This document shows, piece by piece, positions 1 through 64,000 of a DNA stretch of 64,000 bases. Location of the stretch: positions 143,999 to 207,998 of the forward strand of contig CAZYMH010000001.1 of the NCBI GenBank assembly GCA_964648105.1, in the 5' to 3' direction. Origin of the DNA: an uncultured Candidatus Saccharibacteria bacterium. GTDB lineage: Bacteria > Patescibacteriota > Saccharimonadia > Saccharimonadales > 2-12-FULL-41-12. The notes under the pieces were generated by a model that saw nothing but the letters and a program-made list of their open reading frames with translations, was not told where the DNA came from and searched no databases. The number at the start of each line of letters is the position of its first letter. Within the stretch, counting starts at the first letter, position 1. The translations under genes were made by a program, and so were the position numbers.

Positions 1-282
1 TAGCAACATCAGCCCAATTGTACCGAGCGAAGAAAACCCGATAAGTCCCAGTACTGTGTTAGGTACACCAGCAATTTCGGCTTGTTTTGATGTCATTACC
101 GAGCCACAACTAATAATCGGGTTAATATTACATTCAGGCACAAAACTTGGGTCTTTTAAGACATGGATTTTGTCGGCTGTTAATACAAATGAGGCCACCA
201 ACCCAACAATTGCAACCAAAATCATAATATAAGGCAAATACTGCTGTACCCAAAGTTTGTTAGATTTTTTTAACTTCACCAT
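1..282 (-). CDS. Vitamin K epoxide reductase (VKOR)-family membrane protein, N-terminal part; gene runs off the left edge
   Basis: Own translation of minus strand from ATG 282-280: MVKLKKSNKLWVQQYLPYIMILVAIVGLVASFVLTADKIHVLKDPSFVPECNINPIISCGSVMTSKQAEIAGVPNTVLGLIGF... It has a TM helix, then a C-x7-C loop, then S/T and a Gly-rich helix, as in VKOR N-termini. It is absent from the ORF track because it has no stop in the window. Confidence 0.5.
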   Translation of the reverse strand, partial: MVKLKKSNKLWVQQYLPYIMILVAIVGLVASFVLTADKIHVLKDPSFVPECNINPIISCGSVMTSKQAEIAGVPNTVLGLIGFSSLGTIGLMLL

Positions 283-352
283 AAACTAATATAATTATAA
301 GTAAGTCTTAGTCGATTAAGCAATAGCTAATAACTTTAAATTATTTAGTAAG

Positions 353-1363
353 TTATTGGGCCGCAAAAGTAACCACGACGGGGTGATGGTCGGTTAATTG
401 AGGCAGAACCCTGGCAGTGCCATAGCTCAACACGTTATTTGGACGATAAATGCATGTATCGATTTTGCCACCTAACGGCGAAGAGTTAGTCGGCAAAAGT
501 GCTGTCATAAATTCGCGTTTGACTGCTTTAAGAGCTAATTTTGTATCTTGCTCATTAAAATCTTGGCAAAAAATTGTGGTCGGTTTAACCTCACGGTCAT
601 CAGGGCTAGCCGCAAAATCTAGGGACTTTTCAATCTGTTCTTCGTGATAGCCATGCTCGGTTCGCGGCGAAACATGCCCAGTGCCAATACTGATTATCCG
701 AACTTTGCCATGGCTATCGACTACTCTTGCTCTAAACCTAAAATTTCGCCTAGTTTCTTCGTAATTTTTGCTAATATTGGACGAAATATTATTAAAATTC
801 CCTCCAGCAATCGATAAAAATAATTGCTTAGTAGCCACAAAGACATTATCGAGTGTCGCTTGACTTTGCAAAGTTTGATAATCGATCGAACCAAGAGCAG
901 GTTGGCGTGAAATTATTAAGTTGCCTTGACCATTTAAATAATTATCTGACTTAACAAAATAAATATAAGACTCGATTCCCTCTCGTTTTAAGTAATTGCC
1001 AATAATTTGCTCGTCTGACTTGTGAACTTCTTGCAAGCTAAAAAAATCGACCTGGTTGGTTTCGTAAATCTCCTTTATGTCATTAAGATGATACTTAGTT
1101 TTGCCTTGCATATTCCAAGTGCCAACAATTGTTTGCTTATCCAAATATTTAATTTGATCGTTTAGGCTTTTGTAATTGGCATTTGTTGGAGCGGGTTCAT
1201 AAGATTCAATTACCTTTGCATCCTCGACACCTTTCAAGCCAGCGACTACAGAGCTAGTCGCCAGATAAGCCAAAGCAAGATAGCCTGCTCTATGCCTACG
1301 CCTAGATAATCTATCCTCAAACTCTAATCGAGTAGTTTGATCGAGTGCCTCGGGATTGTTCAC
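353..1363 (-). CDS. Endonuclease/exonuclease/phosphatase (EEP) family protein with N-terminal membrane anchor
   Basis: 336-aa ORF. Hydrophobic segment AGYLALAYLATSSVVAGL follows a basic stretch. EEP-type motifs are VGTWNMQGK, FFSLQEV and C-terminal LTDHHPV. Confidence 0.7.
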   Translation of the reverse strand: MNNPEALDQTTRLEFEDRLSRRRHRAGYLALAYLATSSVVAGLKGVEDAKVIESYEPAPTNANYKSLNDQIKYLDKQTIVGTWNMQGKTKYHLNDIKEIYETNQVDFFSLQEVHKSDEQIIGNYLKREGIESYIYFVKSDNYLNGQGNLIISRQPALGSIDYQTLQSQATLDNVFVATKQLFLSIAGGNFNNISSNISKNYEETRRNFRFRARVVDSHGKVRIISIGTGHVSPRTEHGYHEEQIEKSLDFAASPDDREVKPTTIFCQDFNEQDTKLALKAVKREFMTALLPTNSSPLGGKIDTCIYRPNNVLSYGTARVLPQLTDHHPVVVTFAAQ

Positions 1364-1491
1364 TACTGATATTATTAAATAAACTAGCTAAATAGTAAAG
1401 TAGTTCATTGATTTTTTAGGAGTTATTTGAGGCTTTTTGTCGAAAAAGCTGTAAATGTATTAAAATAAAGTCAAAATTATATGGAGATTTC

Positions 1492-2118
1492 ATGAAGAAT
1501 GTATCAAAAAAGCAAACCAGATTTTTAATTACTATAATTGTTGGGTTAGTAGTGGGCATTGTAGCTAATTTACTACACAAAAAATGGCAAATTTCGATTC
1601 TAGCAGGCTGGGACTGTGCGGTTATTGCAATGCTAGTGATGCTCTGGCGAGATTTTAGCCGCCACACTGCAGAGCAAACAGCTACAATTGCTAAGCAAGA
1701 TGATATGAATCGATCATTACTCGATGTAATTATGTCGTTAGCTGCAATAGCTAGCTTGGGTGCAGTAGTTATACTCCTTACTGGCAAAGATTCGGGAATG
1801 AGTCGGATTGCCTTTGGACTTGTTAGCATTGTTTTGTCATGGATACTTGTGCATGCCTTGTACACCTTGCGTTATGCAGCTCTTTATTATAGAAATCCTG
1901 TTGGGGGAGTGGATTTTAATTCAAGCAGCAAACCAGATTTTAAAGATTTTGCTTATTTAGCTTTTACGATCGGCATGACTTACCAAGTATCAGATACCAG
2001 CTTGACATCTAAAGAGTTCCGTCGGACTGCTCTTCATCATGCATTGTTGTCGTTTGTTTTTGGCACTTCTATTATCGCTGTTAGCATCAATTTAGTCGCC
2101 AGCATCGTCAGTGGCTAA
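1492..2118 (+). CDS. DUF1345-family integral membrane protein
   Basis: 208-aa ORF with several hydrophobic helices and the DFAYLAFTIGMTYQVSD motif typical of DUF1345. Confidence 0.6.
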   Translation: MKNVSKKQTRFLITIIVGLVVGIVANLLHKKWQISILAGWDCAVIAMLVMLWRDFSRHTAEQTATIAKQDDMNRSLLDVIMSLAAIASLGAVVILLTGKDSGMSRIAFGLVSIVLSWILVHALYTLRYAALYYRNPVGGVDFNSSSKPDFKDFAYLAFTIGMTYQVSDTSLTSKEFRRTALHHALLSFVFGTSIIAVSINLVASIVSG

Positions 2119-2127
2119 TAATTAATA

Positions 2128-2526
2128 TTAGGCCCGTGAGTTAGGGCCAAATATTTTAAAAATAGCATAGCTTTTTATAACATTTCGACCATATTTTTTT
2201 GAATTATCTTTACGTTTACTAATTTCTGCTAGGTCACGTTGGTGAGCTGCACGTTGGATTTCACTTGATCTAGCGAAAACTCTTTTTGCGGTACCTTCTT
2301 GAATTTCTTCTAAAGTTTTTAAGGCCTCAGGATTAGGGAGAATATCACCGGAAACAGCAATATCACCAATTTTTTTGGCCAATTCCTTGCCACCTAAATC
2401 GTTAGCAACCTCATGTAATGCTAGAAGTAAATAACCACCCACAGCCTGCCAGTCGCTTCTTAATACACTAGCGTCTACCTCAAAATCCTTAACTATATTT
2501 GTTTGCCCTTCGTTCACTTCACTCAT
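2128..2526 (-). CDS. Hypothetical protein
   Basis: 132-aa ORF with a tight fit between neighbours. No motif recognised. Confidence 0.35.
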   Translation of the reverse strand: MSEVNEGQTNIVKDFEVDASVLRSDWQAVGGYLLLALHEVANDLGGKELAKKIGDIAVSGDILPNPEALKTLEEIQEGTAKRVFARSSEIQRAAHQRDLAEISKRKDNSKKYGRNVIKSYAIFKIFGPNSRA

Positions 2527-2664
2527 ATCTAAAAATTACTATGACATAAATCGTCTGTCAAATACAATAAAAATCTTTAACCAATACTGAAATATTTTTA
2601 GCCCATATATTATAAAACTAAATCCACCATACGATTTGATGGTGGATTTAAGTTAAATTTCTTC

Positions 2665-2741
2665 TGGTCGGGGATAAAGGACTCGAACCTTCGACCTCGC
2701 GGTCCCAAACCGCGCGCGCTAGCCAACTGCGCCAATCCCCG
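2665..2741 (-). tRNA. tRNA-Pro (anticodon UGG), CCA encoded
   Basis: Reverse complement reads CGGGGATTGGCGCAGTTGGCTAGCGCGCGCGGTTTGGGACCGCGAGGTCGAAGGTTCGAGTCCTTTATCCCCGACCA. It has a 7-bp acceptor stem CGGGGAT/ATCCCCG, anticodon loop TTTGGGA, and T-loop GGTTCGAGTCC. The track ORF 2610-2795 is an artefact of this gene. Confidence 0.9.
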
Positions 2742-2862
2742 TGATTGACTACCAACAGAGGTAAGTATATCAAAAATATAGATAATATCAATCAAATTAG
2801 CTAGTTAAATAAGAAGTTACTCTTATAAAAGTGATAAAATAGCCACATAACTCACCGCTATA

Positions 2863-4425
2863 ATGATTAGTAAAAACGACTACCAAAAGATTATAAACAG
2901 CCTCAAAGTCGGCAATTCAGTCGCCGAACATGATTTTATTCTAAAAGATGCTATGGTTGATACACCGATTTTTAGTGCAGTTCTAGATGATGATTACGAC
3001 ATTGTCACCGGCAGAAAAGGAGCTGGTAAAACAGCAATTTTTAGGATAATTGGCAAGGAAAAACTAGATGATTTATTTCTAAAAGAAGATCTGGTTGTCA
3101 TCAGTGGTGTAAACGCAAGCTCCGAGTCGATATTTGCTGCATTTAAAAAAGATTTTGAAAATTTTAATGAAGATGATTTTGAAAATTTTTGGAAAATCTA
3201 CTTTGTATCTCTAGCTCATAATTTGTTTTTGAAGTCTCAGATATATAGCAATAATTTAAAGAACTGCCAGAACGAAATTGAAAAATTCAAAAAACACGCT
3301 AATAATGCGGGTATACCAGATATCCCAGCTCAACTAAGTCTCAAGCAAATACTAGAATGGGCGGTCGGTGTACTGAAAAATATAAAACGAGTCAAGGCCA
3401 GCCTGGGTGCCAATGCAAATACATCTTTGTTTGGTGCAGAACTGGAGTTTGAGCTTAAAGAGACTGCTCAGACAAAAATAAAAAAACACACTATTTACAT
3501 AAGTGAAATTGCATCTTCTCTAGATTTAATCTTAAAAAAGAGCGACTTAAAATTATGGATAATCTTGGATCGTTTAGATGAAGTTTTTGACAGATACAGC
3601 ATGGTCGAGTTCAACGGATTAAGAGGCCTACTGAAAGCTTATAAAAGTTTTGGCGTAGTCGAAAGCAGCAACCGGATAAGAGTAAAGTTATTTCTCCGTG
3701 ACGATATCAAACAATTCCTGACTGAGGAAAAATCGTTCAAGCAATATTACCCAAGCCAAAATATTAGACCACTTGTCGCTGCGACTCACATATTCGCCAA
3801 AGAATCGCCAGTTTTAAACTGGTCAGAAGATGAAATACAGCAGCTAATACTATTTCGGCTTTTGCAGAGCAGTCAACTAAGAAAGTTCGTAGACTTAAAA
3901 GCTGATTCCTCTTTCAACATAAGAGAAAAACTTCGTGACAAAAACTTAAGAATCGACATTTGGAATAAAATATTTCCTGAAAAAATAGTAAACTCTACTT
4001 CACTGCACTGGATTTATAACCGACTTAAAGATTCCAATGATGTTGTTACGCCGAGGTCAGTGATTGATATGTTAAATGAAGCAACCGAATTCCAGAAGAA
4101 AGAGATTTCTCTGAACTTCGAAGATAAAGAATACGTGTTTCCACTAGAGGCACTGAAAAAAGGGTTGGAAAAAGCATCAATAAATAAACTTGAGAACGAT
4201 ATTTACAATGAATTCCCAAAAAATCAGAAATATATAGAAAAATTAAGTCGTGCGGGAAAACACAAGTTAAGCAAAAAAGATTTGCAGAAAATATATGGCA
4301 AAGATTGGGAAGATATCGCCGAAAATCTGCGAAGAATTGGTATTTTATACTTTATTAAAAGTAGTAATGATTACCGTGTAGTGCTTCTGTTTAGGCCAGC
4401 TCTAAAAATCAGCTATAAGTACTAA
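2863..4425 (+). CDS. Orphan P-loop NTPase (STAND/Sll1717-like ATPase), function unknown
   Basis: 520-aa ORF. Walker A is GRKGAGKT about 50 aa from the N-terminus. Walker B-like motif is LWIILDRLDE. A long helical C-terminal region follows with no recognisable effector domain. By eye it is more AT-rich than its neighbours. Confidence 0.6.
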   Translation: MISKNDYQKIINSLKVGNSVAEHDFILKDAMVDTPIFSAVLDDDYDIVTGRKGAGKTAIFRIIGKEKLDDLFLKEDLVVISGVNASSESIFAAFKKDFENFNEDDFENFWKIYFVSLAHNLFLKSQIYSNNLKNCQNEIEKFKKHANNAGIPDIPAQLSLKQILEWAVGVLKNIKRVKASLGANANTSLFGAELEFELKETAQTKIKKHTIYISEIASSLDLILKKSDLKLWIILDRLDEVFDRYSMVEFNGLRGLLKAYKSFGVVESSNRIRVKLFLRDDIKQFLTEEKSFKQYYPSQNIRPLVAATHIFAKESPVLNWSEDEIQQLILFRLLQSSQLRKFVDLKADSSFNIREKLRDKNLRIDIWNKIFPEKIVNSTSLHWIYNRLKDSNDVVTPRSVIDMLNEATEFQKKEISLNFEDKEYVFPLEALKKGLEKASINKLENDIYNEFPKNQKYIEKLSRAGKHKLSKKDLQKIYGKDWEDIAENLRRIGILYFIKSSNDYRVVLLFRPALKISYKY

Positions 4426-4433
4426 AAAGATTT

Positions 4434-5222
4434 TTAGATTATTTTCTGGATTTGTCTAATGGAGACTGGTTTATTGTTTGCCTCAAGCTCAATAATAACA
4501 GCATTGAACTGGAACGGCATTTCTTCTGACATTTCATTTTTGGAAGGTCGGCCACTTAACCAGCGATCAATTATCGTATCAGTTTTTACACCCAACGATG
4601 AATGCAGGCTACCACACATACCAACATCTGTGATATGAGCCGTACCTTTTGGCAAGATCATAGCATCGGCCGTCGGAACGTGCCAATGATCGCCTATTAC
4701 CGCCGACACTCGACCATCTAAATAGTAGCCAATCACCCTTTTTTCGCTAGAAAAGTCACCATGAAAATTAACAATCGAAACATCAAAATTAGCCTTTTCT
4801 TTGGCTAAAATTTCGTCGATTTTTATCAATGGATTCGTAATCTCGACTCTTTGATTGCCGACTGTTTGACCTAAAAGACTAGCAATCAAAATTCGCTTAC
4901 CCATATGCTCTATAATCTGGTAGCCACGGCCATTCCTAGCTAGCACGTTGGCTGGTCTTACTACTGGTAAATCGGTGTTTTCGTAAACACCATCAGCTTC
5001 ACCATGATTAAAACTATGATTGCCGCCACTAAAGAAATCAACACCGTTTTTTTGCAATGATTCTAGCTCATAACGCGAAGGAGCTTTGCCGTCGTTACCA
5101 GCATTCTCACCTTGGGCAATCACAAAATCTACCTTGTTCCCCTTTTTTGTATCATGCAAAACTTGGCCAATCACTTTTCGACCAGCCAGTCCCATTACAT
5201 CACCGCAATATAATATTTTCAT
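4434..5222 (-). CDS. ymdB: YmdB-like metallophosphoesterase (2',3'-cyclic-nucleotide phosphodiesterase family, TIGR00282-like)
   Basis: 262 aa. N-terminus MKILYCGDVMGLAGRKV and the GENAGNDG / GNH / HGD metallophosphoesterase signatures are present. It lies in an operon with rny, as in Firmicutes. Confidence 0.8.
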   Translation of the reverse strand: MKILYCGDVMGLAGRKVIGQVLHDTKKGNKVDFVIAQGENAGNDGKAPSRYELESLQKNGVDFFSGGNHSFNHGEADGVYENTDLPVVRPANVLARNGRGYQIIEHMGKRILIASLLGQTVGNQRVEITNPLIKIDEILAKEKANFDVSIVNFHGDFSSEKRVIGYYLDGRVSAVIGDHWHVPTADAMILPKGTAHITDVGMCGSLHSSLGVKTDTIIDRWLSGRPSKNEMSEEMPFQFNAVIIELEANNKPVSIRQIQKII

Positions 5223-5225
5223 CTT

Positions 5226-6107
5226 TTAACTCTTTTTGGGAGCAAAACTAATCTGCATATCTAAATTTCTAATATCTTTAGGAGCTAATCGAAAATGATA
5301 ATTGTCTTTATTCTTGCTGTTGGGAGTGCCGAGGTAAGTCGGTTCGACGCAAAAATATTTATCAGGCTGATCAGACCAAATCACAAATCGCCCTTCACCA
5401 CCAGCCGCTTGGCTAACTCGCATGGTTTTATCGGCAATATCAAATTCTACCCATTTTACATCTGGAGAAATGTTTTGAGATTTAGCTAACTGCTGAGCTG
5501 AAAAAGATTTTTGGTGTTGATTATCGTGTCGATAACTCCCAAATCTAAAAACAATCTTATCGGCAGACTGACCTTCTTGAACTGGAAAATAAGGGTGATA
5601 GCCAGGTGCGACCGGAATTTCTTCCTCTTCACTCAAATTTTCTAACCTCATTAGCGAATTAAGGATTATTTCGCCAGGATTGGCTTGACCACCGTTTAGG
5701 ATTTTGTTATTTGAGGCAGGCTGCAAGCTATAAATCACATCAACTACTAAATCATTATAGATTCTAGGAATACTATCGTCTTGGTGATTAGGATTTTCTA
5801 AGACAAATAATTTGCCTTCGGGATACTGGTGTTTTTTATATTGCCATTCTAAATCTCGGCCATAGCCATGTTGATTAAGTCCATAAAACTTGGCTCCCGC
5901 TCCAAACACAGGCACACAAAGCGGGATTCCGCCGCGTACTTTATTACCAACTACCTGATTAGGAAATAATAAATCTCGACCATTATTATCTTGAAGCTTC
6001 TCTAGCAAAGCACCTTGATGGTTGATTTCGGCCTTGAAGCCTTTACTATGAAGTCGTTCGATTCGACTAGGAATTATGATTTCAGGACTGAGCACTTTAC
6101 TTGGCAA
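5226..6107 (-). CDS. Aldose 1-epimerase-like / hexose-6-phosphate mutarotase-like protein
   Basis: 293 aa. The GGIPLCVPVFG motif resembles the YeaD/glucose-6-P 1-epimerase family. It is wedged between rny (11-nt overlap) and ymdB (3-nt gap). Confidence 0.55.
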   Translation of the reverse strand: MPSKVLSPEIIIPSRIERLHSKGFKAEINHQGALLEKLQDNNGRDLLFPNQVVGNKVRGGIPLCVPVFGAGAKFYGLNQHGYGRDLEWQYKKHQYPEGKLFVLENPNHQDDSIPRIYNDLVVDVIYSLQPASNNKILNGGQANPGEIILNSLMRLENLSEEEEIPVAPGYHPYFPVQEGQSADKIVFRFGSYRHDNQHQKSFSAQQLAKSQNISPDVKWVEFDIADKTMRVSQAAGGEGRFVIWSDQPDKYFCVEPTYLGTPNSKNKDNYHFRLAPKDIRNLDMQISFAPKKS

Positions 6108-7611
6108 ATTCTATGGCCCGTGTTTCGCGAATTACATTGACTTTGATTGTACCAGGATACTGCATAGTTGATTCAATCTTGTTTGCCACATCGCGAGCTA
6201 ATTTAATCGCTCCAAGATCATCAAGGTCGGTTGGCTTAACAAAGACTCTTACTTCGCGGCCAGCACTGATTGCATAAGATTTTTCTACACCACTAAAGCT
6301 ATTGGCGGTATTTTCTAGATCACGCATTCGCTCAGCAAAGTTTTCTTGAGAGATGTTTCTGGCTCCAGGGCGAGCTGCTGAAATTGCATCAACTACTCGG
6401 ACCACCAAAGCTTCTTTTGTTGTAGCTTCTACATCATCATGATGAGCTTCGATAGCGTGGGCAATTGGCTCTGGTACTCCGTATTTACGAGCGATTTCGG
6501 CACCAATATGGTGATGTTTACCCTCAATTTTATGAGTTAGGGCCTTGCCCATATCATGCAAAAGTGCCGCGTATTTGACTGTCTTGGTATCGGCACCAAT
6601 TTGCTCAGCAATTACACCTGCCATATGAGCCATTTCGGTTGAGTGCTTAAGTACGTTCTGGCCATAACTAGTTCTGAATTTTAGCTCACCCAAATACTGT
6701 AAAATTTCTTTCGGAATACCAACTATACCAACTTCGCGGGCCGCGTCTTCAGCTGTTCGCATAACATCTTTTTGGACTTGTTTTTGGGCTTTGTCGACAA
6801 CTTCTTCGATTCGGCCTGGGTGGACACGACCATCTTTGAGAAGCATTTCGAGAGCTACACGGGCTACTTCTCGTCTAACAGGGTCAAAGCTTGAGAGGAT
6901 AATCATGCCTGGTGTGTCATCGACCATAATATCTACGCCAGTTGCTCTTTGTAGAGCCTGAATATTACGGCCTTCTTTACCAATTATTCGACCCTTCATC
7001 TCTTCGTCGTCTAATTTAACAGATGTCACGGTCCGCTCGGCAGTTACTTCGCTGGCCATTCGCTCCATTGCTTCGACTATCAAGGTCGAGGCTTTCTCTT
7101 CGGCCAAATCTTTAGTCTCATTTTGAATTTTGGCAACTAAGCCAATCAAGTCAGCCCTAATATCGCGTTCGGTCATTTGCATTAGCTTATCTGCCGCTTC
7201 ACTTTTAGTTAGTTTAGCGATTTTTTCGAGCTTATCTTGCTGCTTAGTCCGAATGTCGCGTATCTCATTTTTTAGAGCTTCGACTTCGTCTTCGCCTTTT
7301 CGCAGCTGATCACTACGTTTGTCTAGATTATCAAGCTTTTTATCTAGAGCCTCTTCGCGGTCAAGTAAGCGTTGCTCGATCTGTTTATACTCGGCACGAC
7401 GAGATTTTTCGTCTTTGCGAGCTGTATCAGCAATCTCACTAGCTTCTTCGCGGGCTTTAGTTAGTAATTTTTCGGCTTCTTTTTTTGCTCTATTTGCCTC
7501 TTTTTCGGCTTTTTCTTCTAAGTTGCCTTGTTTCTTCTTAGCCGCCACAGTGCTAGCCCCAAAACCGCCAGCAATACCAGCAATTACCAAAGCAATTGTT
7601 ATTGGATCCAT
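6097..7611 (-). CDS. rny: Ribonuclease Y
   Basis: 504 aa. Features are an N-terminal TM helix, a long charged coiled coil, a KH domain (GRIIGKEGRNI) and an HD domain (LLHDMGK). Confidence 0.92.
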   Translation of the reverse strand: MDPITIALVIAGIAGGFGASTVAAKKKQGNLEEKAEKEANRAKKEAEKLLTKAREEASEIADTARKDEKSRRAEYKQIEQRLLDREEALDKKLDNLDKRSDQLRKGEDEVEALKNEIRDIRTKQQDKLEKIAKLTKSEAADKLMQMTERDIRADLIGLVAKIQNETKDLAEEKASTLIVEAMERMASEVTAERTVTSVKLDDEEMKGRIIGKEGRNIQALQRATGVDIMVDDTPGMIILSSFDPVRREVARVALEMLLKDGRVHPGRIEEVVDKAQKQVQKDVMRTAEDAAREVGIVGIPKEILQYLGELKFRTSYGQNVLKHSTEMAHMAGVIAEQIGADTKTVKYAALLHDMGKALTHKIEGKHHHIGAEIARKYGVPEPIAHAIEAHHDDVEATTKEALVVRVVDAISAARPGARNISQENFAERMRDLENTANSFSGVEKSYAISAGREVRVFVKPTDLDDLGAIKLARDVANKIESTMQYPGTIKVNVIRETRAIEFAK

Positions 7612-7807
7612 AATTTCTCCTTTTGTTTTAGATATCAGTTTGGCTTTATATAAGCAGAGTCACTATCACTTCATTATCTAGCTTAAGCCGAAGCTGAAAA
7701 TTCAAATTAATTAATTAAAATCAGCTAGTAAATTGTCTAGTTAGTACACCTCTCACTAGCTTTAATACTTATTATACAGTATGTTTTGATTTAGTTGGCC
7801 TAAATGA

Positions 7808-8197
7808 CTATTTTTTGGGAGTAGTAATGTGAGGATCAGCTCCATAAATCGGTAAAACTTCGACTTGCGGGTGTGCTTTTAGTCCCGTTAGGGCAACTGC
7901 TTGCCAATTTTCTCCAGTTGCTGATTGCGTAGGAATATTAAGCGAAAAACACAGGCTATTTACTAACGAGGCTCCAATTCTTAATCCCGTAAAACTACCA
8001 GGACCCTCATAAAATATCACCCCTGTTAAATCCGAGTATTTCAGATTTTTTTGACCTAAAATATTATCTATTTGGTCAAAAATAGTTTCGCTTAGTTCGC
8101 GGTGAGCCTGCCAAGTTTGGTAGATTATTTGTTGGCCATTTTCTTGGTATAAACCTACTTCAGCCACTGGGTTATCGGTGCGAATACTCAAAATCAT
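7808..8197 (-). CDS. tsaB: tRNA t6A37 biosynthesis protein TsaB (short form)
   Basis: 129 aa with GPGSFTGLRIG. It overlaps tsaE by 4 nt. It is much shorter than typical TsaB (about 230 aa), keeping only the N-terminal ASKHA half. Confidence 0.7.
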   Translation of the reverse strand: MILSIRTDNPVAEVGLYQENGQQIIYQTWQAHRELSETIFDQIDNILGQKNLKYSDLTGVIFYEGPGSFTGLRIGASLVNSLCFSLNIPTQSATGENWQAVALTGLKAHPQVEVLPIYGADPHITTPKK

Positions 8198-8628
8198 GCT
8201 AGCTCGCCAATTCGTAAATTATCAATTTCAAAAAGTCGTGAATCGTTATCTTGTAATGAAATATGTATTTTAACAGGCTGGAGTTTGTCTAAAATACGCG
8301 TATTTTCGGCCCACTCAAGGAGCAAAATATCGTTTGGCTGTTTCATTTCGGCGATTTCATGCTCAATCAATTTATCGTCATTTAAGCGATAAAAATCACA
8401 GTGGTGAATGGTCCGCTGACCTGCTTTATATTGGTTACAAACTGTAAATGTCGGACTAGAAACATGATCAAAACTACCGAGCGACCGCACCAGATACCGT
8501 ACAAAGGTTGTTTTACCCGCTCCTACGTCACCTATCAACTCAATTACTTCACCACCTGTTAAACTAACTGCTACAAGTTTAGCTAGCTCGGCTGTTTGCG
8601 ATTCTTCTTTTATTTCGAATTTGTACAT
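8194..8628 (-). CDS. tsaE: tRNA t6A37 biosynthesis ATPase TsaE
   Basis: 144 aa with P-loop GDVGAGKTTFVR and the SPTFT motif. Confidence 0.85.
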   Translation of the reverse strand: MYKFEIKEESQTAELAKLVAVSLTGGEVIELIGDVGAGKTTFVRYLVRSLGSFDHVSSPTFTVCNQYKAGQRTIHHCDFYRLNDDKLIEHEIAEMKQPNDILLLEWAENTRILDKLQPVKIHISLQDNDSRLFEIDNLRIGELA

Positions 8629-8689
8629 TATAAACCGATTATAACAGATGACGCCCTAATACAGTTTGTAAGCGTTGTATAATAAAATT

Positions 8690-9214
8690 ATGCTTAAATT
8701 ATACGAGAATTTTCCAGGCACGCTTGTATTGTCATTAAGGGTTGGGCGACCAGTTGCAGAAGTGATTGAGCCGATCATCAACCCCAACAACCTGTTCATT
8801 GAAGGCTGGCGGGTCACAGATAATCAATCTAGAGATGTGCTAGTTTTGCTGACTCAAGATATACGCGAATTACTTTCAAAAGGCATAGCGATAGATGATT
8901 TTGATGTTTTGAGCGACGAAAAGGAGCTGATTCGACTAAAAAACATCACCAAATTAAAATTTCAGTTACTTGGCTTAAAGGTTGTTGATGAAAATGGTCA
9001 AAATTATGGCAAGGTTGTTGATTTTGCCTTCGAAACCAAGAGTTTTTATATCAAGAAAATTTACGCGGCACAGCCAATTATCAAAAGTATTTCTGGCAAA
9101 AGTCTAACGATTGACCGAACACAAATTATTGAGATAACTGACAAACGAATTGTTATTGAAGCACCTGTCGTAAAAGACCAAGAAACCAGTCTAGCCGCCG
9201 TCCCCGCAAGCTAA
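8690..9214 (+). CDS. Hypothetical protein (possibly PRC-barrel-like)
   Basis: The track ORF starts at TTG 8675, which lies inside a TATAAT-like string. ATG at 8690 (MLKLYENF...) is the more likely start. No firm motif. Confidence 0.35.
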   Translation: MLKLYENFPGTLVLSLRVGRPVAEVIEPIINPNNLFIEGWRVTDNQSRDVLVLLTQDIRELLSKGIAIDDFDVLSDEKELIRLKNITKLKFQLLGLKVVDENGQNYGKVVDFAFETKSFYIKKIYAAQPIIKSISGKSLTIDRTQIIEITDKRIVIEAPVVKDQETSLAAVPAS

Positions 9215-9264
9215 ATAAATGTTTTAGGCTATTTCGTGAATTAGTATAAATTTAAAATTACGAT

Positions 9265-9864
9265 TTACTGCTCCGATAATGCAGTTTTGATGTCGTTATA
9301 GCCGAAGCCTTGGCGGGCGAGGTAGGCGATTAGTTTTTGGTCGTCTTGATAGCGAGTTTGGCTACGTTTTTTGGCAATAATTTGTTTTATTAAAGCTGAT
9401 TCATCGGTTTGGTCATCATCTAAAACTTTTTTAATAATGTTGCTATCGATACCTTTTTGGCGAAGCTCTAGGGCTAGCTTGCGTCGACTGCTAGATTTTA
9501 ACAAACGTCGGTTGTCTACCCATCGCTTAGCAAAATCAAAATCATCGATTAATTTCAAATTACTTAACTTGTTAAGTAATTTTGTAATTTCGGCTTTGTC
9601 ATCTGTTTTGCGAGCTAAATAATCGTTAATTTCACGCTGGCTACGCGGCCTACGAGCAATTAAATTCAGTACTAAACTATATAATTTGTCAGTGGCCGAT
9701 AACTTTTTTAGACTGTCAAGTTGGCTAGAATTAACTTCTTGGCCGATATTTATCCCTGAGTCAAGTAGCCCAGTTTCGCTTAGTCCAAAAGCAAATTTAC
9801 CATCGATAAAAATTGAATATCTACTAGCTACTTTTACCTGCTTTTTTATATCGGTGATTTTCAC
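9265..9864 (-). CDS. recX: RecX-like regulatory protein
   Basis: 199-aa basic, helical-repeat protein in the recA operon, with repeated ...L..KG/L.RQGF... segments typical of RecX. Confidence 0.7.
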   Translation of the reverse strand: MKITDIKKQVKVASRYSIFIDGKFAFGLSETGLLDSGINIGQEVNSSQLDSLKKLSATDKLYSLVLNLIARRPRSQREINDYLARKTDDKAEITKLLNKLSNLKLIDDFDFAKRWVDNRRLLKSSSRRKLALELRQKGIDSNIIKKVLDDDQTDESALIKQIIAKKRSQTRYQDDQKLIAYLARQGFGYNDIKTALSEQ

Positions 9865-10349
9865 TTTTTTGGATAAAACTTGACTGCTAATTTAGCGTCT
9901 TCGTCGTTTTCTACTCGACAAATTGGGTTATTTATTGGACCCATTTCTAGCCAAGATTCAGGTGGTAGTGCTAACAAATAGCCATCTACTCTTAACCTAG
10001 GAGTTGTTTGGTTAGCTAATGCTATCTGCCCTAAGCCTTTACTTTTTCTGAACGACTCAATTCTTGGGCGAAAATTTTCAGCCGAAGTTTCAACTATTCT
10101 GCATATACTAACTATTGTCACATCGTCATAGACACCTTCGCCGACTATCGATAAGGCTGTTTTCTCGCCGCTTTTGTTAGCCGACCAAGCACGTTTATTG
10201 CTGATTATATAAGGTGCTATAAAATCTAGACGATCTTGCGAAAAATAGATATGAACTGCTTTGGCTCTATTGTCGATAATTTCTCGCCGAGCCGTAATAC
10301 CAAATGTTTCTGGAGTCCATATTGTTCCGATTTTTTCCCCACTCAACAT
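9861..10349 (-). CDS. Hypothetical protein embedded between recA and recX
   Basis: 162-aa ORF. It overlaps recX by 4 nt and sits 4 nt after the recA stop. No motif recognised. Confidence 0.4.
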   Translation of the reverse strand: MLSGEKIGTIWTPETFGITARREIIDNRAKAVHIYFSQDRLDFIAPYIISNKRAWSANKSGEKTALSIVGEGVYDDVTIVSICRIVETSAENFRPRIESFRKSKGLGQIALANQTTPRLRVDGYLLALPPESWLEMGPINNPICRVENDEDAKLAVKFYPKK

Positions 10350-10353
10350 CTAA

Positions 10354-11385
10354 TTAATCCTCGACTTTGGCGGTACGTATTTTTTGCTCGACTTCGGCCA
10401 TAACTTTAGGATTTTCCTCTAAATATTGTTTGGCAGCTTCGCGACCTTGAGCAATCTTACCTTCGCCGTATGCAAACCAAGCTCCAGCTTTGTCGATGAT
10501 TCCCTTGTCGACGGCAATATCCAAAATATCACCGCTTTTGCTGATGCCATGGTTGTACATGATATCAAACTCAGCTTGACGAAACGGTGGTGCTATTTTG
10601 TTTTTGACCACTTTAACACGGGTACGGTTACCCATAATTTCTTCACCTTGTTTAATTTGTGATATTCGCCGAATATCCATCCGAACACTAGCATAAAACT
10701 TTAGGGCATTACCACCCGTAGTAGTCTCTGGATTACCAAACATTACGCCAATCTTCATACGTATTTGATTGATAAAAATAACGGTTGTATTGGAACGATT
10801 AATTATTCCAGTTAACTTACGCAAAGCTTGGCTCATTAACCGAGCCTGCAAGCCCATATGACTATCGCCCATATCGCCTTCAATTTCGGCTCTAGGCGTA
10901 AGAGCGGCTACCGAGTCAACCACCACCAAATCTACTGCCGATGAACGGACCAAAGTCTCACAAATTTCAAGAGCTTGCTCGCCGTTGTCAGGTTGCGAGA
11001 TTAGTAAATTATCGGTATCAACGCCTACCTTGCGGGCATAAGCAGGGTCAAGAGCATGTTCGGCATCGATAAAAGCGGCTGTACCACCTGCTTTTTGGAT
11101 TTCGGCGATCGCGTGCAAGGTCAAGGTAGTCTTACCACTCGATTCAGGACCATAAATCTCGATTATTCTGCCCTTAGGTATCCCGCCGCCCAAAGCTAAA
11201 TCGAGACTAATTGAACCAGTCGAGAAAGTTTCGACGTTGGTTTTATGTGCTTCACCCAATTTCATAATCGAGCCTTTACCGAACTGTTTTTCGATATTTT
11301 CAAGGGCTAAGCTAAGTGCCTTTTTTTTGCCATCAAGTTCTGAACTGTCTAGCTTTTCAGCTTTTTTTGTTGATTTTTCTGCCAT
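10354..11385 (-). CDS. recA: Recombinase RecA
   Basis: 343 aa with [10 protein letters not shown] Walker [10 protein letters not shown] and the rest of the canonical RecA core. Confidence 0.97.
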
Positions 11386-11521
11386 TGTCTCCTACCATAC
11401 CTCTCAAATAGTTAGTACCACTTAGTAAAGTATACCATCTACTAACAGATGAAAAAGTCGTAAAATTCACATCTTTAATAATTTTATACAGCAAAGTTAA
11501 AAATGCTATATAATTAAGCAT

Positions 11522-13339
11522 ATGCGAATTTCTGATAGCCTGGTGGAGCAATTGTTAAGAAACGCCCAAAAAGCCAATGAAGAACAATTAACTTCACTTC
11601 GCTCCCAACAAAAAACCGAAAAAAAGCCCCTCCAAGACCTAGCGATTAAAGCTGGCTTGATTTCGGATAAAGATTTAGCCAAATTATACTCCGAAGAAAT
11701 CGATATACCTTATGTTGAGTTAAACGCCAAAGATATTCCGCGTGAGATTTTGCGGTTAATTCCCGAGCGAATTGCTAAACAATATAAGGTGATTTTATTT
11801 GGCGTCGAAGAAGATGGCTCAAAACTATTAGCCATGGAAGATCCTGACGATATTCAGGCAATTAACTTCTTGCAGAAGCAACTTGGTACCGATATCAAAA
11901 TCCATTTATCGACAGGTGCCAATATTTTAGCGGGCATAGATCAGTACCGCGGCAATGTCAGCAGTGAGCTAACTAAAGTACTCGATGGCTCAGAGGAGAC
12001 CGCTGAAGACGAAGATGAGCTTGATGTTAGTGCCGAAGACGTAGCCGAAGATTCGCCAATTGCTCAAACCGTTAATTTGATTATCGAATACGCCGTAAAG
12101 TCTGGAGCCAGCGATATTCATATTGAGCCACGCGAAGATAATATTATCGTTCGCTACCGTGTCGACGGAATTTTAAAAGAAGCCAATAAATTACCCAAAA
12201 AAGTTCATGGTGCTTTAGTTAGTCGTATCAAAATATTAAGTAATTTGAAGATTGATGAACGACGCGTCCCGCAAGACGGTCGGTTTAAGATTCAGATTGG
12301 CTCGGCGGTTTACGCTCTGCGTGTCTCTACCTTGCCAATCAACGAAGGCGAAAAAGTAGTTATGCGTATCTTGAGCGAATCGTCTAAAGCATTGACTTTG
12401 GAAGAATTAGGCTATTGGGGTAAATCGCTCGAGACAGTCAATGATGCAATTGTTCAGCCCCATGGCATGATTTTAGTAACGGGGCCAACTGGTTCGGGTA
12501 AATCAACTAGTTTGTTTAGTACCTTGAGTTTACTTAACAAGCCATCAGTTAACATTTCGACGATTGAAGATCCGATTGAATACAAAATCCCTGGGGCTAA
12601 TCAAACGCAGGTCAATGTCAAGGCTGGCATGACTTTTGCCAACGGACTGCGAGCTTTACTGAGACAAGATCCAAATATTATTATGGTCGGTGAGATTCGT
12701 GATGGCGAGACTTCTGGTTTGGCTGTTCAGGCTGCTTTGACGGGTCACTTGGTTTTTGCCACGTTGCACACCAACAACGCGGCCACTTGTTTGCCACGTT
12801 TACTAGATATGGGCATTGAGCCATTTTTGATTGCCTCGACAGTGCGTTGCGTTATTGGACAGAGGTTAGTCCGACGACTGTGTAGTGAATGCCGCGAAAT
12901 TTATGTGCCAGACGAAGCAGTTATGCGGCAAATTGACAAAAATTTCCATATTAACTCGACTGAATATATAAAAATGATCAATCAACTCGAGAAAGAAGCC
13001 TTAAAGGGTGGCATTGGCAAACCAACCGACAAAGCCGACAAATCTAAAACTGGTGAATTGTCATCAACCGAAACTAGGCTCGAAAAACTCTACCGCCCAC
13101 ACGAAAAAGGTTGCGATGCTTGCAATCGAACTGGTTATCGAGGACGAATCGGAATTTATGAAGTACTCGGTAACTCCGAAGAAATCGAGCGAAAAATCGT
13201 CGGTAATTCAACCAGTGATGATATTCAGAAACAAGCGATTATGGAGGGTATGATTACCATGCAGATCGATGGGTTTATTAAGGCACTCCGTGGCCAAACT
13301 AGCATTGAAGAAATATTGAGAGTAACAAGCGAGAGTTAA
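11522..13339 (+). CDS. pilB: Type IV pilus assembly ATPase PilB (GspE family)
   Basis: 605 aa. Features are an N-terminal GSPII_E_N-like region, Walker A GPTGSGKST, Asp/His boxes and a tetracysteine motif (CSEC...CDAC). Confidence 0.9.
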   Translation: MRISDSLVEQLLRNAQKANEEQLTSLRSQQKTEKKPLQDLAIKAGLISDKDLAKLYSEEIDIPYVELNAKDIPREILRLIPERIAKQYKVILFGVEEDGSKLLAMEDPDDIQAINFLQKQLGTDIKIHLSTGANILAGIDQYRGNVSSELTKVLDGSEETAEDEDELDVSAEDVAEDSPIAQTVNLIIEYAVKSGASDIHIEPREDNIIVRYRVDGILKEANKLPKKVHGALVSRIKILSNLKIDERRVPQDGRFKIQIGSAVYALRVSTLPINEGEKVVMRILSESSKALTLEELGYWGKSLETVNDAIVQPHGMILVTGPTGSGKSTSLFSTLSLLNKPSVNISTIEDPIEYKIPGANQTQVNVKAGMTFANGLRALLRQDPNIIMVGEIRDGETSGLAVQAALTGHLVFATLHTNNAATCLPRLLDMGIEPFLIASTVRCVIGQRLVRRLCSECREIYVPDEAVMRQIDKNFHINSTEYIKMINQLEKEALKGGIGKPTDKADKSKTGELSSTETRLEKLYRPHEKGCDACNRTGYRGRIGIYEVLGNSEEIERKIVGNSTSDDIQKQAIMEGMITMQIDGFIKALRGQTSIEEILRVTSES

Positions 13340-13344
13340 TAATT

Positions 13345-14559
13345 ATGGCAATATTTAGCTACACTGCAACCAAAAATGGCAAAACTTTCAGGGGGAATAT
13401 TGAGTCCAGTACTAAAGATACGGCTTATTCGAGTCTGAGCAAACAAGGTTTGAGACCAATTTCAATCACCGAGACCAGCTCCAAAAAGTCAACCAAACGC
13501 GGTAAAGTTAAACTTAAAGATTTAGTAGTTTTTACTCGTCAACTTTCGACTATGATATCGGCTGGTGTACCGATTACCAGGGCATTCAACACTCTACAAA
13601 ATCAAACCGAGAACAAATACTTTAAATACGTAATAAGTAATTTGGCCAAAGATATCGAGTCTGGTATTTCCCTTAATGACGCTCTGGCTAAATACCCAAA
13701 TGTCTTTAGTGATGTCTATATAAATATGGTCAAAGCTGGTGAAGCTGGTGGTATTTTAGACGAAATTTTATCTCGTTTGGCAGCTCAGGTCGAAAAAGAT
13801 GCCTCAATTCGCAAAAAAATCAAAAGTGCGTCGGCTTACCCAATTGCTATTATGGGTATTACAGTAGTCGCGTTTTTTGGAATTATGCTGTTTGTAATGC
13901 CAAAATTGGGCAAAATATTAACTGATCTTGGTGGTCCAGACGCCAAACTACCACCATACACTGTGGCTATGCTCAGTATTAGCCACGTGATGCAAAAGTA
14001 TGCTGTGGTGATTATTGTAGTTACATTTGTTGGAATATTTTTATTCCGTAGATACATCAAGACACCTAAAGGCAAGTACAACTTTCATAAATTCCTCCTG
14101 AAAGTACCCGTGCTGAAGATGGTGATCGCCAAAATTGCTGTCGCTAGGTTTGCCAGAACTTTTGCAGCTCTTATGGCTTCGGGTGTTAGTGTCTTAGATG
14201 CTCTTCAGGTAACAGGTGGAGCCGTTGGCAACAAAGTGATCGAAGCCGATTTAGTAACCGCCGCCAAAGATGTCAAAAACGGTAAACCTTTGTCCGAATC
14301 GATTGCTAAATCCAAATATTTTCCACCAATCGTGCCACAGATGTTGGCAATTGGCGAGGAAACAGGCGAAATCGATACAATTTTGGTCAAAGTTGCTGAC
14401 TTTTACGACGAAGAAGTTGACGCCGTAATCGATGGACTAAGCTCATTGATTGAGCCGATAATGATTGTTGTACTTGGTGGAATGGTCGGTATGATTGCAG
14501 CAAGTGTTATGGGACCGATCGCCAGCCTGAGCCAAAATGCTGGCAATGGCGGTAATTAG
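13345..14559 (+). CDS. pilC: Type IV pilus platform protein PilC (GspF family)
   Basis: 404 aa with two T2SS-F repeats and three TM segments. It lies directly after pilB. Confidence 0.9.
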   Translation: MAIFSYTATKNGKTFRGNIESSTKDTAYSSLSKQGLRPISITETSSKKSTKRGKVKLKDLVVFTRQLSTMISAGVPITRAFNTLQNQTENKYFKYVISNLAKDIESGISLNDALAKYPNVFSDVYINMVKAGEAGGILDEILSRLAAQVEKDASIRKKIKSASAYPIAIMGITVVAFFGIMLFVMPKLGKILTDLGGPDAKLPPYTVAMLSISHVMQKYAVVIIVVTFVGIFLFRRYIKTPKGKYNFHKFLLKVPVLKMVIAKIAVARFARTFAALMASGVSVLDALQVTGGAVGNKVIEADLVTAAKDVKNGKPLSESIAKSKYFPPIVPQMLAIGEETGEIDTILVKVADFYDEEVDAVIDGLSSLIEPIMIVVLGGMVGMIAASVMGPIASLSQNAGNGGN

Positions 14560-14561
14560 CC

Positions 14562-14588
14562 TTGACTTAGATAACGCTTATGTATAAT
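14562..14588 (+). promoter_or_regulatory. Candidate sigma70-type promoter for the major pilin gene
   Basis: TTGACT (14562-14567), a 15-nt spacer, then TATAAT (14583-14588) preceded by TG. It lies about 75 nt upstream of the pilin ATG. Confidence 0.35.
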
Positions 14589-14663
14589 AATAGCTGGCAG
14601 ATACCTTAATTGAAAAAGGGTCACTTAACAAATAATAATTTAAATCAAGGAGGGTGGGTCCTT

Positions 14664-15113
14664 ATGATCTCACTAAAAAGAAAAGAACAAGGTTTTACAA
14701 TAGTTGAACTTTTGATCGTAATTGTTGTAATTGGTATCTTAGCTTTGCTAGTTATTACTACCTTTACAGGTATACAAAAGAAAGCCCGTGACAGCGAGCG
14801 AGAAACTGACGTTTCGGCAGTAGCTGCTCAGGTAGAAGCTTATTACGCACAAAATGCTAAATATCCAACCCTAGCTAATCTTCAAGATGCTACTTGGGTT
14901 ACTACCAACCTAAAAGGTCTTGACGCCAACGCTCTAAAAGACCCTAAGTGGACAACTGGCTCAGCACCAGCAGCTACCTCTGCAGTTGGTAACTACGGAT
15001 ATGCTACAACACCTGCAAACTGTGATAACGGTACAAATGGTGACTGTGATAACTTCACACTTACTGCAACTCGTGAGAGTGGTGGTACTTTCGTAAAGAA
15101 AAGCAACAACTAG
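14664..15113 (+). CDS. Type IVa major pilin (prepilin-type N-terminal cleavage/methylation domain)
   Basis: The track ORF starts at TTG 14610. ATG 14664 follows AAGGAGG and gives MISLKRKEQG|FTIVELLIVIVVIGILA, the class III signal peptide and hydrophobic alpha1-N helix. Confidence 0.85.
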   Translation: MISLKRKEQGFTIVELLIVIVVIGILALLVITTFTGIQKKARDSERETDVSAVAAQVEAYYAQNAKYPTLANLQDATWVTTNLKGLDANALKDPKWTTGSAPAATSAVGNYGYATTPANCDNGTNGDCDNFTLTATRESGGTFVKKSNN

Positions 15114-15132
15114 TTAAATAATAGTTAGCTCT

Positions 15133-15170
15133 AACTCCCCAATAATATAACTTGGGGAGTTTTCTTTTTT
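15133..15170 (+). terminator. Rho-independent terminator after the pilin gene
   Basis: AACTCCCCA (15133-15141) pairs with TGGGGAGTT (15153-15161), followed by TTCTTTTTT. Confidence 0.8.
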
Positions 15171-15201
15171 ATTAACCGATTTTAAGTTAAAATAATATTA
15201 A

Positions 15202-16761
15202 ATGCTTAAGCTTAAAAACGAAGAGAGTGGGTTTACTTTAATTGAACTAGTCATTGGTTTGACAGTCTTATCAATTGTCGTACTGAGTTTCTTTGGGCTG
15301 TTCACCTCGCTAGTTAATAGTGCTGTGGTGGCCAAGCAAAAAGCAGTTGCTAATTCAGTGGCTACCAATCAGATTGAGTATTTGAGATCTCTACCCTACG
15401 ATAGTTTAGCGGTTAGCGGCGGTAGCATAATTTCTTCGTCATACATACCAGCTACCAGAACTCAAAAAATTGATGGCATGACTTATACAATCACTACAAG
15501 TATAAATTACATAGATGACGCGTTTGATGGCTGCTTGGTGACAGCACCATGTCGCAACAAACCTGTACCAACTAACATTACTTTGCCAGATAATAATCCA
15601 GCCGATTACAAAATTGCTCATATCGATGTAAGGTCGCGAACTGGCTCGCTTTTAGCGGCTATGGATACCCAAATTTCGTCTAAGGTAGCCGAAACTTCTA
15701 GTACTACGGGTGCTTTAGTAGTAACGGTTGTCGACGATAAAGGTAATCCGATTACAGGGGCAAACGTAAATGTCTTCAATAACACGCTTACGCCAAACAC
15801 TAATGCTAATGATTCGAGCGACTCTAGTGGCGTAGCAATATTTTATAACCTTGTTCCTGACACTAACGCATTCGACTATAAATTAACTGCTTCCAAAACT
15901 GGATATTCAACTTTAGTAACTATCGTGCCGTCAGGCTCATTAACACCGACATATTCTAACCAAAAAATTCTCTCTCAAAAGCCATCGATGCTAACTATGG
16001 TGATTAAACCAATGACCTCTAACAGTTTGCTAGCGGAGTCAGTTGACGAGTCTGGTACACCACTAGCCAACCTAAAGCTTTACGTTAAAGGTGGTTACAA
16101 AAAATACTCTGACCCAAAAAACACTGAATATTATTATGATAACTTTACCCCTACCGACAGTCGCCCTACCACCGACGGCAGTGGCATAACAACTTTTAAC
16201 GACCTTGTACCAGGACCATACAATTTCTGCGGTGATGCTTTAAACACTAACTGCAAAATTGCTGGCAATACTTATTACCTTGTTGCTGCCATACCGTACA
16301 GCGGTAATAGCTCATACTCACCTGTCAATGTTCCGACTTACGATTCAGCCTCCCCACCCAGCCCACTTTATAACTTCAATGGCCAAAATTATATCCATAA
16401 AGTCAGGCTAATTTTCTCTAACAGTTCAAGTGCAGTTAGAGTTTCAGCATTTTCACCTCAAGAGTTATCTTTGGCTTCGACTAATTTAACTAGCTTTAGT
16501 TTCACTGTAAACGGTTACAATATCTGTAGTAACGCGACCTGCACCAACGCTTCGGCTAATATCAAACAAGCCGCTAACACCTACAACGCTACTTGTACAG
16601 GGTCCAGAGCCAACGTAACTATCACTTATGATAGATTGAACTGCACGGTTAATTTGACTGGAATTGTAGCAGGTAGTACCCAGTTAACTGTCAATAGTGG
16701 CTCAGATAGCTATACATCGCCAAGTGATTTAAGTTTAGGGAGTTTCAATGTTGTACCGTAA
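15202..16761 (+). CDS. Large minor pilin-like protein (prepilin N-terminus plus beta-sandwich domains)
   Basis: 519 aa. N-terminus is ESGFTLIELVIGLTVLSIV. Internal segments resemble carboxypeptidase-regulatory-like folds (GALVVTVVDDKGNPITGANVNVFNN). Confidence 0.7.
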   Translation: MLKLKNEESGFTLIELVIGLTVLSIVVLSFFGLFTSLVNSAVVAKQKAVANSVATNQIEYLRSLPYDSLAVSGGSIISSSYIPATRTQKIDGMTYTITTSINYIDDAFDGCLVTAPCRNKPVPTNITLPDNNPADYKIAHIDVRSRTGSLLAAMDTQISSKVAETSSTTGALVVTVVDDKGNPITGANVNVFNNTLTPNTNANDSSDSSGVAIFYNLVPDTNAFDYKLTASKTGYSTLVTIVPSGSLTPTYSNQKILSQKPSMLTMVIKPMTSNSLLAESVDESGTPLANLKLYVKGGYKKYSDPKNTEYYYDNFTPTDSRPTTDGSGITTFNDLVPGPYNFCGDALNTNCKIAGNTYYLVAAIPYSGNSSYSPVNVPTYDSASPPSPLYNFNGQNYIHKVRLIFSNSSSAVRVSAFSPQELSLASTNLTSFSFTVNGYNICSNATCTNASANIKQAANTYNATCTGSRANVTITYDRLNCTVNLTGIVAGSTQLTVNSGSDSYTSPSDLSLGSFNVVP

Positions 16762-17359
16762 AGAACTTTCCGAAGCCGAAAGAGGTTTTACATTAGTCGA
16801 ATTACTTATTGGCATGACCGTTTTGTCGGTCTTGAGTGTAATATTCTTGACGTTTTTTGTAACAACACTGAGACAATATTTAGGTCTCCAAAAAGATGGC
16901 ACGGCTTTTTCTGACTTAACTCAGCAATCGCAACGAATCACTAATGTATTACGCGGTGCTACAGATGTAACAGAGGCCACAAATGACAGCGTAACTGTCT
17001 ATGCTTACTTCTTTCCTAATAATAATTATGTGTCGATAATTAGATATTATCTCAACCCAACTCGGACTACACTTTATGCCGATGTAACTCCTATGACCGC
17101 TAACCCGCCATCGGGCGTGCCAGACACTGCTCGTAAAAAAACTTACACTGTTATACCTTACTTTTATCAAGTTAGTGGAACTAAGCTTTTTGAGTATCAA
17201 GATAACATGAGCAATAATTTGGCCCTCCCGATTAGTGACTTAACCACAGTAAAAGGCTTTCGGATTAATTTACAAACACCAAGCGATGGCAATGTCAAAA
17301 ATAGTTCCCAACTGATAAGTACTCAAGTTTCGATTAGAAATAGAAAGAGCAATTTATGA
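16748..17359 (+). CDS. Minor pilin-like protein (prepilin N-terminus)
   Basis: 203 aa. N-terminus is ERGFTLVELLIGMTVLSVL. It overlaps both neighbours. Confidence 0.7.
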   Translation: MLYRKELSEAERGFTLVELLIGMTVLSVLSVIFLTFFVTTLRQYLGLQKDGTAFSDLTQQSQRITNVLRGATDVTEATNDSVTVYAYFFPNNNYVSIIRYYLNPTRTTLYADVTPMTANPPSGVPDTARKKTYTVIPYFYQVSGTKLFEYQDNMSNNLALPISDLTTVKGFRINLQTPSDGNVKNSSQLISTQVSIRNRKSNL

Positions 17360-18936
17360 AAAAAATTCGTCATAACCAGTCAGCCATGATTTTGCCAGGC
17401 GTATTGAGTGCAATTTTGGCGTTTATTATTATTTCTGGAGCGGTATTTACTTTGATTCAATCGAATTTACAGATTGTCAGCCGCAATATAAAGAGTCAAC
17501 AAGCATTTAATATTTCTGAGGCTGGTATAAATTATTATTTGTGGCATCTTAGCCATGCTCCAACAGATTACAAAGACGGTCAAACTACTCCCGTCTCACC
17601 TGACCCAAACCTCGGCTATGGTCCGTATGTTCATACCTATATTGATGATAATTCAAAATCTGTTGGTACATATACGTTATGGATAAAGCCTGACAATGTC
17701 GGCTCAACTCTAGCGACAGTCAGATCAATTGGCAAGGTCAATGGCACAAATATTACTCGAACAATCGAGGCGAAAATTGGAGCTTCATCATTTGCAAATT
17801 ATGCTTTAGTATCTGATCAGCCGTTTTGGGTGGGACAATATGAATCAGTCGATGGACCTGTCCACTCGAATGTTGGAATTAAAATGGATGGAGCCAGCAA
17901 TAGTCGAGTTAGTAGCTCGAATGCCACCTACGTACCACCAATTAGTCTAGGGGGTAATGGCGGCAGTCACCCTGGAGTTTGGTGTGATACGTCTATCACT
18001 ACGCCTGTTAACTGTAATACTAGGTCTAAGGCAGATTGGATTTTCCCAGCACCATTAGTCGACTTCAATATAGTTAATGATACTTTATGCACAATCAAAA
18101 AAGTTTCGTTCGCCGCTAATTCGTCAACTGCTAATCTTGCTACTCAACCTAATCCTTGTTCACAAACGCCAAATACTCAAACGCCATTTTACTTGCCACA
18201 ACGTAGTAACAGTGGAGCTTATGCCGTCGACCGCGGTTATTTAATCGAGCTTAACTCTAATGGGACTTACAATATGTATGCAGTTGATCAAGAAAAAGAT
18301 CTGCAACCCGATTACGCCTCTGCCCTAAGGACAACTTTGCTATATTCTAATTTAGCTCCACCTTCGAATGGCATACTTTTTGTTGAGGACAACGTTTGGG
18401 TTAGAACCAATCCAGTTTATTCGGGCCGAATTACGATTGCGGCAGGTCGCTTGGCTACTAACACCATGGCCAATATAAAAATTATCGATAATGTAAAATA
18501 TAGCACTAAAAATGGTGCCGATGCGATTGGTTTGATTGCTGAAGACTCTGTAATGCTAATGCCCTATGCCTTGCCGCAGACTGGTGATTTTAACTTTGAG
18601 GTTGATGGAGCCTTAATTGCCAAAGAAGGCAATGTCGAGTACCCAGACACTTACCACTCTAATTCATCCAAATGTACCCTGGGCTGGGTCGGAGCCAATC
18701 AAAAATTCGAATTTTATGGCTCGGTGGCTTCACGAACCACATGGACATGGACCTGGAGCAGAAATAATGCTTGTTCACAAGCCGTTTATGATGCTTCAAC
18801 TAATTCTTACGTAAGTGGCATAAAAGCCAACACCACCAGATATGACTATAATTTGCTATATGGTCCGCCACCATACTTCCCTTTGGTTGGGGGACATAGT
18901 ATTTTAAGTTGGCGTGAAGTGTTAACCAAACCATAA
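17356..18936 (+). CDS. Pilus-associated protein with PilX-N-like anchor
   Basis: 526 aa. An N-terminal TM is followed by QQAFNISEAGINYYLWHL (PilX_N-like). The large C-terminal domain is unassigned. Confidence 0.5.
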   Translation: MKKIRHNQSAMILPGVLSAILAFIIISGAVFTLIQSNLQIVSRNIKSQQAFNISEAGINYYLWHLSHAPTDYKDGQTTPVSPDPNLGYGPYVHTYIDDNSKSVGTYTLWIKPDNVGSTLATVRSIGKVNGTNITRTIEAKIGASSFANYALVSDQPFWVGQYESVDGPVHSNVGIKMDGASNSRVSSSNATYVPPISLGGNGGSHPGVWCDTSITTPVNCNTRSKADWIFPAPLVDFNIVNDTLCTIKKVSFAANSSTANLATQPNPCSQTPNTQTPFYLPQRSNSGAYAVDRGYLIELNSNGTYNMYAVDQEKDLQPDYASALRTTLLYSNLAPPSNGILFVEDNVWVRTNPVYSGRITIAAGRLATNTMANIKIIDNVKYSTKNGADAIGLIAEDSVMLMPYALPQTGDFNFEVDGALIAKEGNVEYPDTYHSNSSKCTLGWVGANQKFEFYGSVASRTTWTWTWSRNNACSQAVYDASTNSYVSGIKANTTRYDYNLLYGPPPYFPLVGGHSILSWREVLTKP

Positions 18937-18999
18937 CTTATATATATCTTATCGAAGCAAAATAATATATAATAAACATAAACATTATCGGTGGAATAA

Positions 19000-20067
19000 A
19001 TGCAAAGTTCAGTCAATTTTTATAAAGACAAACCAATTTTCGGCCTAGACATCGGACATAACACATTAAAGGTTATGCAATCTGATTATAGTCGCGATAA
19101 ATTCAGTGTAATTGGCTATGGTATAAGTGGTTTTCCTTCAGAGGCTATCAAAGATGGCATTATTAAAGATTTTGAGACTTTAGCTAAAGCCGCCAATAAT
19201 TTATTTGATAACCATGTGGTTGGCAAGATCACTTCACGTCGGGTGGCAATGTCGATACCTGCCGCTAAAACATATGCCCGAACGATCGTTTTACCGCTAC
19301 TCAAAAATAAAGAAATCGACGATGCTGTCAAAACCGAAGCCGAACAATATATTCCGATCGCCATCGAAGATTTGTATGTCGATTACACAATTATTAGCCG
19401 CAACGAACAAGGTATCGAAGTACTAGCCGTTGGAGCACCCAAAAAAATCATTGATAGTTATATAAATTTTGCTAAAGTACTTGGACTTGAGCCAGTTGGT
19501 TTTGATACCAGCATTCTCTCGGCATCTCGCTTATTCCAAAAACAAGATCAGCACAGTAATATTCCAGCAATTTTAATCGATTTTGGTTCGATTTCGACCG
19601 ATATTACCGTTCATGATAAAACAGTTATTTTGACTAGTACTTTGTCTAAGGGTGGTGACATGTTTACCGAAACGATTGCCAAAACGCTCAATATTAGTGA
19701 TCAAGAAGCCCATATTGTAAAGACTAAATATGGTATCGGCAAAAGCAAAAAGCAAAACGAAATTGTAAACGCTCTAAGACCGATTCTTGACCAAATGGTC
19801 AAAGAGATTCAACGAATGATTCGTTACTACGAAGAAAGATCTGGTACCACCGATAAAATCGGTCAAATTGTATCGATGGGTGGCGGAGCAAATATGCCAG
19901 GATTGTCCGAATATTTAACTAGTTCGCTCAGATTACCTGTTCGAACTTGCGAGCCATTTCAGAATCTTAGTTTAAATAAATTACGCATACCAAGCACTTT
20001 GGAGCGATCAATTTATGTTACTTGTGCTGGACTATCTCTTATCGAGCCTAAGGAGTTATTTTCATGA
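19000..20067 (+). CDS. pilM: Type IV pilus assembly protein PilM (actin-like ATPase fold)
   Basis: 355 aa with GLDIGHNTLKV and GGGANMPGL motifs. Confidence 0.85.
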   Translation: MQSSVNFYKDKPIFGLDIGHNTLKVMQSDYSRDKFSVIGYGISGFPSEAIKDGIIKDFETLAKAANNLFDNHVVGKITSRRVAMSIPAAKTYARTIVLPLLKNKEIDDAVKTEAEQYIPIAIEDLYVDYTIISRNEQGIEVLAVGAPKKIIDSYINFAKVLGLEPVGFDTSILSASRLFQKQDQHSNIPAILIDFGSISTDITVHDKTVILTSTLSKGGDMFTETIAKTLNISDQEAHIVKTKYGIGKSKKQNEIVNALRPILDQMVKEIQRMIRYYEERSGTTDKIGQIVSMGGGANMPGLSEYLTSSLRLPVRTCEPFQNLSLNKLRIPSTLERSIYVTCAGLSLIEPKELFS

Positions 20068-20681
20068 TTAACTTGATTCCTTTTTCGCTCAAACAAGACA
20101 TAGTTTATGCCCGTAAAAATAACTTGTTACTCCATTGGACATTCGCCCTACTGGCTTCGTTATTAGGGGCATGCCTAATCATTGCCCTTGGTATGTTGCT
20201 GCTAATTGGTACGACTAACAAATACCAAAAAGAGACCACTCAAAAACAGACTGAACTTGAAATGCAAAAAATAACTGAGACCCAAAAACAAATCGAAGAT
20301 TACTCGAGTAATATTAAGTTAGCTAGTGATGTTTTATCTAAAGAAGTTTTATTCTCGAAATTATTAAAACAATTAGGTGCTGCCTTGCCTGAAAATAGCG
20401 TACTACTCAGCTTACAAATCAGTGATTTACAAGGAAGTGTGAGTTTATCTGCTGGAGCAAAAAGTTTTAACGCTGGCTCTCAGGTGCAAGTCAACTTACA
20501 AGATCCAAAGAACCAAATATTCGAAAAAGCTGATATCGAAAATATTAACTGTACCACTCCGACCGATACATCAGAAACACTCAGCAAATACCCTTGTACT
20601 GTCCAAATAAAAGCATTATTTAACAACAAAAATCCATTCTTGTTTATTGATTCAACTAAAAAAACGGAGGTGAAGCCATGA
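20064..20681 (+). CDS. pilN: PilN-like bitopic membrane protein
   Basis: 205 aa. N-terminus is MINLIPFSLKQ, followed by a TM helix and a coiled coil. It has a 4-nt overlap with pilM. Confidence 0.55.
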   Translation: MINLIPFSLKQDIVYARKNNLLLHWTFALLASLLGACLIIALGMLLLIGTTNKYQKETTQKQTELEMQKITETQKQIEDYSSNIKLASDVLSKEVLFSKLLKQLGAALPENSVLLSLQISDLQGSVSLSAGAKSFNAGSQVQVNLQDPKNQIFEKADIENINCTTPTDTSETLSKYPCTVQIKALFNNKNPFLFIDSTKKTEVKP

Positions 20682-21319
20682 AATTAACTCCTAAGAAGTT
20701 CCACTACGTTATGATTGGTGTAAATGTACTGCTGGCAATCTTAATAATGGTTGTTGCTTATTTTGGCTACACCCTAATCAATAAACAAACTGCCAAGCTA
20801 ACTTCAGCCAAGGCTCAAGCCAAGATCGCTTCTGATCAACAAATTTCCTTGATTACAGCCAAGAAAGATCTGCAAAACTACAGCGAACTTAACAAAATTG
20901 CTCAGTCAATTGTTCCTCAAGACAAAGATCAAGCCAAAACTATTCGTGAAATTAATAAAATCGCCAGTGAAAAAGGAATTGTTATCAAATCGATCTCATT
21001 TGACACCTCCAATTTGGGTCAAAAAAGCCCAACTCCCTCAAGTGGAACTTCTTCAACTTCAGCAACTTCGGCAACTACCAAAGCTCCACCAATTAGCCAG
21101 CTCCAAAAGGTAGAAGGTATGACCAATGTTTATGCCTTACCGATCAATATTGCCACCGACGAGAGCAATCCAATTGCTTATGAGTCACTAATTCAATTTT
21201 TAGAAAAACTAGAGAATAATCGTCGAACTGCACATGTTACCAATATCTCAATTAAGCCAGATAAAAAGTCTGACAAACTCAGTTTTTCACTAAAATTAAA
21301 CGCCTACGTAAAGCCATGA
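20678..21319 (+). CDS. PilO-like bitopic membrane protein
   Basis: 213 aa with an N-terminal TM helix, a coiled coil and an S/T-rich linker. The call rests on its position after pilN. Confidence 0.45.
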   Translation: MKLTPKKFHYVMIGVNVLLAILIMVVAYFGYTLINKQTAKLTSAKAQAKIASDQQISLITAKKDLQNYSELNKIAQSIVPQDKDQAKTIREINKIASEKGIVIKSISFDTSNLGQKSPTPSSGTSSTSATSATTKAPPISQLQKVEGMTNVYALPINIATDESNPIAYESLIQFLEKLENNRRTAHVTNISIKPDKKSDKLSFSLKLNAYVKP

Positions 21320-21624
21320 AAAATATAAGTTTTAACCCAAAAAATCTATTAGCAAAATTAATCGCTATCGAGAGTAAGATTCACCGTTACTTTATTATAA
21401 TTTTCATCGTTTTAATTTTGTGTGTTTATGGTTTTTTGATATTTGCAATCAGTCAATCTGCCCAAAAAGAGCCATCGGCTGATCAATTATCAACAGGTAA
21501 CGAAAAATTAACCAAACTTAAAGTTAACCAAAGTGCCGTCAACACCATGAAATCTCTCGAAGATCAAAATGTAACAGTCAAAAGCTTATTCGAGCAAGCC
21601 CGAACCAACCCTTTCAACGAATAG
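21316..21624 (+). CDS. Small bitopic membrane protein, last gene of the pilus block
   Basis: 102 aa with a single TM helix. It is translationally coupled by a 4-nt overlap. Confidence 0.4.
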   Translation: MKNISFNPKNLLAKLIAIESKIHRYFIIIFIVLILCVYGFLIFAISQSAQKEPSADQLSTGNEKLTKLKVNQSAVNTMKSLEDQNVTVKSLFEQARTNPFNE

Positions 21625-21626
21625 TT

Positions 21627-22262
21627 TTAGTGAATACTGCCTGGGTTTTTACTCAAGAACATTTGCCGTGCATCCAGGATTGCCCGTGCATAAGCATTCG
21701 GGTTTGGACAATAATGAAATGTAAAGTTATTTTGCTCGCCTGCTGTTTCGATCACCAATGTTCCATAGTTAAACATCGTTTGCAAAATCCCCTTTTGTAG
21801 AGCTGTTACATCTTCTACATTATTCATCGATAATTCTGATACTTTGCGGCTAAATAGACCAGTTTGCAAAACCTGAGTAACGTTTACATCGCTGATTATT
21901 ATCTGATTAGACTGATAAATACGAGTGACCAAAAGTAGCATAATTAATGCCACGACTATTACAATTGCCCCGATACCCAAAAATAAGCCAGTTATTTGGC
22001 TACCCATCGAGCCTGTACCACTAGTCAGCGACGGCAAGAAGCCAAAAATAAACACAGATGCGACCGCCAAGCCAACCATAACTTGTATGTATATTAAGAA
22101 AAGTCCAAATGGATGACGCCGAACATCGGCAATTTTTGTTTCATCAGCAGCTAAACCCTCAATCCTGCCCATCGGATTAAAAACAGGTTTGCGATGCTTG
22201 ACCGCATCTGGAAGAATATCTGTTTCTTCTTTATCCTGAAATTTGTCTGCTAGGTTCACCAT
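21627..22262 (-). CDS. Membrane-flanked bacterial PH domain (bPH_2/DUF304, YdbS/T-like) protein
   Basis: 211 aa. RRHPFGLFLIYIQ is followed by two TM helices and then a soluble C-terminal domain. Confidence 0.5.
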   Translation of the reverse strand: MVNLADKFQDKEETDILPDAVKHRKPVFNPMGRIEGLAADETKIADVRRHPFGLFLIYIQVMVGLAVASVFIFGFLPSLTSGTGSMGSQITGLFLGIGAIVIVVALIMLLLVTRIYQSNQIIISDVNVTQVLQTGLFSRKVSELSMNNVEDVTALQKGILQTMFNYGTLVIETAGEQNNFTFHYCPNPNAYARAILDARQMFLSKNPGSIH

Positions 22263-22277
22263 AGTTACTACTAACTA

Positions 22278-23312
22278 TTATACCAGTTTTGTCTGAGGGT
22301 CGTCACTAGGCGGCTTCTTGCCCAAATGAATATAGGCTTTGTGAGTAGTTCGTCGTCCACGCGGTGTACGCTCGAGCATGCCAATTTGCATGAGATAAGG
22401 CTCAAAAAAATCCTCGATTGTACTGCGTTCATCACCTGTAATTGCCGCCACGGTATCGAGGCCAACTGGTCCACCATTGTAATGTTCGATTATCGCTTCT
22501 AAGACACGTCGATCGGCTGGATCTAAACCAACTTCATCAATTTCGAGCATATTCATAGCATTGTCGGTCGTCACCACGTCAATAATTCCATCGCCGTTAA
22601 CATCGGCATAGTCTCTCACCCGTTTGAGTAATCGATTGGCGATTCTAGGGGTTAACCTCGATCGGCTTGCCAGCTTATCAGCGGCCTGTTTATTAATCTC
22701 AATTTCTAAAATGCCAGCCGCTCGTTCGATAATTTTAGTAATATCTTCGGGTGTGTAAAATTCTAATCGATGCTGAATACCGAACCGATCCCTGAGCGGT
22801 GCCGCTAAAGAGCCAGTTTTGGTGGTTGCTCCAATAATCGTAAACTTAGGTAAATCTAACCGTAGACTCCTTGCTGAAGGGCCTTTACCAAGCATAATAT
22901 CGAGCTTAAAATCTTCCATTGCCGAGTACAAAACTTCTTCAACACTTCGGTGCAAACGATGAATTTCATCGATAAACAAAATATCACCGTCTTGCAAATT
23001 AGTCAGCAAACTAGCTAAATCACCTGCTCGTTCAATTGCAGGACCACTTGTTATCCGAATATTCGCACCCATCTCATTGGCAATCACACTTGCCATGGTG
23101 GTTTTTCCAAGCCCAGGTGGGCCATACAGCAGTACATGATCTATCGGTTCACCGCGTTTTTTGGCAGCAGCAATCGCCACTTTGAGGTGCTTTTTTAAGC
23201 GATCTTGACCAATATAGTTACTAAAATCTCTGGGCCTTAAGTTATTCTCGATTTGTTGCTCAACGACATCTGAATCATCGCTGCCACTATTAACGATTCT
23301 TTCAACTGCCAT
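22278..23312 (-). CDS. ruvB: Holliday junction branch migration ATPase RuvB
   Basis: 344 aa with GPPGLGKTT and LFIDEIHRL motifs. The track ORF 22271-22477 is a shadow ORF. Confidence 0.95.
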
Positions 23313-23893
23313 TAGAATTGTGCCTTGAGTGCTTGTTTAATACGCGTTTCGGTATCGGCTGATTTATCAGTGTTATCAAGTGCTTTTTGGGCATCATATT
23401 CACTATAACCAAGAGCCACCAAAGCTTGCAAAGCTTCGTCATTAACATCAATTCCACCCCTACTAACTAAATTTTCGGCTTCGCTAGAGCTAATTAGGCC
23501 GACTTTATCGCGTAATTCGACGATTATCTGCTCGGCGGCCCGTTTACCAACACCTTTAGCTAATTGAATTTGCTTTACATCGCCACTAGCGATTGCTTGT
23601 TTGATTGTACTTTCAGATCCGATACTCAAAATCGCTAAAGCTACTTTTGGGCCAACATTTTTAACGCTCAGAAGTTGATTGAACAGCTTGATAGTACTTT
23701 GATTTAAAAATCCATACAAATCATAGGCATCCTCGCGTATATTCTCAAAAATAAATAACTTGGTTTTAACACCTAAATTAATCGACTCATAATCTAGCAA
23801 ACTTACTCGTACGCCGTAGCCAACACCTGCCACGTCGACCACCACGCTTTCCAAATCTTTATCGACAATAACACCGTTCAAATAACTAATCAT
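23312..23893 (-). CDS. ruvA: Holliday junction DNA helicase subunit RuvA
   Basis: 193 aa. N-terminus is MISYLNGVI, with HhH motifs ([22 protein letters not shown]). Confidence 0.9.
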
Positions 23894-23909
23894 TATAATT
23901 AATTATACT

Positions 23910-24626
23910 CTATTCGAAATCTGGAGTCTCGAATAAACCGTTTGGATTAAAAGTTATCTCTTCCCTTTTCATAAATATATATCCAAGACGCATGAATTTT
24001 TGCTTGATAGTTTTTTCGATTGATTTATCAAATTCTTCGGGCAAAATAAATGGGCCTTTTTTGCCTCGATACTCTTTTACCATTAAACCAGTTTCGGCAA
24101 CAGCTCGATTTTCTAAAGAACAAAATAACGCAGGTGAAGTCATTTGGTATCGATGAAAATCTTTAGAAATTCTGTTGGGCTGGTTGGACGGGAAAAAATG
24201 CTTAATATCTTCATCAGATAGTTCATCATTGCAACCATCAAACACATTGCCTCTTGATCTAAACAAGCACTCATCAACAAAAATAACCGACCTCATATAT
24301 GCTAATGAGGCTAAACTACCTAAAGTTTCAATAGTTTGTGAGGCTTCACTGTCTTTCTCTGGCGAAGTAGGATGAGCTACTGCTACATTTACCAACTTAT
24401 CTTGCAGAGAAGTTTTTTCCCATTCTAGTAATCTAACTAATTTTTTATCAGCATCTACATTTGCTTCAACATGATCAGGTTTTATGCTACATAAATTGCA
24501 GTAATCATTCCAGGTAGCTTCTGGCGAAGTAGCATATTTTTCGCAGATTAACTCCTCTACATTATCAGTAATATTTGGTCCAATTGCTAAATATGGAACT
24601 AAAGAGGTTGTATTAGGTTTTTTCAT
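23910..24626 (-). CDS. Hypothetical protein inserted between ruvC and ruvA
   Basis: 238-aa ORF with no recognisable motif and no TM helix or signal peptide. It has several Cys residues. Confidence 0.4.
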   Translation of the reverse strand: MKKPNTTSLVPYLAIGPNITDNVEELICEKYATSPEATWNDYCNLCSIKPDHVEANVDADKKLVRLLEWEKTSLQDKLVNVAVAHPTSPEKDSEASQTIETLGSLASLAYMRSVIFVDECLFRSRGNVFDGCNDELSDEDIKHFFPSNQPNRISKDFHRYQMTSPALFCSLENRAVAETGLMVKEYRGKKGPFILPEEFDKSIEKTIKQKFMRLGYIFMKREEITFNPNGLFETPDFE

Positions 24627-24633
24627 TCAACTA

Positions 24634-25110
24634 CTATACAACTTTTGTCATGCTGTGACAAATAGCAGCAGCCAATGCATCAGCACAATCATCTGGTTGG
24701 GGAGCATTTTTTAAACCCAAAATTATTCTGACCATCTCTTGAATTTGTTTTTTATCGGCTCGACCATAGCCAGTTAGAGCTTGTTTGATCTGCAATGGCG
24801 TATATTCATACAGGTCTAGGCCAGCTTTAATACCAGCTAGTAGCACAACGCCGCGAGCTTGACTAACACTCATCGCAGTGGTTACATTTTGTGCAAAAAA
24901 CAGTTTCTCGACCACCATTACTTTAGGTCGAGTTTGCTCGATTACCTCCGTTAGTTCATCATAAATTGTCTGCAAACGAATGCTATCATCTTGCTTGGGC
25001 GGAGTTTTGATTACACCTGCATCTAATAATTTTGGTTTGCCACCAGGTACAACCTCGATCACGCCAAAACCCAGAATACCGGTACCTGGGTCAATTCCTA
25101 AAATTTTCAT
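24634..25110 (-). CDS. ruvC: Crossover junction endodeoxyribonuclease RuvC
   Basis: 158 aa with MKILGIDPG (catalytic Asp) and VVEKLFF motifs. Confidence 0.9.
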   Translation of the reverse strand: MKILGIDPGTGILGFGVIEVVPGGKPKLLDAGVIKTPPKQDDSIRLQTIYDELTEVIEQTRPKVMVVEKLFFAQNVTTAMSVSQARGVVLLAGIKAGLDLYEYTPLQIKQALTGYGRADKKQIQEMVRIILGLKNAPQPDDCADALAAAICHSMTKVV

Positions 25111-25746
25111 TTAACTCAGTAGCTCCTGATTTTTACCATTTATCGTATACACTTGGCCATCTTGTAAAGTTTTGTAAGGCAATTTATGCTTTTTGTAGTA
25201 ATTAACTAGGGCATCGGCTTTGGCCCTAAACCAATCCGACTGATAATGTACCGATAGATAGAACTCAGTTAAGTGTAGACCCTCCCAAATAATCTGTTTA
25301 TTATAAATTCGCTTAACAGCATCAGGATTATCGGCCATTTCAACTCCATGCAGAGACGGACAAGCCACTAGCGAGCCAGCACTTGAACCACCGTATACAA
25401 ATTGATTGGTCTTCAAGTATTTAATCAAGATTTGATCCAAGCCAGAGTCAAACATTGCCCGCCTTAGCAAAAATGTATTACCGCCAGTCGCAAAAACTAA
25501 GCCAGAGTTTTTAATCTCATTTTCTAGTTGAGTGCTTTTGCCAAAATAATTTCTGAGGTCAAACTCCTTAAACTGGAAACCCAGAGCTTCGAATTCGACC
25601 TTGTGAACTGGGATTTTTTGGCTCCGCTCTTGCTCGGAATAATCTTTGGCATTACTGATATAAGCAACTGTTCGGTTGCTACCAACCATTTCAAGTAACC
25701 GATTGGCATGGTTGCCAACATTTTGAGAGGATAAATAAAGCCTCAT
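25111..25746 (-). CDS. Peptidase S51 (dipeptidase E-like)
   Basis: 211 aa with GGNTFLLRRAM and GGSSAGS (nucleophile Ser region). Confidence 0.7.
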   Translation of the reverse strand: MRLYLSSQNVGNHANRLLEMVGSNRTVAYISNAKDYSEQERSQKIPVHKVEFEALGFQFKEFDLRNYFGKSTQLENEIKNSGLVFATGGNTFLLRRAMFDSGLDQILIKYLKTNQFVYGGSSAGSLVACPSLHGVEMADNPDAVKRIYNKQIIWEGLHLTEFYLSVHYQSDWFRAKADALVNYYKKHKLPYKTLQDGQVYTINGKNQELLS

Positions 25747-25765
25747 ATCAACATTCGAAGATTCC

Positions 25766-26494
25766 CTAACCTTCTACGCCATCAGCAAACTCAAAATTTA
25801 CATGGGTATTAACGACATCGTCTAGATTCTCAAGAGCATCCATCAACCGATCAATTTTGCCTGCAGTTGCGTCATCTTCGATTACTACAGTGTTATTTGG
25901 TACATAAGTCAGTTCACTATCAGTTAATTCTAAGCCAATATTTTTGAGCTTATCACGGACATTGGTGTATTCTTTGGGGTCGGTATAAACAATAATTTCA
26001 CCATCATCTTCCTCGGCATCATCGGCTCCAGCATCTAATACTTGTAATAATAAATCTTCGCCCGTTCCCTTGATAGTTATCATGCCCTTACGCTCAAACT
26101 GAAATGCGACCGAGCCTTTTTCGGCCAAATTGCCACCATGTTTGGAAAAAGCCGTTTTGACGTGTGGCAAAGTTCGATTGACGTTATCAGTGGCACACTC
26201 TACCAAAATCGCACTACCACCTGGACCATAGCCCTCATACATTACTTCCTGCAAAGCATCACCGCCAAGCTTGCCACTTCCTCGGTCGACAGCATTTTGA
26301 ATATTTTTGGCAGGCATATTGGCTTGCTTAGCTTTATCGATTGCTAGACGCAAAGCGAAGTTCATGTCAGGGTCACTGCCTGCTTTGGCAGCCACAGCGA
26401 TCGCATTACCTAGTTTAGTAAAAATTGCTCCACGCTTAGCGTCTTCTATCGCTTTGCCTCGATGAATTTTTGCCCATTTACTATGTCCAGCCAC
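25766..26494 (-). CDS. YebC/PmpR family DNA-binding transcriptional regulator
   Basis: The track ORF extends to 26560. GTG at 26494-26492 follows AAGGAG and yields the canonical N-terminus (M)AGHSKWAKIHRGK. Confidence 0.9.
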   Translation of the reverse strand: MAGHSKWAKIHRGKAIEDAKRGAIFTKLGNAIAVAAKAGSDPDMNFALRLAIDKAKQANMPAKNIQNAVDRGSGKLGGDALQEVMYEGYGPGGSAILVECATDNVNRTLPHVKTAFSKHGGNLAEKGSVAFQFERKGMITIKGTGEDLLLQVLDAGADDAEEDDGEIIVYTDPKEYTNVRDKLKNIGLELTDSELTYVPNNTVVIEDDATAGKIDRLMDALENLDDVVNTHVNFEFADGVEG

Positions 26495-26600
26495 TAATTT
26501 TCTCCTTTTTCCACTATTTTTATAGATTATACCATAAATACACCTTAAATTCTCTTGCACAAAACAAACTAATTATGTTTAAATACTTATTATAAAAACC

Positions 26601-27287
26601 ATGCGAAACCAAAATAAAATAAAAATTATCAGTTACAACTTACGCTACCACCGAGCGGGCGTCGAGCTTGAAAAATTAGCCAAATCTTACGATGCCGATA
26701 TTTTATGTATCCAAGAATGTCGTGGTAGTAATTTACCAGACGAAATCGGAGATCTTATTTTGGGTGACAAAACCCCCAATTGGCGTTTGAACATTGCCGT
26801 ATACTACCGTAAAGACCGTTTTACATTAACCGAATCAACATCTTATGTCCTCAAAAAAGCCTTTTTGGAATGGCTATTTATGCCAGAAATGGAACGCTTA
26901 ATAGTCACCAAAGTATATGACCGATGGAGTCAAAAAGAAGTCTGTATTGGTGGCTTTCATGCCACAAGTCATGTGGCCACTAATTATGTTCGCAAACGCC
27001 AAATTAGTGCGGCTCACCGAGTTTTATTAGAACACAGTGAAGGTTGTCCGACAGTAATGGTTGGCGATTACAATTATTTACTATTTAAACGCGGTTTGAA
27101 AATGCGAATTGAAAAATCTGGCTACCAACTGACTCTTAGCGACCGACCAACATATTATTTCAACAAATACGTCGGTGTTAGATTTGATATGGCAACTAGC
27201 ATGAACGCCTGTATTGAAGGAGTTAAGGCTCTACCAAAAAGTAAACTGTCTGACCACACACCGATTTTGGTCCAATTGTCAGTCTAG
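26601..27287 (+). CDS. Endonuclease/exonuclease/phosphatase (EEP) family protein, cytoplasmic
   Basis: 228 aa with IISYNLRYH, ILCIQE, VGDYNY and SDHTPI motifs. Confidence 0.65.
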   Translation: MRNQNKIKIISYNLRYHRAGVELEKLAKSYDADILCIQECRGSNLPDEIGDLILGDKTPNWRLNIAVYYRKDRFTLTESTSYVLKKAFLEWLFMPEMERLIVTKVYDRWSQKEVCIGGFHATSHVATNYVRKRQISAAHRVLLEHSEGCPTVMVGDYNYLLFKRGLKMRIEKSGYQLTLSDRPTYYFNKYVGVRFDMATSMNACIEGVKALPKSKLSDHTPILVQLSV

Positions 27288-27295
27288 TACCGCCC

Positions 27296-27324
27296 TTGAT
27301 TTTTTAGTATAAAAAGTGTATAAT
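27296..27324 (+). promoter_or_regulatory. Candidate sigma70-type promoter upstream of tRNA-Lys
   Basis: TTGATT (27296-27301), a 17-nt spacer, then TATAAT (27319-27324). It lies about 65 nt upstream of the tRNA. Confidence 0.4.
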
Positions 27325-27388
27325 CCATTAAGTTGATTTTGACGATTTCTATCTGTTAAAATAATTAAATATCCATAGTAATAACTAT

Positions 27389-27464
27389 GGGCCTGTAGCT
27401 CAGTTGGTAGAGCAGTGGCCTTTTAAGCCACGTGTCCCGGGTTCGAGCCCCGGCGGGCCCTCCA
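27389..27464 (+). tRNA. tRNA-Lys (anticodon UUU), CCA encoded
   Basis: GGGCCTGTAGCTCAGTTGGTAGAGCAGTGGCCTTTTAAGCCACGTGTCCCGGGTTCGAGCCCCGGCGGGCCCTCCA. It has anticodon loop CTTTTAA and T-arm CCGGG-TTCGAGC-CCCGG. Confidence 0.9.
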
Positions 27465-27472
27465 GAATAAGC

Positions 27473-27504
27473 ACCTACTTATAATTTAAGTAGGTTTTTA
27501 TTTT
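27473..27504 (+). terminator. Rho-independent terminator after tRNA-Lys
   Basis: ACCTACTT (27473-27480) pairs with AAGTAGGT (27488-27495), followed by TTTTTATTTT. Confidence 0.7.
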
Positions 27505-27531
27505 GGAGCAAAAAAATCTTATACTTAGGCT

Positions 27532-28218
27532 ATGGCAATGAGCGTGCAACATATTGGATTAATTTTAGATGGCAATCGGCGGTGGGCCAAAAAACATGGA
27601 TTGTCGCCGATCGAAGGCCACCAAGAAGGTTACAAAAATCTCAAAACAATTGTCGAAGCTGCTTCTAAATACGACATCAAGTATATAAGTGCTTACGTCT
27701 TTTCATCAGAAAATTGGTCACGCACTAGCAGCGAAGTTAGTGGGATTATGAAAATTTTATCCTGGGTCCTAAAAAATGAGTTAAATTATTTTCACGCTAG
27801 AAATATTCGTTTACTTTTTGCTGGCCGACGCAGTCATCAAAGCCCACAACTAATCAAACTAATCCAAAATGCCGAAAACTTAACCCGAGATAATGATTTG
27901 ATAACAGTAGTCATTTGCCTAAACTATGGTGGCCAACAAGAAATCACCGATGCCGTCAAACAAATTATCGCTCAGTCTGTGCCAGAAAGCGAAATTACCC
28001 CTGAACTTATCCAAAAAAATTTATACCTACCAGACTTGCCTTTGCCAGATTTGATTATTCGCACTTCGGGCGAAAAACGGCTTAGTAACTTTTTAATTTG
28101 GCAATCAGCTTATAGCGAACTAATGTTTGTTGACAAATTGTGGCCAGATTTTACGTCAAACGATCTAAAAGATTGCCTTAATAATTACCAAAATCGATCG
28201 CGAAGATTCGGTAAATAA
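27532..28218 (+). CDS. uppS: Isoprenyl transferase / undecaprenyl-diphosphate synthase
   Basis: 228 aa with ILDGNRRWA, the SxENWxR region (SSENWSR) and IRTSGEKRLSNFLIWQ. Confidence 0.9.
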   Translation: MAMSVQHIGLILDGNRRWAKKHGLSPIEGHQEGYKNLKTIVEAASKYDIKYISAYVFSSENWSRTSSEVSGIMKILSWVLKNELNYFHARNIRLLFAGRRSHQSPQLIKLIQNAENLTRDNDLITVVICLNYGGQQEITDAVKQIIAQSVPESEITPELIQKNLYLPDLPLPDLIIRTSGEKRLSNFLIWQSAYSELMFVDKLWPDFTSNDLKDCLNNYQNRSRRFGK

Positions 28219-28255
28219 GTTTGCGGATAACCACACAACATGCTAATGTTTAGGT

Positions 28256-28603
28256 ATGAATTTATCTAAACTTTTCAGCTTCGGCAAAAAAAATAACTCA
28301 AATACATCAATGCAAGCAGGCCAACCAACGCCTCCACCAGCCAACCCAATGGCACCGAATAATCCGATGGATGCTGGTAGCCAAAATATGCCTCAAAATT
28401 CACCACCTAGTTCGGACTCTGCCTTACAACAGCCTAGTTCGGCCGAGCAAATGCAACCAACGGTTGGTCCTAGCCCAATGCCACCTGCCGACCCACAGCC
28501 AAGTGTCGATCCTAACATGCAACCACCAGTTAATAACCCTGAAGTTAGCCCACCGCCAGCAAATGACGGCGTAGTGCCTCCTCCAAACTCTCAACAACAA
28601 TAA
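28256..28603 (+). CDS. Pro/Gln/Asn-rich low-complexity protein (possible intrinsically disordered protein)
   Basis: 115-aa ORF, roughly one-third Pro, with no TM helix or signal peptide. Coding status is uncertain. Confidence 0.3.
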   Translation: MNLSKLFSFGKKNNSNTSMQAGQPTPPPANPMAPNNPMDAGSQNMPQNSPPSSDSALQQPSSAEQMQPTVGPSPMPPADPQPSVDPNMQPPVNNPEVSPPPANDGVVPPPNSQQQ

Positions 28604-28614
28604 TTAGTAAATTA

Positions 28615-29115
28615 TTATTTTTTGCCGTGTTCGTCGTGAATGTGTTTCGGCAAACTTAGCCAAGTAAAAAACAAAGCCAATAATCCACAAGCAATTATTA
28701 TAAAATTTTTGTAGCCATCTATTTGGCCATAGCTGGCAATATCTAAATTGGTTTTGATAATTGGCACCAGCTTGTATAAAAACATAGCTAATAAAATCAT
28801 CGCCACAGTTACCAAACCGACATTTATTGCTATTTTGCCTCTAGCTCGGCCTCGCAAAAACAAAATACTTAGAAGTAGTGGCAAAACCAATAAACCTATT
28901 TGGGTATTTTGATAATCACCTAGCCCACTAACTTTGGCTACAAATCCATAAATATCACTACTAACTTGACTACTAAGAATATAGCCAATTAAGACGCTCA
29001 AAACTACCGCGTGCGAAGGAACTCTAAGATACAAAATCAGTCCAATCAGCCCTAATAATACTGCTAAAACCAAAATTATTTGCATATTATACATAAGCAT
29101 AATTCTAGCACGCAT
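28615..29115 (-). CDS. Integral membrane protein, unknown function
   Basis: 166 aa with about 5 hydrophobic helices. Confidence 0.4.
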   Translation of the reverse strand: MRARIMLMYNMQIILVLAVLLGLIGLILYLRVPSHAVVLSVLIGYILSSQVSSDIYGFVAKVSGLGDYQNTQIGLLVLPLLLSILFLRGRARGKIAINVGLVTVAMILLAMFLYKLVPIIKTNLDIASYGQIDGYKNFIIIACGLLALFFTWLSLPKHIHDEHGKK

Positions 29116-29133
29116 ATCAGTAATAAAAAATTA

Positions 29134-29613
29134 TCAAAATACTAGCGTCGAGCCAATACTCATATTTTGCTGACGAGCAACACCCGCATTTACTTCTAGC
29201 ACATAACGGACATCATCTTCGCAAAAATTTTGCGGATAAGTATTGGGGCTAATATTTTCATCTAAAGAAAGAATCTTTTTATCTTTATCTAGCCAGATGA
29301 TATCCAAATTAAACTTCATATCTCTCATCCAAAAACATTGCTGGCCCGAGTTTTCAAAAACAAATAACATGCCCTCGTTAGTAGCTATTTTGTCTCGACC
29401 CGACAAACCTTTCATTCGACTCGTATCACTATTAGCAAGTTCGTATCGAATGTCACAAGAATCAAATTGACTATCAATACAATTTTTGTATCTGTTTTGG
29501 GTAATTAAGACGAAAACAAATAGACCAATTACTAATAAGCATAAAAAGACAAAGAACTTATTAAGCCCCAACGCGATCTTTTCGTCTTCGGCCTTTGGCA
29601 TTATTCTCGACAT
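29134..29613 (-). CDS. DUF192 domain protein with N-terminal anchor
   Basis: 159 aa with MKGLSGRDKIATNEGMLFVF...FWMRDMKFNLDIIWLD. The annotated start overlaps the rimK 3' end by 53 nt. TTG at 29571 would reduce the overlap to 11 nt. Confidence 0.65.
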   Translation of the reverse strand: MSRIMPKAEDEKIALGLNKFFVFLCLLVIGLFVFVLITQNRYKNCIDSQFDSCDIRYELANSDTSRMKGLSGRDKIATNEGMLFVFENSGQQCFWMRDMKFNLDIIWLDKDKKILSLDENISPNTYPQNFCEDDVRYVLEVNAGVARQQNMSIGSTLVF

Positions 29614-30463
29614 ACTCGATTATTTTCGCAGCGACATTACGTCCTGTAACTTGCTCAATACCAAAACCTGGGCTGGCATTTACTTCTAAAACTAGTGGGC
29701 CACGATCAGAACGCATCATATCAACACCACATACTGGCAGTCCCATGGCTTTAGCGGCTTTTTGAGCAGTTTTACGCTCTTCATCTGTTAACTTAATAAT
29801 CGTACCTTCGCCGCCTTGGTGCAAATTTGACCTGAAATCATCGTCCAAACTCTGGCGTTGCATGCTCGCTACTACTTTACCACCGACAACAAATGCACGA
29901 ATGTCAGTTCCAGCCGATTCTTTAATAAATTCCTGGACTAAAAAGCTTACACCTTCGACATAAAATGCTTGCATTACCGCTTGAGCAGCCTTTTTTGTTT
30001 CACCCAATACTACACCTTTGCCATGAGTACCACGGGCAACCTTAATAATAAGTGGTGTGCCACCAGCTTGTTCGATAACATCGTCCAAATCAGCAGTCTC
30101 ACGAGCAAAAACAGTCTTTGGGATACCTACACCGTAGCGAGCTAAAATCTGAACACTGCGTAATTTGTCTCGAGATCTTGAAATGGCAATCGAACTAGCT
30201 GTCGAAAATGAATTTTGAGCTTCAAATTGCCGAACAATCGATGTGCCATATTTTGTTAAGCCCGAAGCAATTCGCGGAATTATCGCGTCAAAACCAGACA
30301 AATCCTCACCGTTATAGCGAATCACAGGTATATCACGCTGAATCGTGACATAACATTTAGCATAATTAATCACCCTTACGTCATGACCACGAGTTAAAGC
30401 CTCTTCTTTCAAACGTCTCGTTGAGTAATTAGCTGCCCCTTTTGATAAAATCGCTATTTTCAT
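29561..30463 (-). CDS. rimK: ATP-grasp ligase RimK (ribosomal protein S6 / alpha-L-glutamate ligase family)
   Basis: 300 aa. N-terminus is MKIAILS...YSTRRL, with an ATP-grasp core (GTHGKGV, VQEFI). Confidence 0.85.
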   Translation of the reverse strand: MKIAILSKGAANYSTRRLKEEALTRGHDVRVINYAKCYVTIQRDIPVIRYNGEDLSGFDAIIPRIASGLTKYGTSIVRQFEAQNSFSTASSIAISRSRDKLRSVQILARYGVGIPKTVFARETADLDDVIEQAGGTPLIIKVARGTHGKGVVLGETKKAAQAVMQAFYVEGVSFLVQEFIKESAGTDIRAFVVGGKVVASMQRQSLDDDFRSNLHQGGEGTIIKLTDEERKTAQKAAKAMGLPVCGVDMMRSDRGPLVLEVNASPGFGIEQVTGRNVAAKIIEYVENNAKGRRRKDRVGA

Positions 30464-30465
30464 AT

Positions 30466-30903
30466 TTAATCGTCCTTTTTAGCTAAAGATATCCCAGAGG
30501 TTTGCTTAACGTCAACCAAGAAATTATATGTCGCCAAAAACCGCCTACCAATTAAAAGTTGCGATTTCATCTCTGATCTGTCTGCAAGTGATAATGTAAT
30601 CGGATAAATACTGCCTCGAACATTTACTTTGGTATTAATAAAATATCTATCTTGTATATGCCCATTAGAGCTTTTCACACGCCCAGTCTTAAATTTATCT
30701 GCTTTATGCACAACTTCTGGGTGATCGAATGGCGAAAAAAACAAAACTTGTTTGCCATTTTTCTCATCCAGATGAATATTAGTACTATGCAATGCTCCTG
30801 TATATGCACCAGTATCAATTTTGGCTTTAATCCCGAGATTATCAAATTCAGGAAAAATTACATCTTCTACTATTCCGATTATTTTTAAATTGTTCAAATC
30901 CAT
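30466..30903 (-). CDS. Retropepsin-like 'ATP-dependent zinc protease' (DUF785/RimB-like) partner of RimK
   Basis: AKIDTGAYTGALHS motif. ATG at 30903 (MDLNNLKIIG...) is preferred over the track start at 30942. It sits 2 nt from rimK. Confidence 0.6.
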   Translation of the reverse strand: MDLNNLKIIGIVEDVIFPEFDNLGIKAKIDTGAYTGALHSTNIHLDEKNGKQVLFFSPFDHPEVVHKADKFKTGRVKSSNGHIQDRYFINTKVNVRGSIYPITLSLADRSEMKSQLLIGRRFLATYNFLVDVKQTSGISLAKKDD

Positions 30904-31158
30904 ATAAAAACAAATTATAGTACTTTTTGAGTAAAAAATCAATAATCATACAGTCTCTGCTTCGTTAGCCATTTTTGGCTTTTACTCTCATGTAGGCCAG
31001 GCCGACTACTACAACAATTAATACGACCATTATTACAATCATTGTTATAAAGCCTGATTCGTTTTTTTGTTTGTTCATAACTGACAAATATTATACCTAT
31101 GGAAAATTATTTTTCTAGTTTTTTGCACAAGCAGTTTGCATAAAATTTTTGTGTGTGT

Positions 31159-31371
31159 TATTTTTTAATCATTAATATACTAATATAAAAAGAATTAAAG
31201 GTTATGAAAAAGAAAACAACTCGTTCTAGAAGCAAAGTCAATTTGTTTCAATCAAATAGTCAAAGAAAAGGTGTCGGTAGAAAGTCTCTTTTTTTTGGTT
31301 CTAAGTTAGTTATGCTAGCCACCATGGTAGTTATTGTCGGTGTGGTATTGGGGGCTTTTGCTATATTACAG
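31159..31371 (+). repeat. Repeat A copy 1 (213 bp: 45 bp upstream region plus first 56 codons)
   Basis: Base-for-base identical by eye to 32993-33205 (offset 1834 bp). Confidence 0.9.
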
Positions 31372-32907
31372 AAGTCTAGAGGGTCGAATGCGGCGGTAGG
31401 CGATGTAGTGCCTGTCAACTGTAGTAAAACTGTTAGTGGTGGAGCCAGTGTGGCATCATCAATCAGTGGAATGGCTAACGGGCAAACTCTATGTCTAAGT
31501 GGCACATTTAATATGGGTGCAGTCAAAGTCAGCAATAGTGGCATTACAATTGCTTCAACACCTGGTCAACAGGCTACTCTTAATGGACAATTTAATATAA
31601 GTGGTAGTAATAACAAATTTTTGAACCTAAAAATTGATGGCCGTGGTGTGAACTCAGGTACAATCTTGCTTTATAGTGGAGCAAATAACAACTTATTTAA
31701 AGCTAATGACGTTACATCGACTGCTCCTAACAAATCTTCGACAGACCAAAACGACCGACAAGGAATTTGCTTTAACATCGGTGAATCTGGTGCTGTAGCT
31801 GCCTCTGGTCCTCAAAACACCACAATCGAACAAAACAGAATATTTAACTGTGGTTGGGGCAAATATGACCAAGCTCTATACCTTGCAGGTGCAAGATACA
31901 CTCGAGTAGTCAATAACTTTATATACGACAACCCAATGTTCGGTTTGCAGTTCTTCCCTGATAGCGATAATGCGACAGTTGAAAATAACGTGTTTTACAA
32001 CAACGCTGCTGGAGTTACATTCTCTAGTGGATTCGGCAAACAATCTGAAAATAACATTCTTCGAAATAATATTATCGGCAACAGCGGTGGCAACTACTAT
32101 GGTATGGGCTACAAAGACTCTACCTCTTGGGGTGCAGCCGATGTTAATCACTGGTGGGGTTCAGGTACAGGTGCTGGCAACCAAGCAACTGGTAACTGTC
32201 TATTTGGTAGAGGCATAGAAAGTAATCCTGACGGCTACACAGTAAGTAATAATACTAAAGTTAGTGACCCTATGTTTATCAATGCTGGTGGCAAAGACTT
32301 CGGCTTAAAAGCTGGCAGCCCCTGCACTGGCAAAGGTATCCAAACTTCATCATCGACTAATCCAACTAGCACAAGTCCCACTCCAACCCCTACCTCGCCA
32401 ACTACGACTTCTCCAACACCGACTACACCAACTCCTACAAGTCCAACTCCACAATCTCCAACAGGCAGTCTAAACTTCAAAAACTTCACACCTTGGACAG
32501 CTTATGAAGGTTACGACTTAAAGAATGATGGTAAGACTATAACTAGAAATAACACCGATACTTTACTAGTAAAGTACAACAAAGGTACTTGGGCTAATGG
32601 ACATTATGGTGGTTACTGTATAACTCGAGCTGCTGGTAGTCCTCAACCTAAGTCAATCACCTTTACTGCTGAATACAACAGTTGGGGTGGCAACAGTGTC
32701 TACTTCTACCCTGGAAGTTCTAACAATAAGAAATGGGTAGTTGGTAATACTTATGGCGTAACCAAGAAGAGTACTCAAACAGTTACTTTAGGTACAGAGA
32801 CCAAATACTGTTTCGGTAACGTAGTTAACTTCCCAAGTGGTGCAGCCTTCTCAAGCTTTGACAACGACAGGTTCCTAAAAGTTACTGGCTATACCTTCAA
32901 TTACTAG
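31204..32907 (+). CDS. Secreted/anchored right-handed beta-helix (PbH1-repeat, pectate-lyase-fold) protein with P/T linker and unassigned C-terminal domain
   Basis: 567 aa. A basic tail plus TM signal anchor comes first. It is followed by repeated NN-I/V-x-x-N beta-helix rungs (VVNNFIYDN, VENNVFYNN, LRNNIIGN). Next is a TSPTPTPTSPTTTSPTPTTPTPTSPTP linker, then a ~145-aa C-terminal domain ending TGYTFNY. Confidence 0.7.
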   Translation: MKKKTTRSRSKVNLFQSNSQRKGVGRKSLFFGSKLVMLATMVVIVGVVLGAFAILQKSRGSNAAVGDVVPVNCSKTVSGGASVASSISGMANGQTLCLSGTFNMGAVKVSNSGITIASTPGQQATLNGQFNISGSNNKFLNLKIDGRGVNSGTILLYSGANNNLFKANDVTSTAPNKSSTDQNDRQGICFNIGESGAVAASGPQNTTIEQNRIFNCGWGKYDQALYLAGARYTRVVNNFIYDNPMFGLQFFPDSDNATVENNVFYNNAAGVTFSSGFGKQSENNILRNNIIGNSGGNYYGMGYKDSTSWGAADVNHWWGSGTGAGNQATGNCLFGRGIESNPDGYTVSNNTKVSDPMFINAGGKDFGLKAGSPCTGKGIQTSSSTNPTSTSPTPTPTSPTTTSPTPTTPTPTSPTPQSPTGSLNFKNFTPWTAYEGYDLKNDGKTITRNNTDTLLVKYNKGTWANGHYGGYCITRAAGSPQPKSITFTAEYNSWGGNSVYFYPGSSNNKKWVVGNTYGVTKKSTQTVTLGTETKYCFGNVVNFPSGAAFSSFDNDRFLKVTGYTFNY

Positions 32908-32911
32908 ATTA

Positions 32912-32956
32912 AATGCCTGTGCTTACCTTTTAGGCACAGGCATTGTTACTTTTTTA
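32912..32956 (+). terminator. Rho-independent terminator after the beta-helix gene
   Basis: AATGCCTGTGC (32912-32922) pairs with GCACAGGCATT (32934-32944), followed by a T-rich run. Confidence 0.75.
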
Positions 32957-32992
32957 AAGCTTAAGCGGTTTACATATACTGACTATCCATGG

Positions 32993-33205
32993 TATTTTTT
33001 AATCATTAATATACTAATATAAAAAGAATTAAAGGTTATGAAAAAGAAAACAACTCGTTCTAGAAGCAAAGTCAATTTGTTTCAATCAAATAGTCAAAGA
33101 AAAGGTGTCGGTAGAAAGTCTCTTTTTTTTGGTTCTAAGTTAGTTATGCTAGCCACCATGGTAGTTATTGTCGGTGTGGTATTGGGGGCTTTTGCTATAT
33201 TACAG
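32993..33205 (+). repeat. Repeat A copy 2
   Basis: Identical to 31159-31371. The encoded N-termini are identical for 56 aa. Confidence 0.9.
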
Positions 33206-34468
33206 CATTCAAGAGATTCTAAGGCAGCGACAGGCATGATTCTCAACATACCATTTGATACTGACTTTTCTGGTCAGGGTTTACAACGAGTGTCATCTGA
33301 CAGACTACGGATTGTTTCTCAAGCGGATAATGGCGTAAAGCCTGTGCAAGGTGCTGGTATGGCTCGTATTGAACTCCGAAAGGGAGATAATCCACTAGCT
33401 CAGTGGTGTTGTGCTAATACTGCTAGAAGTGAGTTTACTACTCAGACTAACGAACAGAAGGGTGAGAATCGTTGGTACTCTTGGTCATCAATGTTTGATC
33501 CAACCTTCCCAAGTTATCCAACTCAACCGGCAAATGGTGGCTGGCAAATATTCTTACAGTGGCATGGTAATGACAGTGTATCACCACCAATGGCCTTCTT
33601 TGCCTCCAATGATAATATTGCTCTTGGGGTAAGTGATGGTTCTAGATGGAATTACTATTGGCAAGCTCCCATGAATCGTGGTTCATGGCACAACTTTAAA
33701 ATGCACGTAACCTGGGGAGACTCAGGAAGAATTGAACTATGGCATAACGGTAGTAAAGTACTAGATAAGTCTGGGGTTGATAACATTACTAGTCCTCCAC
33801 TATATGTAAAAGGCGGTATGTACAGAAATGATGATTTAGCAAAGACAGCTATTTTATATATGGATAGCTTTAAGATGGCTTGGGACGAAGCATCGCTTGG
33901 TAGTGTACCAACTAATAATACTGGTACACCAGTTGTACCTACGCAGACCGCACCAGCTCCTACACCCACAGTAGAGACCAACACTGCTAGTCCTAGCCCA
34001 GCTCCTACACCCGTAGCGACATCATCTACACTTGCTCCCAACGACTGGTCAAAATGGGAAAAAGGCGAAGGAGTGGTTAACAGTACAGTTTCAACACCCA
34101 TGACACTAAGTAACAGCAGAAATCTTTTGGTACAATTCGATAGCAACAAAAGGGGTTATAAATCCAATCAATATGGCAGATATTGTATTGCACGACCAGC
34201 CGGGTCAGCAGTTCCTAAATCTATAACCTTCACAGCTAATGTAAACGCGAAATATGGTAACACAGTTTACTTCTATGCAGATGATTCTGATAAGAAATTA
34301 TGGACTATAGATAATACTGGCGGTAAAACACAGTCAAAGACCGCAACAGTTACTCTTGGTCAACAGTCTAGATACTGCTTTGGTAATGTATCGATTCCAA
34401 GCTTTGGTAATAGTACATATGGCAGCAGTCGGTTGATTCAGGTCACCAACTATAAATTTAACTACTAA
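33038..34468 (+). CDS. Secreted/anchored concanavalin-like polysaccharide lyase-family (PF14099-like) protein with P/T linker and C-terminal domain homologous to that of 31204-32907
   Basis: 476 aa. The core contains WYSWSSMF, WQIFLQWHG, SWHNFKMHVTW..G.IELWHNG and YVKGGMYR, typical of the heparin-lyase-like/PL20-type fold. The C-terminus carries YCIARPAG...SITFTA...YCFGNV...VTNYKFNY. Confidence 0.65.
   Translation: MKKKTTRSRSKVNLFQSNSQRKGVGRKSLFFGSKLVMLATMVVIVGVVLGAFAILQHSRDSKAATGMILNIPFDTDFSGQGLQRVSSDRLRIVSQADNGVKPVQGAGMARIELRKGDNPLAQWCCANTARSEFTTQTNEQKGENRWYSWSSMFDPTFPSYPTQPANGGWQIFLQWHGNDSVSPPMAFFASNDNIALGVSDGSRWNYYWQAPMNRGSWHNFKMHVTWGDSGRIELWHNGSKVLDKSGVDNITSPPLYVKGGMYRNDDLAKTAILYMDSFKMAWDEASLGSVPTNNTGTPVVPTQTAPAPTPTVETNTASPSPAPTPVATSSTLAPNDWSKWEKGEGVVNSTVSTPMTLSNSRNLLVQFDSNKRGYKSNQYGRYCIARPAGSAVPKSITFTANVNAKYGNTVYFYADDSDKKLWTIDNTGGKTQSKTATVTLGQQSRYCFGNVSIPSFGNSTYGSSRLIQVTNYKFNY
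33188..33946 (+). repeat. Repeat B copy 1 (759 bp, lyase-like core)
   Basis: Base-for-base identical by eye to 34673-35431 (offset 1485 bp). The out-of-frame track ORFs 33411-33632 and 34896-35117 are identical, which corroborates this. Confidence 0.9.
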
Positions 34469-34564
34469 AAACTTAATAAATAAACCTCGAAGAAACTTCT
34501 AGGTTAACAAACTAAGGTGTATAGTAATCTTATATATGAGTTTTGAAAAATAATTGAAGCTAAA

Positions 34565-36370
34565 ATGAAATCCAATAGTCAACAAAAAGGTGTAGGCAGA
34601 AAATCCCTACTATTTAGCTCCAAATTAGTAATGTTGGCTATGGCATTAATAATTATTGGTGCAGCCTTTGGAGCTTTTGCTATATTACAGCATTCAAGAG
34701 ATTCTAAGGCAGCGACAGGCATGATTCTCAACATACCATTTGATACTGACTTTTCTGGTCAGGGTTTACAACGAGTGTCATCTGACAGACTACGGATTGT
34801 TTCTCAAGCGGATAATGGCGTAAAGCCTGTGCAAGGTGCTGGTATGGCTCGTATTGAACTCCGAAAGGGAGATAATCCACTAGCTCAGTGGTGTTGTGCT
34901 AATACTGCTAGAAGTGAGTTTACTACTCAGACTAACGAACAGAAGGGTGAGAATCGTTGGTACTCTTGGTCATCAATGTTTGATCCAACCTTCCCAAGTT
35001 ATCCAACTCAACCGGCAAATGGTGGCTGGCAAATATTCTTACAGTGGCATGGTAATGACAGTGTATCACCACCAATGGCCTTCTTTGCCTCCAATGATAA
35101 TATTGCTCTTGGGGTAAGTGATGGTTCTAGATGGAATTACTATTGGCAAGCTCCCATGAATCGTGGTTCATGGCACAACTTTAAAATGCACGTAACCTGG
35201 GGAGACTCAGGAAGAATTGAACTATGGCATAACGGTAGTAAAGTACTAGATAAGTCTGGGGTTGATAACATTACTAGTCCTCCACTATATGTAAAAGGCG
35301 GTATGTACAGAAATGATGATTTAGCAAAGACAGCTATTTTATATATGGATAGCTTTAAGATGGCTTGGGACGAAGCATCGCTTGGTAGTGTACCAACTAA
35401 TAATACTGGTACACCAGTTGTACCTACGCAGCCACCGCCACAGCAGCAACAACGTAAACCTTACCTAGGCAATAATTGGCCGATACCTGGCAAGATCGAA
35501 GCTGAAAACTACGACGAAGGTGGTGAGGGTGTAGCTTATCATGATTTGAGTTCTTCAAATCAGGGCGGCAAATATCGTTCTGACGGGGTAGATATAGAAA
35601 ATTCTAGCGAGGGAGGCTTTAATGTTGGGTGGAACGAACCAGGTGAGTGGCAAGAATATACAGCTAACGTACAGGCTGGCAAATACAACATAGACATGAG
35701 AGTTGGATCAGCTATTGCTACAGGTAAAATCACCTTAAAACTAGACGGTACAACAATCGCAACTGCCAATATTCCTAACACTGGTGAGTGGCAAAAATAC
35801 CAAACAATTAGCTTACAAAATATTAGCCTACCTGGAGGCAATGGTAAAAAACTACGAGCTGAGGTAACAGGCTCTTCCTATACACTTAATTGGATAAACT
35901 TTAGTCTGGTCTCTTCTAGCCAACAGCCGGGAGGACCTATTACACCGCCAACAACTCCACCAAATAACCCAACCAATCCAAGCTCGGTTCCACTTGTTAC
36001 TATTGCTGGATCAGGGGTTAATAAAATTGTACCTATACCCAATACAGTCAAACCTAACCAGTCTGGACAATTCATTGCTGATTTTGATGGTGATGGTAAT
36101 AATGATGTAGCAGTCGATATAAATGGTGACGGCAACATCGATACTTCCTCTGAGCTAATCACCAACTTTGATAACCAATATGATAGCCCGCAAATTGTTC
36201 AAGGTGAAAAAATACCAAATAATTATATTGATATTGGTATTGGCCCACTGCCCGAAACAAAAGTATCTAAAAAGTTACTTTACTTATTTGCAACTATTCA
36301 AGCCCTATCTCTAACTGCATTTTCAGCAAAATTATATTCACAAAAATTAGCAAGATTAATCAAGTCTTAA
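34565..36370 (+). CDS. Anchored polysaccharide lyase-family core plus CBM6-like carbohydrate-binding module, P-rich linker and C-terminal hydrophobic tail
   Basis: 601 aa. The core is identical to 33038-34468. It is followed by GKIEAENYDEGGEGVAYHDLS...GEWQEY...GEWQKY (CBM6/35-type), then PGGPITPPTTPPNNPTNP, then DGDGNNDVAVDINGDGNID (a Ca-binding-like loop). The C-terminal hydrophobic segment is LLYLFATIQALSLTAF. Confidence 0.65.
   Translation: MKSNSQQKGVGRKSLLFSSKLVMLAMALIIIGAAFGAFAILQHSRDSKAATGMILNIPFDTDFSGQGLQRVSSDRLRIVSQADNGVKPVQGAGMARIELRKGDNPLAQWCCANTARSEFTTQTNEQKGENRWYSWSSMFDPTFPSYPTQPANGGWQIFLQWHGNDSVSPPMAFFASNDNIALGVSDGSRWNYYWQAPMNRGSWHNFKMHVTWGDSGRIELWHNGSKVLDKSGVDNITSPPLYVKGGMYRNDDLAKTAILYMDSFKMAWDEASLGSVPTNNTGTPVVPTQPPPQQQQRKPYLGNNWPIPGKIEAENYDEGGEGVAYHDLSSSNQGGKYRSDGVDIENSSEGGFNVGWNEPGEWQEYTANVQAGKYNIDMRVGSAIATGKITLKLDGTTIATANIPNTGEWQKYQTISLQNISLPGGNGKKLRAEVTGSSYTLNWINFSLVSSSQQPGGPITPPTTPPNNPTNPSSVPLVTIAGSGVNKIVPIPNTVKPNQSGQFIADFDGDGNNDVAVDINGDGNIDTSSELITNFDNQYDSPQIVQGEKIPNNYIDIGIGPLPETKVSKKLLYLFATIQALSLTAFSAKLYSQKLARLIKS
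34673..35431 (+). repeat. Repeat B copy 2
   Basis: Identical to 33188-33946. Confidence 0.9.
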
Positions 36371-37473
36371 ATTCCGAAGAATGATTTTTTTGAACTTTCT
36401 CTAAACTCTTCTAAAAGTTCCTTCTGTTTTTTGGAAATTTTAGTTGGTGTATCTACGATTATTGTAACAATCTGAGATCCACGATTACCCGTCTTTAAAT
36501 GCGGCACACCATGACCAGATAGTTTAAAATCAGTTCCGCTCTGGGTACCAGCCGGAATTTTCATAACAACCTCACCGTCGACAGTGTCTACTTTTATATC
36601 AGTACCTAGGACCGCATCAACCATGCCAACATGTTCACGGCTAAGTATTAATTGACCTTCACGTGTAAACTTTTTGTGCGGCCTGACCCTGACATGCACG
36701 TACATGTCGCCTTTTTTGCCGTTAGCAACTGCCTCACCTTTTTCGCTTAAACGAATTGTAGCTCCATCATCTATGCCAGCTGGAATTTTAAGCTTGATTG
36801 CTTGATTGGTTTTTTTAGTACCTTTGCCATGACAAACACTACATGCAACTTCAGGTACCTTACCAGTTCCACGGCAGGTCTTACAAGTAATAGCTTGTTG
36901 AATATTACCAAACACAGTTCGCACAGCCTGTACTACTTGGCCGGAACCTTTGCAGGTATCACAAACTTTCAATTCATGGCCTGGTTCGGCCGTTGTACCT
37001 TTGCAATGTTCACAAACATCTTCCAAATTCACCCTAATATCATGCTCTAGCCCAAATATAGCATTTTCAAATGTTATTTCGACTGCCGTTTCGACATCAT
37101 TACCGCGTGCTTCACGGCTGCTACGTCTTTGTTGGCTGCCGCCGAACCCGCCGCCAAACAAATCACCCAAAATATCGCCAAAATCAAAGTGCATTTCTTG
37201 AGCATTACCGCCAAAACCACCAAAACCTTCAAACGGATTGCCACCACCAGCTGCTCCACCGACACCTGAATGACCAAACTGGTCGTAGCGTTGACGTTTA
37301 TTGGAATCTTTTAATACTTCGTAAGCCTCATTTATCTCTTTAAATGCTTTATCATCGCCACCTGTTTTGTCAGGATGGTGTTCGACAGCTTTTCTACGAA
37401 AGGCTTTTTTTATTTCATCGTCTGAGGCTGTTTTATTAACCCCTAAGACTTCATAATAATCACGTTTAGACAT
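36367..37473 (-). CDS. dnaJ: Molecular chaperone DnaJ
   Basis: 368 aa with a J domain (DYYEVLGV...HPDK), a G/F region and four CxxCxGxG zinc motifs. Confidence 0.95.
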   Translation of the reverse strand: MSKRDYYEVLGVNKTASDDEIKKAFRRKAVEHHPDKTGGDDKAFKEINEAYEVLKDSNKRQRYDQFGHSGVGGAAGGGNPFEGFGGFGGNAQEMHFDFGDILGDLFGGGFGGSQQRRSSREARGNDVETAVEITFENAIFGLEHDIRVNLEDVCEHCKGTTAEPGHELKVCDTCKGSGQVVQAVRTVFGNIQQAITCKTCRGTGKVPEVACSVCHGKGTKKTNQAIKLKIPAGIDDGATIRLSEKGEAVANGKKGDMYVHVRVRPHKKFTREGQLILSREHVGMVDAVLGTDIKVDTVDGEVVMKIPAGTQSGTDFKLSGHGVPHLKTGNRGSQIVTIIVDTPTKISKKQKELLEEFRESSKKSFFGI

Positions 37474-37492
37474 ACCTCTATATAATACAAAA

Positions 37493-37519
37493 CTAGCACT
37501 CCATATTCAAGAGTGCTAG
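37493..37519 (-). promoter_or_regulatory. CIRCE operator (HrcA site) upstream of dnaJ
   Basis: CTAGCACTC-CATATTCAA-GAGTGCTAG. This matches the consensus TTAGCACTC-N9-GAGTGCTAA apart from the outermost position of each arm. It lies 20 nt upstream of the dnaJ start. Confidence 0.8.
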
Positions 37520-37538
37520 TTTTCAAGTTTAAAGTATG

Positions 37539-37934
37539 TTAGACTTCTGGGTGCTTTTGACCGATGGTCACTAACTTAGCTACGCCCCAACCGATTAAGG
37601 CATAAACTAACATGGCTACCACTGAGCTAACCTCAAAAACAGATTTGCCATAAGTTGGTTCATAACCAAAAATACCATAAAATGGCCAAGCAAACACTCC
37701 GCTAACACCGTAAACTAGGTCTACAAAAGCGTTGCCTTTATTTGCTCCTAATAGCAATAACAGTACCCTTAATGCTAGCATCACGATAATAAAGCCAACA
37801 ATATACCAAATAACTCGACTTAGTACAGTGGTGCCAGATGCCGTGTTACTTGTTGCGACAGTTTGTCGCCTGACATTGGTGTTACCATCTACAGCATTCG
37901 TTTCTCTTACTTCTGTTGTTTGTTCTTCTTGCAT
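37539..37934 (-). CDS. Small integral membrane protein
   Basis: 131 aa with 3 hydrophobic helices after a polar N-terminus. It is preceded by the strong SD AAGGAGGGGAAAC. Confidence 0.45.
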   Translation of the reverse strand: MQEEQTTEVRETNAVDGNTNVRRQTVATSNTASGTTVLSRVIWYIVGFIIVMLALRVLLLLLGANKGNAFVDLVYGVSGVFAWPFYGIFGYEPTYGKSVFEVSSVVAMLVYALIGWGVAKLVTIGQKHPEV

Positions 37935-38068
37935 GTTTCCCCTCCTTATTAGGATTAATGCTTGTAACTATATATTACACCCAAATTCAATAATATATGT
38001 TATCCGCTCCATTGATTTTTGATATTTTTTATGATTAATTTAAGACATTCCATAACTAAGGAGGGGAA

Positions 38069-38710
38069 ATGAACAAAAATAACATAATATTAATAGCTGA
38101 ATTAGTCGGTACATTTTTGCTTACTATGGCCGTACTAATGGGAGTTAACCCATTTGTAGCCTTTGGCATATTAGTTTTATTAGTTGGGGGTATATCAGGG
38201 GCAAATCTTAATCCAGCAGTCTCGATCGGTTTAACATCGATCAGAAAAATGACTTGGCCAAAAATGGCTAGTTATTGGGTTGCTCAACTGGCAGGTGCTT
38301 TGATCGCTAAGGTAACTTACGAGTATATTAGCTCCAAAGATATGTCTGGACTTCAGTTTAATATTACATCTATCGACACCAAAAGTTTGGTTGTCGAAGT
38401 CTTAGGTTCGGCTATATTTTTAATGGGCTTAGTGCTTGCCCTCAATCAAGGACTAAGGGGTCTGCGTCTAGCAGTAGCATTTGGCGGTTCACTATTCTTA
38501 GGTGCAATGCTAGGTGGAGTTATTAACCCATTTGTTGCTTTAGCCCTAGATAACACCTCAGTATCTTCGCTGCTTGGACCACTTGTAGGTGGAATGATCG
38601 GTGCTTATGTTGGTAGCATGATGGCCCCACATCTCTCTCATTTAGGTTTATCAGCTCAACCAACTGTCAATCGACCCGTAAAAGCTAGAGTAAAAACTCG
38701 TCGATCTTAA
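38069..38710 (+). CDS. MIP-family channel (aquaporin/glycerol facilitator-like)
   Basis: 213 aa with six hydrophobic segments. The first NPA box is NLNPAVS. The second is degenerate (INPFVA). Confidence 0.75.
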   Translation: MNKNNIILIAELVGTFLLTMAVLMGVNPFVAFGILVLLVGGISGANLNPAVSIGLTSIRKMTWPKMASYWVAQLAGALIAKVTYEYISSKDMSGLQFNITSIDTKSLVVEVLGSAIFLMGLVLALNQGLRGLRLAVAFGGSLFLGAMLGGVINPFVALALDNTSVSSLLGPLVGGMIGAYVGSMMAPHLSHLGLSAQPTVNRPVKARVKTRRS

Positions 38711-38747
38711 TTACTTATATCTTAATAGCTATAAAATACTTTATATC

Positions 38748-39230
38748 TTATAGTCTTGTCATTTCTGAGACAGACATAACAGGTACGTGGAGTAAGCTGT
38801 CATCATTTACTTCAGAATGGACTGGCGAAAATACCGAATATCCTCTTTCGAACGCTAAACAAATCGCTCTAACGCTAAAAGAACCTGTTAGTTTACAGAT
38901 TGAAACACGACTGAATGAGATTAACTCTCCTAAAACATGCAGTCCATCATAACGTAGGTATTCTACTTCTTCTTGGTCATTACAATCGATAGGTATCGCA
39001 AAGCCAAGTCGAGCTTCGACTTGCCAATTGTTACCTAAAAAATTACATGAATCAGCAGTCTCGTCCAACCACTTAATATCAAGTTCATCGTCTATAGTGT
39101 TGTCAAAGCCATAGCCATAGCCAGGATCTTGTAAGCGGAACCTGACAATTTCTTCCGCCAGCTCTGCGGGGTTATTAGGCATCTCAAAACTCATTTTTAA
39201 AAGATACCAAACAGAGGTGCTAGATTGCAA
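38748..39230 (-). CDS. Hypothetical acidic protein
   Basis: 160-aa ORF (an alternative ATG start gives MSFEMPNN...). No motif recognised. Confidence 0.35.
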   Translation of the reverse strand: MQSSTSVWYLLKMSFEMPNNPAELAEEIVRFRLQDPGYGYGFDNTIDDELDIKWLDETADSCNFLGNNWQVEARLGFAIPIDCNDQEEVEYLRYDGLHVLGELISFSRVSICKLTGSFSVRAICLAFERGYSVFSPVHSEVNDDSLLHVPVMSVSEMTRL

Positions 39231-39252
39231 GCATAACCAGATTTTTTATATT

Positions 39253-39286
39253 AAAAAAGACTCATTTTTTATGACGAGTCTTTTTT
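39253..39286 (-). terminator. Bidirectional-looking rho-independent terminator downstream of dnaK
   Basis: AAAAAAGACTC (39253-39263) pairs with GAGTCTTTTTT (39276-39286), so there are A/T runs on both sides. Confidence 0.7.
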
Positions 39287-39310
39287 AATTTAGTAAGTTA
39301 TATCGTTAAC

Positions 39311-41209
39311 TTACTTCTTGTCGTCGACAACTTCGCCTTCAACTGGCTCCTCTTTGTCATCTGACTTATCATTAGCTTTATCAGTATTTTCAGCTTCTTT
39401 AGCAGCTTGTTCATACATTTTAGCTCCGATTGGCATAATCTTATCATTTAGCTCTTTTAAGGCTACTTCAATAGTTTCTTTGGCGGCTTTTTCATCTGAT
39501 TGAACTTTTTTAGCTGCCTCTGTGGCTTCTTCTATCGCTTTTACGTCATCTTCACTCAATTTATCTTTGCTATCAGTCTTTAGTTTTTCAGCTTGATAAA
39601 TAGCATTTTCTAAAGAGTTACGGACTTCGATCGACTCACGTTTTTTCTTGTCTTCTTCGGCGTGAGCTTCAGCTTCTTTAGCAGCTTTCTCGACTTCGTC
39701 TTTCGACAAATTGCCACTATTTTGGATAGTTATACTTTGCTCTTTGCCCGTACCTTTATCTTTAGCAGTCACGTTCAATATTCCATTTGCATCGAGGTTA
39801 AATGTTACTTCGATTTGAGGAATACCACGCGGAGCTGGAGCAATTCCGTCTAGCACAAAGCGACCTAGCGATTTATTGTCGGCGACCATTTCTCGCTCAC
39901 CTTGGACAACATGTATTTCGACACTTGGCTGGTTATCTGCAGCGGTAGAAAATGTCTCGCTTTTAGAGGTAGGAATAGTCGTATTTCGTTCGATCAATTT
40001 AGTTGCAATACCCCCCATAGTTTCGATTCCAAGACTAAGTGGCGTTACATCAAGTAGTAAGACATCTTTGACATCACCTTGCAAAACTCCACCTTGAATT
40101 GCTGCTCCGACGGCTACAACTTCATCTGGGTTAACACCTTGCTTAGGATCCTTACCAAAAATTTTTTTAACTTTTTCAATGACTGCTGGCATACGTGTCA
40201 TACCACCAACTAATATCACTTCATTTATGTCGCTAGCCTTTAATTTAGCGTCTTTGAGGGCTTTTTCGCATGGTTCAGCAGTTTTATCAATCAAATCACC
40301 GACTAGCTCAATTAGTTTTGCTCTAGTTAATTTATACTCAAAATGTTTAGGCCCATCAGCGTCAGCTGTCAAAAATGGCAAATTAATATCTGCGACCTCT
40401 GTTGTTGATAGTTCTTTTTTGGCTTTCTCGCCCTCTTCTTTTAGGCGTTGCATAGCAGCCTTGTCATTGGTTACATCGATTCCCGACTCTTTCTTAAATT
40501 CTTCGACGAAGTGATTGACAATGCGAAGGTCAAAATCTTCTCCACCTAAGTGAGTATCACCGTTAGTGCTGAGTACTTCAAAGACACCCTCACCAAGTTG
40601 CAAAATCGATACATCAAAAGTTCCACCACCGAGGTCAAAAACAGCAATTTTCTCTTCTTTACCTTTTTCTAGGCCATAAGCTAGAGCGGCGGCAGTTGGC
40701 TCGTTGATAATTCGCTTCACTTCTAGTCCAGCAATTTTACCTGCATCTTTGGTAGCTTGACGTTGTGAATCATCGAAGTAGGCAGGCACAGTAATTACTG
40801 CTTCAGTGACAGGTTCGCCCAAAAACGCTTCCGCATCAGCCTTAAGCTTGCTCAAAATCATCGCCGATACTTCTTCAGGTGTGTAACCTTTACCGTCCAT
40901 TTCTACCTGAACACCTGTTCCCTTTTTTTCAATTTTGAATGGCATTAGTTTAATGTCTTTTTGGACTTCTTTATCTGTAAACTTACGCCCAATTAACCTC
41001 TTCACACCAAAAATTGTATTTTCTGGGTTAGTTACCCTTTGACGATTAGCTACTTGACCGACCAAACGATCTTTATTTTTACCAATTGCAACTACACTTG
41101 GCGTAGTTCGATTACCCTCGCTGTTGGCAATAATTTCTGGCTTACCAGATTGCATTACAGCCATGGCACTATTAGTTGTACCTAAGTCAATTCCGATTAT
41201 TTTTCCCAT
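39311..41209 (-). CDS. dnaK: Molecular chaperone DnaK (Hsp70)
   Basis: 632 aa with [18 protein letters not shown] and [11 protein letters not shown]-type motifs. Confidence 0.97.
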
Positions 41210-41358
41210 TGGATTTTTCCTTTCGTATTTTTGTTAAACTAGTCTGCCAACATGTATCTATACTTTACAGATCAAAGCTTAACAAAACATTATATTAATT
41301 TATTAAATTTCATTATTAATTGTTAGCACTCACATGCTACTACTGCTAGTTTAGCGAA

Positions 41359-41385
41359 TTAGCACTCTCATGTCAAGAGTGCTAA
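41359..41385 (-). promoter_or_regulatory. CIRCE operator (perfect consensus) upstream of dnaK
   Basis: TTAGCACTC-TCATGTCAA-GAGTGCTAA. A degenerate second copy lies at 41323-41349: TTAGCACTC-ACATGCTAC-TACTGCTAG. Confidence 0.85.
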
Positions 41386-41423
41386 TAACACTCTATGAAC
41401 GATTATTTATGCAATTATAGAGA

Positions 41424-42071
41424 TTAGCTTTTAATATGATGTTTGATACACGTTGCTTGAAAAAATTGAACTAATTCTAAAGGATCTTGTCCGAATATAT
41501 CTTTCATTTGTTCAGGTTTAGATAATAATTCATGAGGTTTAAGTGCTAATCTTTCTTTTTGATATGATCTTTTTACTCCAGAAGTTGCTTCGGTTCTATC
41601 GGCTAAAGTTACTAAAGCAGTTATATCATCGGTAACTTCGTTGATTGGTGTATGGTGATAGCCTGCAGTATACTCAGCTTGAATTAGCAAATCTTTGAGA
41701 CCCGCTCTTTTTGCTTGTTTAAAAATATTGCATAACAAAACTTGACCATGAAAGGTGTGGCCAGCCACGACTTTTCTTTCTTCGTCACTTAATATTTGAT
41801 CTGAATTAACTAAATCAACAATATTTGGCTCGGCCTTACCTATATCATGCAAAACAGCGGCTACGCCAGCACTATAAGCTGACTTACTATTTATTTTGTA
41901 CTCATTGCAAGCACTCAAAACTAAACTGCCAACTGCCAACGAATGCCGATACGACTCCGGCGAAACTTCTTCTAGATATGATAAATACTGGGTTGCCCCT
42001 AAACTCTCTACCCCTTGTAATACTTGGGGTAAACCAATTTTTTCAATAGTTGTAGTTGTTCGAGATAGCAT
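41424..42071 (-). CDS. HD-domain phosphohydrolase
   Basis: 215 aa with LHDIGK and a downstream GHxxHG/YHH metal-ligand pattern. It is inserted between grpE and dnaK. Confidence 0.6.
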   Translation of the reverse strand: MLSRTTTTIEKIGLPQVLQGVESLGATQYLSYLEEVSPESYRHSLAVGSLVLSACNEYKINSKSAYSAGVAAVLHDIGKAEPNIVDLVNSDQILSDEERKVVAGHTFHGQVLLCNIFKQAKRAGLKDLLIQAEYTAGYHHTPINEVTDDITALVTLADRTEATSGVKRSYQKERLALKPHELLSKPEQMKDIFGQDPLELVQFFQATCIKHHIKS

Positions 42072-42162
42072 TTTGATTTTTGATTTAAAATACTATTTTT
42101 ATATTATCACTGCTTAAGCAAAATGCAAGTTTATTTTATAATTTGATATTCTAGTATAAAAT

Positions 42163-42642
42163 TTAGTGTTTAACTTTTACCATCGCATGGCGAATTACAT
42201 CATCGCCAATCTTATAACCAGACAGTAGTTCTTCTGAGACGACCTCTTTGTTGCCATCACCTTTTTCGACACTTACAGCTTCATGCAAATTAGCGTCAAA
42301 TGGCTGTCCAACGGTTTTGATTCGCTCGACCCCTAAATCTTGCAGAGTTTTCTCAAATTGTTTAACTACTCCCGAAACACCCTTTACATAATCGTGACCT
42401 GATATGTCGTTCGGCACATGCTTCAAAGCTCTTTCTAGATTATCAATCGCTGGCAATAACTCACTAATTACACTCGACTTTACACTGTTGCGTAAGCTAG
42501 CCATCTGCTCATCATGCCGCCTTCTAACATTCATTACATCGGCTCGTTCACGCTGCAATGCTTCAGTAAGATTGGCATTTTCCTGAGCTAACTCTTCGGC
42601 TAACTTCTTATAATCAATTTGCTTTTTATTATCCTTACTCAC
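42163..42642 (-). CDS. grpE: Nucleotide exchange factor GrpE
   Basis: 159 aa with an N-terminal coiled coil, FDANLHEAV and GYKIGDDVIRHAMVKV. Confidence 0.9.
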   Translation of the reverse strand: MSKDNKKQIDYKKLAEELAQENANLTEALQRERADVMNVRRRHDEQMASLRNSVKSSVISELLPAIDNLERALKHVPNDISGHDYVKGVSGVVKQFEKTLQDLGVERIKTVGQPFDANLHEAVSVEKGDGNKEVVSEELLSGYKIGDDVIRHAMVKVKH

Positions 42643-42656
42643 ACTATTCCTCTTTC

Positions 42657-43370
42657 TTAGTACAATACTTCTTCTAGTGCCTGACCTGTTCGTTTAACTA
42701 GATTCATTACGTGGCCGTAACTCTGACGAGTAGGGCCTAGGACACCGATATAACTTCGGTCGCTGTACGGACTTCGAAACCGACTAATTATTAGGCTGCA
42801 ACCACTATCACGACCAATTGGGTTTTCTTGACCAATATATACACTCAGTGGCTCATTAGGTGCTACTTCGTATAGCCAAGGTTCGAGGTTATCAAGCAAT
42901 TTTGCAACATCTCTGACATGTTCACCGCTGGCAAATTCAGGCTGATTGAAAAGATTGGTTAATCCAGACATGTAGAGTCTATCGCCGATAGTAGCAATGC
43001 CTAGGTTATGGGTAAGGTCGACCAATGTATCAACAGCGTTACGTATCGTTCGATCAACCGACACACCTTCTTCAACTCTAGCGGCCAACGCTCGCTCAGC
43101 TCGCCTATCTAGGTTGGTTTCTTCGGTTTGTTCGTTGACTTGGTTTACGTATAGTCTATAACCTTTGTCAGTTGGGATACGACCAGCCGAGGTATGTGGT
43201 TGCTCAATAAAACCACGGCGTTCTAATTCTGCCATCTCAGAGCGAATAGTAGCACTTGAAACATTAAAAACTTTAGCCAGTAAATTACTTCCAACTGGTG
43301 CAGCCACTTCGGCATACTGCTCGATTAAGGCTCGCAAAATTTGTACTTGTCTATCGGTTATCATGAGCAT
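42657..43370 (-). CDS. hrcA: Heat-inducible transcription repressor HrcA (short form)
   Basis: Winged-helix N-terminus ITDRQVQILRALIEQY...ATIRSEMAELERRGFIEQPHTSAGRIPT. The track start at 43400 lies inside the CIRCE site, so ATG 43370 (or 43364) is preferred. It is about 100 aa shorter than typical HrcA. Confidence 0.8.
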   Translation of the reverse strand: MLMITDRQVQILRALIEQYAEVAAPVGSNLLAKVFNVSSATIRSEMAELERRGFIEQPHTSAGRIPTDKGYRLYVNQVNEQTEETNLDRRAERALAARVEEGVSVDRTIRNAVDTLVDLTHNLGIATIGDRLYMSGLTNLFNQPEFASGEHVRDVAKLLDNLEPWLYEVAPNEPLSVYIGQENPIGRDSGCSLIISRFRSPYSDRSYIGVLGPTRQSYGHVMNLVKRTGQALEEVLY

Positions 43371-43382
43371 TATTATAACTTT

Positions 43383-43409
43383 TTGGCACTCAATAATCAA
43401 GAGTGCTAA
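43383..43409 (-). promoter_or_regulatory. CIRCE operator upstream of hrcA-grpE
   Basis: TTGGCACTC-AATAATCAA-GAGTGCTAA, with one mismatch to consensus. Confidence 0.8.
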
Positions 43410-43454
43410 AATTATCGGAGATTAATTTGTATTTTGATAATTTTATTAATAAAT

Positions 43455-44195
43455 TTAGCTGATTTCTTGTCTTAGTTTAACAAGCAACTTCTCAGCAATT
43501 AGCTTAGCTTCGGCATTTTTTTGAGTCGACTTATGTCCGTGAGCAATCTCATCCACAACTTTGGCAACTTTAGTTAAGTCATCATTTATTACAAATTCAA
43601 AATAATTTTGTCTTAAGGCTTCCTCTAGTTCAGCTTCGGCTGTTTGTAACCTAACACGTTTTTCGTTATCATCGATTCCTCCTGATTCAGCATATCGGCT
43701 AGCAAAGCGTTCTTGCCAAGTTTCGTAATCGGGCGGCAAAACAAAAATCGGTGTCACAAATTTTGGCATTATTTGCATATATTCCTCAACACCTTGAACA
43801 TCTATATCAGTTATGCCAATTTTAGAAGAATCACGAACTTTTGCCAGTGACATCAGCGAAGTACCATAAATTTTGCCGTGATTAAATTTTAGTTCTAAGA
43901 ATTCATGATTATCGACCATTTTATCGATTTTGGGCATATCAACAAAGTAATAATCAACGCCATCAACTTCTAAGACACCATCATTTTCGCGTAAGGGGCG
44001 GGTTGTGTGTGAAATAATATTTTGGTAATAGCCAGTTTTTAATAAAAGATCAACAATTGTGTTCTTACCAACCCCTGTTATACCAACCAAAAAAACTAGT
44101 TTTAAGCCTGCCAACTCATCAATTGACTGGGGCAGTGGGGAATAATTTTTAATTTTAGTTTCGATATCAGGCATTATGGTAGGATATTTTAGCAC
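43455..44195 (-). CDS. Guanylate kinase-like P-loop kinase with N-terminal extension
   Basis: 246 aa with GITGVGKNT and SHTTRPLRENDG..GVDYYFV, as in Gmk. Confidence 0.6.
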   Translation of the reverse strand: MLKYPTIMPDIETKIKNYSPLPQSIDELAGLKLVFLVGITGVGKNTIVDLLLKTGYYQNIISHTTRPLRENDGVLEVDGVDYYFVDMPKIDKMVDNHEFLELKFNHGKIYGTSLMSLAKVRDSSKIGITDIDVQGVEEYMQIMPKFVTPIFVLPPDYETWQERFASRYAESGGIDDNEKRVRLQTAEAELEEALRQNYFEFVINDDLTKVAKVVDEIAHGHKSTQKNAEAKLIAEKLLVKLRQEIS

Positions 44196-44198
44196 AAA

Positions 44199-45995
44199 TT
44201 AGTCACGTTTTAGAAGTACCGTAAAGGCCTCACTTGGAATGTCGACATTACCAAAACGTTTAGCCCGAGCTTTACCCTTTTTTTGTTTGGCTAATAATTT
44301 TTTGCGACGTGACACATCGCCACCATAAAGCTTAGCTGTAACGTCTTTTCGGTAAGCCTTGACGTCTTCGCGGGCAATAAATCGTCCACCAATACCAGCT
44401 TGTAGGGCAATCACAAAGTTTTGGCGAGGAATCACATCTTTGAGTTTACCAACAATTTCACGGCCTAAACTCTCTGCCTCGCTCCGATGAACAATAATAC
44501 TTAACGCGTTAACTATTTCGCCCGCTACATAAAAATCAAGCCTAACCAAATTTTCTACTCGATAATCGGCTAGTTCATAATTAAAACTACCATAACCCGA
44601 AGTTACGCTCTTGAGCTGATCGTAAAAATCAGTTAGCAAATTTGCTAAAGGTGCGTCAAAACTAATCAATGCTAGTTGTTCGTCAACAAAACTAATGTTT
44701 TTTTGGATGCCGCGTTTCGACGAAATTAACTGAATAACTGCACCGACATAAGTACTTGGCACGACAATCTCGCCTTTTATCCATGGTTCAGCAATTTCGG
44801 CAACTTTAGAGGCCTCTGGCAAAGCTGCAGCACTTTTTATATCTAAGTTCTCGCCGTTGACTAATTTCACCTGATAATCCGTACTCGGATTGGTGACAAT
44901 CAGCTCGAGATTGTACTCACGCTCTAATCGTTCGCGAACAATATCCATGTGTAATAGGCCCAAAAAGCCGATCCTTACACCAAACCCCAAAACTGGTGAA
45001 TTTTCTAGCTCGTATTGCAGGGCTGAATCGCTTAAAGAAAGCTTTTCGATTGCATCTTTTAGCTCCTGATAAAATTCATTACTTTCAGGAAAAAATCCAG
45101 CATAAACAAATGGCTTAACATCTTTGTAGCCTGCTAGTGCAGTTGGGGCAGAATCTTGAGTAAGAGTAACCGTATCACCCACTTTGGCTTCACGAGTCGT
45201 GCGTAAGTTAGTCACAATATAGCCAATTTCGCCGCTGATTAGCTGGGGGTCAGCGATCATATTTGGCGATAAATGGCCGACTTCCAAAGCTATGCCTTCG
45301 GCACCCGTAGCCATCATTTTAATACCAGCGTTTTTGGTGATTTTGCCATCAAAAATTCTGACGTATAGCACCACTCCCCTATAATCATCGTAATAACTAT
45401 CGAAGATCAACGCTCGAGTTTGGCTGGCACCGACTTCGCTAGGTGGAGCAATTCTATCTATAACTGCCTCCAAAACCGTCTCCACACCTTGCCCAGTTTT
45501 GGCACTGATATGCAAAATTTCTGACTCATCGCAGCCAAGTAGGCTAATTACTTCTTTGGTTACTTTTGGTACATCGGCGGCTGGCAAATCAATCTTGTTA
45601 AGTACAGGGATTATTTTTAGGTTAGCTTCCATCGCTAAATAAACATTGGCGAGGGTTTGTGCCTGAATGCCCTGAGAGGCATCAACCACCAAAATCGCCC
45701 CTTCGCAGGCCTGCAAACTCCGTGACACTTCGTAGCTAAAGTCAACATGTCCTGGCGTATCAATTAGATTCAACTGGTAGGTATCTGAGTTTTTATAGCT
45801 ATATTTCATGCGAACTGGAGCTAGCTTAATCGTGATGCCTTTTTCTCGCTCCAGATCCATTTTATCGAGCAATTGAGCCTTCATATCACGTTTCAACACC
45901 GTACCTGTCATTTCAAGCAAACGATCAGCCAGCGTACTCTTGCCATGGTCAATATGAGCAATAATACAAAAATTTCGTATATTTGATTGTTTCAT
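44199..45995 (-). CDS. lepA: Translation elongation factor 4 (LepA)
   Basis: 598 aa with IRNFCIIAHIDHGKSTLADRLL, DTPGHVDF and NKID motifs. Confidence 0.95.
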   Translation of the reverse strand: MKQSNIRNFCIIAHIDHGKSTLADRLLEMTGTVLKRDMKAQLLDKMDLEREKGITIKLAPVRMKYSYKNSDTYQLNLIDTPGHVDFSYEVSRSLQACEGAILVVDASQGIQAQTLANVYLAMEANLKIIPVLNKIDLPAADVPKVTKEVISLLGCDESEILHISAKTGQGVETVLEAVIDRIAPPSEVGASQTRALIFDSYYDDYRGVVLYVRIFDGKITKNAGIKMMATGAEGIALEVGHLSPNMIADPQLISGEIGYIVTNLRTTREAKVGDTVTLTQDSAPTALAGYKDVKPFVYAGFFPESNEFYQELKDAIEKLSLSDSALQYELENSPVLGFGVRIGFLGLLHMDIVRERLEREYNLELIVTNPSTDYQVKLVNGENLDIKSAAALPEASKVAEIAEPWIKGEIVVPSTYVGAVIQLISSKRGIQKNISFVDEQLALISFDAPLANLLTDFYDQLKSVTSGYGSFNYELADYRVENLVRLDFYVAGEIVNALSIIVHRSEAESLGREIVGKLKDVIPRQNFVIALQAGIGGRFIAREDVKAYRKDVTAKLYGGDVSRRKKLLAKQKKGKARAKRFGNVDIPSEAFTVLLKRD

Positions 45996-45999
45996 GTTG

Positions 46000-47610
46000 T
46001 TATATTCTAACAGAGTATAGCTTGATTGGCTTTAGGATAATATTTTTTAGCTTGACTAGCACATACTTTGCTTCTTTCAATCCAAAGATCAGCGAAAAGC
46101 TAATATAGACAGCTAAAGTTGGCAAAACAATCATCAAAAGTTTGCCACCAAGCGTAAAAACACCGCGGTCGTTAGTGCTTAGGGGATACATCGATACCAT
46201 TATATAGGCCGTAATGAGCGTAAAACCCGCCACCGACAAAATGCGATAAATCGAACTCCAAAATTCTTTATCAATCAATTTATGATCGCGGTAAGCCATA
46301 ATAAAGAACAAAATCATCACCTCGGCTATCGCCACCCAAGATTGTGCCATGGCTAAGCCTGCGACATCGTAGTTGTATGGCCTCGACAAAATATATGCCA
46401 AAACTACATTCAAAACAATTGAAAATACCGATACATAAAGTGGTGTTTTAGTATCTTTTTGGGCATAAAACCATCTCGATACCAAAGCGTAAATAGTCCT
46501 AAATATAATTGCCCCAATAAAAAAACCTAAAATAATAGCGATTTGCGGAGCATCGTTAGCAAAAATTAAACGTGCCAAATAACCTCTCAAAAAGTAAGTC
46601 AAAATCGCTACAGGTAAAATTATCCAAATCATTGTCCTTAAAATATTCAAAAAATCTTTGCGAAATAAATCGCTACGATTTTGCGACAACCGCTCACTTA
46701 GCCGCGGAAAAGCAGCCGTTGAAATCGCTGTTCCGATTAGTAATGATGGAGCAGATTGTAAGGTGTAAGCATTTTCGTAGTAAGATAGCTTGCCGTCGCC
46801 CAAACGACGAGCTAAGTTAGTTTCGACAATACTGTTGAACGAGTCGATGCCTTGATCTAGCGACCTCGGTGGTAGTTGTTTCAAAATGCTACGAAACTCA
46901 AAATTATGCCATAAAATCTTATTATGATACCTGTAATTTATACCGATAAAGCCGAGTAGCGAAATAAGTAACTGCAAAATTGCCCCAACTAATGCCCCAA
47001 TCCCCAGGCTAATTAGACCAAATTGAGGCTTAAAAAGGTACATACCCATAATTATCGACAAATTATAAAAAAGCGGAGCAATCGCATAAAAGAAAAATCG
47101 CCCAAAAGTTTGCTGAACACTTGTAAATATACCCGATAGTGTAAACAGCAAAGGGTTAAAAGCGATTAGTCGCATAATCGTGCTGGCGTTGTGCATTTGC
47201 TCTGGACTTAGATTCGGTGACACAACATAGTGCAACAAAGGCTCGGCAAAAATAAAGATAATTATGCCAACTACTGCCATCACCATGGCTAGGAAATTTA
47301 GTAAGCTGTTACTTAACTCAAAGACCGACTTTTTGTCGCCTTTTTGCAAATGATCGGCCAAAAATGGTATAAAGGCAACGCCTAAAGCTCCAGCTGCTAA
47401 TGTAAAAAAGAACAAATCAGGAATTTTGAAGGCCGCAAAATAAGCATCGGTGCTATTAGGGCCAATTGCTGGAAAGTTAGCATTAACTAACTTAGTTCTC
47501 AAAAAACCCAGTAGCTGTCCAAGCATCGATGCCGTCATCAACAGAGCCGCTGCACTGCCTAAACTTATCCGCTTATTGGCCTTAGAAAATAGTCGTGTAT
47601 TTTTTCTCAA
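46000..47610 (-). CDS. murJ: Lipid II flippase MurJ (MviN family)
   Basis: 536-aa polytopic protein with an N-terminal ...LGFLRTKLVNANF...DAYFAAFKIPDLFF pattern. Confidence 0.85.
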   Translation of the reverse strand: MRKNTRLFSKANKRISLGSAAALLMTASMLGQLLGFLRTKLVNANFPAIGPNSTDAYFAAFKIPDLFFFTLAAGALGVAFIPFLADHLQKGDKKSVFELSNSLLNFLAMVMAVVGIIIFIFAEPLLHYVVSPNLSPEQMHNASTIMRLIAFNPLLFTLSGIFTSVQQTFGRFFFYAIAPLFYNLSIIMGMYLFKPQFGLISLGIGALVGAILQLLISLLGFIGINYRYHNKILWHNFEFRSILKQLPPRSLDQGIDSFNSIVETNLARRLGDGKLSYYENAYTLQSAPSLLIGTAISTAAFPRLSERLSQNRSDLFRKDFLNILRTMIWIILPVAILTYFLRGYLARLIFANDAPQIAIILGFFIGAIIFRTIYALVSRWFYAQKDTKTPLYVSVFSIVLNVVLAYILSRPYNYDVAGLAMAQSWVAIAEVMILFFIMAYRDHKLIDKEFWSSIYRILSVAGFTLITAYIMVSMYPLSTNDRGVFTLGGKLLMIVLPTLAVYISFSLIFGLKEAKYVLVKLKNIILKPIKLYSVRI

Positions 47611-47719
47611 ATTACTTCGTTTAATCTTTAGTTTAAATAATATATCTAAATATAGATTATAGACCTGTTGCTCAGTTTAAGATAGAAAATTTTTAGTTTT
47701 TTGGCTAGTTTATAGCGTT

Positions 47720-49603
47720 TTAGTAAAGAGTTGCACTTTTTGGCAAATGTGTACCTTCAAAAATCTTCATTACATCTTCGGCTTCGACAGTTTCGTTCTT
47801 GATAAGAGCATCTTTTAGTTTTTCTAGATAAGTCATGTTAGCCTTAATCACTTCTCTTGCCCGCTCGGCTGCTTCGCTGATTAGAGCTTCGATTTCATCA
47901 TCGATAATTTTAGCGGTTTGTTCAGAATATTGTTTTTCGTGAGTAATTTTCTCGAACATCATTCCACTCTCAACATGAAAAACTTGGTCACGAAGCTTTT
48001 TGCCCATACCTTGATTGACCACCATATCACGGGCTAGTTCAGCGGCTTTCTGCAGGTCAGAGCCAGCTCCAGTTGTAACTCTATCTTTGCCATAGACAAT
48101 TTCTTCGGCAATTCGTCCACCGAGCATACGCGATAGGACATCTTTGTACTCGATAATGCTGTGATAACTTTTGTCTTCTGGTGGGATAAACCAAGTTACA
48201 CCGCCAGTGCCACCACGAGGGATAATTGTAACTTTGTGGACCAAGTCGCTATCTGGCAAAACATGGCCAACCAAAGCATGCCCAGCTTCGTGGTAGGCGG
48301 TCAATTGCTTTTCGAAATCGTTCATAATCTTGCTTTTTCGTTCAGGACCAATCGCTACTTTTTCGAATGCCGAAGTGACAATATCGTTAGTAATCGTCTT
48401 TTGGTTTTTGCGAGCCGCCAGTATCGCTGCTTCATTAGCAATATTGGCCAAATCCGCACCAGAGCTGCCTGCTGTTTTGGCGGCTAAAGCATCTAGGTCG
48501 ACGGATTTTTCAAGAGGTTTTTTGGCAAAATGATTTTTCAAAATCTCGAGTCGATCTTTGCGATCAGGCAAAGTGATGTTGACTCGCCTATCAAATCGAC
48601 CAGGCCGAAGTAGTGCTGGGTCAAGTACATCGGCACGGTTGGTTGCGGCTAACACAATTACGTTCTGACCTTGCTCAAAACCATCCATTTCAACCAAAAT
48701 TTGGTTGAGTGTTTGTTCTCTTTCGTCGTGGCCGCCGCCCATGCCTGAGCCTCGTTTGCGACCAACTGCATCGATTTCGTCGATAAAGATTATACAAGGT
48801 GAATTTTTCTTGGCTTTAGCAAACAAATCACGCACTCTTGATGCACCTACACCGACAAACATCTCAACAAATTCCGACCCCGAAATACTAAAGAATGGAG
48901 CATTAGCCTCACCAGCTGTAGCTCGAGCCAACATAGTTTTACCAGTACCTGGTGGGCCAACTAGCAAAACTCCTTTAGGAATTTTTGCTCCCAAACCTTC
49001 GAATTTTTTAGGATATTTCAAAAATTCAACGACTTCTTCTAAATCTTGTTTCGCTTCATCATTGCCAGCAATATCTTTAAACGCAACTTTATCTTTGTCA
49101 TTACCATATAGCTTAGCTCGGCTTTTACCAAAACTAAGAGCTTGGTTGCCTTGGCCTTGTGCCGAACGCATCATATACAAAAGTACCCCAATTATTAGCA
49201 GAACAGGCAAAAAACTCACCAAAAAAGTAGTAATCAGTCCGCCACTATTCGATGGCTTAGTGTTTACAACTTCGACGGGGGCATCTACATTCAGACCTTG
49301 CTCATATATACTCGACGACACGTCTTTGCGACTCTTTTCAGTCGGCTTGTCTTTGTCTTTTGGCGTAATTTTAATATCGGCATCCTGAATCTCAATCTTC
49401 TTAATCTCCCCTTTATTTGCCCGAGTTATTACCTCAGAAAATGGCACATCTTTTAGTTTTGATGAACCAGAGTTAAGTGATGAGTAAAAAATCATCCCGA
49501 AAATCAATATTAGTACCACAAACCCAATATTTTTTAGCATGTTCTTATTGTTGGACATTTTGCCACCAGATGATTTTTTATTTGGACTAAATTTATTTGC
49601 CAT
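47720..49603 (-). CDS. ftsH: ATP-dependent zinc metalloprotease FtsH
   Basis: 627 aa with two TM helices, GPPGTGKT, a second region of homology, and the HEAGH zinc site. Confidence 0.96.
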
Positions 49604-49673
49604 ATATTAAACTTTTTCTCCCTGAATATCTATAATTAACGTTTCTTCATTATAACCAAAATCAACAAAACTA

Positions 49674-50558
49674 TTATACATCTTTATCTGTTACAAGCCT
49701 AATTTTGTCTTGACTCACCAGAAATCTGAAGTGTTTATCAATATCAAAAAAACTATTATTTTTAGCTGATTTTACATTTATAGTCAGCTTCTCAATCAAT
49801 TTTCGATCAAAATTTATTGAGTTTTTCCTCAGCCAAAATACCATCAATTCACAAGCGACTCTATGAGGTAAGCTTATAAACCTAATGCGATTTAGAGTGT
49901 TATCCTCTGGCTGACAATATTCCCAAACTTCACTTAAAATTAGCTGAGAATCTGAATGATTTTGTTTGATATTATTTATTAAACTAATCAAAATTTCACG
50001 GTTATCAGGAGAAACATCAGCTAGTTTTTTGCGTACGCGGTTGCGTAAATATTTATCCGAAACATTTGTGCTATCTTCTTGGTAAACTAAATTGTTTTGT
50101 CGAGCATAATCCAATATTTGTTGTTTAGTGTAACTTAGTAATGGCCGTAAATATTCTGGATTATAAATTGCAATCAGACCTTTACTGTGCGTACCTCTCA
50201 ATACATTTATTGCCGCTGTTTCCAGTAAATCATCTTGATGATGAGCCGTAATAATTTTGGCAGCTTGATATTTATCTTTTATTTCGTTCAAAAATTTATA
50301 ACGTCTTTGTCGAGCCGTTGCCTCAGAAGCCTCAGCACCCAAATTTTCGCGTTTGTACTCAAATTTTAGTTGATATTTTTTGGCTAACTCTTCTACAAAT
50401 AGCCTGTCAGCTTCTGAGTTCGGCCGTATACCATGATCAAAATGAGCCACCACCAAATCTAGTCCATTAATTTTGGTCAAACAATCCAAACAAACTACCG
50501 AGTCCACGCCGCCACTCACCGCCACCACATATTTATTTGGTTCTACATCTAGTTTCAT
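49674..50558 (-). CDS. tilS: tRNA(Ile)-lysidine synthase TilS (short form)
   Basis: 294 aa with a PP-loop VAVSGGVDSVV and HHQDD. Confidence 0.85.
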   Translation of the reverse strand: MKLDVEPNKYVVAVSGGVDSVVCLDCLTKINGLDLVVAHFDHGIRPNSEADRLFVEELAKKYQLKFEYKRENLGAEASEATARQRRYKFLNEIKDKYQAAKIITAHHQDDLLETAAINVLRGTHSKGLIAIYNPEYLRPLLSYTKQQILDYARQNNLVYQEDSTNVSDKYLRNRVRKKLADVSPDNREILISLINNIKQNHSDSQLILSEVWEYCQPEDNTLNRIRFISLPHRVACELMVFWLRKNSINFDRKLIEKLTINVKSAKNNSFFDIDKHFRFLVSQDKIRLVTDKDV

Positions 50559-50575
50559 CTTATAATTTTATCAGT

Positions 50576-51127
50576 ATGAGTTTAATTTTTTGCACTTCAA
50601 ACCAAGAAAAGTTAAAGCACGCCCAATTTGCCTGCCAAAAACATGGCATAAATTTGGTGCAAATAGACAACCAAATCGACGAAATCCAATCTGAAGACTT
50701 AGTAGCAATTATTAAGCATAAAGCTACAAGCATGTTTGATGCTATCCAAAAGCCGCTAGTTGTAAGCGACGACTCATGGTCAATCCCAGCCCTTAACGGT
50801 TTTCCGGGACCATACATGAAATCAATGAATCATTGGTTTACGGCCCAAGATTGGTTAAATATCATGCAAAGTTATACCAATAGACAAATCTTCCTCACCG
50901 CTCGATTAGCTTACATTGACAATAGTGGCTTAATCACAATTTTTGAAGAGACAGATGAATTGAAATTATTAAACTTTGCTTCCGAAAAACCAAGTATACC
51001 GATTTCACAAGTGGCCAGTCTCTTAGACAAAAACATTCCCCTATCTGAGCTACCTCAGGCCGAGTTTGAGAAATACTATGCTGGTCGAAAACTCTGGAAT
51101 GATTTTCTGAATTGGTATAAAAAATGA
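50576..51127 (+). CDS. Non-canonical purine NTP pyrophosphatase (HAM1/RdgB family)
   Basis: ATG 50576 gives MSLIFCTSNQEKLKH...EIQ...SDDSWSIPALNGFPGPY. The track start at 50537 would overlap tilS. Confidence 0.7.
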   Translation: MSLIFCTSNQEKLKHAQFACQKHGINLVQIDNQIDEIQSEDLVAIIKHKATSMFDAIQKPLVVSDDSWSIPALNGFPGPYMKSMNHWFTAQDWLNIMQSYTNRQIFLTARLAYIDNSGLITIFEETDELKLLNFASEKPSIPISQVASLLDKNIPLSELPQAEFEKYYAGRKLWNDFLNWYKK

Positions 51128-51666
51128 AGCACTTGTACTTTTTAAGGCACGGCGAGAGTGAGTTTAACAAAGCCAATACTTGGTCAGGCTCGAGCGATAC
51201 TCCCCTAACTTCAAAAGGTGTGGACCAAGCCAAACAAGCTGGGCAAAAGGCCCACAAAAAAGCACTTAAGTTCGATTTAATTATTACCTCACCGCTCTCT
51301 AGAGCCAAGCAAACCGCCCTAATATTTGCCGAGCAAATGGGCTATAATCAGTCCAAAGTTTTGGTTCGCAGTGACACCGTCGAGCGAAATTTTGGTGAGC
51401 TAGAGGGTAACAAAAATTTGGTAGCAAGCACAAAATACTTTATTGACGAAGCCTCAATCGACCAATACAAAGATGTAGAAAAACTAAAAGATTTGCAAAA
51501 ACGAGCTGATAAATTTTATGAATATTTAATGAGTTTGGACGCCGAAACAATTTTGGTGGTCGGCCATGGTGCATTTGGTCGAGCCCTGCGAAGGCGAATC
51601 AATAACCGACCACTGAGTGAACGTGGCTCGCCATTTCAAAATGCCGAACTAACCAAATTCGTCTAG
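51124..51666 (+). CDS. Histidine phosphatase family protein (phosphoglycerate mutase-like)
   Basis: 180 aa with LYFLRHGESEFN and VVGHGA motifs. Confidence 0.75.
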   Translation: MKHLYFLRHGESEFNKANTWSGSSDTPLTSKGVDQAKQAGQKAHKKALKFDLIITSPLSRAKQTALIFAEQMGYNQSKVLVRSDTVERNFGELEGNKNLVASTKYFIDEASIDQYKDVEKLKDLQKRADKFYEYLMSLDAETILVVGHGAFGRALRRRINNRPLSERGSPFQNAELTKFV

Positions 51667-51706
51667 CTAACAGATTGAATCTATGGTATATTGTTATAAT
51701 TAAATT

Positions 51707-51773
51707 AGATATGGCAGCGTAGCTCAGTTGGAGAGTCCTCAGCTAATAAAATTATAAAATGCTCTAACCAACT
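51707..51773 (+). pseudogene. tRNA-Met gene debris: duplicated 5' fragment plus inverted D-arm fragment
   Basis: AGATATGGCAGCGTAGCTCAGTTGG (51707-51731) repeats 51827-51851 exactly, 120 bp upstream. It decays after the D-loop. TGCTCTAACCAACT (51760-51773) is the exact reverse complement of tRNA positions 51846-51859. Confidence 0.7.
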
Positions 51774-51832
51774 AGTTCATCGATATGATTTAATTCACCT
51801 ATATAATTTCATGATATGATTAATTAAGATAT

Positions 51833-51909
51833 GGCAGCGTAGCTCAGTTGGTTAGAGCACAGGACTCATAAGCCTGGGGTCACTGGTTCAAATCCAGTCG
51901 CTGCTACCA
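51833..51909 (+). tRNA. tRNA-Met, elongator type (anticodon CAU), CCA encoded
   Basis: GGCAGCGTAGCTCAGTTGGTTAGAGCACAGGACTCATAAGCCTGGGGTCACTGGTTCAAATCCAGTCGCTGCTACCA. The D-arm and variable region closely resemble classical elongator tRNA-Met. A lysidine-modified tRNA-Ile2 cannot be fully excluded. Confidence 0.85.
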
Positions 51910-51917
51910 AACCAATT

Positions 51918-52961
51918 TTGAACAACATTGAATTTTTATCAAAACAAGCATATTTCCACGACGTAACTTCTCGTATTGCTAAATGTCAAAAGGGTGATTG
52001 TGTAGCTCTTGCTACTATGAATATCGACACGGGCGATTTAGTTACCGACTTATTTTTGGCACTCCAAACTGCTAGCCAAAAAGGAGCCGACATCTACCTC
52101 GCTTACGATGCCTATAACTACATTTCTTTCAACAAAAAAATACCTGGACCACTGTTTTTTAATACCAAAATGCCAAATAAAGTCGGCAAATTTTGGTCTA
52201 GATTATTTTCATCACTACAAAATTTAGAAACAGCTGGAGTCAAACTCAGCCTGACCAACGTACCAAAAAAACGTTTTTCAAGCCCATTTGGTGGTCGTTC
52301 ACATATCAAATATTGCCTAATCAACGACACCGTCTACATCGGTGGCTGCAATATATCTAGCACCCGAGACATTGATATAATGGTCAAAATTACTGACCCA
52401 AAACTAGCAAAAATTATTAAAGATTTAGCGATTGCCACACATAAAAATCCTAATATGCAAGAAGTGATTGGTAATGATAAGGCCATAAAAATTAATAATG
52501 ATTTAGACCTCCTATTAGATGCAGGTTACAAACATCAGTCGCTTATTTATGAAACTGCAAAAACGTTAATTACCTCAGCTACCAAAAATATTTTTATGAC
52601 TTGCCAATATTTCCCTAATAGCACAACTGCACAGCTGCTTGGGCGGGCAGTTAAAAATAGGATAGACGTAAAATTAATATTTAACTCGCCATTTAAGCAT
52701 GTTTTCCCGATATCAATTGTGCATTTTTTGGTCAAAAAATATGAACAACTTCGCTCACCTAAACAACTATTTTCTGGTCAGTTGCCCAGCAAAACTAATT
52801 TTATTCATGCCAAAGTGTTAATTAACGAAAAACAAGCTTTGGTTGGTTCTCATAATTATGTTAAACCAGGGGTAGATTTTGGTACTGCCGAAATTGCCTT
52901 GCATTTCAAGACAGCAAAATATAATCAATCGATCATTGACTGTATTAACAAACAAAAATGA
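51918..52961 (+). CDS. Phospholipase D superfamily protein with two HKD motifs
   Basis: 347 aa with HIKYCLINDTVYIGGCN and HAKVLINEKQALVGSHN. It has no TM helix. The TTG start lies 9 nt after the tRNA, so the true start is uncertain. Confidence 0.7.
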   Translation: MNNIEFLSKQAYFHDVTSRIAKCQKGDCVALATMNIDTGDLVTDLFLALQTASQKGADIYLAYDAYNYISFNKKIPGPLFFNTKMPNKVGKFWSRLFSSLQNLETAGVKLSLTNVPKKRFSSPFGGRSHIKYCLINDTVYIGGCNISSTRDIDIMVKITDPKLAKIIKDLAIATHKNPNMQEVIGNDKAIKINNDLDLLLDAGYKHQSLIYETAKTLITSATKNIFMTCQYFPNSTTAQLLGRAVKNRIDVKLIFNSPFKHVFPISIVHFLVKKYEQLRSPKQLFSGQLPSKTNFIHAKVLINEKQALVGSHNYVKPGVDFGTAEIALHFKTAKYNQSIIDCINKQK

Positions 52962-52989
52962 GCCTTTAAATACAAGACTCATTAGAGTT

Positions 52990-53015
52990 TTAAGCCATTT
53001 AAGCCATTTAAGCCA
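52990..53015. repeat. Tandem 9-bp repeat TTAAGCCAT, about 2.9 copies
   Basis: TTAAGCCAT TTAAGCCAT TTAAGCCA, read directly. It lies at the start of a ~650-bp ORF-free tract. Confidence 0.8.
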
Positions 53016-53613
53016 AGCTATGATAGAACTAAACTTGCTTTAATAAGGCGTCTACTTTGTGCAGAGCTGGATTCTCTGTCTCCGAGAATTCGTATGACAT
53101 TACAACTGATTTCATAATTTTTGTTTTTCCTTTTCTTTCATGAGTAGTCGAGAAGTTTGCAATTATTTTTACATAACGCAAACTTCTCTTTTAGAAGAGT
53201 TCCTCATGTTTTATCAACTTCTTACGAATGCTAAAGGCCAAATTTCTATCTTGTAGCTAAAAGCTAAAGAAGAGAATTAATTTAGTAGCAAAAACCGCAA
53301 AATTACTACTAAAATTGCTTGAAGCCCAATATAAATATTTGGCTAGCTAAGAAATTGGTGTTGATATTTTTGTTTTAGTCGACTAACACTTACTATTATA
53401 CACAAAAAGAGAAAAATGTCAAGTATCAAAAACCGCAAAATGATACTTAAACGCTGTATATAAATCGTATTTTATTTTTATTTTTGTTTTTGTACGACTA
53501 CACCCCTAGTTTAATAAAGCTTAATCATTTTTGCAAGCAAAAAATAAAATAACTTTTCCACCGTTTCAAATCTTATAAAATATCTAAATCAATGTTTGGA
53601 CGATTTTTATATA

Positions 53614-53874
53614 CTATTTTTTCTTGTGAAGACTAAGTGCCAAAATTATTTTTAGTACCAAATAAACAAAGCTTCCAGCAATCACGGCAAATACAAATGA
53701 GACAAGCAAATTGGAATCTTCAAACTGTTCTCGGTCATAAATATACAGGTACACTTTATACAAGCCCAGACAAAGCACCCCACCAACTATGGCCAATGAG
53801 ACTAAGCTTTTTCTAACAAACTCGCTAATCCTCGGCATAAAATAAACTATACAAGCCAATATCAATAACCTCAA
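53614..53874 (-). CDS. Small membrane protein (3 TM helices)
   Basis: 86-aa ORF made of hydrophobic helices with a C-terminal HKKK. Confidence 0.4.
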   Translation of the reverse strand: MRLLILACIVYFMPRISEFVRKSLVSLAIVGGVLCLGLYKVYLYIYDREQFEDSNLLVSFVFAVIAGSFVYLVLKIILALSLHKKK

Positions 53875-53914
53875 CCAATAAACCTAACATTTGCTCTTTT
53901 TCTTCGTAAAAAAA

Positions 53915-54097
53915 ACAAAAACCTATCCGAAGGATGGGATCTTGTTATGCGAAAAGGGGGCAGGACTCGGTCACCTTCGGCGACCCCGTCGCAACTTCTT
54001 TGCAAAACCAGTTTGCAAGAGTTGTCTCCCTTGCAGACTGCCACTGGCAGTCTTCACCTGCGACCTTTTTTGCGTCGGAGATTCGAGCCTGACTCCG
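53915..54097 (-). ncRNA. Candidate structured RNA / tRNA-fMet-derived element (unknown class)
   Basis: This GC-rich island has open ORFs in several frames, which are artefacts. It contains the tRNA-fMet 3' half (53956-53969 = 54144-54157; 54056-54067 = 54159-54170) split by an 86-nt insert. The insert carries perfect hairpins, for example AGACUGCC-AGU-GGCAGUCU and UUGCAAA-CUGG-UUUGCAA. The element ends in a CCCAUCC-UUCG-GGAUAGG hairpin plus U-run at about 53915-53945. Strand assignment is tentative. Confidence 0.35.
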
Positions 54098-54129
54098 TAC
54101 AAAAACAAAACTCCAGACAAGCTGGAGTT
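54098..54129 (-). terminator. Hairpin terminator directly after tRNA-fMet (could act on both strands)
   Basis: AACTCCAG (54109-54116) pairs with CTGGAGTT (54122-54129). The minus strand reads a TTTTGTTTTTG run after it. The plus strand reads CTATTTTT. Confidence 0.6.
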
Positions 54130-54136
54130 CTATTTT

Positions 54137-54211
54137 TGGTAGCGGGGGCAGGACTCGAACCTGCGACCTTGTGGTTATGAGCCACACGAGCTGCCACTGC
54201 TCTACCCCGCG
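54137..54211 (-). tRNA. Initiator-type tRNA-fMet (anticodon CAU), CCA encoded
   Basis: Reverse complement reads CGCGGGGTAGAGCAGTGGCAGCTCGTGTGGCTCATAACCACAAGGTCGCAGGTTCGAGTCCTGCCCCCGCTACCA. It has the CGCGGGG 5' end with an unpaired position 1 (C1:U72), as in bacterial initiators. The anticodon stem has only two G-C pairs next to the loop. Confidence 0.8.
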
Positions 54212-54356
54212 ATAATATAAATGTAGGATTCAATTCAACCCCTTTTAGTCCTAAATATATTAGCAAACAGGGGTGTATTTGTCAACTCTAGGCATTTAAA
54301 TAGATAGTTTAGAGGCAAATATAAAACTTGCCCCTAAAATCTAACTTCTTAGTAAA

Positions 54357-54929
54357 TTATTTGTCTTTGTCTTCTGAGCCTTTGATAGCTGACTCGATGA
54401 CGTCTCGAGGTAATGCAGCCGCTGACAATAATGCTTCGCGAACAGTACCTACCGCGTCGCCACCCAAATCGGTCGCTGCATTTAAAGCACCGCCAACAGC
54501 TGATTTGGCAGCTTCGGCAGTATCTGCTCCAACATCGCCAGCAGCTTTAATGGCACCTTGGACTGCTCCGACGGCAGCCTTGCCAACATCTCCACCTGTA
54601 TCTGACACACCTTTAACTACGCCCTGAGTTCCACCACTAGCAGCTTCGATCACATCGCCGCCAACTTCGCTAACGCCTTTGACTACACCACTGACTGTTG
54701 ATGCAGCAGTGTCGACTACTGAACCACCAACATTACCAACACCTTTGATTGCACCACTGGCTACCGAAGCGACAGTATCAATACCGCTACCAGCGACTTC
54801 GCCGCCGTCTCTAACTAAACCAACCACTTGGTCTTTGACTGTATCCGTTACGGCATCTAGAATGTTATCTACCCCATTTACTGCTGCAACTACAGCGTCT
54901 GATGCTTCTTTAATAATTCGATCAATCAT
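54357..54929 (-). CDS. Gly/Val/Ala-rich protein made of six tandem 22-aa repeats
   Basis: 190 aa. Residues 37-168 form six 22-aa units: GLVRDGGEVAGSGIDTVASVAS, GAIKGVGNVGGSVVDTAASTVS, GVVKGVSEVGGDVIEAASGGTQ, GVVKGVSDTGGDVGKAAVGAVQ, GAIKAAGDVGADTAEAAKSAVG, GALNAATDLGGDAVGTVREALL. There is no TM helix or signal peptide. SD is AAGGAGGGTAAAAATG. Confidence 0.6.
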   Translation of the reverse strand: MIDRIIKEASDAVVAAVNGVDNILDAVTDTVKDQVVGLVRDGGEVAGSGIDTVASVASGAIKGVGNVGGSVVDTAASTVSGVVKGVSEVGGDVIEAASGGTQGVVKGVSDTGGDVGKAAVGAVQGAIKAAGDVGADTAEAAKSAVGGALNAATDLGGDAVGTVREALLSAAALPRDVIESAIKGSEDKDK

Positions 54930-54978
54930 TTTTACCCTCCTTAACTTTCTAATACAACAATTATATCACTTAGGAATT

Positions 54979-56157
54979 CTAATTTTTTGTTTGCTTGGCT
55001 TTAATGCTTTTTGGACTATGTATCTCAGGAACTACGTACTTTGGTTTTGGCATACGGCGATAAAATTCCATGACTATCATTCCGACACCTGCCCACAATA
55101 CAAACATGACCATTAAGAAATTAATTATTGGGATTAAGTAAGCCACAATCACGATCAACGAGCCAGCAACCATAATCCAAATCGCGTTGTTGGTGTTACG
55201 CAGGACCAATCTACCGATGTAAAATGCCGCAACTGGTCCGCTAAGTAATATCAGTAATATCCACAAAACTCCTAGCAAAATAGCTAGCGGAATACCATAG
55301 AATGTTACTGCCAAAATAATCATGGCGATAGGCAAAACAATGTGTGTCACGATACCAAAAAGCAGAGCTTTCCAGGGCATAGGTAAGCCATTGTTGGTAA
55401 CTGAGTAGAAAATACGTGGGGCTAGTAGCACTAAAACTAATGAAGTTATTAGCAGTGCAGGCAAAGCAAAGCCAAAGATAAATTTAGCAAAGCTTTTTGC
55501 TCCTGAGTTTTCAGACTTTTTGGGTTGATATTTTTGGACAGAACCGTTCACTTTGGCTCCATCGGCCTTTACATAATCATTGGCCGAGGTGTACTCGAGA
55601 TTGCCAGCTACTACAGCCGAGCTACCTAAATTAATGTTACTACTCGAGGCCTTAATATTACGGCCGACGTTTTTGTTGATATTTAATTTAGTACCAGAAA
55701 ACGCTACGTCCCTGGCGACATCTCCGTTAAGATCAGTTGTTTCGCTAACTACACTTAAATCACGTGTGACTTTGCCATTGGCACCTAGGTTGAATTTACT
55801 AACTGCGACGCTAACACTGCCCTCTACCACCGAATTAACATCGATAGTTTGGCCAGCTACTCGCACGCCACCGCTGACTGGTCCATTAATTGTGATGTTT
55901 TGGCCAGCACAAAAAACGTCGCCCTTAACTGCACCATTAATTGTAATATTTTGACCAGCACAAAAGATATCGCCGTCTACATCGGCATCAATATTTAGCT
56001 GATTACCAGCAATGAATAAGGTGCGTTCAATCTTTTCACTTTTAGCAACGTTTAGATTATCGCCTGATCGAAACTCTTGAGCGTGAGCCGCTCCAAAGCT
56101 TAACAAGCCGAATGCAAAGACCGCCCCAGCTATAATTAATAATTTTTTCTTGAGCAT
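54979..56157 (-). CDS. Signal-peptide protein with bactofilin-like (DUF583-type) beta-helical repeats and a C-terminal polytopic membrane domain
   Basis: 392 aa. The signal peptide is MLKKKLLIIAGAVFAFGLLSFGAAHA. Repeats follow, such as GDIFCAGQNITINGAVKGDVFCAGQNITINGPVSGGVRVAGQTIDVNS. The last ~170 aa hold about 5 TM helices. Confidence 0.55.
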   Translation of the reverse strand: MLKKKLLIIAGAVFAFGLLSFGAAHAQEFRSGDNLNVAKSEKIERTLFIAGNQLNIDADVDGDIFCAGQNITINGAVKGDVFCAGQNITINGPVSGGVRVAGQTIDVNSVVEGSVSVAVSKFNLGANGKVTRDLSVVSETTDLNGDVARDVAFSGTKLNINKNVGRNIKASSSNINLGSSAVVAGNLEYTSANDYVKADGAKVNGSVQKYQPKKSENSGAKSFAKFIFGFALPALLITSLVLVLLAPRIFYSVTNNGLPMPWKALLFGIVTHIVLPIAMIILAVTFYGIPLAILLGVLWILLILLSGPVAAFYIGRLVLRNTNNAIWIMVAGSLIVIVAYLIPIINFLMVMFVLWAGVGMIVMEFYRRMPKPKYVVPEIHSPKSIKAKQTKN

Positions 56158-56221
56158 TTCCCCTCCTTAACTAACAAGTTAATTATACCATTTTTTAAAA
56201 ATGATATAAAATGTACTATAG

Positions 56222-57127
56222 ATGTTAGGAGCCAGTTTTTCCCTGCACCGTTCTAGCGAGCTAGAAATTGATAAAAAGAAGTGTTTACGAGCCGCTCTAC
56301 AGGACTTAGGTTTTCGAAGATTTCGCCTAATGAGTTATTGGAATATCCATGAAGCTGTTCAGGGACATTATGATTTTAATGAGCTAGATTGGCAACTTGA
56401 TATGGTAGCTGAGTTCGGTGGCAAAGTATCTTTGTGCGTTGGCAAACGTCAACCTCGTTGGCCAGAATGCCATATTCCAGATTGGGCAGTAATCATGCCA
56501 GATGAACAGTGGCAAATTTATTTATTAGAGTTTATCAAGACAGTAGTCGAACGCTACAAAAATCATCCTGCCCTTGAGTCTTGGCAGCTCGAAAACGAGG
56601 CTTTGCTTAAAACCTTTGGGCATTGTCTAGACCAAAACTACGACCCTAAGCGTTTACAAAAAGAATTTGATTTGATTAAAAAGCTAGACCCTAAGCATCC
56701 AATTATTATGACTTTATCAGATTCTTGGGGTTTTCCGATAAGGCACCCTAAGCCAGACATTTATGCTATGTCACTTTATCGTATCACTTGTGACCCTGAC
56801 GGCAATTACCACTACTCCAAACGACCACCAGCATTTTATAAAGGTCGAGCGGCTATTATTAGTACATTTAAGAATCGACCAGTTTTTATCCATGAACTAC
56901 AGGCCGAGCCATGGCTCAATGTGGCGATTCGCGATTGTCCAGTCAACTCTCAGCTGGAGTACATGAACCCCGAAATTATCAAAGAGACGATTCAATTTGC
57001 TATTAATACAGAGCTTAGCCCGATTGATCTGTGGGGACTCGAGTGGTGGTATTGGCTCAAAGTTAAGAAACGTCGGCCCGAGGTCTGGCAAGCTGTTAAA
57101 CAAAGTCTAAAAGCTGCTAACGACTAG
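56222..57127 (+). CDS. Clan GH-A (TIM-barrel) glycoside hydrolase-like protein
   Basis: 301 aa. SWQLENEA is an acid/base NE motif. IHELQAEPW is a candidate nucleophile Glu. There is no signal peptide. Confidence 0.5.
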   Translation: MLGASFSLHRSSELEIDKKKCLRAALQDLGFRRFRLMSYWNIHEAVQGHYDFNELDWQLDMVAEFGGKVSLCVGKRQPRWPECHIPDWAVIMPDEQWQIYLLEFIKTVVERYKNHPALESWQLENEALLKTFGHCLDQNYDPKRLQKEFDLIKKLDPKHPIIMTLSDSWGFPIRHPKPDIYAMSLYRITCDPDGNYHYSKRPPAFYKGRAAIISTFKNRPVFIHELQAEPWLNVAIRDCPVNSQLEYMNPEIIKETIQFAINTELSPIDLWGLEWWYWLKVKKRRPEVWQAVKQSLKAAND

Positions 57128-57423
57128 CTGATTAGTTTTAGAGTATGCTGAGCATTCATACCATTTACTACCTCTGTGCATCCCCTGCCTTCTAGTAACT
57201 TTTTGGCCACCGCCGACCTCGCACCACTGGCACAATAAACTATAGTTGGCTGATTTTTATCTTCGATTTTGTAATTACTGACCTTTTCCAAAGGAACATT
57301 TACAGCACCGCTGACGTGGCCACGACTAAATTCATCTGACGAACGTACGTCAATTATTAAATAATTCATAATTTTAGTATAATATAGCTTAGCTATTTGG
57401 CATGAGTTAATTATTTTTTCCAT
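57124..57423 (-). CDS. Single-domain rhodanese (sulfurtransferase-like)
   Basis: IIDVRSSDEFSRGHVSGAVNVP and the active-site loop YCASGARS. The track start is TTG 57429. ATG 57423 or 57369 are alternatives. Confidence 0.75.
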   Translation of the reverse strand: MEKIINSCQIAKLYYTKIMNYLIIDVRSSDEFSRGHVSGAVNVPLEKVSNYKIEDKNQPTIVYCASGARSAVAKKLLEGRGCTEVVNGMNAQHTLKLIS

Positions 57424-57569
57424 CGCCAAAAGTCTTTAAACATTATATCGCAACACAATACCCGACTGGGTCCCTTGTGATTGTTCATAAACTACAACTC
57501 TACTACGGCTTTAGTCCTTTAGCCAAAACAAGGACAACCTTTTAACTTTTTAACTTTAAAGAGGTATTT

Positions 57570-57845
57570 ATGAACCCCGAAAATCAGATAAACGAGCGGG
57601 TCGAAGTACTGGTTGGCTACTACAAAAACTGCGATGCTAGCCAAATTGCTCAACCCCTCAAAATGAAATACAAAAACCGCGAAATTATATTTAGTGAACT
57701 GGGCCTGCGTCACCCTACAATGCAAGGCAAACGTATGATTCATGTCTTTGATATGAGCGATGGTGTGAATGATTATCGCCTAGAATTTGACGCCGAAGGC
57801 CTAACCTGGACACTGCGAGAAGTAGGTTGCTATGCACTTAATTAA
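57570..57845 (+). CDS. Hypothetical small protein immediately upstream of the Y-family polymerase
   Basis: 91-aa ORF preceded by AAAGAGG. No recognisable motif. Confidence 0.4.
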   Translation: MNPENQINERVEVLVGYYKNCDASQIAQPLKMKYKNREIIFSELGLRHPTMQGKRMIHVFDMSDGVNDYRLEFDAEGLTWTLREVGCYALN

Positions 57846-57864
57846 CTCTAGCCCGCCGCTAACT

Positions 57865-59073
57865 ATGTTTATTGACCTAAACAGTGCGTTTGCCACCACC
57901 GAGCAGCAAGCTCACCCCACTTTACGTGGTCGACCAATGGGTGTAACCAACCGAATTTGTGGCTATTCTTGTGTAATTGCTTGTTCTTATCAAGCAAAAG
58001 CTCTAGGTATCAAAGTAGGCATGCGAATGGATGAAGCTCTCAAAATTTGCCCTGATTTTATATTACTCGAGACCGACCCTGCCAAATATCATCACGTTTA
58101 CCGCAAAATCTTAAATATCATGCAAAGCTACACACCAGATGTGACAATGAAATCAATCGACGAAGGCGTAATGAAGTTTGATAACCTAGCAAATTTAGAT
58201 AGATCGCTTACCTCAATCGGCTACGAAATTAAGCAGCGTGTCCGCGAGGAAATCGGCAGTTACATGAGTATTAATGTCGGTATTGCTACCAATCAATTTT
58301 TGGCCAAACAAGCCGCTGGCTGGCATAAACCCGACGGACTCGATACCCTCGACCACACCAACTTACTAGATTACTATCGTCAAATTAAACTTACTGATTT
58401 AACTGGCATTGGCAACCGCTGGCAAGCTCGATTGCAAGCTGCTGGGATTTTTACACCTATGCAATTTTTGGAAACATCTGTCGATAAGCTACGTTACCAA
58501 GTTTTTCATAGTGTTTTAGCCGAAGATTGGCAAAATCGCTTAAGAGGCTACGAGGTTGATGGCAACCCGACCAAAAAAGGTCAGGTCGGCAGGCAGTACG
58601 TACTAGATATAAAAACTAACAACCCCAAAATCGTCTTACCACGTTTTCATTACCTATGCGAGACAGTTGGGAAAAAACTTCGCTCACGTAGCTTGGATGC
58701 TCGCGGTATCACCGTGTGGGCAGTTATGAAAAATGGTAGTTTCTGGAAGAATAAACAAGCCTACAAATATAGCTTTTATAGTGACCGCGATATTTACACC
58801 AGAGCTTTAAGGCAATTTAATCAGCGTCCGCCCCACTTAGATATTTATAGCATCGGTGTCACATGTTATTTATTATCAGCTACCCTGCGTCATCAAACTG
58901 ACATCTTCGACCCTCAAAATCGCAAAAATCAACTTGCCGCCACTATCGACAACATCAATCAAGACTGGGGGTTATTCAAAATCCACTCGGCTAATAGCTT
59001 AGAAGGCAAAAAACATGTTAAACAAAAAATACCTTTTGGCAGTACCGAATATTTTGATCTTTTACTTAAATAA
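57865..59073 (+). CDS. Y-family DNA polymerase (DinB/UmuC-like, ImpB/MucB/SamB family)
   Basis: MFIDLNSAFATTEQ...RGRPMGV (catalytic Asp region), SIDEG, and HhH-like LTDLTGIGNRW. The track start at 57832 overlaps the upstream ORF, so ATG 57865 gives the canonical N-terminus. Confidence 0.85.
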   Translation: MFIDLNSAFATTEQQAHPTLRGRPMGVTNRICGYSCVIACSYQAKALGIKVGMRMDEALKICPDFILLETDPAKYHHVYRKILNIMQSYTPDVTMKSIDEGVMKFDNLANLDRSLTSIGYEIKQRVREEIGSYMSINVGIATNQFLAKQAAGWHKPDGLDTLDHTNLLDYYRQIKLTDLTGIGNRWQARLQAAGIFTPMQFLETSVDKLRYQVFHSVLAEDWQNRLRGYEVDGNPTKKGQVGRQYVLDIKTNNPKIVLPRFHYLCETVGKKLRSRSLDARGITVWAVMKNGSFWKNKQAYKYSFYSDRDIYTRALRQFNQRPPHLDIYSIGVTCYLLSATLRHQTDIFDPQNRKNQLAATIDNINQDWGLFKIHSANSLEGKKHVKQKIPFGSTEYFDLLLK

Positions 59074-59079
59074 TTAGGT

Positions 59080-60777
59080 TTAGCGACCAGCTCGTCTGGA
59101 TCGAATAGCTTTCATAATTTCGTGTCGCCATTCGTATAATGCATAGCCAAGTGCCAAGCCGATGATCCCACCAATTAATAATTTATTGCTAGGTTTGGCG
59201 GCGGCTGGAATATCTTTTACTTCTGGTCGAGCGAGGGTATTTGCTCCTAAAGTAGAGGCAATTTTGCGGCAACGATTAGTCTCGGGGTTTCGCTCTTCAC
59301 CTTCACTACAAGGCTTAAGTTCAGCAGAAGCAGTCGAGACGATACTACGGCAACGATTAGTCTCGGGATTGCGTTCTTGACCATCTTTACAAGGTGTAAG
59401 ACCGCTGATGATGGCAATTTTACGGCAGCGATTGGTGTCAGGATTACGAATTTCGTCGTCGGCACACGGTTTTAGTTCTTGATCATCGTTAGCAATTAAC
59501 TTACATCTGTTAGTTTCGGGGTTGCGATATTGATTAGCGTCACATGGTACTAAGTTAGCCGAACTGTCTCCATTGTCAGAAGTTGACGGTTCAATCAAGC
59601 TAGCTAAGTTAAGACCAGCTGGTGTTGGACGGTTAGTATACTGCCATACATCATTTATTAAGGCCCAAGTCTGGTCATCTTTCGGCGAGCTATAAGTATC
59701 CGTTTCACTAACTACTTGGCCTGCAGGACTTATCAATTTTAAGCTCGCCGTAGAATTTGGCAAAGTTATGTCAGTTAATATATCGCTAAAAATATTGTAG
59801 CTAAGTGGACTCAAAAACTGTGGCTTAAACACATAGCTTTTAGGTGAGGAGGTATCGAGATTAAGCGTATAACCAGCAATATCAACTGTATGTTGATTAG
59901 GGTTATAAATTTCGACAAATTCATGACCAGTATCAACTCCACTGGCATTTGGTAAGAGTTCAGTAATCAGCAGTTTAGAATTTTCTTTCGGGATAATTTT
60001 TTGACATGTTTGATCGTCAGTCAGCTCATAACCTTCGGGCAGGCTAGTTTGAAGACCATCAATATTTTGGCAAATATCTTTTATGCACTCGTCATTTATA
60101 AGCTGATAGCCGCCTGGGAGGCTTAATTGAACGCCCGCTAGATTGCTACATAAATCTACCTCAACAACTTGTTCATAAATCCCCGAAGCAGGAATTTCGC
60201 TAATAATTTTTGAGGAAAAATCTTGCTGATTATTTTCTAAATCTTGCAAAAATTGACTAGAAGTAATTGGTTTTCTGACCAACATTTGCCCACTGACGTG
60301 AGCGTCACTAGCGACACTTTCAGGGCTAACTGCGGTTGTCCCCCAAGCTAATTTATCGATTTCTTTTTTGGTGGCATCTAGCAAGCGTACATGCCCAGCT
60401 GTACTACTCATACCAGCTGAAAATGTTTTATCAGCTGTAAAACCAGCAGTGCCACTAATAAATTCGTTGCTGGCGAATCTAGCATACGAGAATTTACTTA
60501 AAATTAATTTAGTATTTGCGTCAGCTGATTCTAGGCACGCTAAATTAGTTTTGGTGACATCACTGGCCGATGAATATTGCAAGCACCAGCCAGTTATATC
60601 AATATCTTGATCAGAATTATTATAAATAGCTACAAATTCGCTTTTGGCTACTTGAGTGGTACCTGTATTAAGATGAGAGATTACTGGTTTAGCTCCTAGA
60701 GCCTTTACCGACGACGGCCATAAAAGCATTGCAGTGGCTAGCCCCACCACGAGCCTAAACAGTCGCTTTTGTCCCAT
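59080..60777 (-). CDS. Secreted, C-terminally anchored protein with two lamin-tail domains (LTD) and four Cys-pair repeats
   Basis: 565 aa with a signal peptide. The LTD signatures are EFVAIYNNSDQDIDITGWCL and LLITELLPNASG..HEFVEIYNPNQHTVDIAGYTL. Two C-x-N-[LI]-x-G-[VL]-Q-x-SLP-x-GY units are present. Four repeats of C-x6/7-RNP[ED]TNRC follow. The C-terminus is a TM helix plus a basic tail. Confidence 0.7.
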   Translation of the reverse strand: MGQKRLFRLVVGLATAMLLWPSSVKALGAKPVISHLNTGTTQVAKSEFVAIYNNSDQDIDITGWCLQYSSASDVTKTNLACLESADANTKLILSKFSYARFASNEFISGTAGFTADKTFSAGMSSTAGHVRLLDATKKEIDKLAWGTTAVSPESVASDAHVSGQMLVRKPITSSQFLQDLENNQQDFSSKIISEIPASGIYEQVVEVDLCSNLAGVQLSLPGGYQLINDECIKDICQNIDGLQTSLPEGYELTDDQTCQKIIPKENSKLLITELLPNASGVDTGHEFVEIYNPNQHTVDIAGYTLNLDTSSPKSYVFKPQFLSPLSYNIFSDILTDITLPNSTASLKLISPAGQVVSETDTYSSPKDDQTWALINDVWQYTNRPTPAGLNLASLIEPSTSDNGDSSANLVPCDANQYRNPETNRCKLIANDDQELKPCADDEIRNPDTNRCRKIAIISGLTPCKDGQERNPETNRCRSIVSTASAELKPCSEGEERNPETNRCRKIASTLGANTLARPEVKDIPAAAKPSNKLLIGGIIGLALGYALYEWRHEIMKAIRSRRAGR

Positions 60778-60817
60778 TAGTCAACATTATCAATAAATAA
60801 TATTTATTTATCAATAT

Positions 60818-62296
60818 TTAGTTGTAAAAAATATCTAACTGGTTAGAATTTTTATAAAACTTATGTTTGGTAATTTTCCTAAAAATTAACACCGTTAATA
60901 TAATCAAAATATAGCCCAGCAACATCTGCAAAAATGACAACTTTATTTCACTCATCGAGTGCGGTAAACCAGCTAAATAATTTATAACTTTGGTGCAATA
61001 AAGCAGAATTATTTCGGCTGGTAAATGAGCTAAACTAGCCATAAACGGCAAGACTAAGCTTAAGATTCCCCCAACAAAAAGTAGCAACATAGCTAGTGGC
61101 ACCGCAGGCAAAATGAGTATATTAGCTAGCAAAGCATAGACAGACGTATAGTTAAAGACGTGCAAAATTAATGGCAAAGTCATAATCTGAGCCGACAAAG
61201 TCGAGATTATCAGTTCTCTGAAATAAGAGATTTTGTCTACTTTACCCCAAAAGAAGTTATGAATTAATGGTGCCAAAACCAAAATTCCAAAAAATGCCAA
61301 AAACGATAAATACCAACCTAAATCACCCCATGAATAACTCGGTTTAATCAACAATGTTAAACCAGCCGAGATAGCCAAAATCATCAATGGATTAATCCGC
61401 CTACCGTAGTACCAAGCAAGCAATGATAAGCCAGCTACTAAGCCTGCTCGGACCATCGAAGCACTAAATCCACTGACCAAAATAAACCCAAATATCATAC
61501 CAAACGAAGCCAGACTGGCTAGATATTTAGACAAATTCTTAAAAATTCGTCGAGCGAAAATCACTAAAATTGTTAAGTTGTAACCACTTGCCACTACTAC
61601 ATGGGTAAGCCCTAAAATCCTGATTTGATTATCGAGTAATTCTGGTAAGTTAGTTTTCATACCGAGTAAATAACCAAGTCCTAAACTTCGCTCAGGCTCT
61701 GACAATTTACCAGCACTTAGCCCGGCGAACCAATCACGAGTTTTTAAGCCCCTATCACTGCTACTAGCTGGTTGATAATCAATAATCTCTGCTCGATAAA
61801 CACTGCCAAAGTAACTGCCAAAACCTGGACCCAATTTGCCTTTTATCACCAAAAAGTCACTACGCTTCAAATTATGATTTGTACTTAAGCTTACATAAAT
61901 ATTTCCTTTTATCACCAAACTATTAACTTTTGCATTAGTTAATTTAATGGTTTTTTCACCTTCTTTGCCAATATCAACATCCTCGGCAATTTGTCCACTT
62001 ATTACAATTGTTTTTTGATAATATTTACTTAACTGGTGTTTGTTATTTGTGTATATGTTTCCTCTATAAAATCCCAAAACTATGCCGCATACGCAGATTA
62101 CAACCACCAAAAATTTATAATGCCAGATCAAACTAACTAACCCCAAACAAGCAACAAAATATATCAACAAATTTGAAAAAGTAAATTGAAATTTCATGCT
62201 CAAAAAAACTCCGCTAATTACACCCACAAAAAAGCCAAAAATTAAGTAATACAAATGAACTTTAGTTTTGAGAAGCGGGTACTGTTTCTTGAACAT
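60818..62296 (-). CDS. comEC: DNA internalisation channel ComEC/Rec2, short form (DUF4131 plus Competence domain, no metallo-beta-lactamase domain)
   Basis: 492-aa polytopic protein. An OB-like insert follows the first TM helices. The GLTHVVVASGYNLTIL motif belongs to the Competence domain. The ORF ends without the ~250-aa MBL nuclease domain. Confidence 0.8.
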   Translation of the reverse strand: MFKKQYPLLKTKVHLYYLIFGFFVGVISGVFLSMKFQFTFSNLLIYFVACLGLVSLIWHYKFLVVVICVCGIVLGFYRGNIYTNNKHQLSKYYQKTIVISGQIAEDVDIGKEGEKTIKLTNAKVNSLVIKGNIYVSLSTNHNLKRSDFLVIKGKLGPGFGSYFGSVYRAEIIDYQPASSSDRGLKTRDWFAGLSAGKLSEPERSLGLGYLLGMKTNLPELLDNQIRILGLTHVVVASGYNLTILVIFARRIFKNLSKYLASLASFGMIFGFILVSGFSASMVRAGLVAGLSLLAWYYGRRINPLMILAISAGLTLLIKPSYSWGDLGWYLSFLAFFGILVLAPLIHNFFWGKVDKISYFRELIISTLSAQIMTLPLILHVFNYTSVYALLANILILPAVPLAMLLLFVGGILSLVLPFMASLAHLPAEIILLYCTKVINYLAGLPHSMSEIKLSFLQMLLGYILIILTVLIFRKITKHKFYKNSNQLDIFYN

Positions 62297-63041
62297 TTTT
62301 TACTTCGATTACTAATGGTAGTTGCTGGTCAGGACAGTCGCTGAGGACACGTTTCATAGCGTCTTTTTCGGCGTCAGTTAGCCATAGTTCATACTTTTTC
62401 TTAACTGCAATTTGTCGAGCCACATACATACAGCGATAACTTTTGTTAGGTGGCAACCAACTAGCGGCATCAGAGCTACTCTTATCTTGATTTGTTTGAC
62501 CGTCGACTGCCAACAAATTAAGCATGTCATTTGCGAACTCACTTCGTTTTTCAAAACTCAAATTTTGAGCACCTTTTTGCCAAGCATCGCTTAAGGCTAC
62601 AACGTGATCTATTTGAATATCATCACTAGTTTCTGGACCTCGCTGAAATTGAATCATTTTGGCGGTGTATGGGTCATTTAAAACACCTGATAAAACCGTA
62701 CAATCTTTGTACGACTTAGTTACCACATTTATCATATCTCTTTTGAGAACATAATTTCGTGTATCACAACCAATCAGCTTCTGCCAGCCATCGCCGAACT
62801 GCGAACGTTTGTAATCGGTTTTTGGCGATCGACCTTTAACCACGAGTTGGCTTAAAATATCACTAGCTTTTTCAGTTTTTATATCTTTGATCGATTGTTC
62901 AGTTTGCTTTATTACCGTACTAGTCGAGTCGGCATTTGGACTAGCAGGATTTCTCTCCATGTAATATTCGTAGGCATAGCCTCCAACCGCCCAGAGTAAC
63001 AAAAAAATCACAACCGCCACCCTGCGAAACCGATAATTCAT
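62262..63041 (-). CDS. Membrane-anchored/secreted His-Me finger nuclease (DUF1524, GmrSD C-terminal-like)
   Basis: 259 aa with an N-terminal TM helix. Motifs are DIQIDHVVALSDAWQKGA and LLAVDGQTNQDKSSSDAASWLP. It overlaps the comEC start by 35 nt. Confidence 0.7.
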   Translation of the reverse strand: MNYRFRRVAVVIFLLLWAVGGYAYEYYMERNPASPNADSTSTVIKQTEQSIKDIKTEKASDILSQLVVKGRSPKTDYKRSQFGDGWQKLIGCDTRNYVLKRDMINVVTKSYKDCTVLSGVLNDPYTAKMIQFQRGPETSDDIQIDHVVALSDAWQKGAQNLSFEKRSEFANDMLNLLAVDGQTNQDKSSSDAASWLPPNKSYRCMYVARQIAVKKKYELWLTDAEKDAMKRVLSDCPDQQLPLVIEVKNVQETVPASQN

Positions 63042-63122
63042 AATTTATAGTTATTATAGAGCAAAAATATTTTTTAGCTAAAATCTCAGTTATTTTTAAG
63101 CAGATTTTATATAATTAATTAT

Positions 63123-63791
63123 ATGAGAGTTTTAATTATCGAAGATGACCACAAAATTGCCGCCGCCCTGTCTCGTGGTTTAACCCAAGAAAGTTTTGCA
63201 GTTGATATCGAATATGATGGCGAAAGTGGCTATGGGGCCGCCTCAACTTTGCCATATGACATCATTATTTTAGACAGAATGTTGCCAGAAATTGACGGTG
63301 TAGAAGTATGCGAGCGATTACGTAAACAAAAAATTCACACGCCAATTATCATGTTAACCGCCAAAACTAGTATTAATGACCGAGTTAAAGGACTTAATTC
63401 TGGTGCTGATGATTATTTACCTAAACCGTTTTCGTTTGAGGAATTATTAGCTCGGATTAGAGCATTATTAAGACGGCCTAAAACTGCTCAAAGTGATGAG
63501 TTAAAAGTCGAAGATTTAGTTTTAAACGCACAAAGTGCATCAGTTACACGCGGCAAAAAAGCTATAAAATTATCAAGTAAAGAGTTTGCCTTGCTCGAAT
63601 ATCTAATGCGTAATCAAGGCCAAGTCTTATCCAAAGAAAATATCATCGACCACGTTTGGAACTTTGAAGCCGACATTTTGCCGAACAATGTTGAGGTTTA
63701 TATTGGCTACTTGCGTGGCAAGATCGATAAACCATTCAAAAAACCATTGATCCAAACTATTCGCGGCTTCGGCTATAAATTGCAAGCATGA
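63123..63791 (+). CDS. OmpR-family response regulator
   Basis: 222 aa with a receiver domain (IIEDD, DIIILD, TAK) and a winged-helix output domain (IRGFGYKL). Confidence 0.9.
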   Translation: MRVLIIEDDHKIAAALSRGLTQESFAVDIEYDGESGYGAASTLPYDIIILDRMLPEIDGVEVCERLRKQKIHTPIIMLTAKTSINDRVKGLNSGADDYLPKPFSFEELLARIRALLRRPKTAQSDELKVEDLVLNAQSASVTRGKKAIKLSSKEFALLEYLMRNQGQVLSKENIIDHVWNFEADILPNNVEVYIGYLRGKIDKPFKKPLIQTIRGFGYKLQA

Positions 63792-64000
63792 ACAATGTAA
63801 ATCCACTCCGAAAATTAAAATTTCCTAGACTCAAATTAGCCATAACTTACCTCGGCATAATTATGTTTATGAGCATACTGTTTAGCACAATTATTTATAA
63901 TATTTCCTTCGGCGAAATTCGTAGTCAGCGGTCAGTTGAGTTCCCGAGAGGTAATATTTTTTATGATGAATTCGAGCGTACCCGTGACCGACGACTTGAA
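63788..64000 (+). CDS. Sensor histidine kinase, N-terminal fragment (runs off the right edge)
   Basis: An ATGA start/stop overlap with the response regulator. Own translation is MNNVNPLRKLKFPRLKLAITYLGIIMFMSILFSTIIYNISFGEIR..., giving a TM helix. The kinase core is not in the window, so the call rests on position. Confidence 0.55.
   Translation, partial: MNNVNPLRKLKFPRLKLAITYLGIIMFMSILFSTIIYNISFGEIRSQRSVEFPRGNIFYDEFERTRDRRLE

Follow-up and report, generated by a model that had tools for sequence, protein, structure and literature searches.

The DNA directly downstream of the initiator tRNA gene (tRNA-fMet) in the 64,000-nucleotide stretch analysed here (the window) is a member of a conserved module, type A, of about 160 nt with flanking terminators. 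The module is present in at least nine lineages of the Saccharimonadales (TM7), with cmsearch scores of 102-165 bits. We give about an even chance to the interpretation that it is a maintained, probably transcribed structured module at a recurrent insertion point in tRNA-fMet. The type A family is undescribed, and a search of the literature found no described Saccharibacteria RNA or T-loop insertion of relevance. Saccharibacteria live as ultra-small epibionts. Their genomes are reduced, and descriptions of regulatory RNAs or mobile elements from them are very few.

The initiator tRNA locus and the module family

All features of the window locus lie on the minus strand and are given here in the tRNA sense. 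A promoter (TTGACA-17-TAATAT, 54257-54285), the likely source of read-through into the module, precedes the tRNA gene. The same TTGACA...CCYCTGTTTG...TAnnAT arrangement lies upstream of tRNA-fMet in four related loci (L034, L128, L135 and L140). The intact gene (54137-54211) has a CAT anticodon, an encoded CCA and a C1xU72 mismatch, the unpaired 1-72 position of initiator tRNAs, and the tRNA-fMet sequence is identical in related species. ARAGORN and Infernal (63.8 bits) call only this gene at the locus. The split copy beside it has no 5' half and, as the sequence-only reading held, is not a normal tRNA; with its T-loop interrupted by 86 nt, it gives neither an RF00005 match of at least 29 bits nor an ARAGORN call. 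The gene is followed by a bidirectional-type intrinsic terminator, term1 (54098-54137), composed of an A-tract, a hairpin (54109-54129) and a U-tract. Homologous term1 hairpins with a GCUUGUC-type loop and compensatory stem changes are found in L034, L132 and L140.

The antisense piece comes next (54074-54097; ideal sequence UGGUAGCGGGGGCAGGACUCGAACCUGCGACC). It had been noticed as a T-arm-like string in the opposite orientation, and it proves to be a degenerate reverse complement of the tRNA 3' half that is present in all relatives. The A-rich spacer that follows (54066-54073) forms the loop of helix P3 and, in the window copy, can also pair with the diverged 3' tail. The sense copy begins with its left block, AAGGUCGCAGGU (54056-54067), which holds the variable loop, the 5' T-stem strand and U54. 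An invariant GA leads into hairpin P4 (AGACUGCC-AGU-GGCAGUCU, 54035-54053), followed by the junction GCAAG (54030-54034), conserved in eight of the nine members, and by P5 (53992-54024), a long bulged hairpin of 14 bp with a conserved apical AACUKGUU and hypervariable stems. P6 (GGUCGCC-GAA-GGUGACC, 53969-53985) contains a conserved G.U pair and abuts the right block, CGAGUCCUGCCCCC (53956-53969), which carries T-loop positions 56-60, the 3' T-stem strand and the start of the acceptor strand. A diverged tail, UUUUCGCAUAACAAG (53941-53955), replaces the GCUACCA and the AUAAGCA trailer of relatives. The unit ends with term2 (53908-53940), an intrinsic terminator on the tRNA-sense strand with a hairpin at 53922-53938 and a U-run. 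Both bounding terminators had been proposed from the letters of the sequence, and both are borne out.

The duplicated blocks are exact. Positions 53956-53969 equal 54144-54157 of the tRNA gene (14 nt, GGGGGCAGGACTCG on the plus strand) and 54056-54067 equal 54159-54170 (12 nt, ACCTGCGACCTT), as had been reported, and the two blocks are separated by 1 nt (U55) in the tRNA and by 86 nt (53970-54055) in the split copy. The chance expectation is 0.21 and 0.06 matches per window, with 1-2 mismatches allowed. Independent Logan assemblies (L001/L008 and L007) agree with the sequence at every position they cover, so it is not an assembly artefact. Logan contigs of the window species end at the GCAAG junction, where the near-identity of L133 and L138 also stops, and no record was found for the PLD-like protein beyond the contig break. 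One earlier observation did not survive: the D-loop-like 9-mer CAGUGGCAG in the insert is at chance level (blastn E = 12) and is absent from relatives.

The nine members share the junction GGT|GA...|CGAGTCC and a fixed order of parts: term1, the degenerate antisense tRNA 3' half, a short spacer, GGUCGCAGGU, GA, P4, P5, P6, (C)GAGUCCUGCCCCCGCUACCA, the trailer and term2. Five relatives carry CCCCCGC(U/A)ACCA and a sixth has UCA for CCA; the missing CCA end noted earlier is real, but it is particular to the window copy, L133 and L138. A same-strand intrinsic terminator directly follows the module in seven members (the window copy, L034, L124, L132, L135, L136 and L140), and in L133 and L138 further modules, not a terminator, take that place. 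L140 shares its gene order with the window (bactofilin-like gene, 190-aa gene, tRNA-fMet, module) at a protein identity of just 46%, and to the eye the surrounding intergenic DNA does not seem alignable. A search with bactofilin homologues for further syntenic loci found synteny only in L140 and none in L141-L145. Species-representative genomes were also scanned for the architecture GGTCGCAGGT-N71-101-CGAGTCCTGCC. This gave at least 119 matches, and among those listed only L034 and L124 are true members, most others being tandem tRNA genes or chance matches in GC-rich DNA. nhmmer and cmsearch place one copy of the insert in the 64 kb window and one strong match in each related locus, always at the tRNA-fMet T-loop junction.

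The surroundings of the module are variable. Downstream, the window has an 86-aa membrane ORF, whose only homologue (P0121) is in a non-syntenic contig, L140 encodes a beta-helix protein, and L124 has a gene on the opposite strand. Single cargo genes (DLH hydrolase, nucleotide kinase, OsmC) stand between tRNA and module in relatives. L138 also holds a 'type B' module with an antisense T-arm piece, a P4-like hairpin and a 12-bp antisense:sense closing helix, and additional tRNA-fMet fragments, including promoter-to-T-loop fusions, are present in L135, L136 and L138.

Insertion into the T-loop

Comparison of the loci shows that the split copy, with its 3' arm, trailer and terminator, is the original 3' end of the tRNA gene in a displaced position. 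The trailer and terminator after the module CCA in L132, L136 and L140 are homologous to the native tRNA-fMet trailer in L128. By the same comparison, a segment of about 190 bp entered the T-loop between nucleotides 54 and 56, bringing with it term1, the antisense piece, P4-P6 and a 3' end to replace the displaced one. Term1 is part of the inserted segment, and the present 3' end of the window tRNA-fMet gene is presumably the replacement copy. To the right of T|CGAGUCC, L133 and L138 have the same sequence; to its left they differ, exactly within the T-loop. Set side by side, the two loci show later insertions at the same position in relatives, some with single cargo genes. A relic of the tRNA end that lies closer to the tRNA in L132 and L136 has decayed; it is apparently younger than the 3' arm of the module. 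By reading, the L136 relic matches the tRNA 3' end at 9 of 21 nt, and the module arm matches it at 21 of 21 in both loci.

The tycheposons of Prochlorococcus (bioRxiv 10.1101/2020.12.28.424599) are an example of integrative elements that leave direct repeats of partial tRNAs at tRNA genes. Repeats of this type resemble the module loci in several ways: an intact tRNA gene, restored by the incoming DNA, is followed by copies of its own 3' part, serial insertions push older ones outward and decayed partial tRNAs accumulate, and small cargo genes lie between the repeats. In contrast, the module segment is only about 190 bp, with no integrase in it or in the related loci examined; its junction is inside the T-loop and comes with a covarying three-hairpin domain and an antisense tRNA half; and the oldest displaced end is the best conserved one. 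The direct repeat extends to the tRNA 3' end, as in integrase-type att repeats, and five relatives are identical through CCA. Among window ORFs of at least 150 aa, no Phage_integrase, Resolvase, transposase or reverse-transcriptase domain was found, and the genes examined or called around the related loci likewise yielded no domain of an integrase, a transposase or a reverse transcriptase. A phage or plasmid origin was rejected: scans of 2.9 million viral contigs and CM searches of 80 fetched loci found no module, and the 56 viral contigs' matches to the 3' half of the tRNA seem to be whole phage genes for tRNA-Met.

The sequence-only reading had offered an attachment scar with an inserted miniature element as one explanation. 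The first half agrees with the displaced 3' end, the homology to the native trailer and the recurrent T-loop insertion. The second half does not hold, as the 86 nt is no repeated MITE, with one copy in the window and one strong CM match per related locus. The insert also shows no sign of decay. A MITE was rejected for the 64 kb window and the related loci, where the insert is always at the tRNA-fMet T-loop junction and has no target duplication.

It is possible, if not probable, that the module works as DNA. The antisense and sense copies would then fold, as ssDNA or a cruciform, into a replica of the T-arm/acceptor duplex with a hairpin head. Small non-autonomous cassettes would have this replica as their attachment end, and a recombinase encoded elsewhere would insert them into the tRNA-fMet T-loop. 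Excised circles would join P6 to TCGAGUCC...term1, and the covariation would be that of DNA hairpins. The logic is like that of integron attC or the folded CTX phage attP, where the folding of an imperfect inverted repeat yields a duplex that copies the recombination target. The module has in common with these sites a structure conserved above sequence, a variable central part and associated single-gene cassettes. A role in DNA would account for the repeated insertion at one T-loop position, the arrays of displaced 3' ends, each with its own terminator, with single cargo genes between tRNA and module, and the second scaffold (type B), which follows the same logic. It would also fit the mosaic segments and the hypervariable P5, which is like the variable part of attC, and the organism encodes competence machinery for ssDNA uptake (type IV pilus genes, ComEC, RecA). 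However, the searched genes hold no integrase, transposase or reverse-transcriptase domain, and the viral contigs hold no likeness of the module. The arms are tRNA sequence, and the hairpin head is located not at the tip but where the crossover presumably takes place. attC itself was rejected: direct reading of the nine sequences found no core consensus (RYYYAAC/GTTRRRY), and no gene for an IntI-like or other tyrosine recombinase was found in the window. The conserved G.U pair and the terminators on the same strand are features seen more typically in RNA. Each locus has one strong copy, in syntenic position, and this points to vertical inheritance.

If the module does act as DNA, it marks a site-specific gene-insertion hot spot with different single cargo genes in different lineages, which would bear on gene acquisition by these bacteria. 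Rather improbably, it could be the working part of an undescribed cassette-insertion system that directs a recombinase encoded elsewhere to the tRNA-fMet T-loop and supplies the replacement 3' end that lets the essential gene survive. The folded nucleic acid could then be a guide or bridge RNA, or incoming ssDNA acting like an attC site. For Saccharibacteria, naturally competent and genome-reduced, such a system would be a way to gain genes.

Fold and covariation of the hairpin domain

The three hairpins of the insert had been described before, and all of them exist, with boundaries that are redrawn here. UUGCAAA-CUGG-UUUGCAA is only the tip of the bulged P5, and the third hairpin becomes P6 with its G.U pair. 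Covariation was counted on nine sequences, including the close relatives L133 and L138, in an alignment fitted to the model. Of 33 pairs, 17 have changes on both sides. The share of paired cells is 92.6%, compared with 34-44% in a control with slid partners, and none of 500 shuffles reaches the score. Changes on both sides affect four of the eight pairs of P4, in which all cells (100%) are paired, and ten of the 13 pairs of P5. Three of the seven pairs of P6 covary, and its G.U pair is kept in eight of nine members. The module thus has the compensatory substitutions by which structured ncRNAs are generally recognized. Unpaired nucleotides are also conserved (GA, GCAAG, GAGU and the P5 loop AACUKGUU). 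The retained P5 bulges and the P6 G.U pair argue against mere homogenisation of palindromes and for the tRNA-sense strand, with G.U outnumbering A.C by 12 to 3. The GC content of the element is 55%, compared with 29-30% in flanking intergenic DNA and 39% in the whole window.

Two closing helices are available to the domain, the T-stem (GCAGG/CCUGC) and P3 (CUGCGAC/GUCGCAG), and they are mutually exclusive. Neither covaries, because both are nearly invariant. The inner part of the antisense piece forms P3 with the sense copy, and its outer part can pair with the 3' arm. Compared with shuffles, the antisense:3' arm pairing has p <= 0.03 in five of nine members, including the window copy (p = 0.027), and p = 0.057 in a sixth; L132, L136 and L140 show only a weak outer antisense:sense pairing.

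These features bear on the idea that the locus is a non-functional scar, which we regard as unlikely. Replication template switching at the tRNA and terminator hairpins would have created a sense-antisense-sense triplication, the hairpins would be junction palindromes kept perfect by quasi-palindrome correction, and the similarity between lineages would come from recent DNA exchange. The layout does resemble a tandem inversion duplication, with three copies of which the middle one is inverted and with junctions at short palindromes (the terminator loop and the P3 loop). It occurs twice in the window, at tRNA-fMet and at the elongator tRNA-Met (direct partial copy 51713-51731, inverted copy 51760-51773, gene 51833-51909). 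A scar would also fit the tRNA-fMet fragments scattered in L135, L136 and L138 and the mosaic of segment similarities. The latter are incongruent among members, and the mean pairwise identity of P5 is 0.46; this fits DNA exchange between lineages, which could inflate the apparent conservation. But products of tandem inversion duplication and quasi-palindrome template switching are unstable and unselected, whereas the module is kept in nine diverged lineages with covariation. The members retain the architecture, the P5 bulges, the P6 G.U pair and the unpaired nucleotides, and these imperfections count against a scar since palindrome correction would erase or ignore them. The adjacent, apparently younger displaced tRNA end has decayed and the module has not, and its GC content is 25 points above that of the surrounding intergenic DNA.

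In most members the P5 loop could pair with the P4 loop or with GCAAG in a tertiary contact. This contact was rejected because it does not covary (CUUG vs CUGG, with no compensation). Coding potential was likewise rejected: no ORF is conserved, and from member to member stop-free stretches lie in different frames and on different strands. With regard to palindromes in DNA generally, template-switch correction can mimic compensatory change.

Possible action as an RNA

A tRNA-derived ncRNA had been suggested at the outset, with a decoy for initiator-tRNA-binding factors as a speculative example. Conservation in nine lineages, covariation, the G.U pair, GC enrichment and a terminator after seven of nine members speak for such an ncRNA in general, but the module has no canonical acceptor stem. 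We propose that the module is maintained because of its folding, most likely as RNA. Transcription in the tRNA sense would proceed by read-through of term1 from the strong tRNA-fMet promoter and end at term2, or it could start at a cargo-gene promoter where a cargo gene intervenes. A promoter of the module's own was looked for and none was found, so transcription rests on read-through. The sense-strand terminators, the conserved G.U pair and the GC enrichment are indirect pointers to transcription with defined ends. The product would be a stable, GC-rich trailer RNA that displays the three-hairpin head, with the tRNA-identical 3' arm held in the T-stem or in a duplex with the antisense piece. 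The head might be a binding platform for a protein or RNA, and the arm might mimic the 3' strand of the acceptor/T-arm of the initiator tRNA. Such a platform and mimic would suggest action in trans, conceivably on a factor that handles tRNA-fMet or on recombination at the T-loop. Any mimicry would be partial at best, as there is no canonical acceptor stem and the window copy, L133 and L138 have no CCA end.

Several known RNAs derive from or resemble tRNAs, such as the tRNA-like domain of tmRNA, YrlA/Y-RNA-like RNAs and sRNAs from 3' external transcribed spacers, e.g., 3'ETS-leuZ. The module is similar to them in that it lies in the trailer of a tRNA transcription unit, reuses T-arm/acceptor sequence, has a CCA end in most members and is GC-rich and structured. 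It differs in having neither an acceptor stem with a 5' partner nor an intact T-loop. A tmRNA was rejected: ARAGORN and Rfam make no such call in the window or the related loci, and the acceptor strand has the G70 and C71 of tRNA-fMet. The tag reading frame and G3.U70 that characterize tmRNA are absent from the module, which has no conserved ORF. YrlA was rejected as well, with a best Rfam score of 21.7 bits (E = 0.05) against a gathering score of 69, and the hit is not on the module since it spans 54086-54185, the T-arm of the real tRNA and term1. The module had been said to fit none of the familiar tmRNA, SRP, RNase P or 6S signatures, and the Rfam 15 scans likewise gave no family for it: in the window region and six related loci, by gathering score and E-value, only tRNA reaches threshold. 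The window copy, L132, L133 and L136 share no sub-threshold hit on the module.

Two further roles for a transcript can be weighed against a trans-acting RNA. The first, very unlikely in our estimate, is a cis-acting insulator or processing platform, in which the hairpins and term2 stop or process the tRNA-fMet transcript or serve as a riboswitch-like leader of the next gene. Two terminators bracket the module, and it stands between a highly expressed gene and downstream genes. But P4-P6 have no U-tracts, the downstream genes vary in identity and strand between members, and a backup terminator needs neither a tRNA-identical arm nor conserved junction nucleotides. The second is a guide-type RNA, to which we give hardly any chance. 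P4-P6 would be a scaffold followed by a tRNA-identical segment of about 21 nt, as in omega RNA, or the sense and antisense pieces would be targets as in an IS110 bridge RNA, and a nuclease or recombinase would be directed to the tRNA-fMet T-loop. The layout of scaffold and tRNA-matching 3' segment, the presence of both strands of the target and the recurrent insertion at the T-loop suit this idea, and related contig L142 has an IS110-family transposase, though not near tRNA-fMet. Yet no TnpB, IscB or IS110 gene adjoins any member or lies in the window, the scaffold matches no Rfam omega or bridge RNA family, and a guide with the sequence of an essential single-copy gene would target the cell's own DNA.

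If the structured-RNA interpretation is true, the module is a clade-specific RNA built on the end that the single initiator-tRNA gene discarded. Such an RNA would illustrate how a recombination by-product can give rise to a new RNA gene, and it would open a way into the biology of the initiator tRNA in the candidate phyla radiation. Under either interpretation, RNA or DNA, annotation of the element and the search for strains that carry it can begin immediately with the covariance model built here.

The type A module and its relatives

ARAGORN and Infernal place a tRNA-Met(CAT) gene on the minus strand of the window (54137-54211); it is assigned as the initiator tRNA because 1-72 is unpaired and CCA is encoded. 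A promoter (TTGACA-17-TAATAT, 54285-54257, minus) precedes the gene, and term1, an intrinsic terminator with its hairpin at 54109-54129 (minus), follows it. Two blocks of the tRNA 3' half recur downstream on the minus strand, AAGGUCGCAGGU at 54056-54067 and CGAGUCCUGCCCCC at 53956-53969, with chance expectations in the window of 0.21 and 0.06. They are separated by U55 only in the tRNA and by 86 nt (53970-54055) in the downstream copy, as the sequence-only reading had it. Its claim that the insert folds into hairpins holds for three, all on the minus strand: P4 (54035-54053), P5 (53992-54024) and P6 (53969-53985). A second terminator, term2 (hairpin 53922-53938, minus), follows them, and the unit does have terminators on both sides. 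The opposite-orientation, T-arm-like string (54074-54097) is also real and repeats that tRNA half in degenerate, antisense form. Independent assemblies of the same species (Logan contigs L001/L008 and L007) carry an identical module sequence as far as they extend.

Eight further copies turned up in pattern scans and profile searches, giving nine with the window. Their sources include Saccharimonadales/Saccharibacteria MAGs (L034, L124) and metagenome contigs (L132, L133, L135, L136, L138). All nine share the junction GGU-GA...-CGAGUCC. The related locus L140 has the gene order of the window (bactofilin-like gene, 190-aa gene, tRNA-fMet, module), with bactofilin-like proteins just 46% identical. 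A covariance model trained on all nine gives each member 102-165 bits. The module is real and conserved; Rfam holds no matching family for the window and three other members at permissive E-values, and no description was found in the literature searched.

Several identities can be set aside. The module is not a tRNA, tmRNA or Y-like RNA, the first two in agreement with the sequence-only reading. That reading had also considered a repeated miniature element; strong matches to the covariance model were limited to one in the window and one at each related locus, which is unlike a MITE. A leader of a conserved downstream gene is unlikely, since downstream genes vary among members, and a coding sequence is rejected, as no ORF is conserved across them. 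The module was absent from 2.9 million viral contigs in pattern scans and from 80 loci fetched there and scored with the covariance model.

Structural constraint on the hairpins

In the model-based alignment of the nine sequences, standard pairs occupy 92.6% of pair cells, compared with 34-44% in a control with partners slid by 1-3 columns. Comparison of homologous regions, proposed as a check in the sequence-only reading, revealed changes on both sides in 17 of 33 pairs, and none of 500 column shuffles matched the observed covariation. The covarying pairs are distributed over P4 (4/8), P5 (10/13) and P6 (3/7). Conservation extends to the bulges of P5 and its apical AACUKGUU, to the junction nucleotides GA, GCAAG and GAGU, and to a G.U pair in P6, retained in 8/9 members. 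On the tRNA-sense strand, G.U cells outnumber A.C cells by 12 to 3, mostly owing to this single P6 pair. The GC content of the module is 55%, that of intergenic DNA 29-30% and that of the window 39%. The hairpins are under structural constraint.

Two mutually exclusive helices could close the domain, the T-stem (GCAGG/CCUGC) and P3 (antisense CUGCGAC with sense GUCGCAG). Both are almost invariant, and two C-to-U changes in L140 keep both through G.U pairs. Pairing of the outer antisense piece with the 3' arm reaches p <= 0.03 against shuffles in 5/9 members and is borderline in L135 (p = 0.057). In the type B module of L138, a related scaffold, a 12-bp antisense:sense helix is the sole possible closure.

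Our preferred reading, on which our judgment is evenly balanced, is a putative structured RNA in tRNA sense, which would be made by read-through and ended at term2. A protein-binding head is predicted to be joined to the arm, which would mimic the 3' strand of the initiator tRNA acceptor and T-arm; this role is a guess. That the module acts as a transcription insulator is very improbable, and that it is a guide-type RNA scarcely credible.

Insertion at the T-loop and signs of DNA exchange

Five relatives retain the full CCCCCGC(U/A)ACCA. In L132, L136 and L140 it is followed by AUAAGCA... and a CUCUG/CAGGG terminator, homologous to the trailer and terminator directly after the intact tRNA-fMet in L128. 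By this comparison, the split copy is the original 3' end of the tRNA-fMet gene. A ~190-bp segment was therefore inserted into the T-loop, bringing term1, the antisense piece, P4-P6 and a substitute for the gene's stretch from T-loop to CCA. Later insertions reused this point. L133 and L138 are identical from T-CGAGUCC...CCA-term1 on, as far as the interior of the type A module. On the other side of that T, to the left, lies the tRNA body in L133 and ~1.6 kb in L138, made up of a new 3' end, the gene for a dienelactone hydrolase, a decayed tRNA end and the type B scaffold. Other single genes precede the module in L136 (nucleotide kinase, with an intact tRNA-fMet upstream) and L132 (OsmC protein; the contig stops short of any tRNA). 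In L136, only 9/21 positions of the tRNA 3' end are matched by the decayed relic lying closer to the tRNA (read by eye), and 21/21 by the module arm, expected to be the older displaced copy. In L135, the rare tRNA variants G45 and A72 are both present in the module too. The arm is therefore kept tRNA-like by selection or conversion.

Similarity patterns are incongruent among module segments, with a mean identity of 0.46 in the hypervariable P5 versus 0.79 in P3+P4. The L133 and L138 modules are near-identical as far as GCAAG and diverge from P5 on. Logan contigs of the window's species (SRR13355620, SRR13355622) stop within a few bases of this boundary (window about 54026-54030). The coinciding ends suggest that P5 alleles co-exist or that recombination has its breakpoint here.

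Insertions into tRNA genes are known to restore the gene they enter and to leave partial-tRNA repeats behind, and each new arrival displaces the earlier ones outward (bioRxiv 10.1101/2020.12.28.424599). The module's origin fits the same logic, and to this extent the attachment-scar idea of the sequence-only reading stands, although the single strong copy per locus is not MITE-like. Unlike these tycheposon-type insertions, the inserted piece is tiny, has no recombinase found alongside, bears an antisense copy of its target, and has at its junction a three-hairpin domain that nine diverged lineages have kept, with covariation. The feature is thus a repeat of part of a tRNA, situated at a hot spot for insertion, which has turned into a structured module or carries one. 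A folded-DNA site where trans-mobilised cassettes recombine is a possible but doubtful alternative to the structured RNA.

Rearranged fragments and genomic setting

The type B scaffold (L138 8481-8645; L133 about 2150-2196; both minus), also joined to CGAGUCCUGCCCCCGCUACCA, scores 30.9 bits with the type A model. Besides an antisense T-arm piece and the P4-like hairpin AACAUGCC-GGU-GGCAUGUU, it has a further two hairpins. More tRNA-fMet-derived fragments occur in L135 (2480-2545), L136 (about 1880-1975, minus) and L138 (about 9690-10000, minus). They include pieces with the tRNA promoter motif (TTGAC...CYCTGTT) fused straight to GGTTCGAGT, as promoter-to-T-loop fusions, and a conserved relic with a GGGCTACCA end and terminator. 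Rearranged gene fragments have piled up in the DNA downstream of tRNA-fMet.

Upstream of an elongator-type tRNA-Met gene (51833-51909, plus) lies a direct copy of the promoter region together with the gene's first 19 nt (51692-51742; exact 19-mer 51713-51731), and between this copy and the gene the D-arm recurs in inverted orientation (51760-51773). This second sense-antisense-sense arrangement, repeating that of tRNA-fMet, favors an unselected template-switch scar, which the conserved imperfections of the module contradict and which we consider improbable.

The best named homologues of neighboring proteins are from Candidatus Saccharibacteria/Saccharimonadales. Pfam matches among window ORFs of at least 150 aa are to housekeeping and competence proteins (RecA, RuvABC, RNase Y, type IV pilus, DnaK/DnaJ, FtsH, ComEC); no integrase, transposase, reverse-transcriptase or TnpB domain was found among these ORFs, several of which have no Pfam match. 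An IS110-family transposase (DEDD_Tnp_IS110) lies in the related Saccharibacteria contig L142 (7784-8734), away from any tRNA-fMet, and is relevant solely as a sign that Saccharibacteria possess such recombinases. Three tandem paralogous genes with a common 300-nt repeat occupy 31204-36370; the first has a beta-helix domain and two have a polysaccharide-lyase domain, one with CBM6/35 too. The motif TAGCACTC-N9-GAGTGCTA occurs three times (37491-37518, 41357-41384, 43381-43408), upstream of dnaJ, dnaK and hrcA-grpE, and matches the HrcA-bound CIRCE operator, an ordinary feature. A hairpin motif whose loop, UUUUGCGGUUUUUG, is conserved also occurs three times on the minus strand (53285-53311, 53423-53448, 57671-57684; 0.13 by chance). 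One copy adjoins a perfect sigma-70 promoter (TTGACA-16-TATAAT, 53422-53395, minus) and one is upstream of a DinB-like gene; the motif may be an operator or small RNA element.

Follow-up and report, generated by a model that had tools for sequence, protein, structure and literature searches.

A DUF1524 nuclease gene, comEC and a lamin-tail surface-protein gene form a conserved cluster in Saccharibacteria with a putative role in DNA uptake

Three adjoining genes at the locus

The window, by which we mean the whole 64,000-nucleotide stretch of Candidatus Saccharibacteria DNA analysed here, carries three adjoining genes on its minus strand: a DUF1524 nuclease gene (62262..63041; 259 aa; open reading frame [ORF] and Pfam PF07510), comEC (60818..62296; 492 aa; DUF4131/OB and Competence domains without a metallo-beta-lactamase [MBL] domain) and a gene for a lamin-tail domain (LTD) surface protein (59080..60777; 565 aa; two LTDs, Cys repeats and a C-terminal anchor). 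Products of 259, 492 and 565 aa were found, identical, in independent gene calls on two other assemblies. The 3' end of the nuclease gene overlaps the start of comEC by 35 nt (62262..62296, minus strand), a geometry of translational coupling. This comEC start is the sole possible one upstream of a nearly invariant His14, and overlaps of 4, 11 and 32-35 nt between the two genes were seen again at other loci. The ORF list and the sequence confirm the coordinates, strand, overlap and spacer described in an earlier note on this DNA.

That spacer, 40 bp of AT-rich sequence between comEC and the LTD gene (60778..60817, minus strand), contains no terminator that we could find in the sequence. It does hold a promoter-like TTGATA-17-GATAAT, which as a promoter is only a possibility, since promoter-like sites in the region are no commoner than in shuffles. 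An 81-bp divergent intergenic region (63042..63122) separates the nuclease gene from a response-regulator gene and has a TATAAT some 15 nt before the ATG; judged from these features, it is likely the promoter region of a three-gene unit, and the three genes probably form one transcription unit. The unit is flanked by the divergent response regulator/histidine kinase pair on one side and by a convergent DinB-like polymerase gene on the other. Domain scanning covered 39 less obvious ORFs of the window, about 20 more being set aside by eye as housekeeping. No ComEA-type (HHH_3/SLBB), DprA or ComF domains were found in these 39 ORFs or in the 10 kb past the window end, and within the ORFs scanned the earlier statement that the window encodes no ComEA holds. 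The window also contains yebC and ruvC, 35 kb from the trio, and encodes other candidate surface hydrolases, namely two EEP-family proteins and one PLD-like protein.

ComEC ends before the beta-lactamase-like domain

In Pfam, ComEC residues 210-472 (nt 60881..61669) match the Competence domain (PF03772, E=1.8e-38) and residues 43-156 (nt 61829..62170) match DUF4131/OB (PF13567, E=6e-9; 36.2 bits, cut-off 31.6), with no Lactamase_B match in the protein. With TIGR00360, the NCBIfam model of the ComEC N-terminus, the protein scores 65 bits, above the cut-off of 36.5, whereas with the full-length ComEC/Rec2 equivalog TIGR00361 it reaches 26.9 bits and falls short of the 190 required. Against two solved ComECs, of 801 and 827 aa, a profile of this ComEC lineage aligns with residues 215-487 and 41-474, respectively, and the window ComEC therefore ends where those proteins enter the beta-lactamase-like domain. 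The OB/DUF4131 and Competence channel regions are common to this protein and to full-length ComEC/Rec2 of B. subtilis and Moorella, whereas the C-terminal beta-lactamase-like nuclease domain of the latter, some 300 residues, is wholly missing. Homology identifies the window protein as a predicted ssDNA import channel of the CPR type, composed of an OB fold and a channel domain. The domain assignments made earlier for all three proteins, and the end of ComEC before the MBL domain, are confirmed by Pfam, NCBIfam and the alignment to solved ComECs.

The truncation had also been taken as the mark of a 'minimal' module, a view that we abandon. Among the matches listed, all 120 homologues have the same MBL-less architecture; ComECs of this kind are the rule in CPR (Méheust 2019), the MBL fusion being essentially absent from CPR (PMC6744442); and of 51 strains known to be transformable, 14 have DUF4131+Competence ComECs (PMC6299819). 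The truncated ComEC is thus not special to this genome. About half of all ComECs are without the nuclease domain, the identity of the strand-degrading nuclease for ComECs lacking the C-terminal domain is treated in the field as an open question, and the sole known separate nuclease of such a kind is EndA (PMC8579336).

A predicted surface-tethered His-Me nuclease

The sole Pfam domain of the nuclease is GmrSD_C/DUF1524 (residues 93-231, PF07510, E=1.1e-24), and the family is strongly conserved, with 55-83% identity among homologues. Alignment places the catalytic His-Me core, QIDH146 ... N175 ... N184, at residues 143-187 (62481..62615, minus strand); its columns (D-H...N...N) are invariant in 24 homologues. 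Four Cys (92, 114, 204 and 236) are likewise invariant in the alignment and would fit extracytoplasmic disulfides. An N-terminal signal-anchor at residues ~8-30 (62952..63020, minus strand; alignment, with an AF2 helix at 2-30) follows an Arg-rich stretch, and from this stretch and the TM helix an N-in orientation is therefore predicted, with the catalytic domain outside the cell. The nearest solved folds to the AF2 model (mean pLDDT 80) are those of Vibrio endonuclease I and Vvn (probability ~1, E ~1e-3, TM 0.33-0.43). Pfam matched neither Endonuclease I (PF04231) nor Endonuclease_NS (PF01223), PDB sequences gave no match at E<=1, and PADLOC returned a marginal match only (HEC-05, E=0.0026). 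Domain and fold are accordingly those of a His-Me enzyme; its function is predicted to be that of a non-specific-looking, disulfide-stabilised nuclease, which should be tethered to the outer side of the membrane by its single N-terminal TM helix.

Comparison with known enzymes places the protein among several families. Endonuclease I enzymes (Vvn, V. cholerae Dns/EndA and E. coli EndoI), its best structural match, are secreted or periplasmic, disulfide-containing, sequence-independent His-Me nucleases that it resembles in fold and not in sequence, and they are soluble whereas the window nuclease is predicted to be TM-anchored. The DUF1524 domain is common to the type IV restriction and defence nucleases GmrSD, BrxU and SspE, but unlike the GmrSD type the 259-aa protein has no DUF262/ParB-like NTPase domain in Pfam and is predicted to be extracytoplasmic. 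TM helix and fold together predict a membrane-anchored extracytoplasmic His-Me nuclease, as EndA is. EndA of Streptococcus pneumoniae is a separate nuclease of this kind on the outer side of the membrane, where it breaks down the non-transforming strand as the partner strand passes inward through ComEC (PMC8579336), and the window nuclease is likened to it by prediction only. Differences are evident: EndA is an Endonuclease_NS enzyme (PF01223, group 5) and the window nuclease a DUF1524 enzyme (group 3; groups as in PMC5714182), endA is not adjacent to comEC in S. pneumoniae whereas the window nuclease gene overlaps comEC, and pneumococcal ComEC keeps the MBL-like domain that the window ComEC lacks. 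The extracytoplasmic nuclease proposed earlier stands to this extent, that its predicted topology and fold would permit such a role beside ComEC.

A hydrophobic N-terminal segment was found in comEC-linked nucleases (18 of 20 genome copies and 8 of 8 metagenome copies) and in most unlinked copies too, so the TM anchor is not specific to the comEC-linked state. Homologues with 55-64% core identity are found on high-GC contigs that are probably actinobacterial.

An acidic lamin-tail surface protein

PF00932 (E=1.6e-21) is the only Pfam family matched by the 565-aa LTD protein. Behind a signal-type N-terminus, its two LTD stretches occupy residues ~28-150 and ~263-385, with two Cys motifs between them (all within 59080..60777, minus strand), and are followed by four C-x6-RNPETNRC hairpin repeats (residues 412-506; 59260..59544, minus strand), a TM helix (residues 532-549; 59131..59184, minus strand) and a basic cytoplasmic tail. 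Foldseek matches of the AF2 model to lamin A/C and B1 (TM 0.6-0.73 normalised to target) confirm the lamin Ig-fold. The Cys repeats matched no Pfam family, and the protein gave no sequence or fold match to DNA-binding modules. With PF00932 as its only domain, it does not have the HHH_3, with or without SLBB, of a ComEA; against the ExeM model NF033680 (LTD + OB + EEP nuclease) it scored 17.6 bits with a cut-off of 1300, and it has no catalytic domain. The ectodomain has a net charge of -24 (homologue medians, -28 and -21); of its parts, the Cys repeats alone tend toward a basic charge in homologues, and in the window copy they are neutral.

LTDs are found on extracytoplasmic membrane-associated proteins connected with extracellular DNA handling, such as ExeM, the haloarchaeal ComA-like MBL+LTD proteins and the SNase+LTD protein Hvo_1477. 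In all of these the LTD is fused to a nuclease, whereas in the window the LTD protein is a separate, non-catalytic gene product beside comEC.

Linkage across Saccharibacteria

Conservation of the triad had been named beforehand as the test by which the earlier proposal could be refuted, and we surveyed the comEC loci that were the best 80 of 539 by similarity; the resulting linkage frequencies are for this reason biased toward relatives of this genome. In this set (best 80 of 539), an LTD gene lies downstream of comEC on the same strand at 63 of 68 Saccharibacteria species loci, 18 directly adjoining and 38 with yebC alone between. At 26 of 74 species-representative loci (best 80 of 539), comEC is immediately preceded by a nuclease gene in the same orientation, often with an overlap of 4-35 nt; in this sample roughly two of every three comEC loci are without it. 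Starting from the nuclease, comEC adjoins it at only 9 of 74 metagenomic loci, and in many genomes unlinked copies sit beside an M1 peptidase or NusA. Conservation of synteny is thus genuine: the LTD gene follows comEC almost throughout, whereas nuclease linkage is a minority state and is absent from S. epibionticum. To describe these frequencies of comEC-LTD and nuclease-comEC linkage across Saccharibacteria, and the unlinked nuclease elsewhere, is new here.

On crude neighbour-joining trees, linked loci spread over several deep ComEC branches, on both sides of the midpoint root, and on the nuclease tree linked and unlinked copies are intermingled. Around the retained triad the neighbouring genes change, with 15 different families upstream in 26 loci and 19 downstream in 22 loci. 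The comEC-LTD pairing is kept in two different genomic contexts; in the type B loci, the LTD gene lies inside a yebC-ruvC-PBP-ruvA block.

The S. epibionticum counterpart

The same three protein families are present in S. epibionticum ML1 (SEML1_0777-0775 and SEML1_0519), in which the MBL-less ComEC orthologue is needed for natural transformation (Wang 2023; PMC10633639). As in the window, the LTD protein carries two LTDs; the nuclease belongs to the DUF1524 His-Me enzymes and is also called endonuclease-I-like by DPAM in Wang 2023 Table S2. Gene order differs: comEC-yebC-LTD-ruvC in S. epibionticum, with the nuclease gene SEML1_0519 ~245 kb away beside an M1 peptidase, whereas in the window the nuclease gene overlaps comEC and yebC/ruvC are 35 kb off. 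Searching Table S2 revealed no ComEA Pfam domains, and RNase J as the sole MBL-domain protein.

In the same organism, comEC, dprA and the nuclease are called non-essential, the nuclease in co-culture, while the LTD orthologue SEML1_0775 is scored as essential after T0 (53 insertion sites reduced to 1, and 450 reads to 13). Insertions are tolerated in yebC, upstream of the LTD gene, and polarity is therefore an unlikely cause. The earlier suggestion of nucleic-acid scavenging is weakened because the com genes are dispensable for S. epibionticum growth (PMC10633639).

Discussion

Overall, the earlier note is partly supported: its observation, domains and synteny carry over into our own account, and its minimal module, receptor and scavenging do not. 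We tentatively read the trio, with a little less than even confidence, as a conserved Saccharibacteria envelope cluster in which a putatively tethered nuclease processes DNA for an MBL-less ComEC, the LTD protein being an envelope partner. More specifically, type IV pili would carry dsDNA to the cell surface, the tethered nuclease would cut it and/or degrade the non-transported strand at the membrane, as EndA or the MBL domain does elsewhere, and the remaining strand would be imported by ComEC for ComFC, DprA and RecA. Being kept beside a nuclease-less ComEC makes the nuclease a candidate for the enzyme that prepares DNA for uptake, and an EndA-like partner role is plausible. This explanation is favoured by the retention of the nuclease upstream of comEC in 26 of 74 loci on deep branches amid shuffled flanks, by the Arg-rich stretch, TM helix, four invariant Cys and endonuclease-I fold, and by S. 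epibionticum, for which Table S2 shows no ComEA domains and no MBL-domain protein other than RNase J. Against it count the minority linkage and the unlinked nuclease of transformable S. epibionticum, the reports that Vvn, Dns and EndoI lower transformation (PMC5714182), the TM anchor shared by unlinked copies and the close homologues on high-GC contigs. The LTD protein appears to be a co-inherited envelope partner of comEC with a role broader than transformation, and we do not assign it the part of DNA receptor.

The nuclease could instead be a general surface enzyme feeding on extracellular or host nucleic acids, with nucleotides or nucleosides entering otherwise and co-expression with comEC involving no hand-off. 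An endonuclease-I-like fold, a family often found away from comEC (M1 peptidase and NusA neighbours; high-GC contigs), the absence of nucleotide synthesis in Saccharibacteria (PMC6744442) and the EEP-family and PLD-like candidates in the window all suit such an enzyme. We nevertheless hold it to be rather unlikely: S. epibionticum in co-culture can do without the nuclease, and the repeated tight overlap with comEC amid changing flanks would be left unexplained.

A self-contained uptake module, with the nuclease replacing the MBL domain and the LTD protein replacing ComEA as surface DNA receptor, draws on the strongest linkage signal of the survey (comEC-LTD, 63 of 68 loci among the best 80 of 539, in two genomic contexts). 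An annotated ComEA is present in just 31% of CPR genomes, and its lack in the majority has led to another DNA binder being postulated (PMC6744442). ComEA domains are likewise missing from the S. epibionticum annotation table, fusions of LTDs with MBL nucleases of the ComEC type, with thermonucleases and with EEP nucleases recur, and ExeM without its LTD is slower in vitro. Yet ExeM degrades extracellular DNA in vivo without the LTD, and the receptor role is weakened because the LTD orthologue is essential, polarity being improbable, while comEC (like dprA and the nuclease) is not, and because the ectodomain is strongly acidic; with no match to DNA-binding modules added, we consider this module improbable. 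That the adjacency is historical, among independent envelope genes of small, syntenic genomes (the LTD protein serving adhesion or the envelope, the nuclease a gatekeeper or unrelated), would accord with the type B LTD gene sitting among unrelated functions, the LTD essentiality unlike that of comEC and the restriction of transformation by Endonuclease-I relatives, but is hard to credit when the triad is kept though both flanks vary widely, start/stop overlaps are conserved and two neighbourhoods that otherwise differ share the comEC-LTD pairing.

Returning to a nuclease that processes DNA for ComEC, the cluster supplies concrete candidates for two gaps, the strand-removing nuclease and the DNA binder alternative to ComEA. 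A bolder form, which we regard as a long shot, is that the DUF1524 enzyme may be the separate nuclease for MBL-less ComECs, an independent second EndA-like solution. The LTD protein would then belong to that surface machinery as well and might, for instance, hold DNA or the nuclease in place at the channel where a lineage has no ComEA. The lineage is genetically tractable: S. epibionticum is naturally transformable, a quantitative transformation assay has been published for it (PMC10633639), and the dispensability of its DUF1524 gene makes a knock-out feasible. If the bolder form is false, the cell-surface map of an epibiont would still gain a surface nuclease of high conservation and an LTD protein that is essential; if it is true, competence nucleases of a second type would be known, which would help to explain DNA uptake across a large part of bacterial diversity.

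Three consecutive ORFs and their surroundings

ORF calls in the window confirmed the three consecutive minus-strand ORFs placed here by the earlier note, encoding a DUF1524 nuclease (62262..63041), ComEC (60818..62296) and a surface protein with lamin-tail domains (LTD protein, 59080..60777). Gene calls for this triad were identical in two independent assemblies, and the unit lies between a response-regulator/histidine-kinase pair, transcribed divergently, and a DinB-like polymerase gene that converges on it. The first 35 nt of comEC, counted from its ATG, overlap the nuclease gene, a start supported by the lack of any other start codon before the nearly invariant His14. The spacer between comEC and the LTD gene is 40 bp long and AT-rich. 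A promoter/terminator scan gave counts no different from those in shuffled sequence and only weakly suggests an operon structure.

Named relatives are all Saccharibacteria/Saccharimonadales. The window also encodes recA/recX and a type IV pilus block, whose N_methyl pilins were confirmed by domain scan and whose PilB, PilC and PilM were identified by eye. ComEA-type, DprA and ComF domains were found neither in the 39 less obvious window ORFs scanned (the set left after about 20 ORFs were judged by eye to be housekeeping genes) nor in the 10 kb past the window end.

Several other features were recorded in the window. Three secreted paralogues on the plus strand (31204..32907, 33038..34468 and 34565..36370) have near-identical N-termini and right-handed beta-helix, polysaccharide lyase (PF14099) and CBM6/CBM35 domains; the latter two share an identical block of ~330 aa, and the set seems to have arisen by recent tandem duplication of a gene for a surface glycan-degrading enzyme. 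A GC-poor stretch of ~1.2 kb adjoining tRNA-Met (52962..54136) has no convincing ORF, and an Rfam search of it (E<=0.1) returned nothing except the tRNA. Finally, a 520-aa protein (2863..4425, plus strand) with a P-loop-like GRKGAGKT motif had no Pfam match at E<=0.001.

ComEC without the nuclease domain, in the window and in its listed homologues

Pfam gives the window ComEC (492 aa, minus strand) a DUF4131/OB and a Competence domain and finds no beta-lactamase domain in it. Of the NCBIfam models, the N-terminal ComEC model accepts it, and it scores below the cut-off of the full-length ComEC/Rec2 equivalog. Aligned to solved ComECs, the profile of its lineage covers residues 215-487 of an 801-aa protein and residues 41-474 of an 827-aa one; from these limits, the window protein stops where solved ComECs run on into the nuclease domain. 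All 120 listed homologues are ~425-517 aa long, and the metallo-beta-lactamase (MBL) domain is present in 0/120. The MBL-less ComEC is no peculiarity of the window genome, and CPR as a whole have been reported to be essentially devoid of the ComEC-MBL fusion (Méheust et al., 2019; PMC6744442). Of 51 strains known to be transformable, 14 carry the DUF4131 plus Competence profile (Pimentel & Zhang, 2018; PMC6299819). Saccharibacterium S. epibionticum is naturally transformable and loses transformation on deletion of comEC, and its growth does not need comEC, comF or dprA (Wang et al., 2023; PMC10633639).

Conservation of the gene pairs

We surveyed 80 species-representative loci anchored on comEC, the best 80 of 539 relatives and those most similar to the query; among CPR, the synteny surveys covered Saccharibacteria. 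In this best-80 sample, the LTD gene lies on the same strand downstream of comEC in 63 of the 68 loci whose sequence extends far enough past comEC: directly 3' of it in 18, separated from it by a single YebC/PmpR gene in 38, and at 1.5-4 kb in 7. The nuclease gene is directly upstream of comEC on the same strand in 26/74 evaluable loci of the same best 80, with overlaps of 4, 11 and 32-35 nt being common. We define as type A the window arrangement nuclease-comEC-LTD, seen in all 18 loci with a directly adjacent LTD gene, and as type B the arrangement comEC-yebC-LTD-ruvC-(PBP)-ruvA-ruvB of Nanosynbacter and S. epibionticum. The ~840-bp gene that separates comEC from LTD in type B had been considered as a second nuclease and was rejected, being YebC/PmpR. 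In a crude neighbour-joining tree of ComEC, rooted at the midpoint, type A loci are spread over several deep branches to either side of the root and type B falls mostly in one large clade. Flanks of type A loci are highly variable (15 neighbour families upstream in 26 loci, 19 downstream in 22), which argues that the triad is kept as a unit amid changing surroundings. A small clade (loci L020, 7466..9405, and L026, 5321..7281) has fructose-1,6-bisphosphatase-like and class I aldolase-like genes separating comEC from LTD, with the nuclease-comEC pair still intact.

The window itself contains a type-B-like block of minus-strand genes (22278..30942: rimK, DUF192, a small membrane protein, tRNA-Lys, yebC, an S51 peptidase, ruvC, ruvA and ruvB), with the tRNA-Lys at 27389..27464 on the plus strand. 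The same neighbourhood holds comEC and the LTD gene in three sampled type-B loci (L037, L042, L045) and in S. epibionticum (SEML1_0770-0779). Here both genes are missing from the block and lie 35 kb away; comEC and LTD thus occur together in two otherwise different places and were moved or retained as a pair.

Conservation of the nuclease-comEC pair, which is translationally coupled, is real, and the comEC-LTD pair is conserved even more. Both pairs are unreported in the literature searched: no paper linking DUF1524 to ComEC was found, and the sole paper with LTD and ComEC together was an unrelated haloarchaeal study.

A second survey was anchored on the nuclease, using 80 metagenomic loci. 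Only 9/74 evaluable loci have comEC downstream. In 25 loci a divergent M1 metallopeptidase gene lies upstream, often with NusA downstream, as around SEML1_0519, the S. epibionticum nuclease gene. About 20 loci (L092, L110, L124 and ~17 others in L081-L160) are at 60-76% GC and probably actinobacterial, with 55-64% identity in the nuclease core. Actinobacteria are the host phylum of cultivated Saccharibacteria, and these copies may have passed from one phylum to the other, between the lineages of epibiont and host. In a crude neighbour-joining tree of the nuclease domain, low-GC copies linked and unlinked to comEC are interleaved and high-GC copies stand apart; the low-GC nucleases form one orthologous Saccharibacteria family, repositioned more than once. 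The catalytic motif and N-terminal anchor are retained across contexts, and the anchor was rejected as a marker of comEC-linked nucleases since unlinked copies are anchored too.

A predicted surface nuclease

The 259-aa nuclease (minus strand) has a full-length match to PF07510 (DUF1524/GmrSD_C His-Me; E=1.1e-24, residues 93-231), preceded by an Arg-rich stretch and a hydrophobic helix (residues 2-30 in the AF2 model). The QIDH...N...N catalytic core and four cysteines are invariant in an alignment of 24 homologues. A sequence search of the PDB gave no match. The nearest folds to the AF2 model (pLDDT 80) are Vvn and the EndA proteins of V. cholerae and V. salmonicida (probability ~1, E ~1e-3), which are secreted, sequence-independent endonuclease I enzymes, and DPAM likewise assigns SEML1_0519 to an endonuclease I-type fold (Wang et al., 2023, Table S2; PMC10633639). 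It is best described as a predicted tethered, non-specific, extracytoplasmic DNase.

By analogy with EndA of S. pneumoniae or NucA, such an enzyme may promote uptake. EndA is the only separate competence nuclease known (Silale et al.; PMC8579336), and an EndA-like role is a reasonable and testable hypothesis, which we hold tentatively. Alternatively, the nuclease may merely feed the cell. Three further nuclease-superfamily candidates occur in the window (353..1363, minus strand; 26601..27287 and 51918..52961, plus strand), two of the EEP family, one of these with an N-terminal hydrophobic segment, and a third PLD-like with two PLDc_2 stretches; they bear on any model of nucleic-acid scavenging, and their activity may duplicate that of the DUF1524 enzyme. 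By analogy with Dns/EndoI, the nuclease may instead limit uptake. A GmrSD-type defence reading was rejected given a marginal PADLOC match only, the extracytoplasmic design and the lack of the DUF262 domain that GmrSD enzymes carry.

An LTD protein called essential in S. epibionticum

The LTD protein (565 aa, minus strand) has a signal-type N-terminus, two lamin-tail domains, two plus four Cys-hairpin repeats and, at the C-terminus, a TM helix followed by a basic tail. Lamin Ig-fold matches confirm the fold of its AF2 model (pLDDT 79); a sequence search of the PDB gave no match. Two C-x-N-[IL]-x-G-[VL]-Q-x-S-LP-x-GY motifs lie at 60000..60200 (residues ~195-260) and four tandem C-x6-RNPETNRC-[RK]-x-I hairpins at 59260..59544 (residues 412-506). 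Both types are nearly invariant among Saccharibacteria LTD proteins, with 0 to 5 RNPETNRC-like repeats depending on species; no Pfam family was found for them, TNFR_nem falling below threshold.

The earlier note had proposed this protein as the DNA receptor replacing ComEA. Its gene is strongly linked to comEC. In haloarchaea an LTD is joined to a ComEC-type MBL domain, in Hvo_1477 to a thermonuclease and in ExeM to an EEP nuclease; removing the LTD from ExeM slows DNA degradation in vitro and hardly in vivo. By analogy, this recurrence on proteins handling extracellular DNA speaks in favour of a DNA-related role. The receptor claim itself is weakened by two results. The ectodomain is strongly acidic, with a net charge of -24 in the window copy (type medians -28 and -21); its membrane-proximal Cys-repeat module is the sole part tending basic (medians +5 and +11) and is neutral in the window copy. 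In published Tn-seq data (Wang et al., 2023, Table S1; PMC10633639), the LTD gene SEML1_0775 is scored NE/ES/ES at P0/P1/P2, its insertion sites falling from 53 in the input to 1 at T2 and normalised reads from 450 to 104 to 13, unlike ComEC (SEML1_0777), which is NE/NE/NE, as are DprA (SEML1_0298) and the nuclease (SEML1_0519). Insertions in ruvC outlast those in the LTD gene. Polarity is an unlikely cause, though an essential PBP lies downstream, because insertions in yebC (SEML1_0776, NE/NE/NE), immediately upstream, are fully tolerated. The contrast with ComEC indicates that the LTD protein is needed in epibiotic growth independently of ComEC.

Of the proposed DNA-uptake module, the conserved nuclease-comEC and comEC-LTD pairs stand; the "minimal module" and the receptor role of the LTD protein go beyond the evidence and are partly contradicted by the Tn-seq data. 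What the genes point to is a competence channel whose putative nuclease is a separate surface enzyme, a cluster relevant to a question already raised in print, the removal of the non-transforming strand where ComEC lacks the MBL domain, and directly testable in S. epibionticum.
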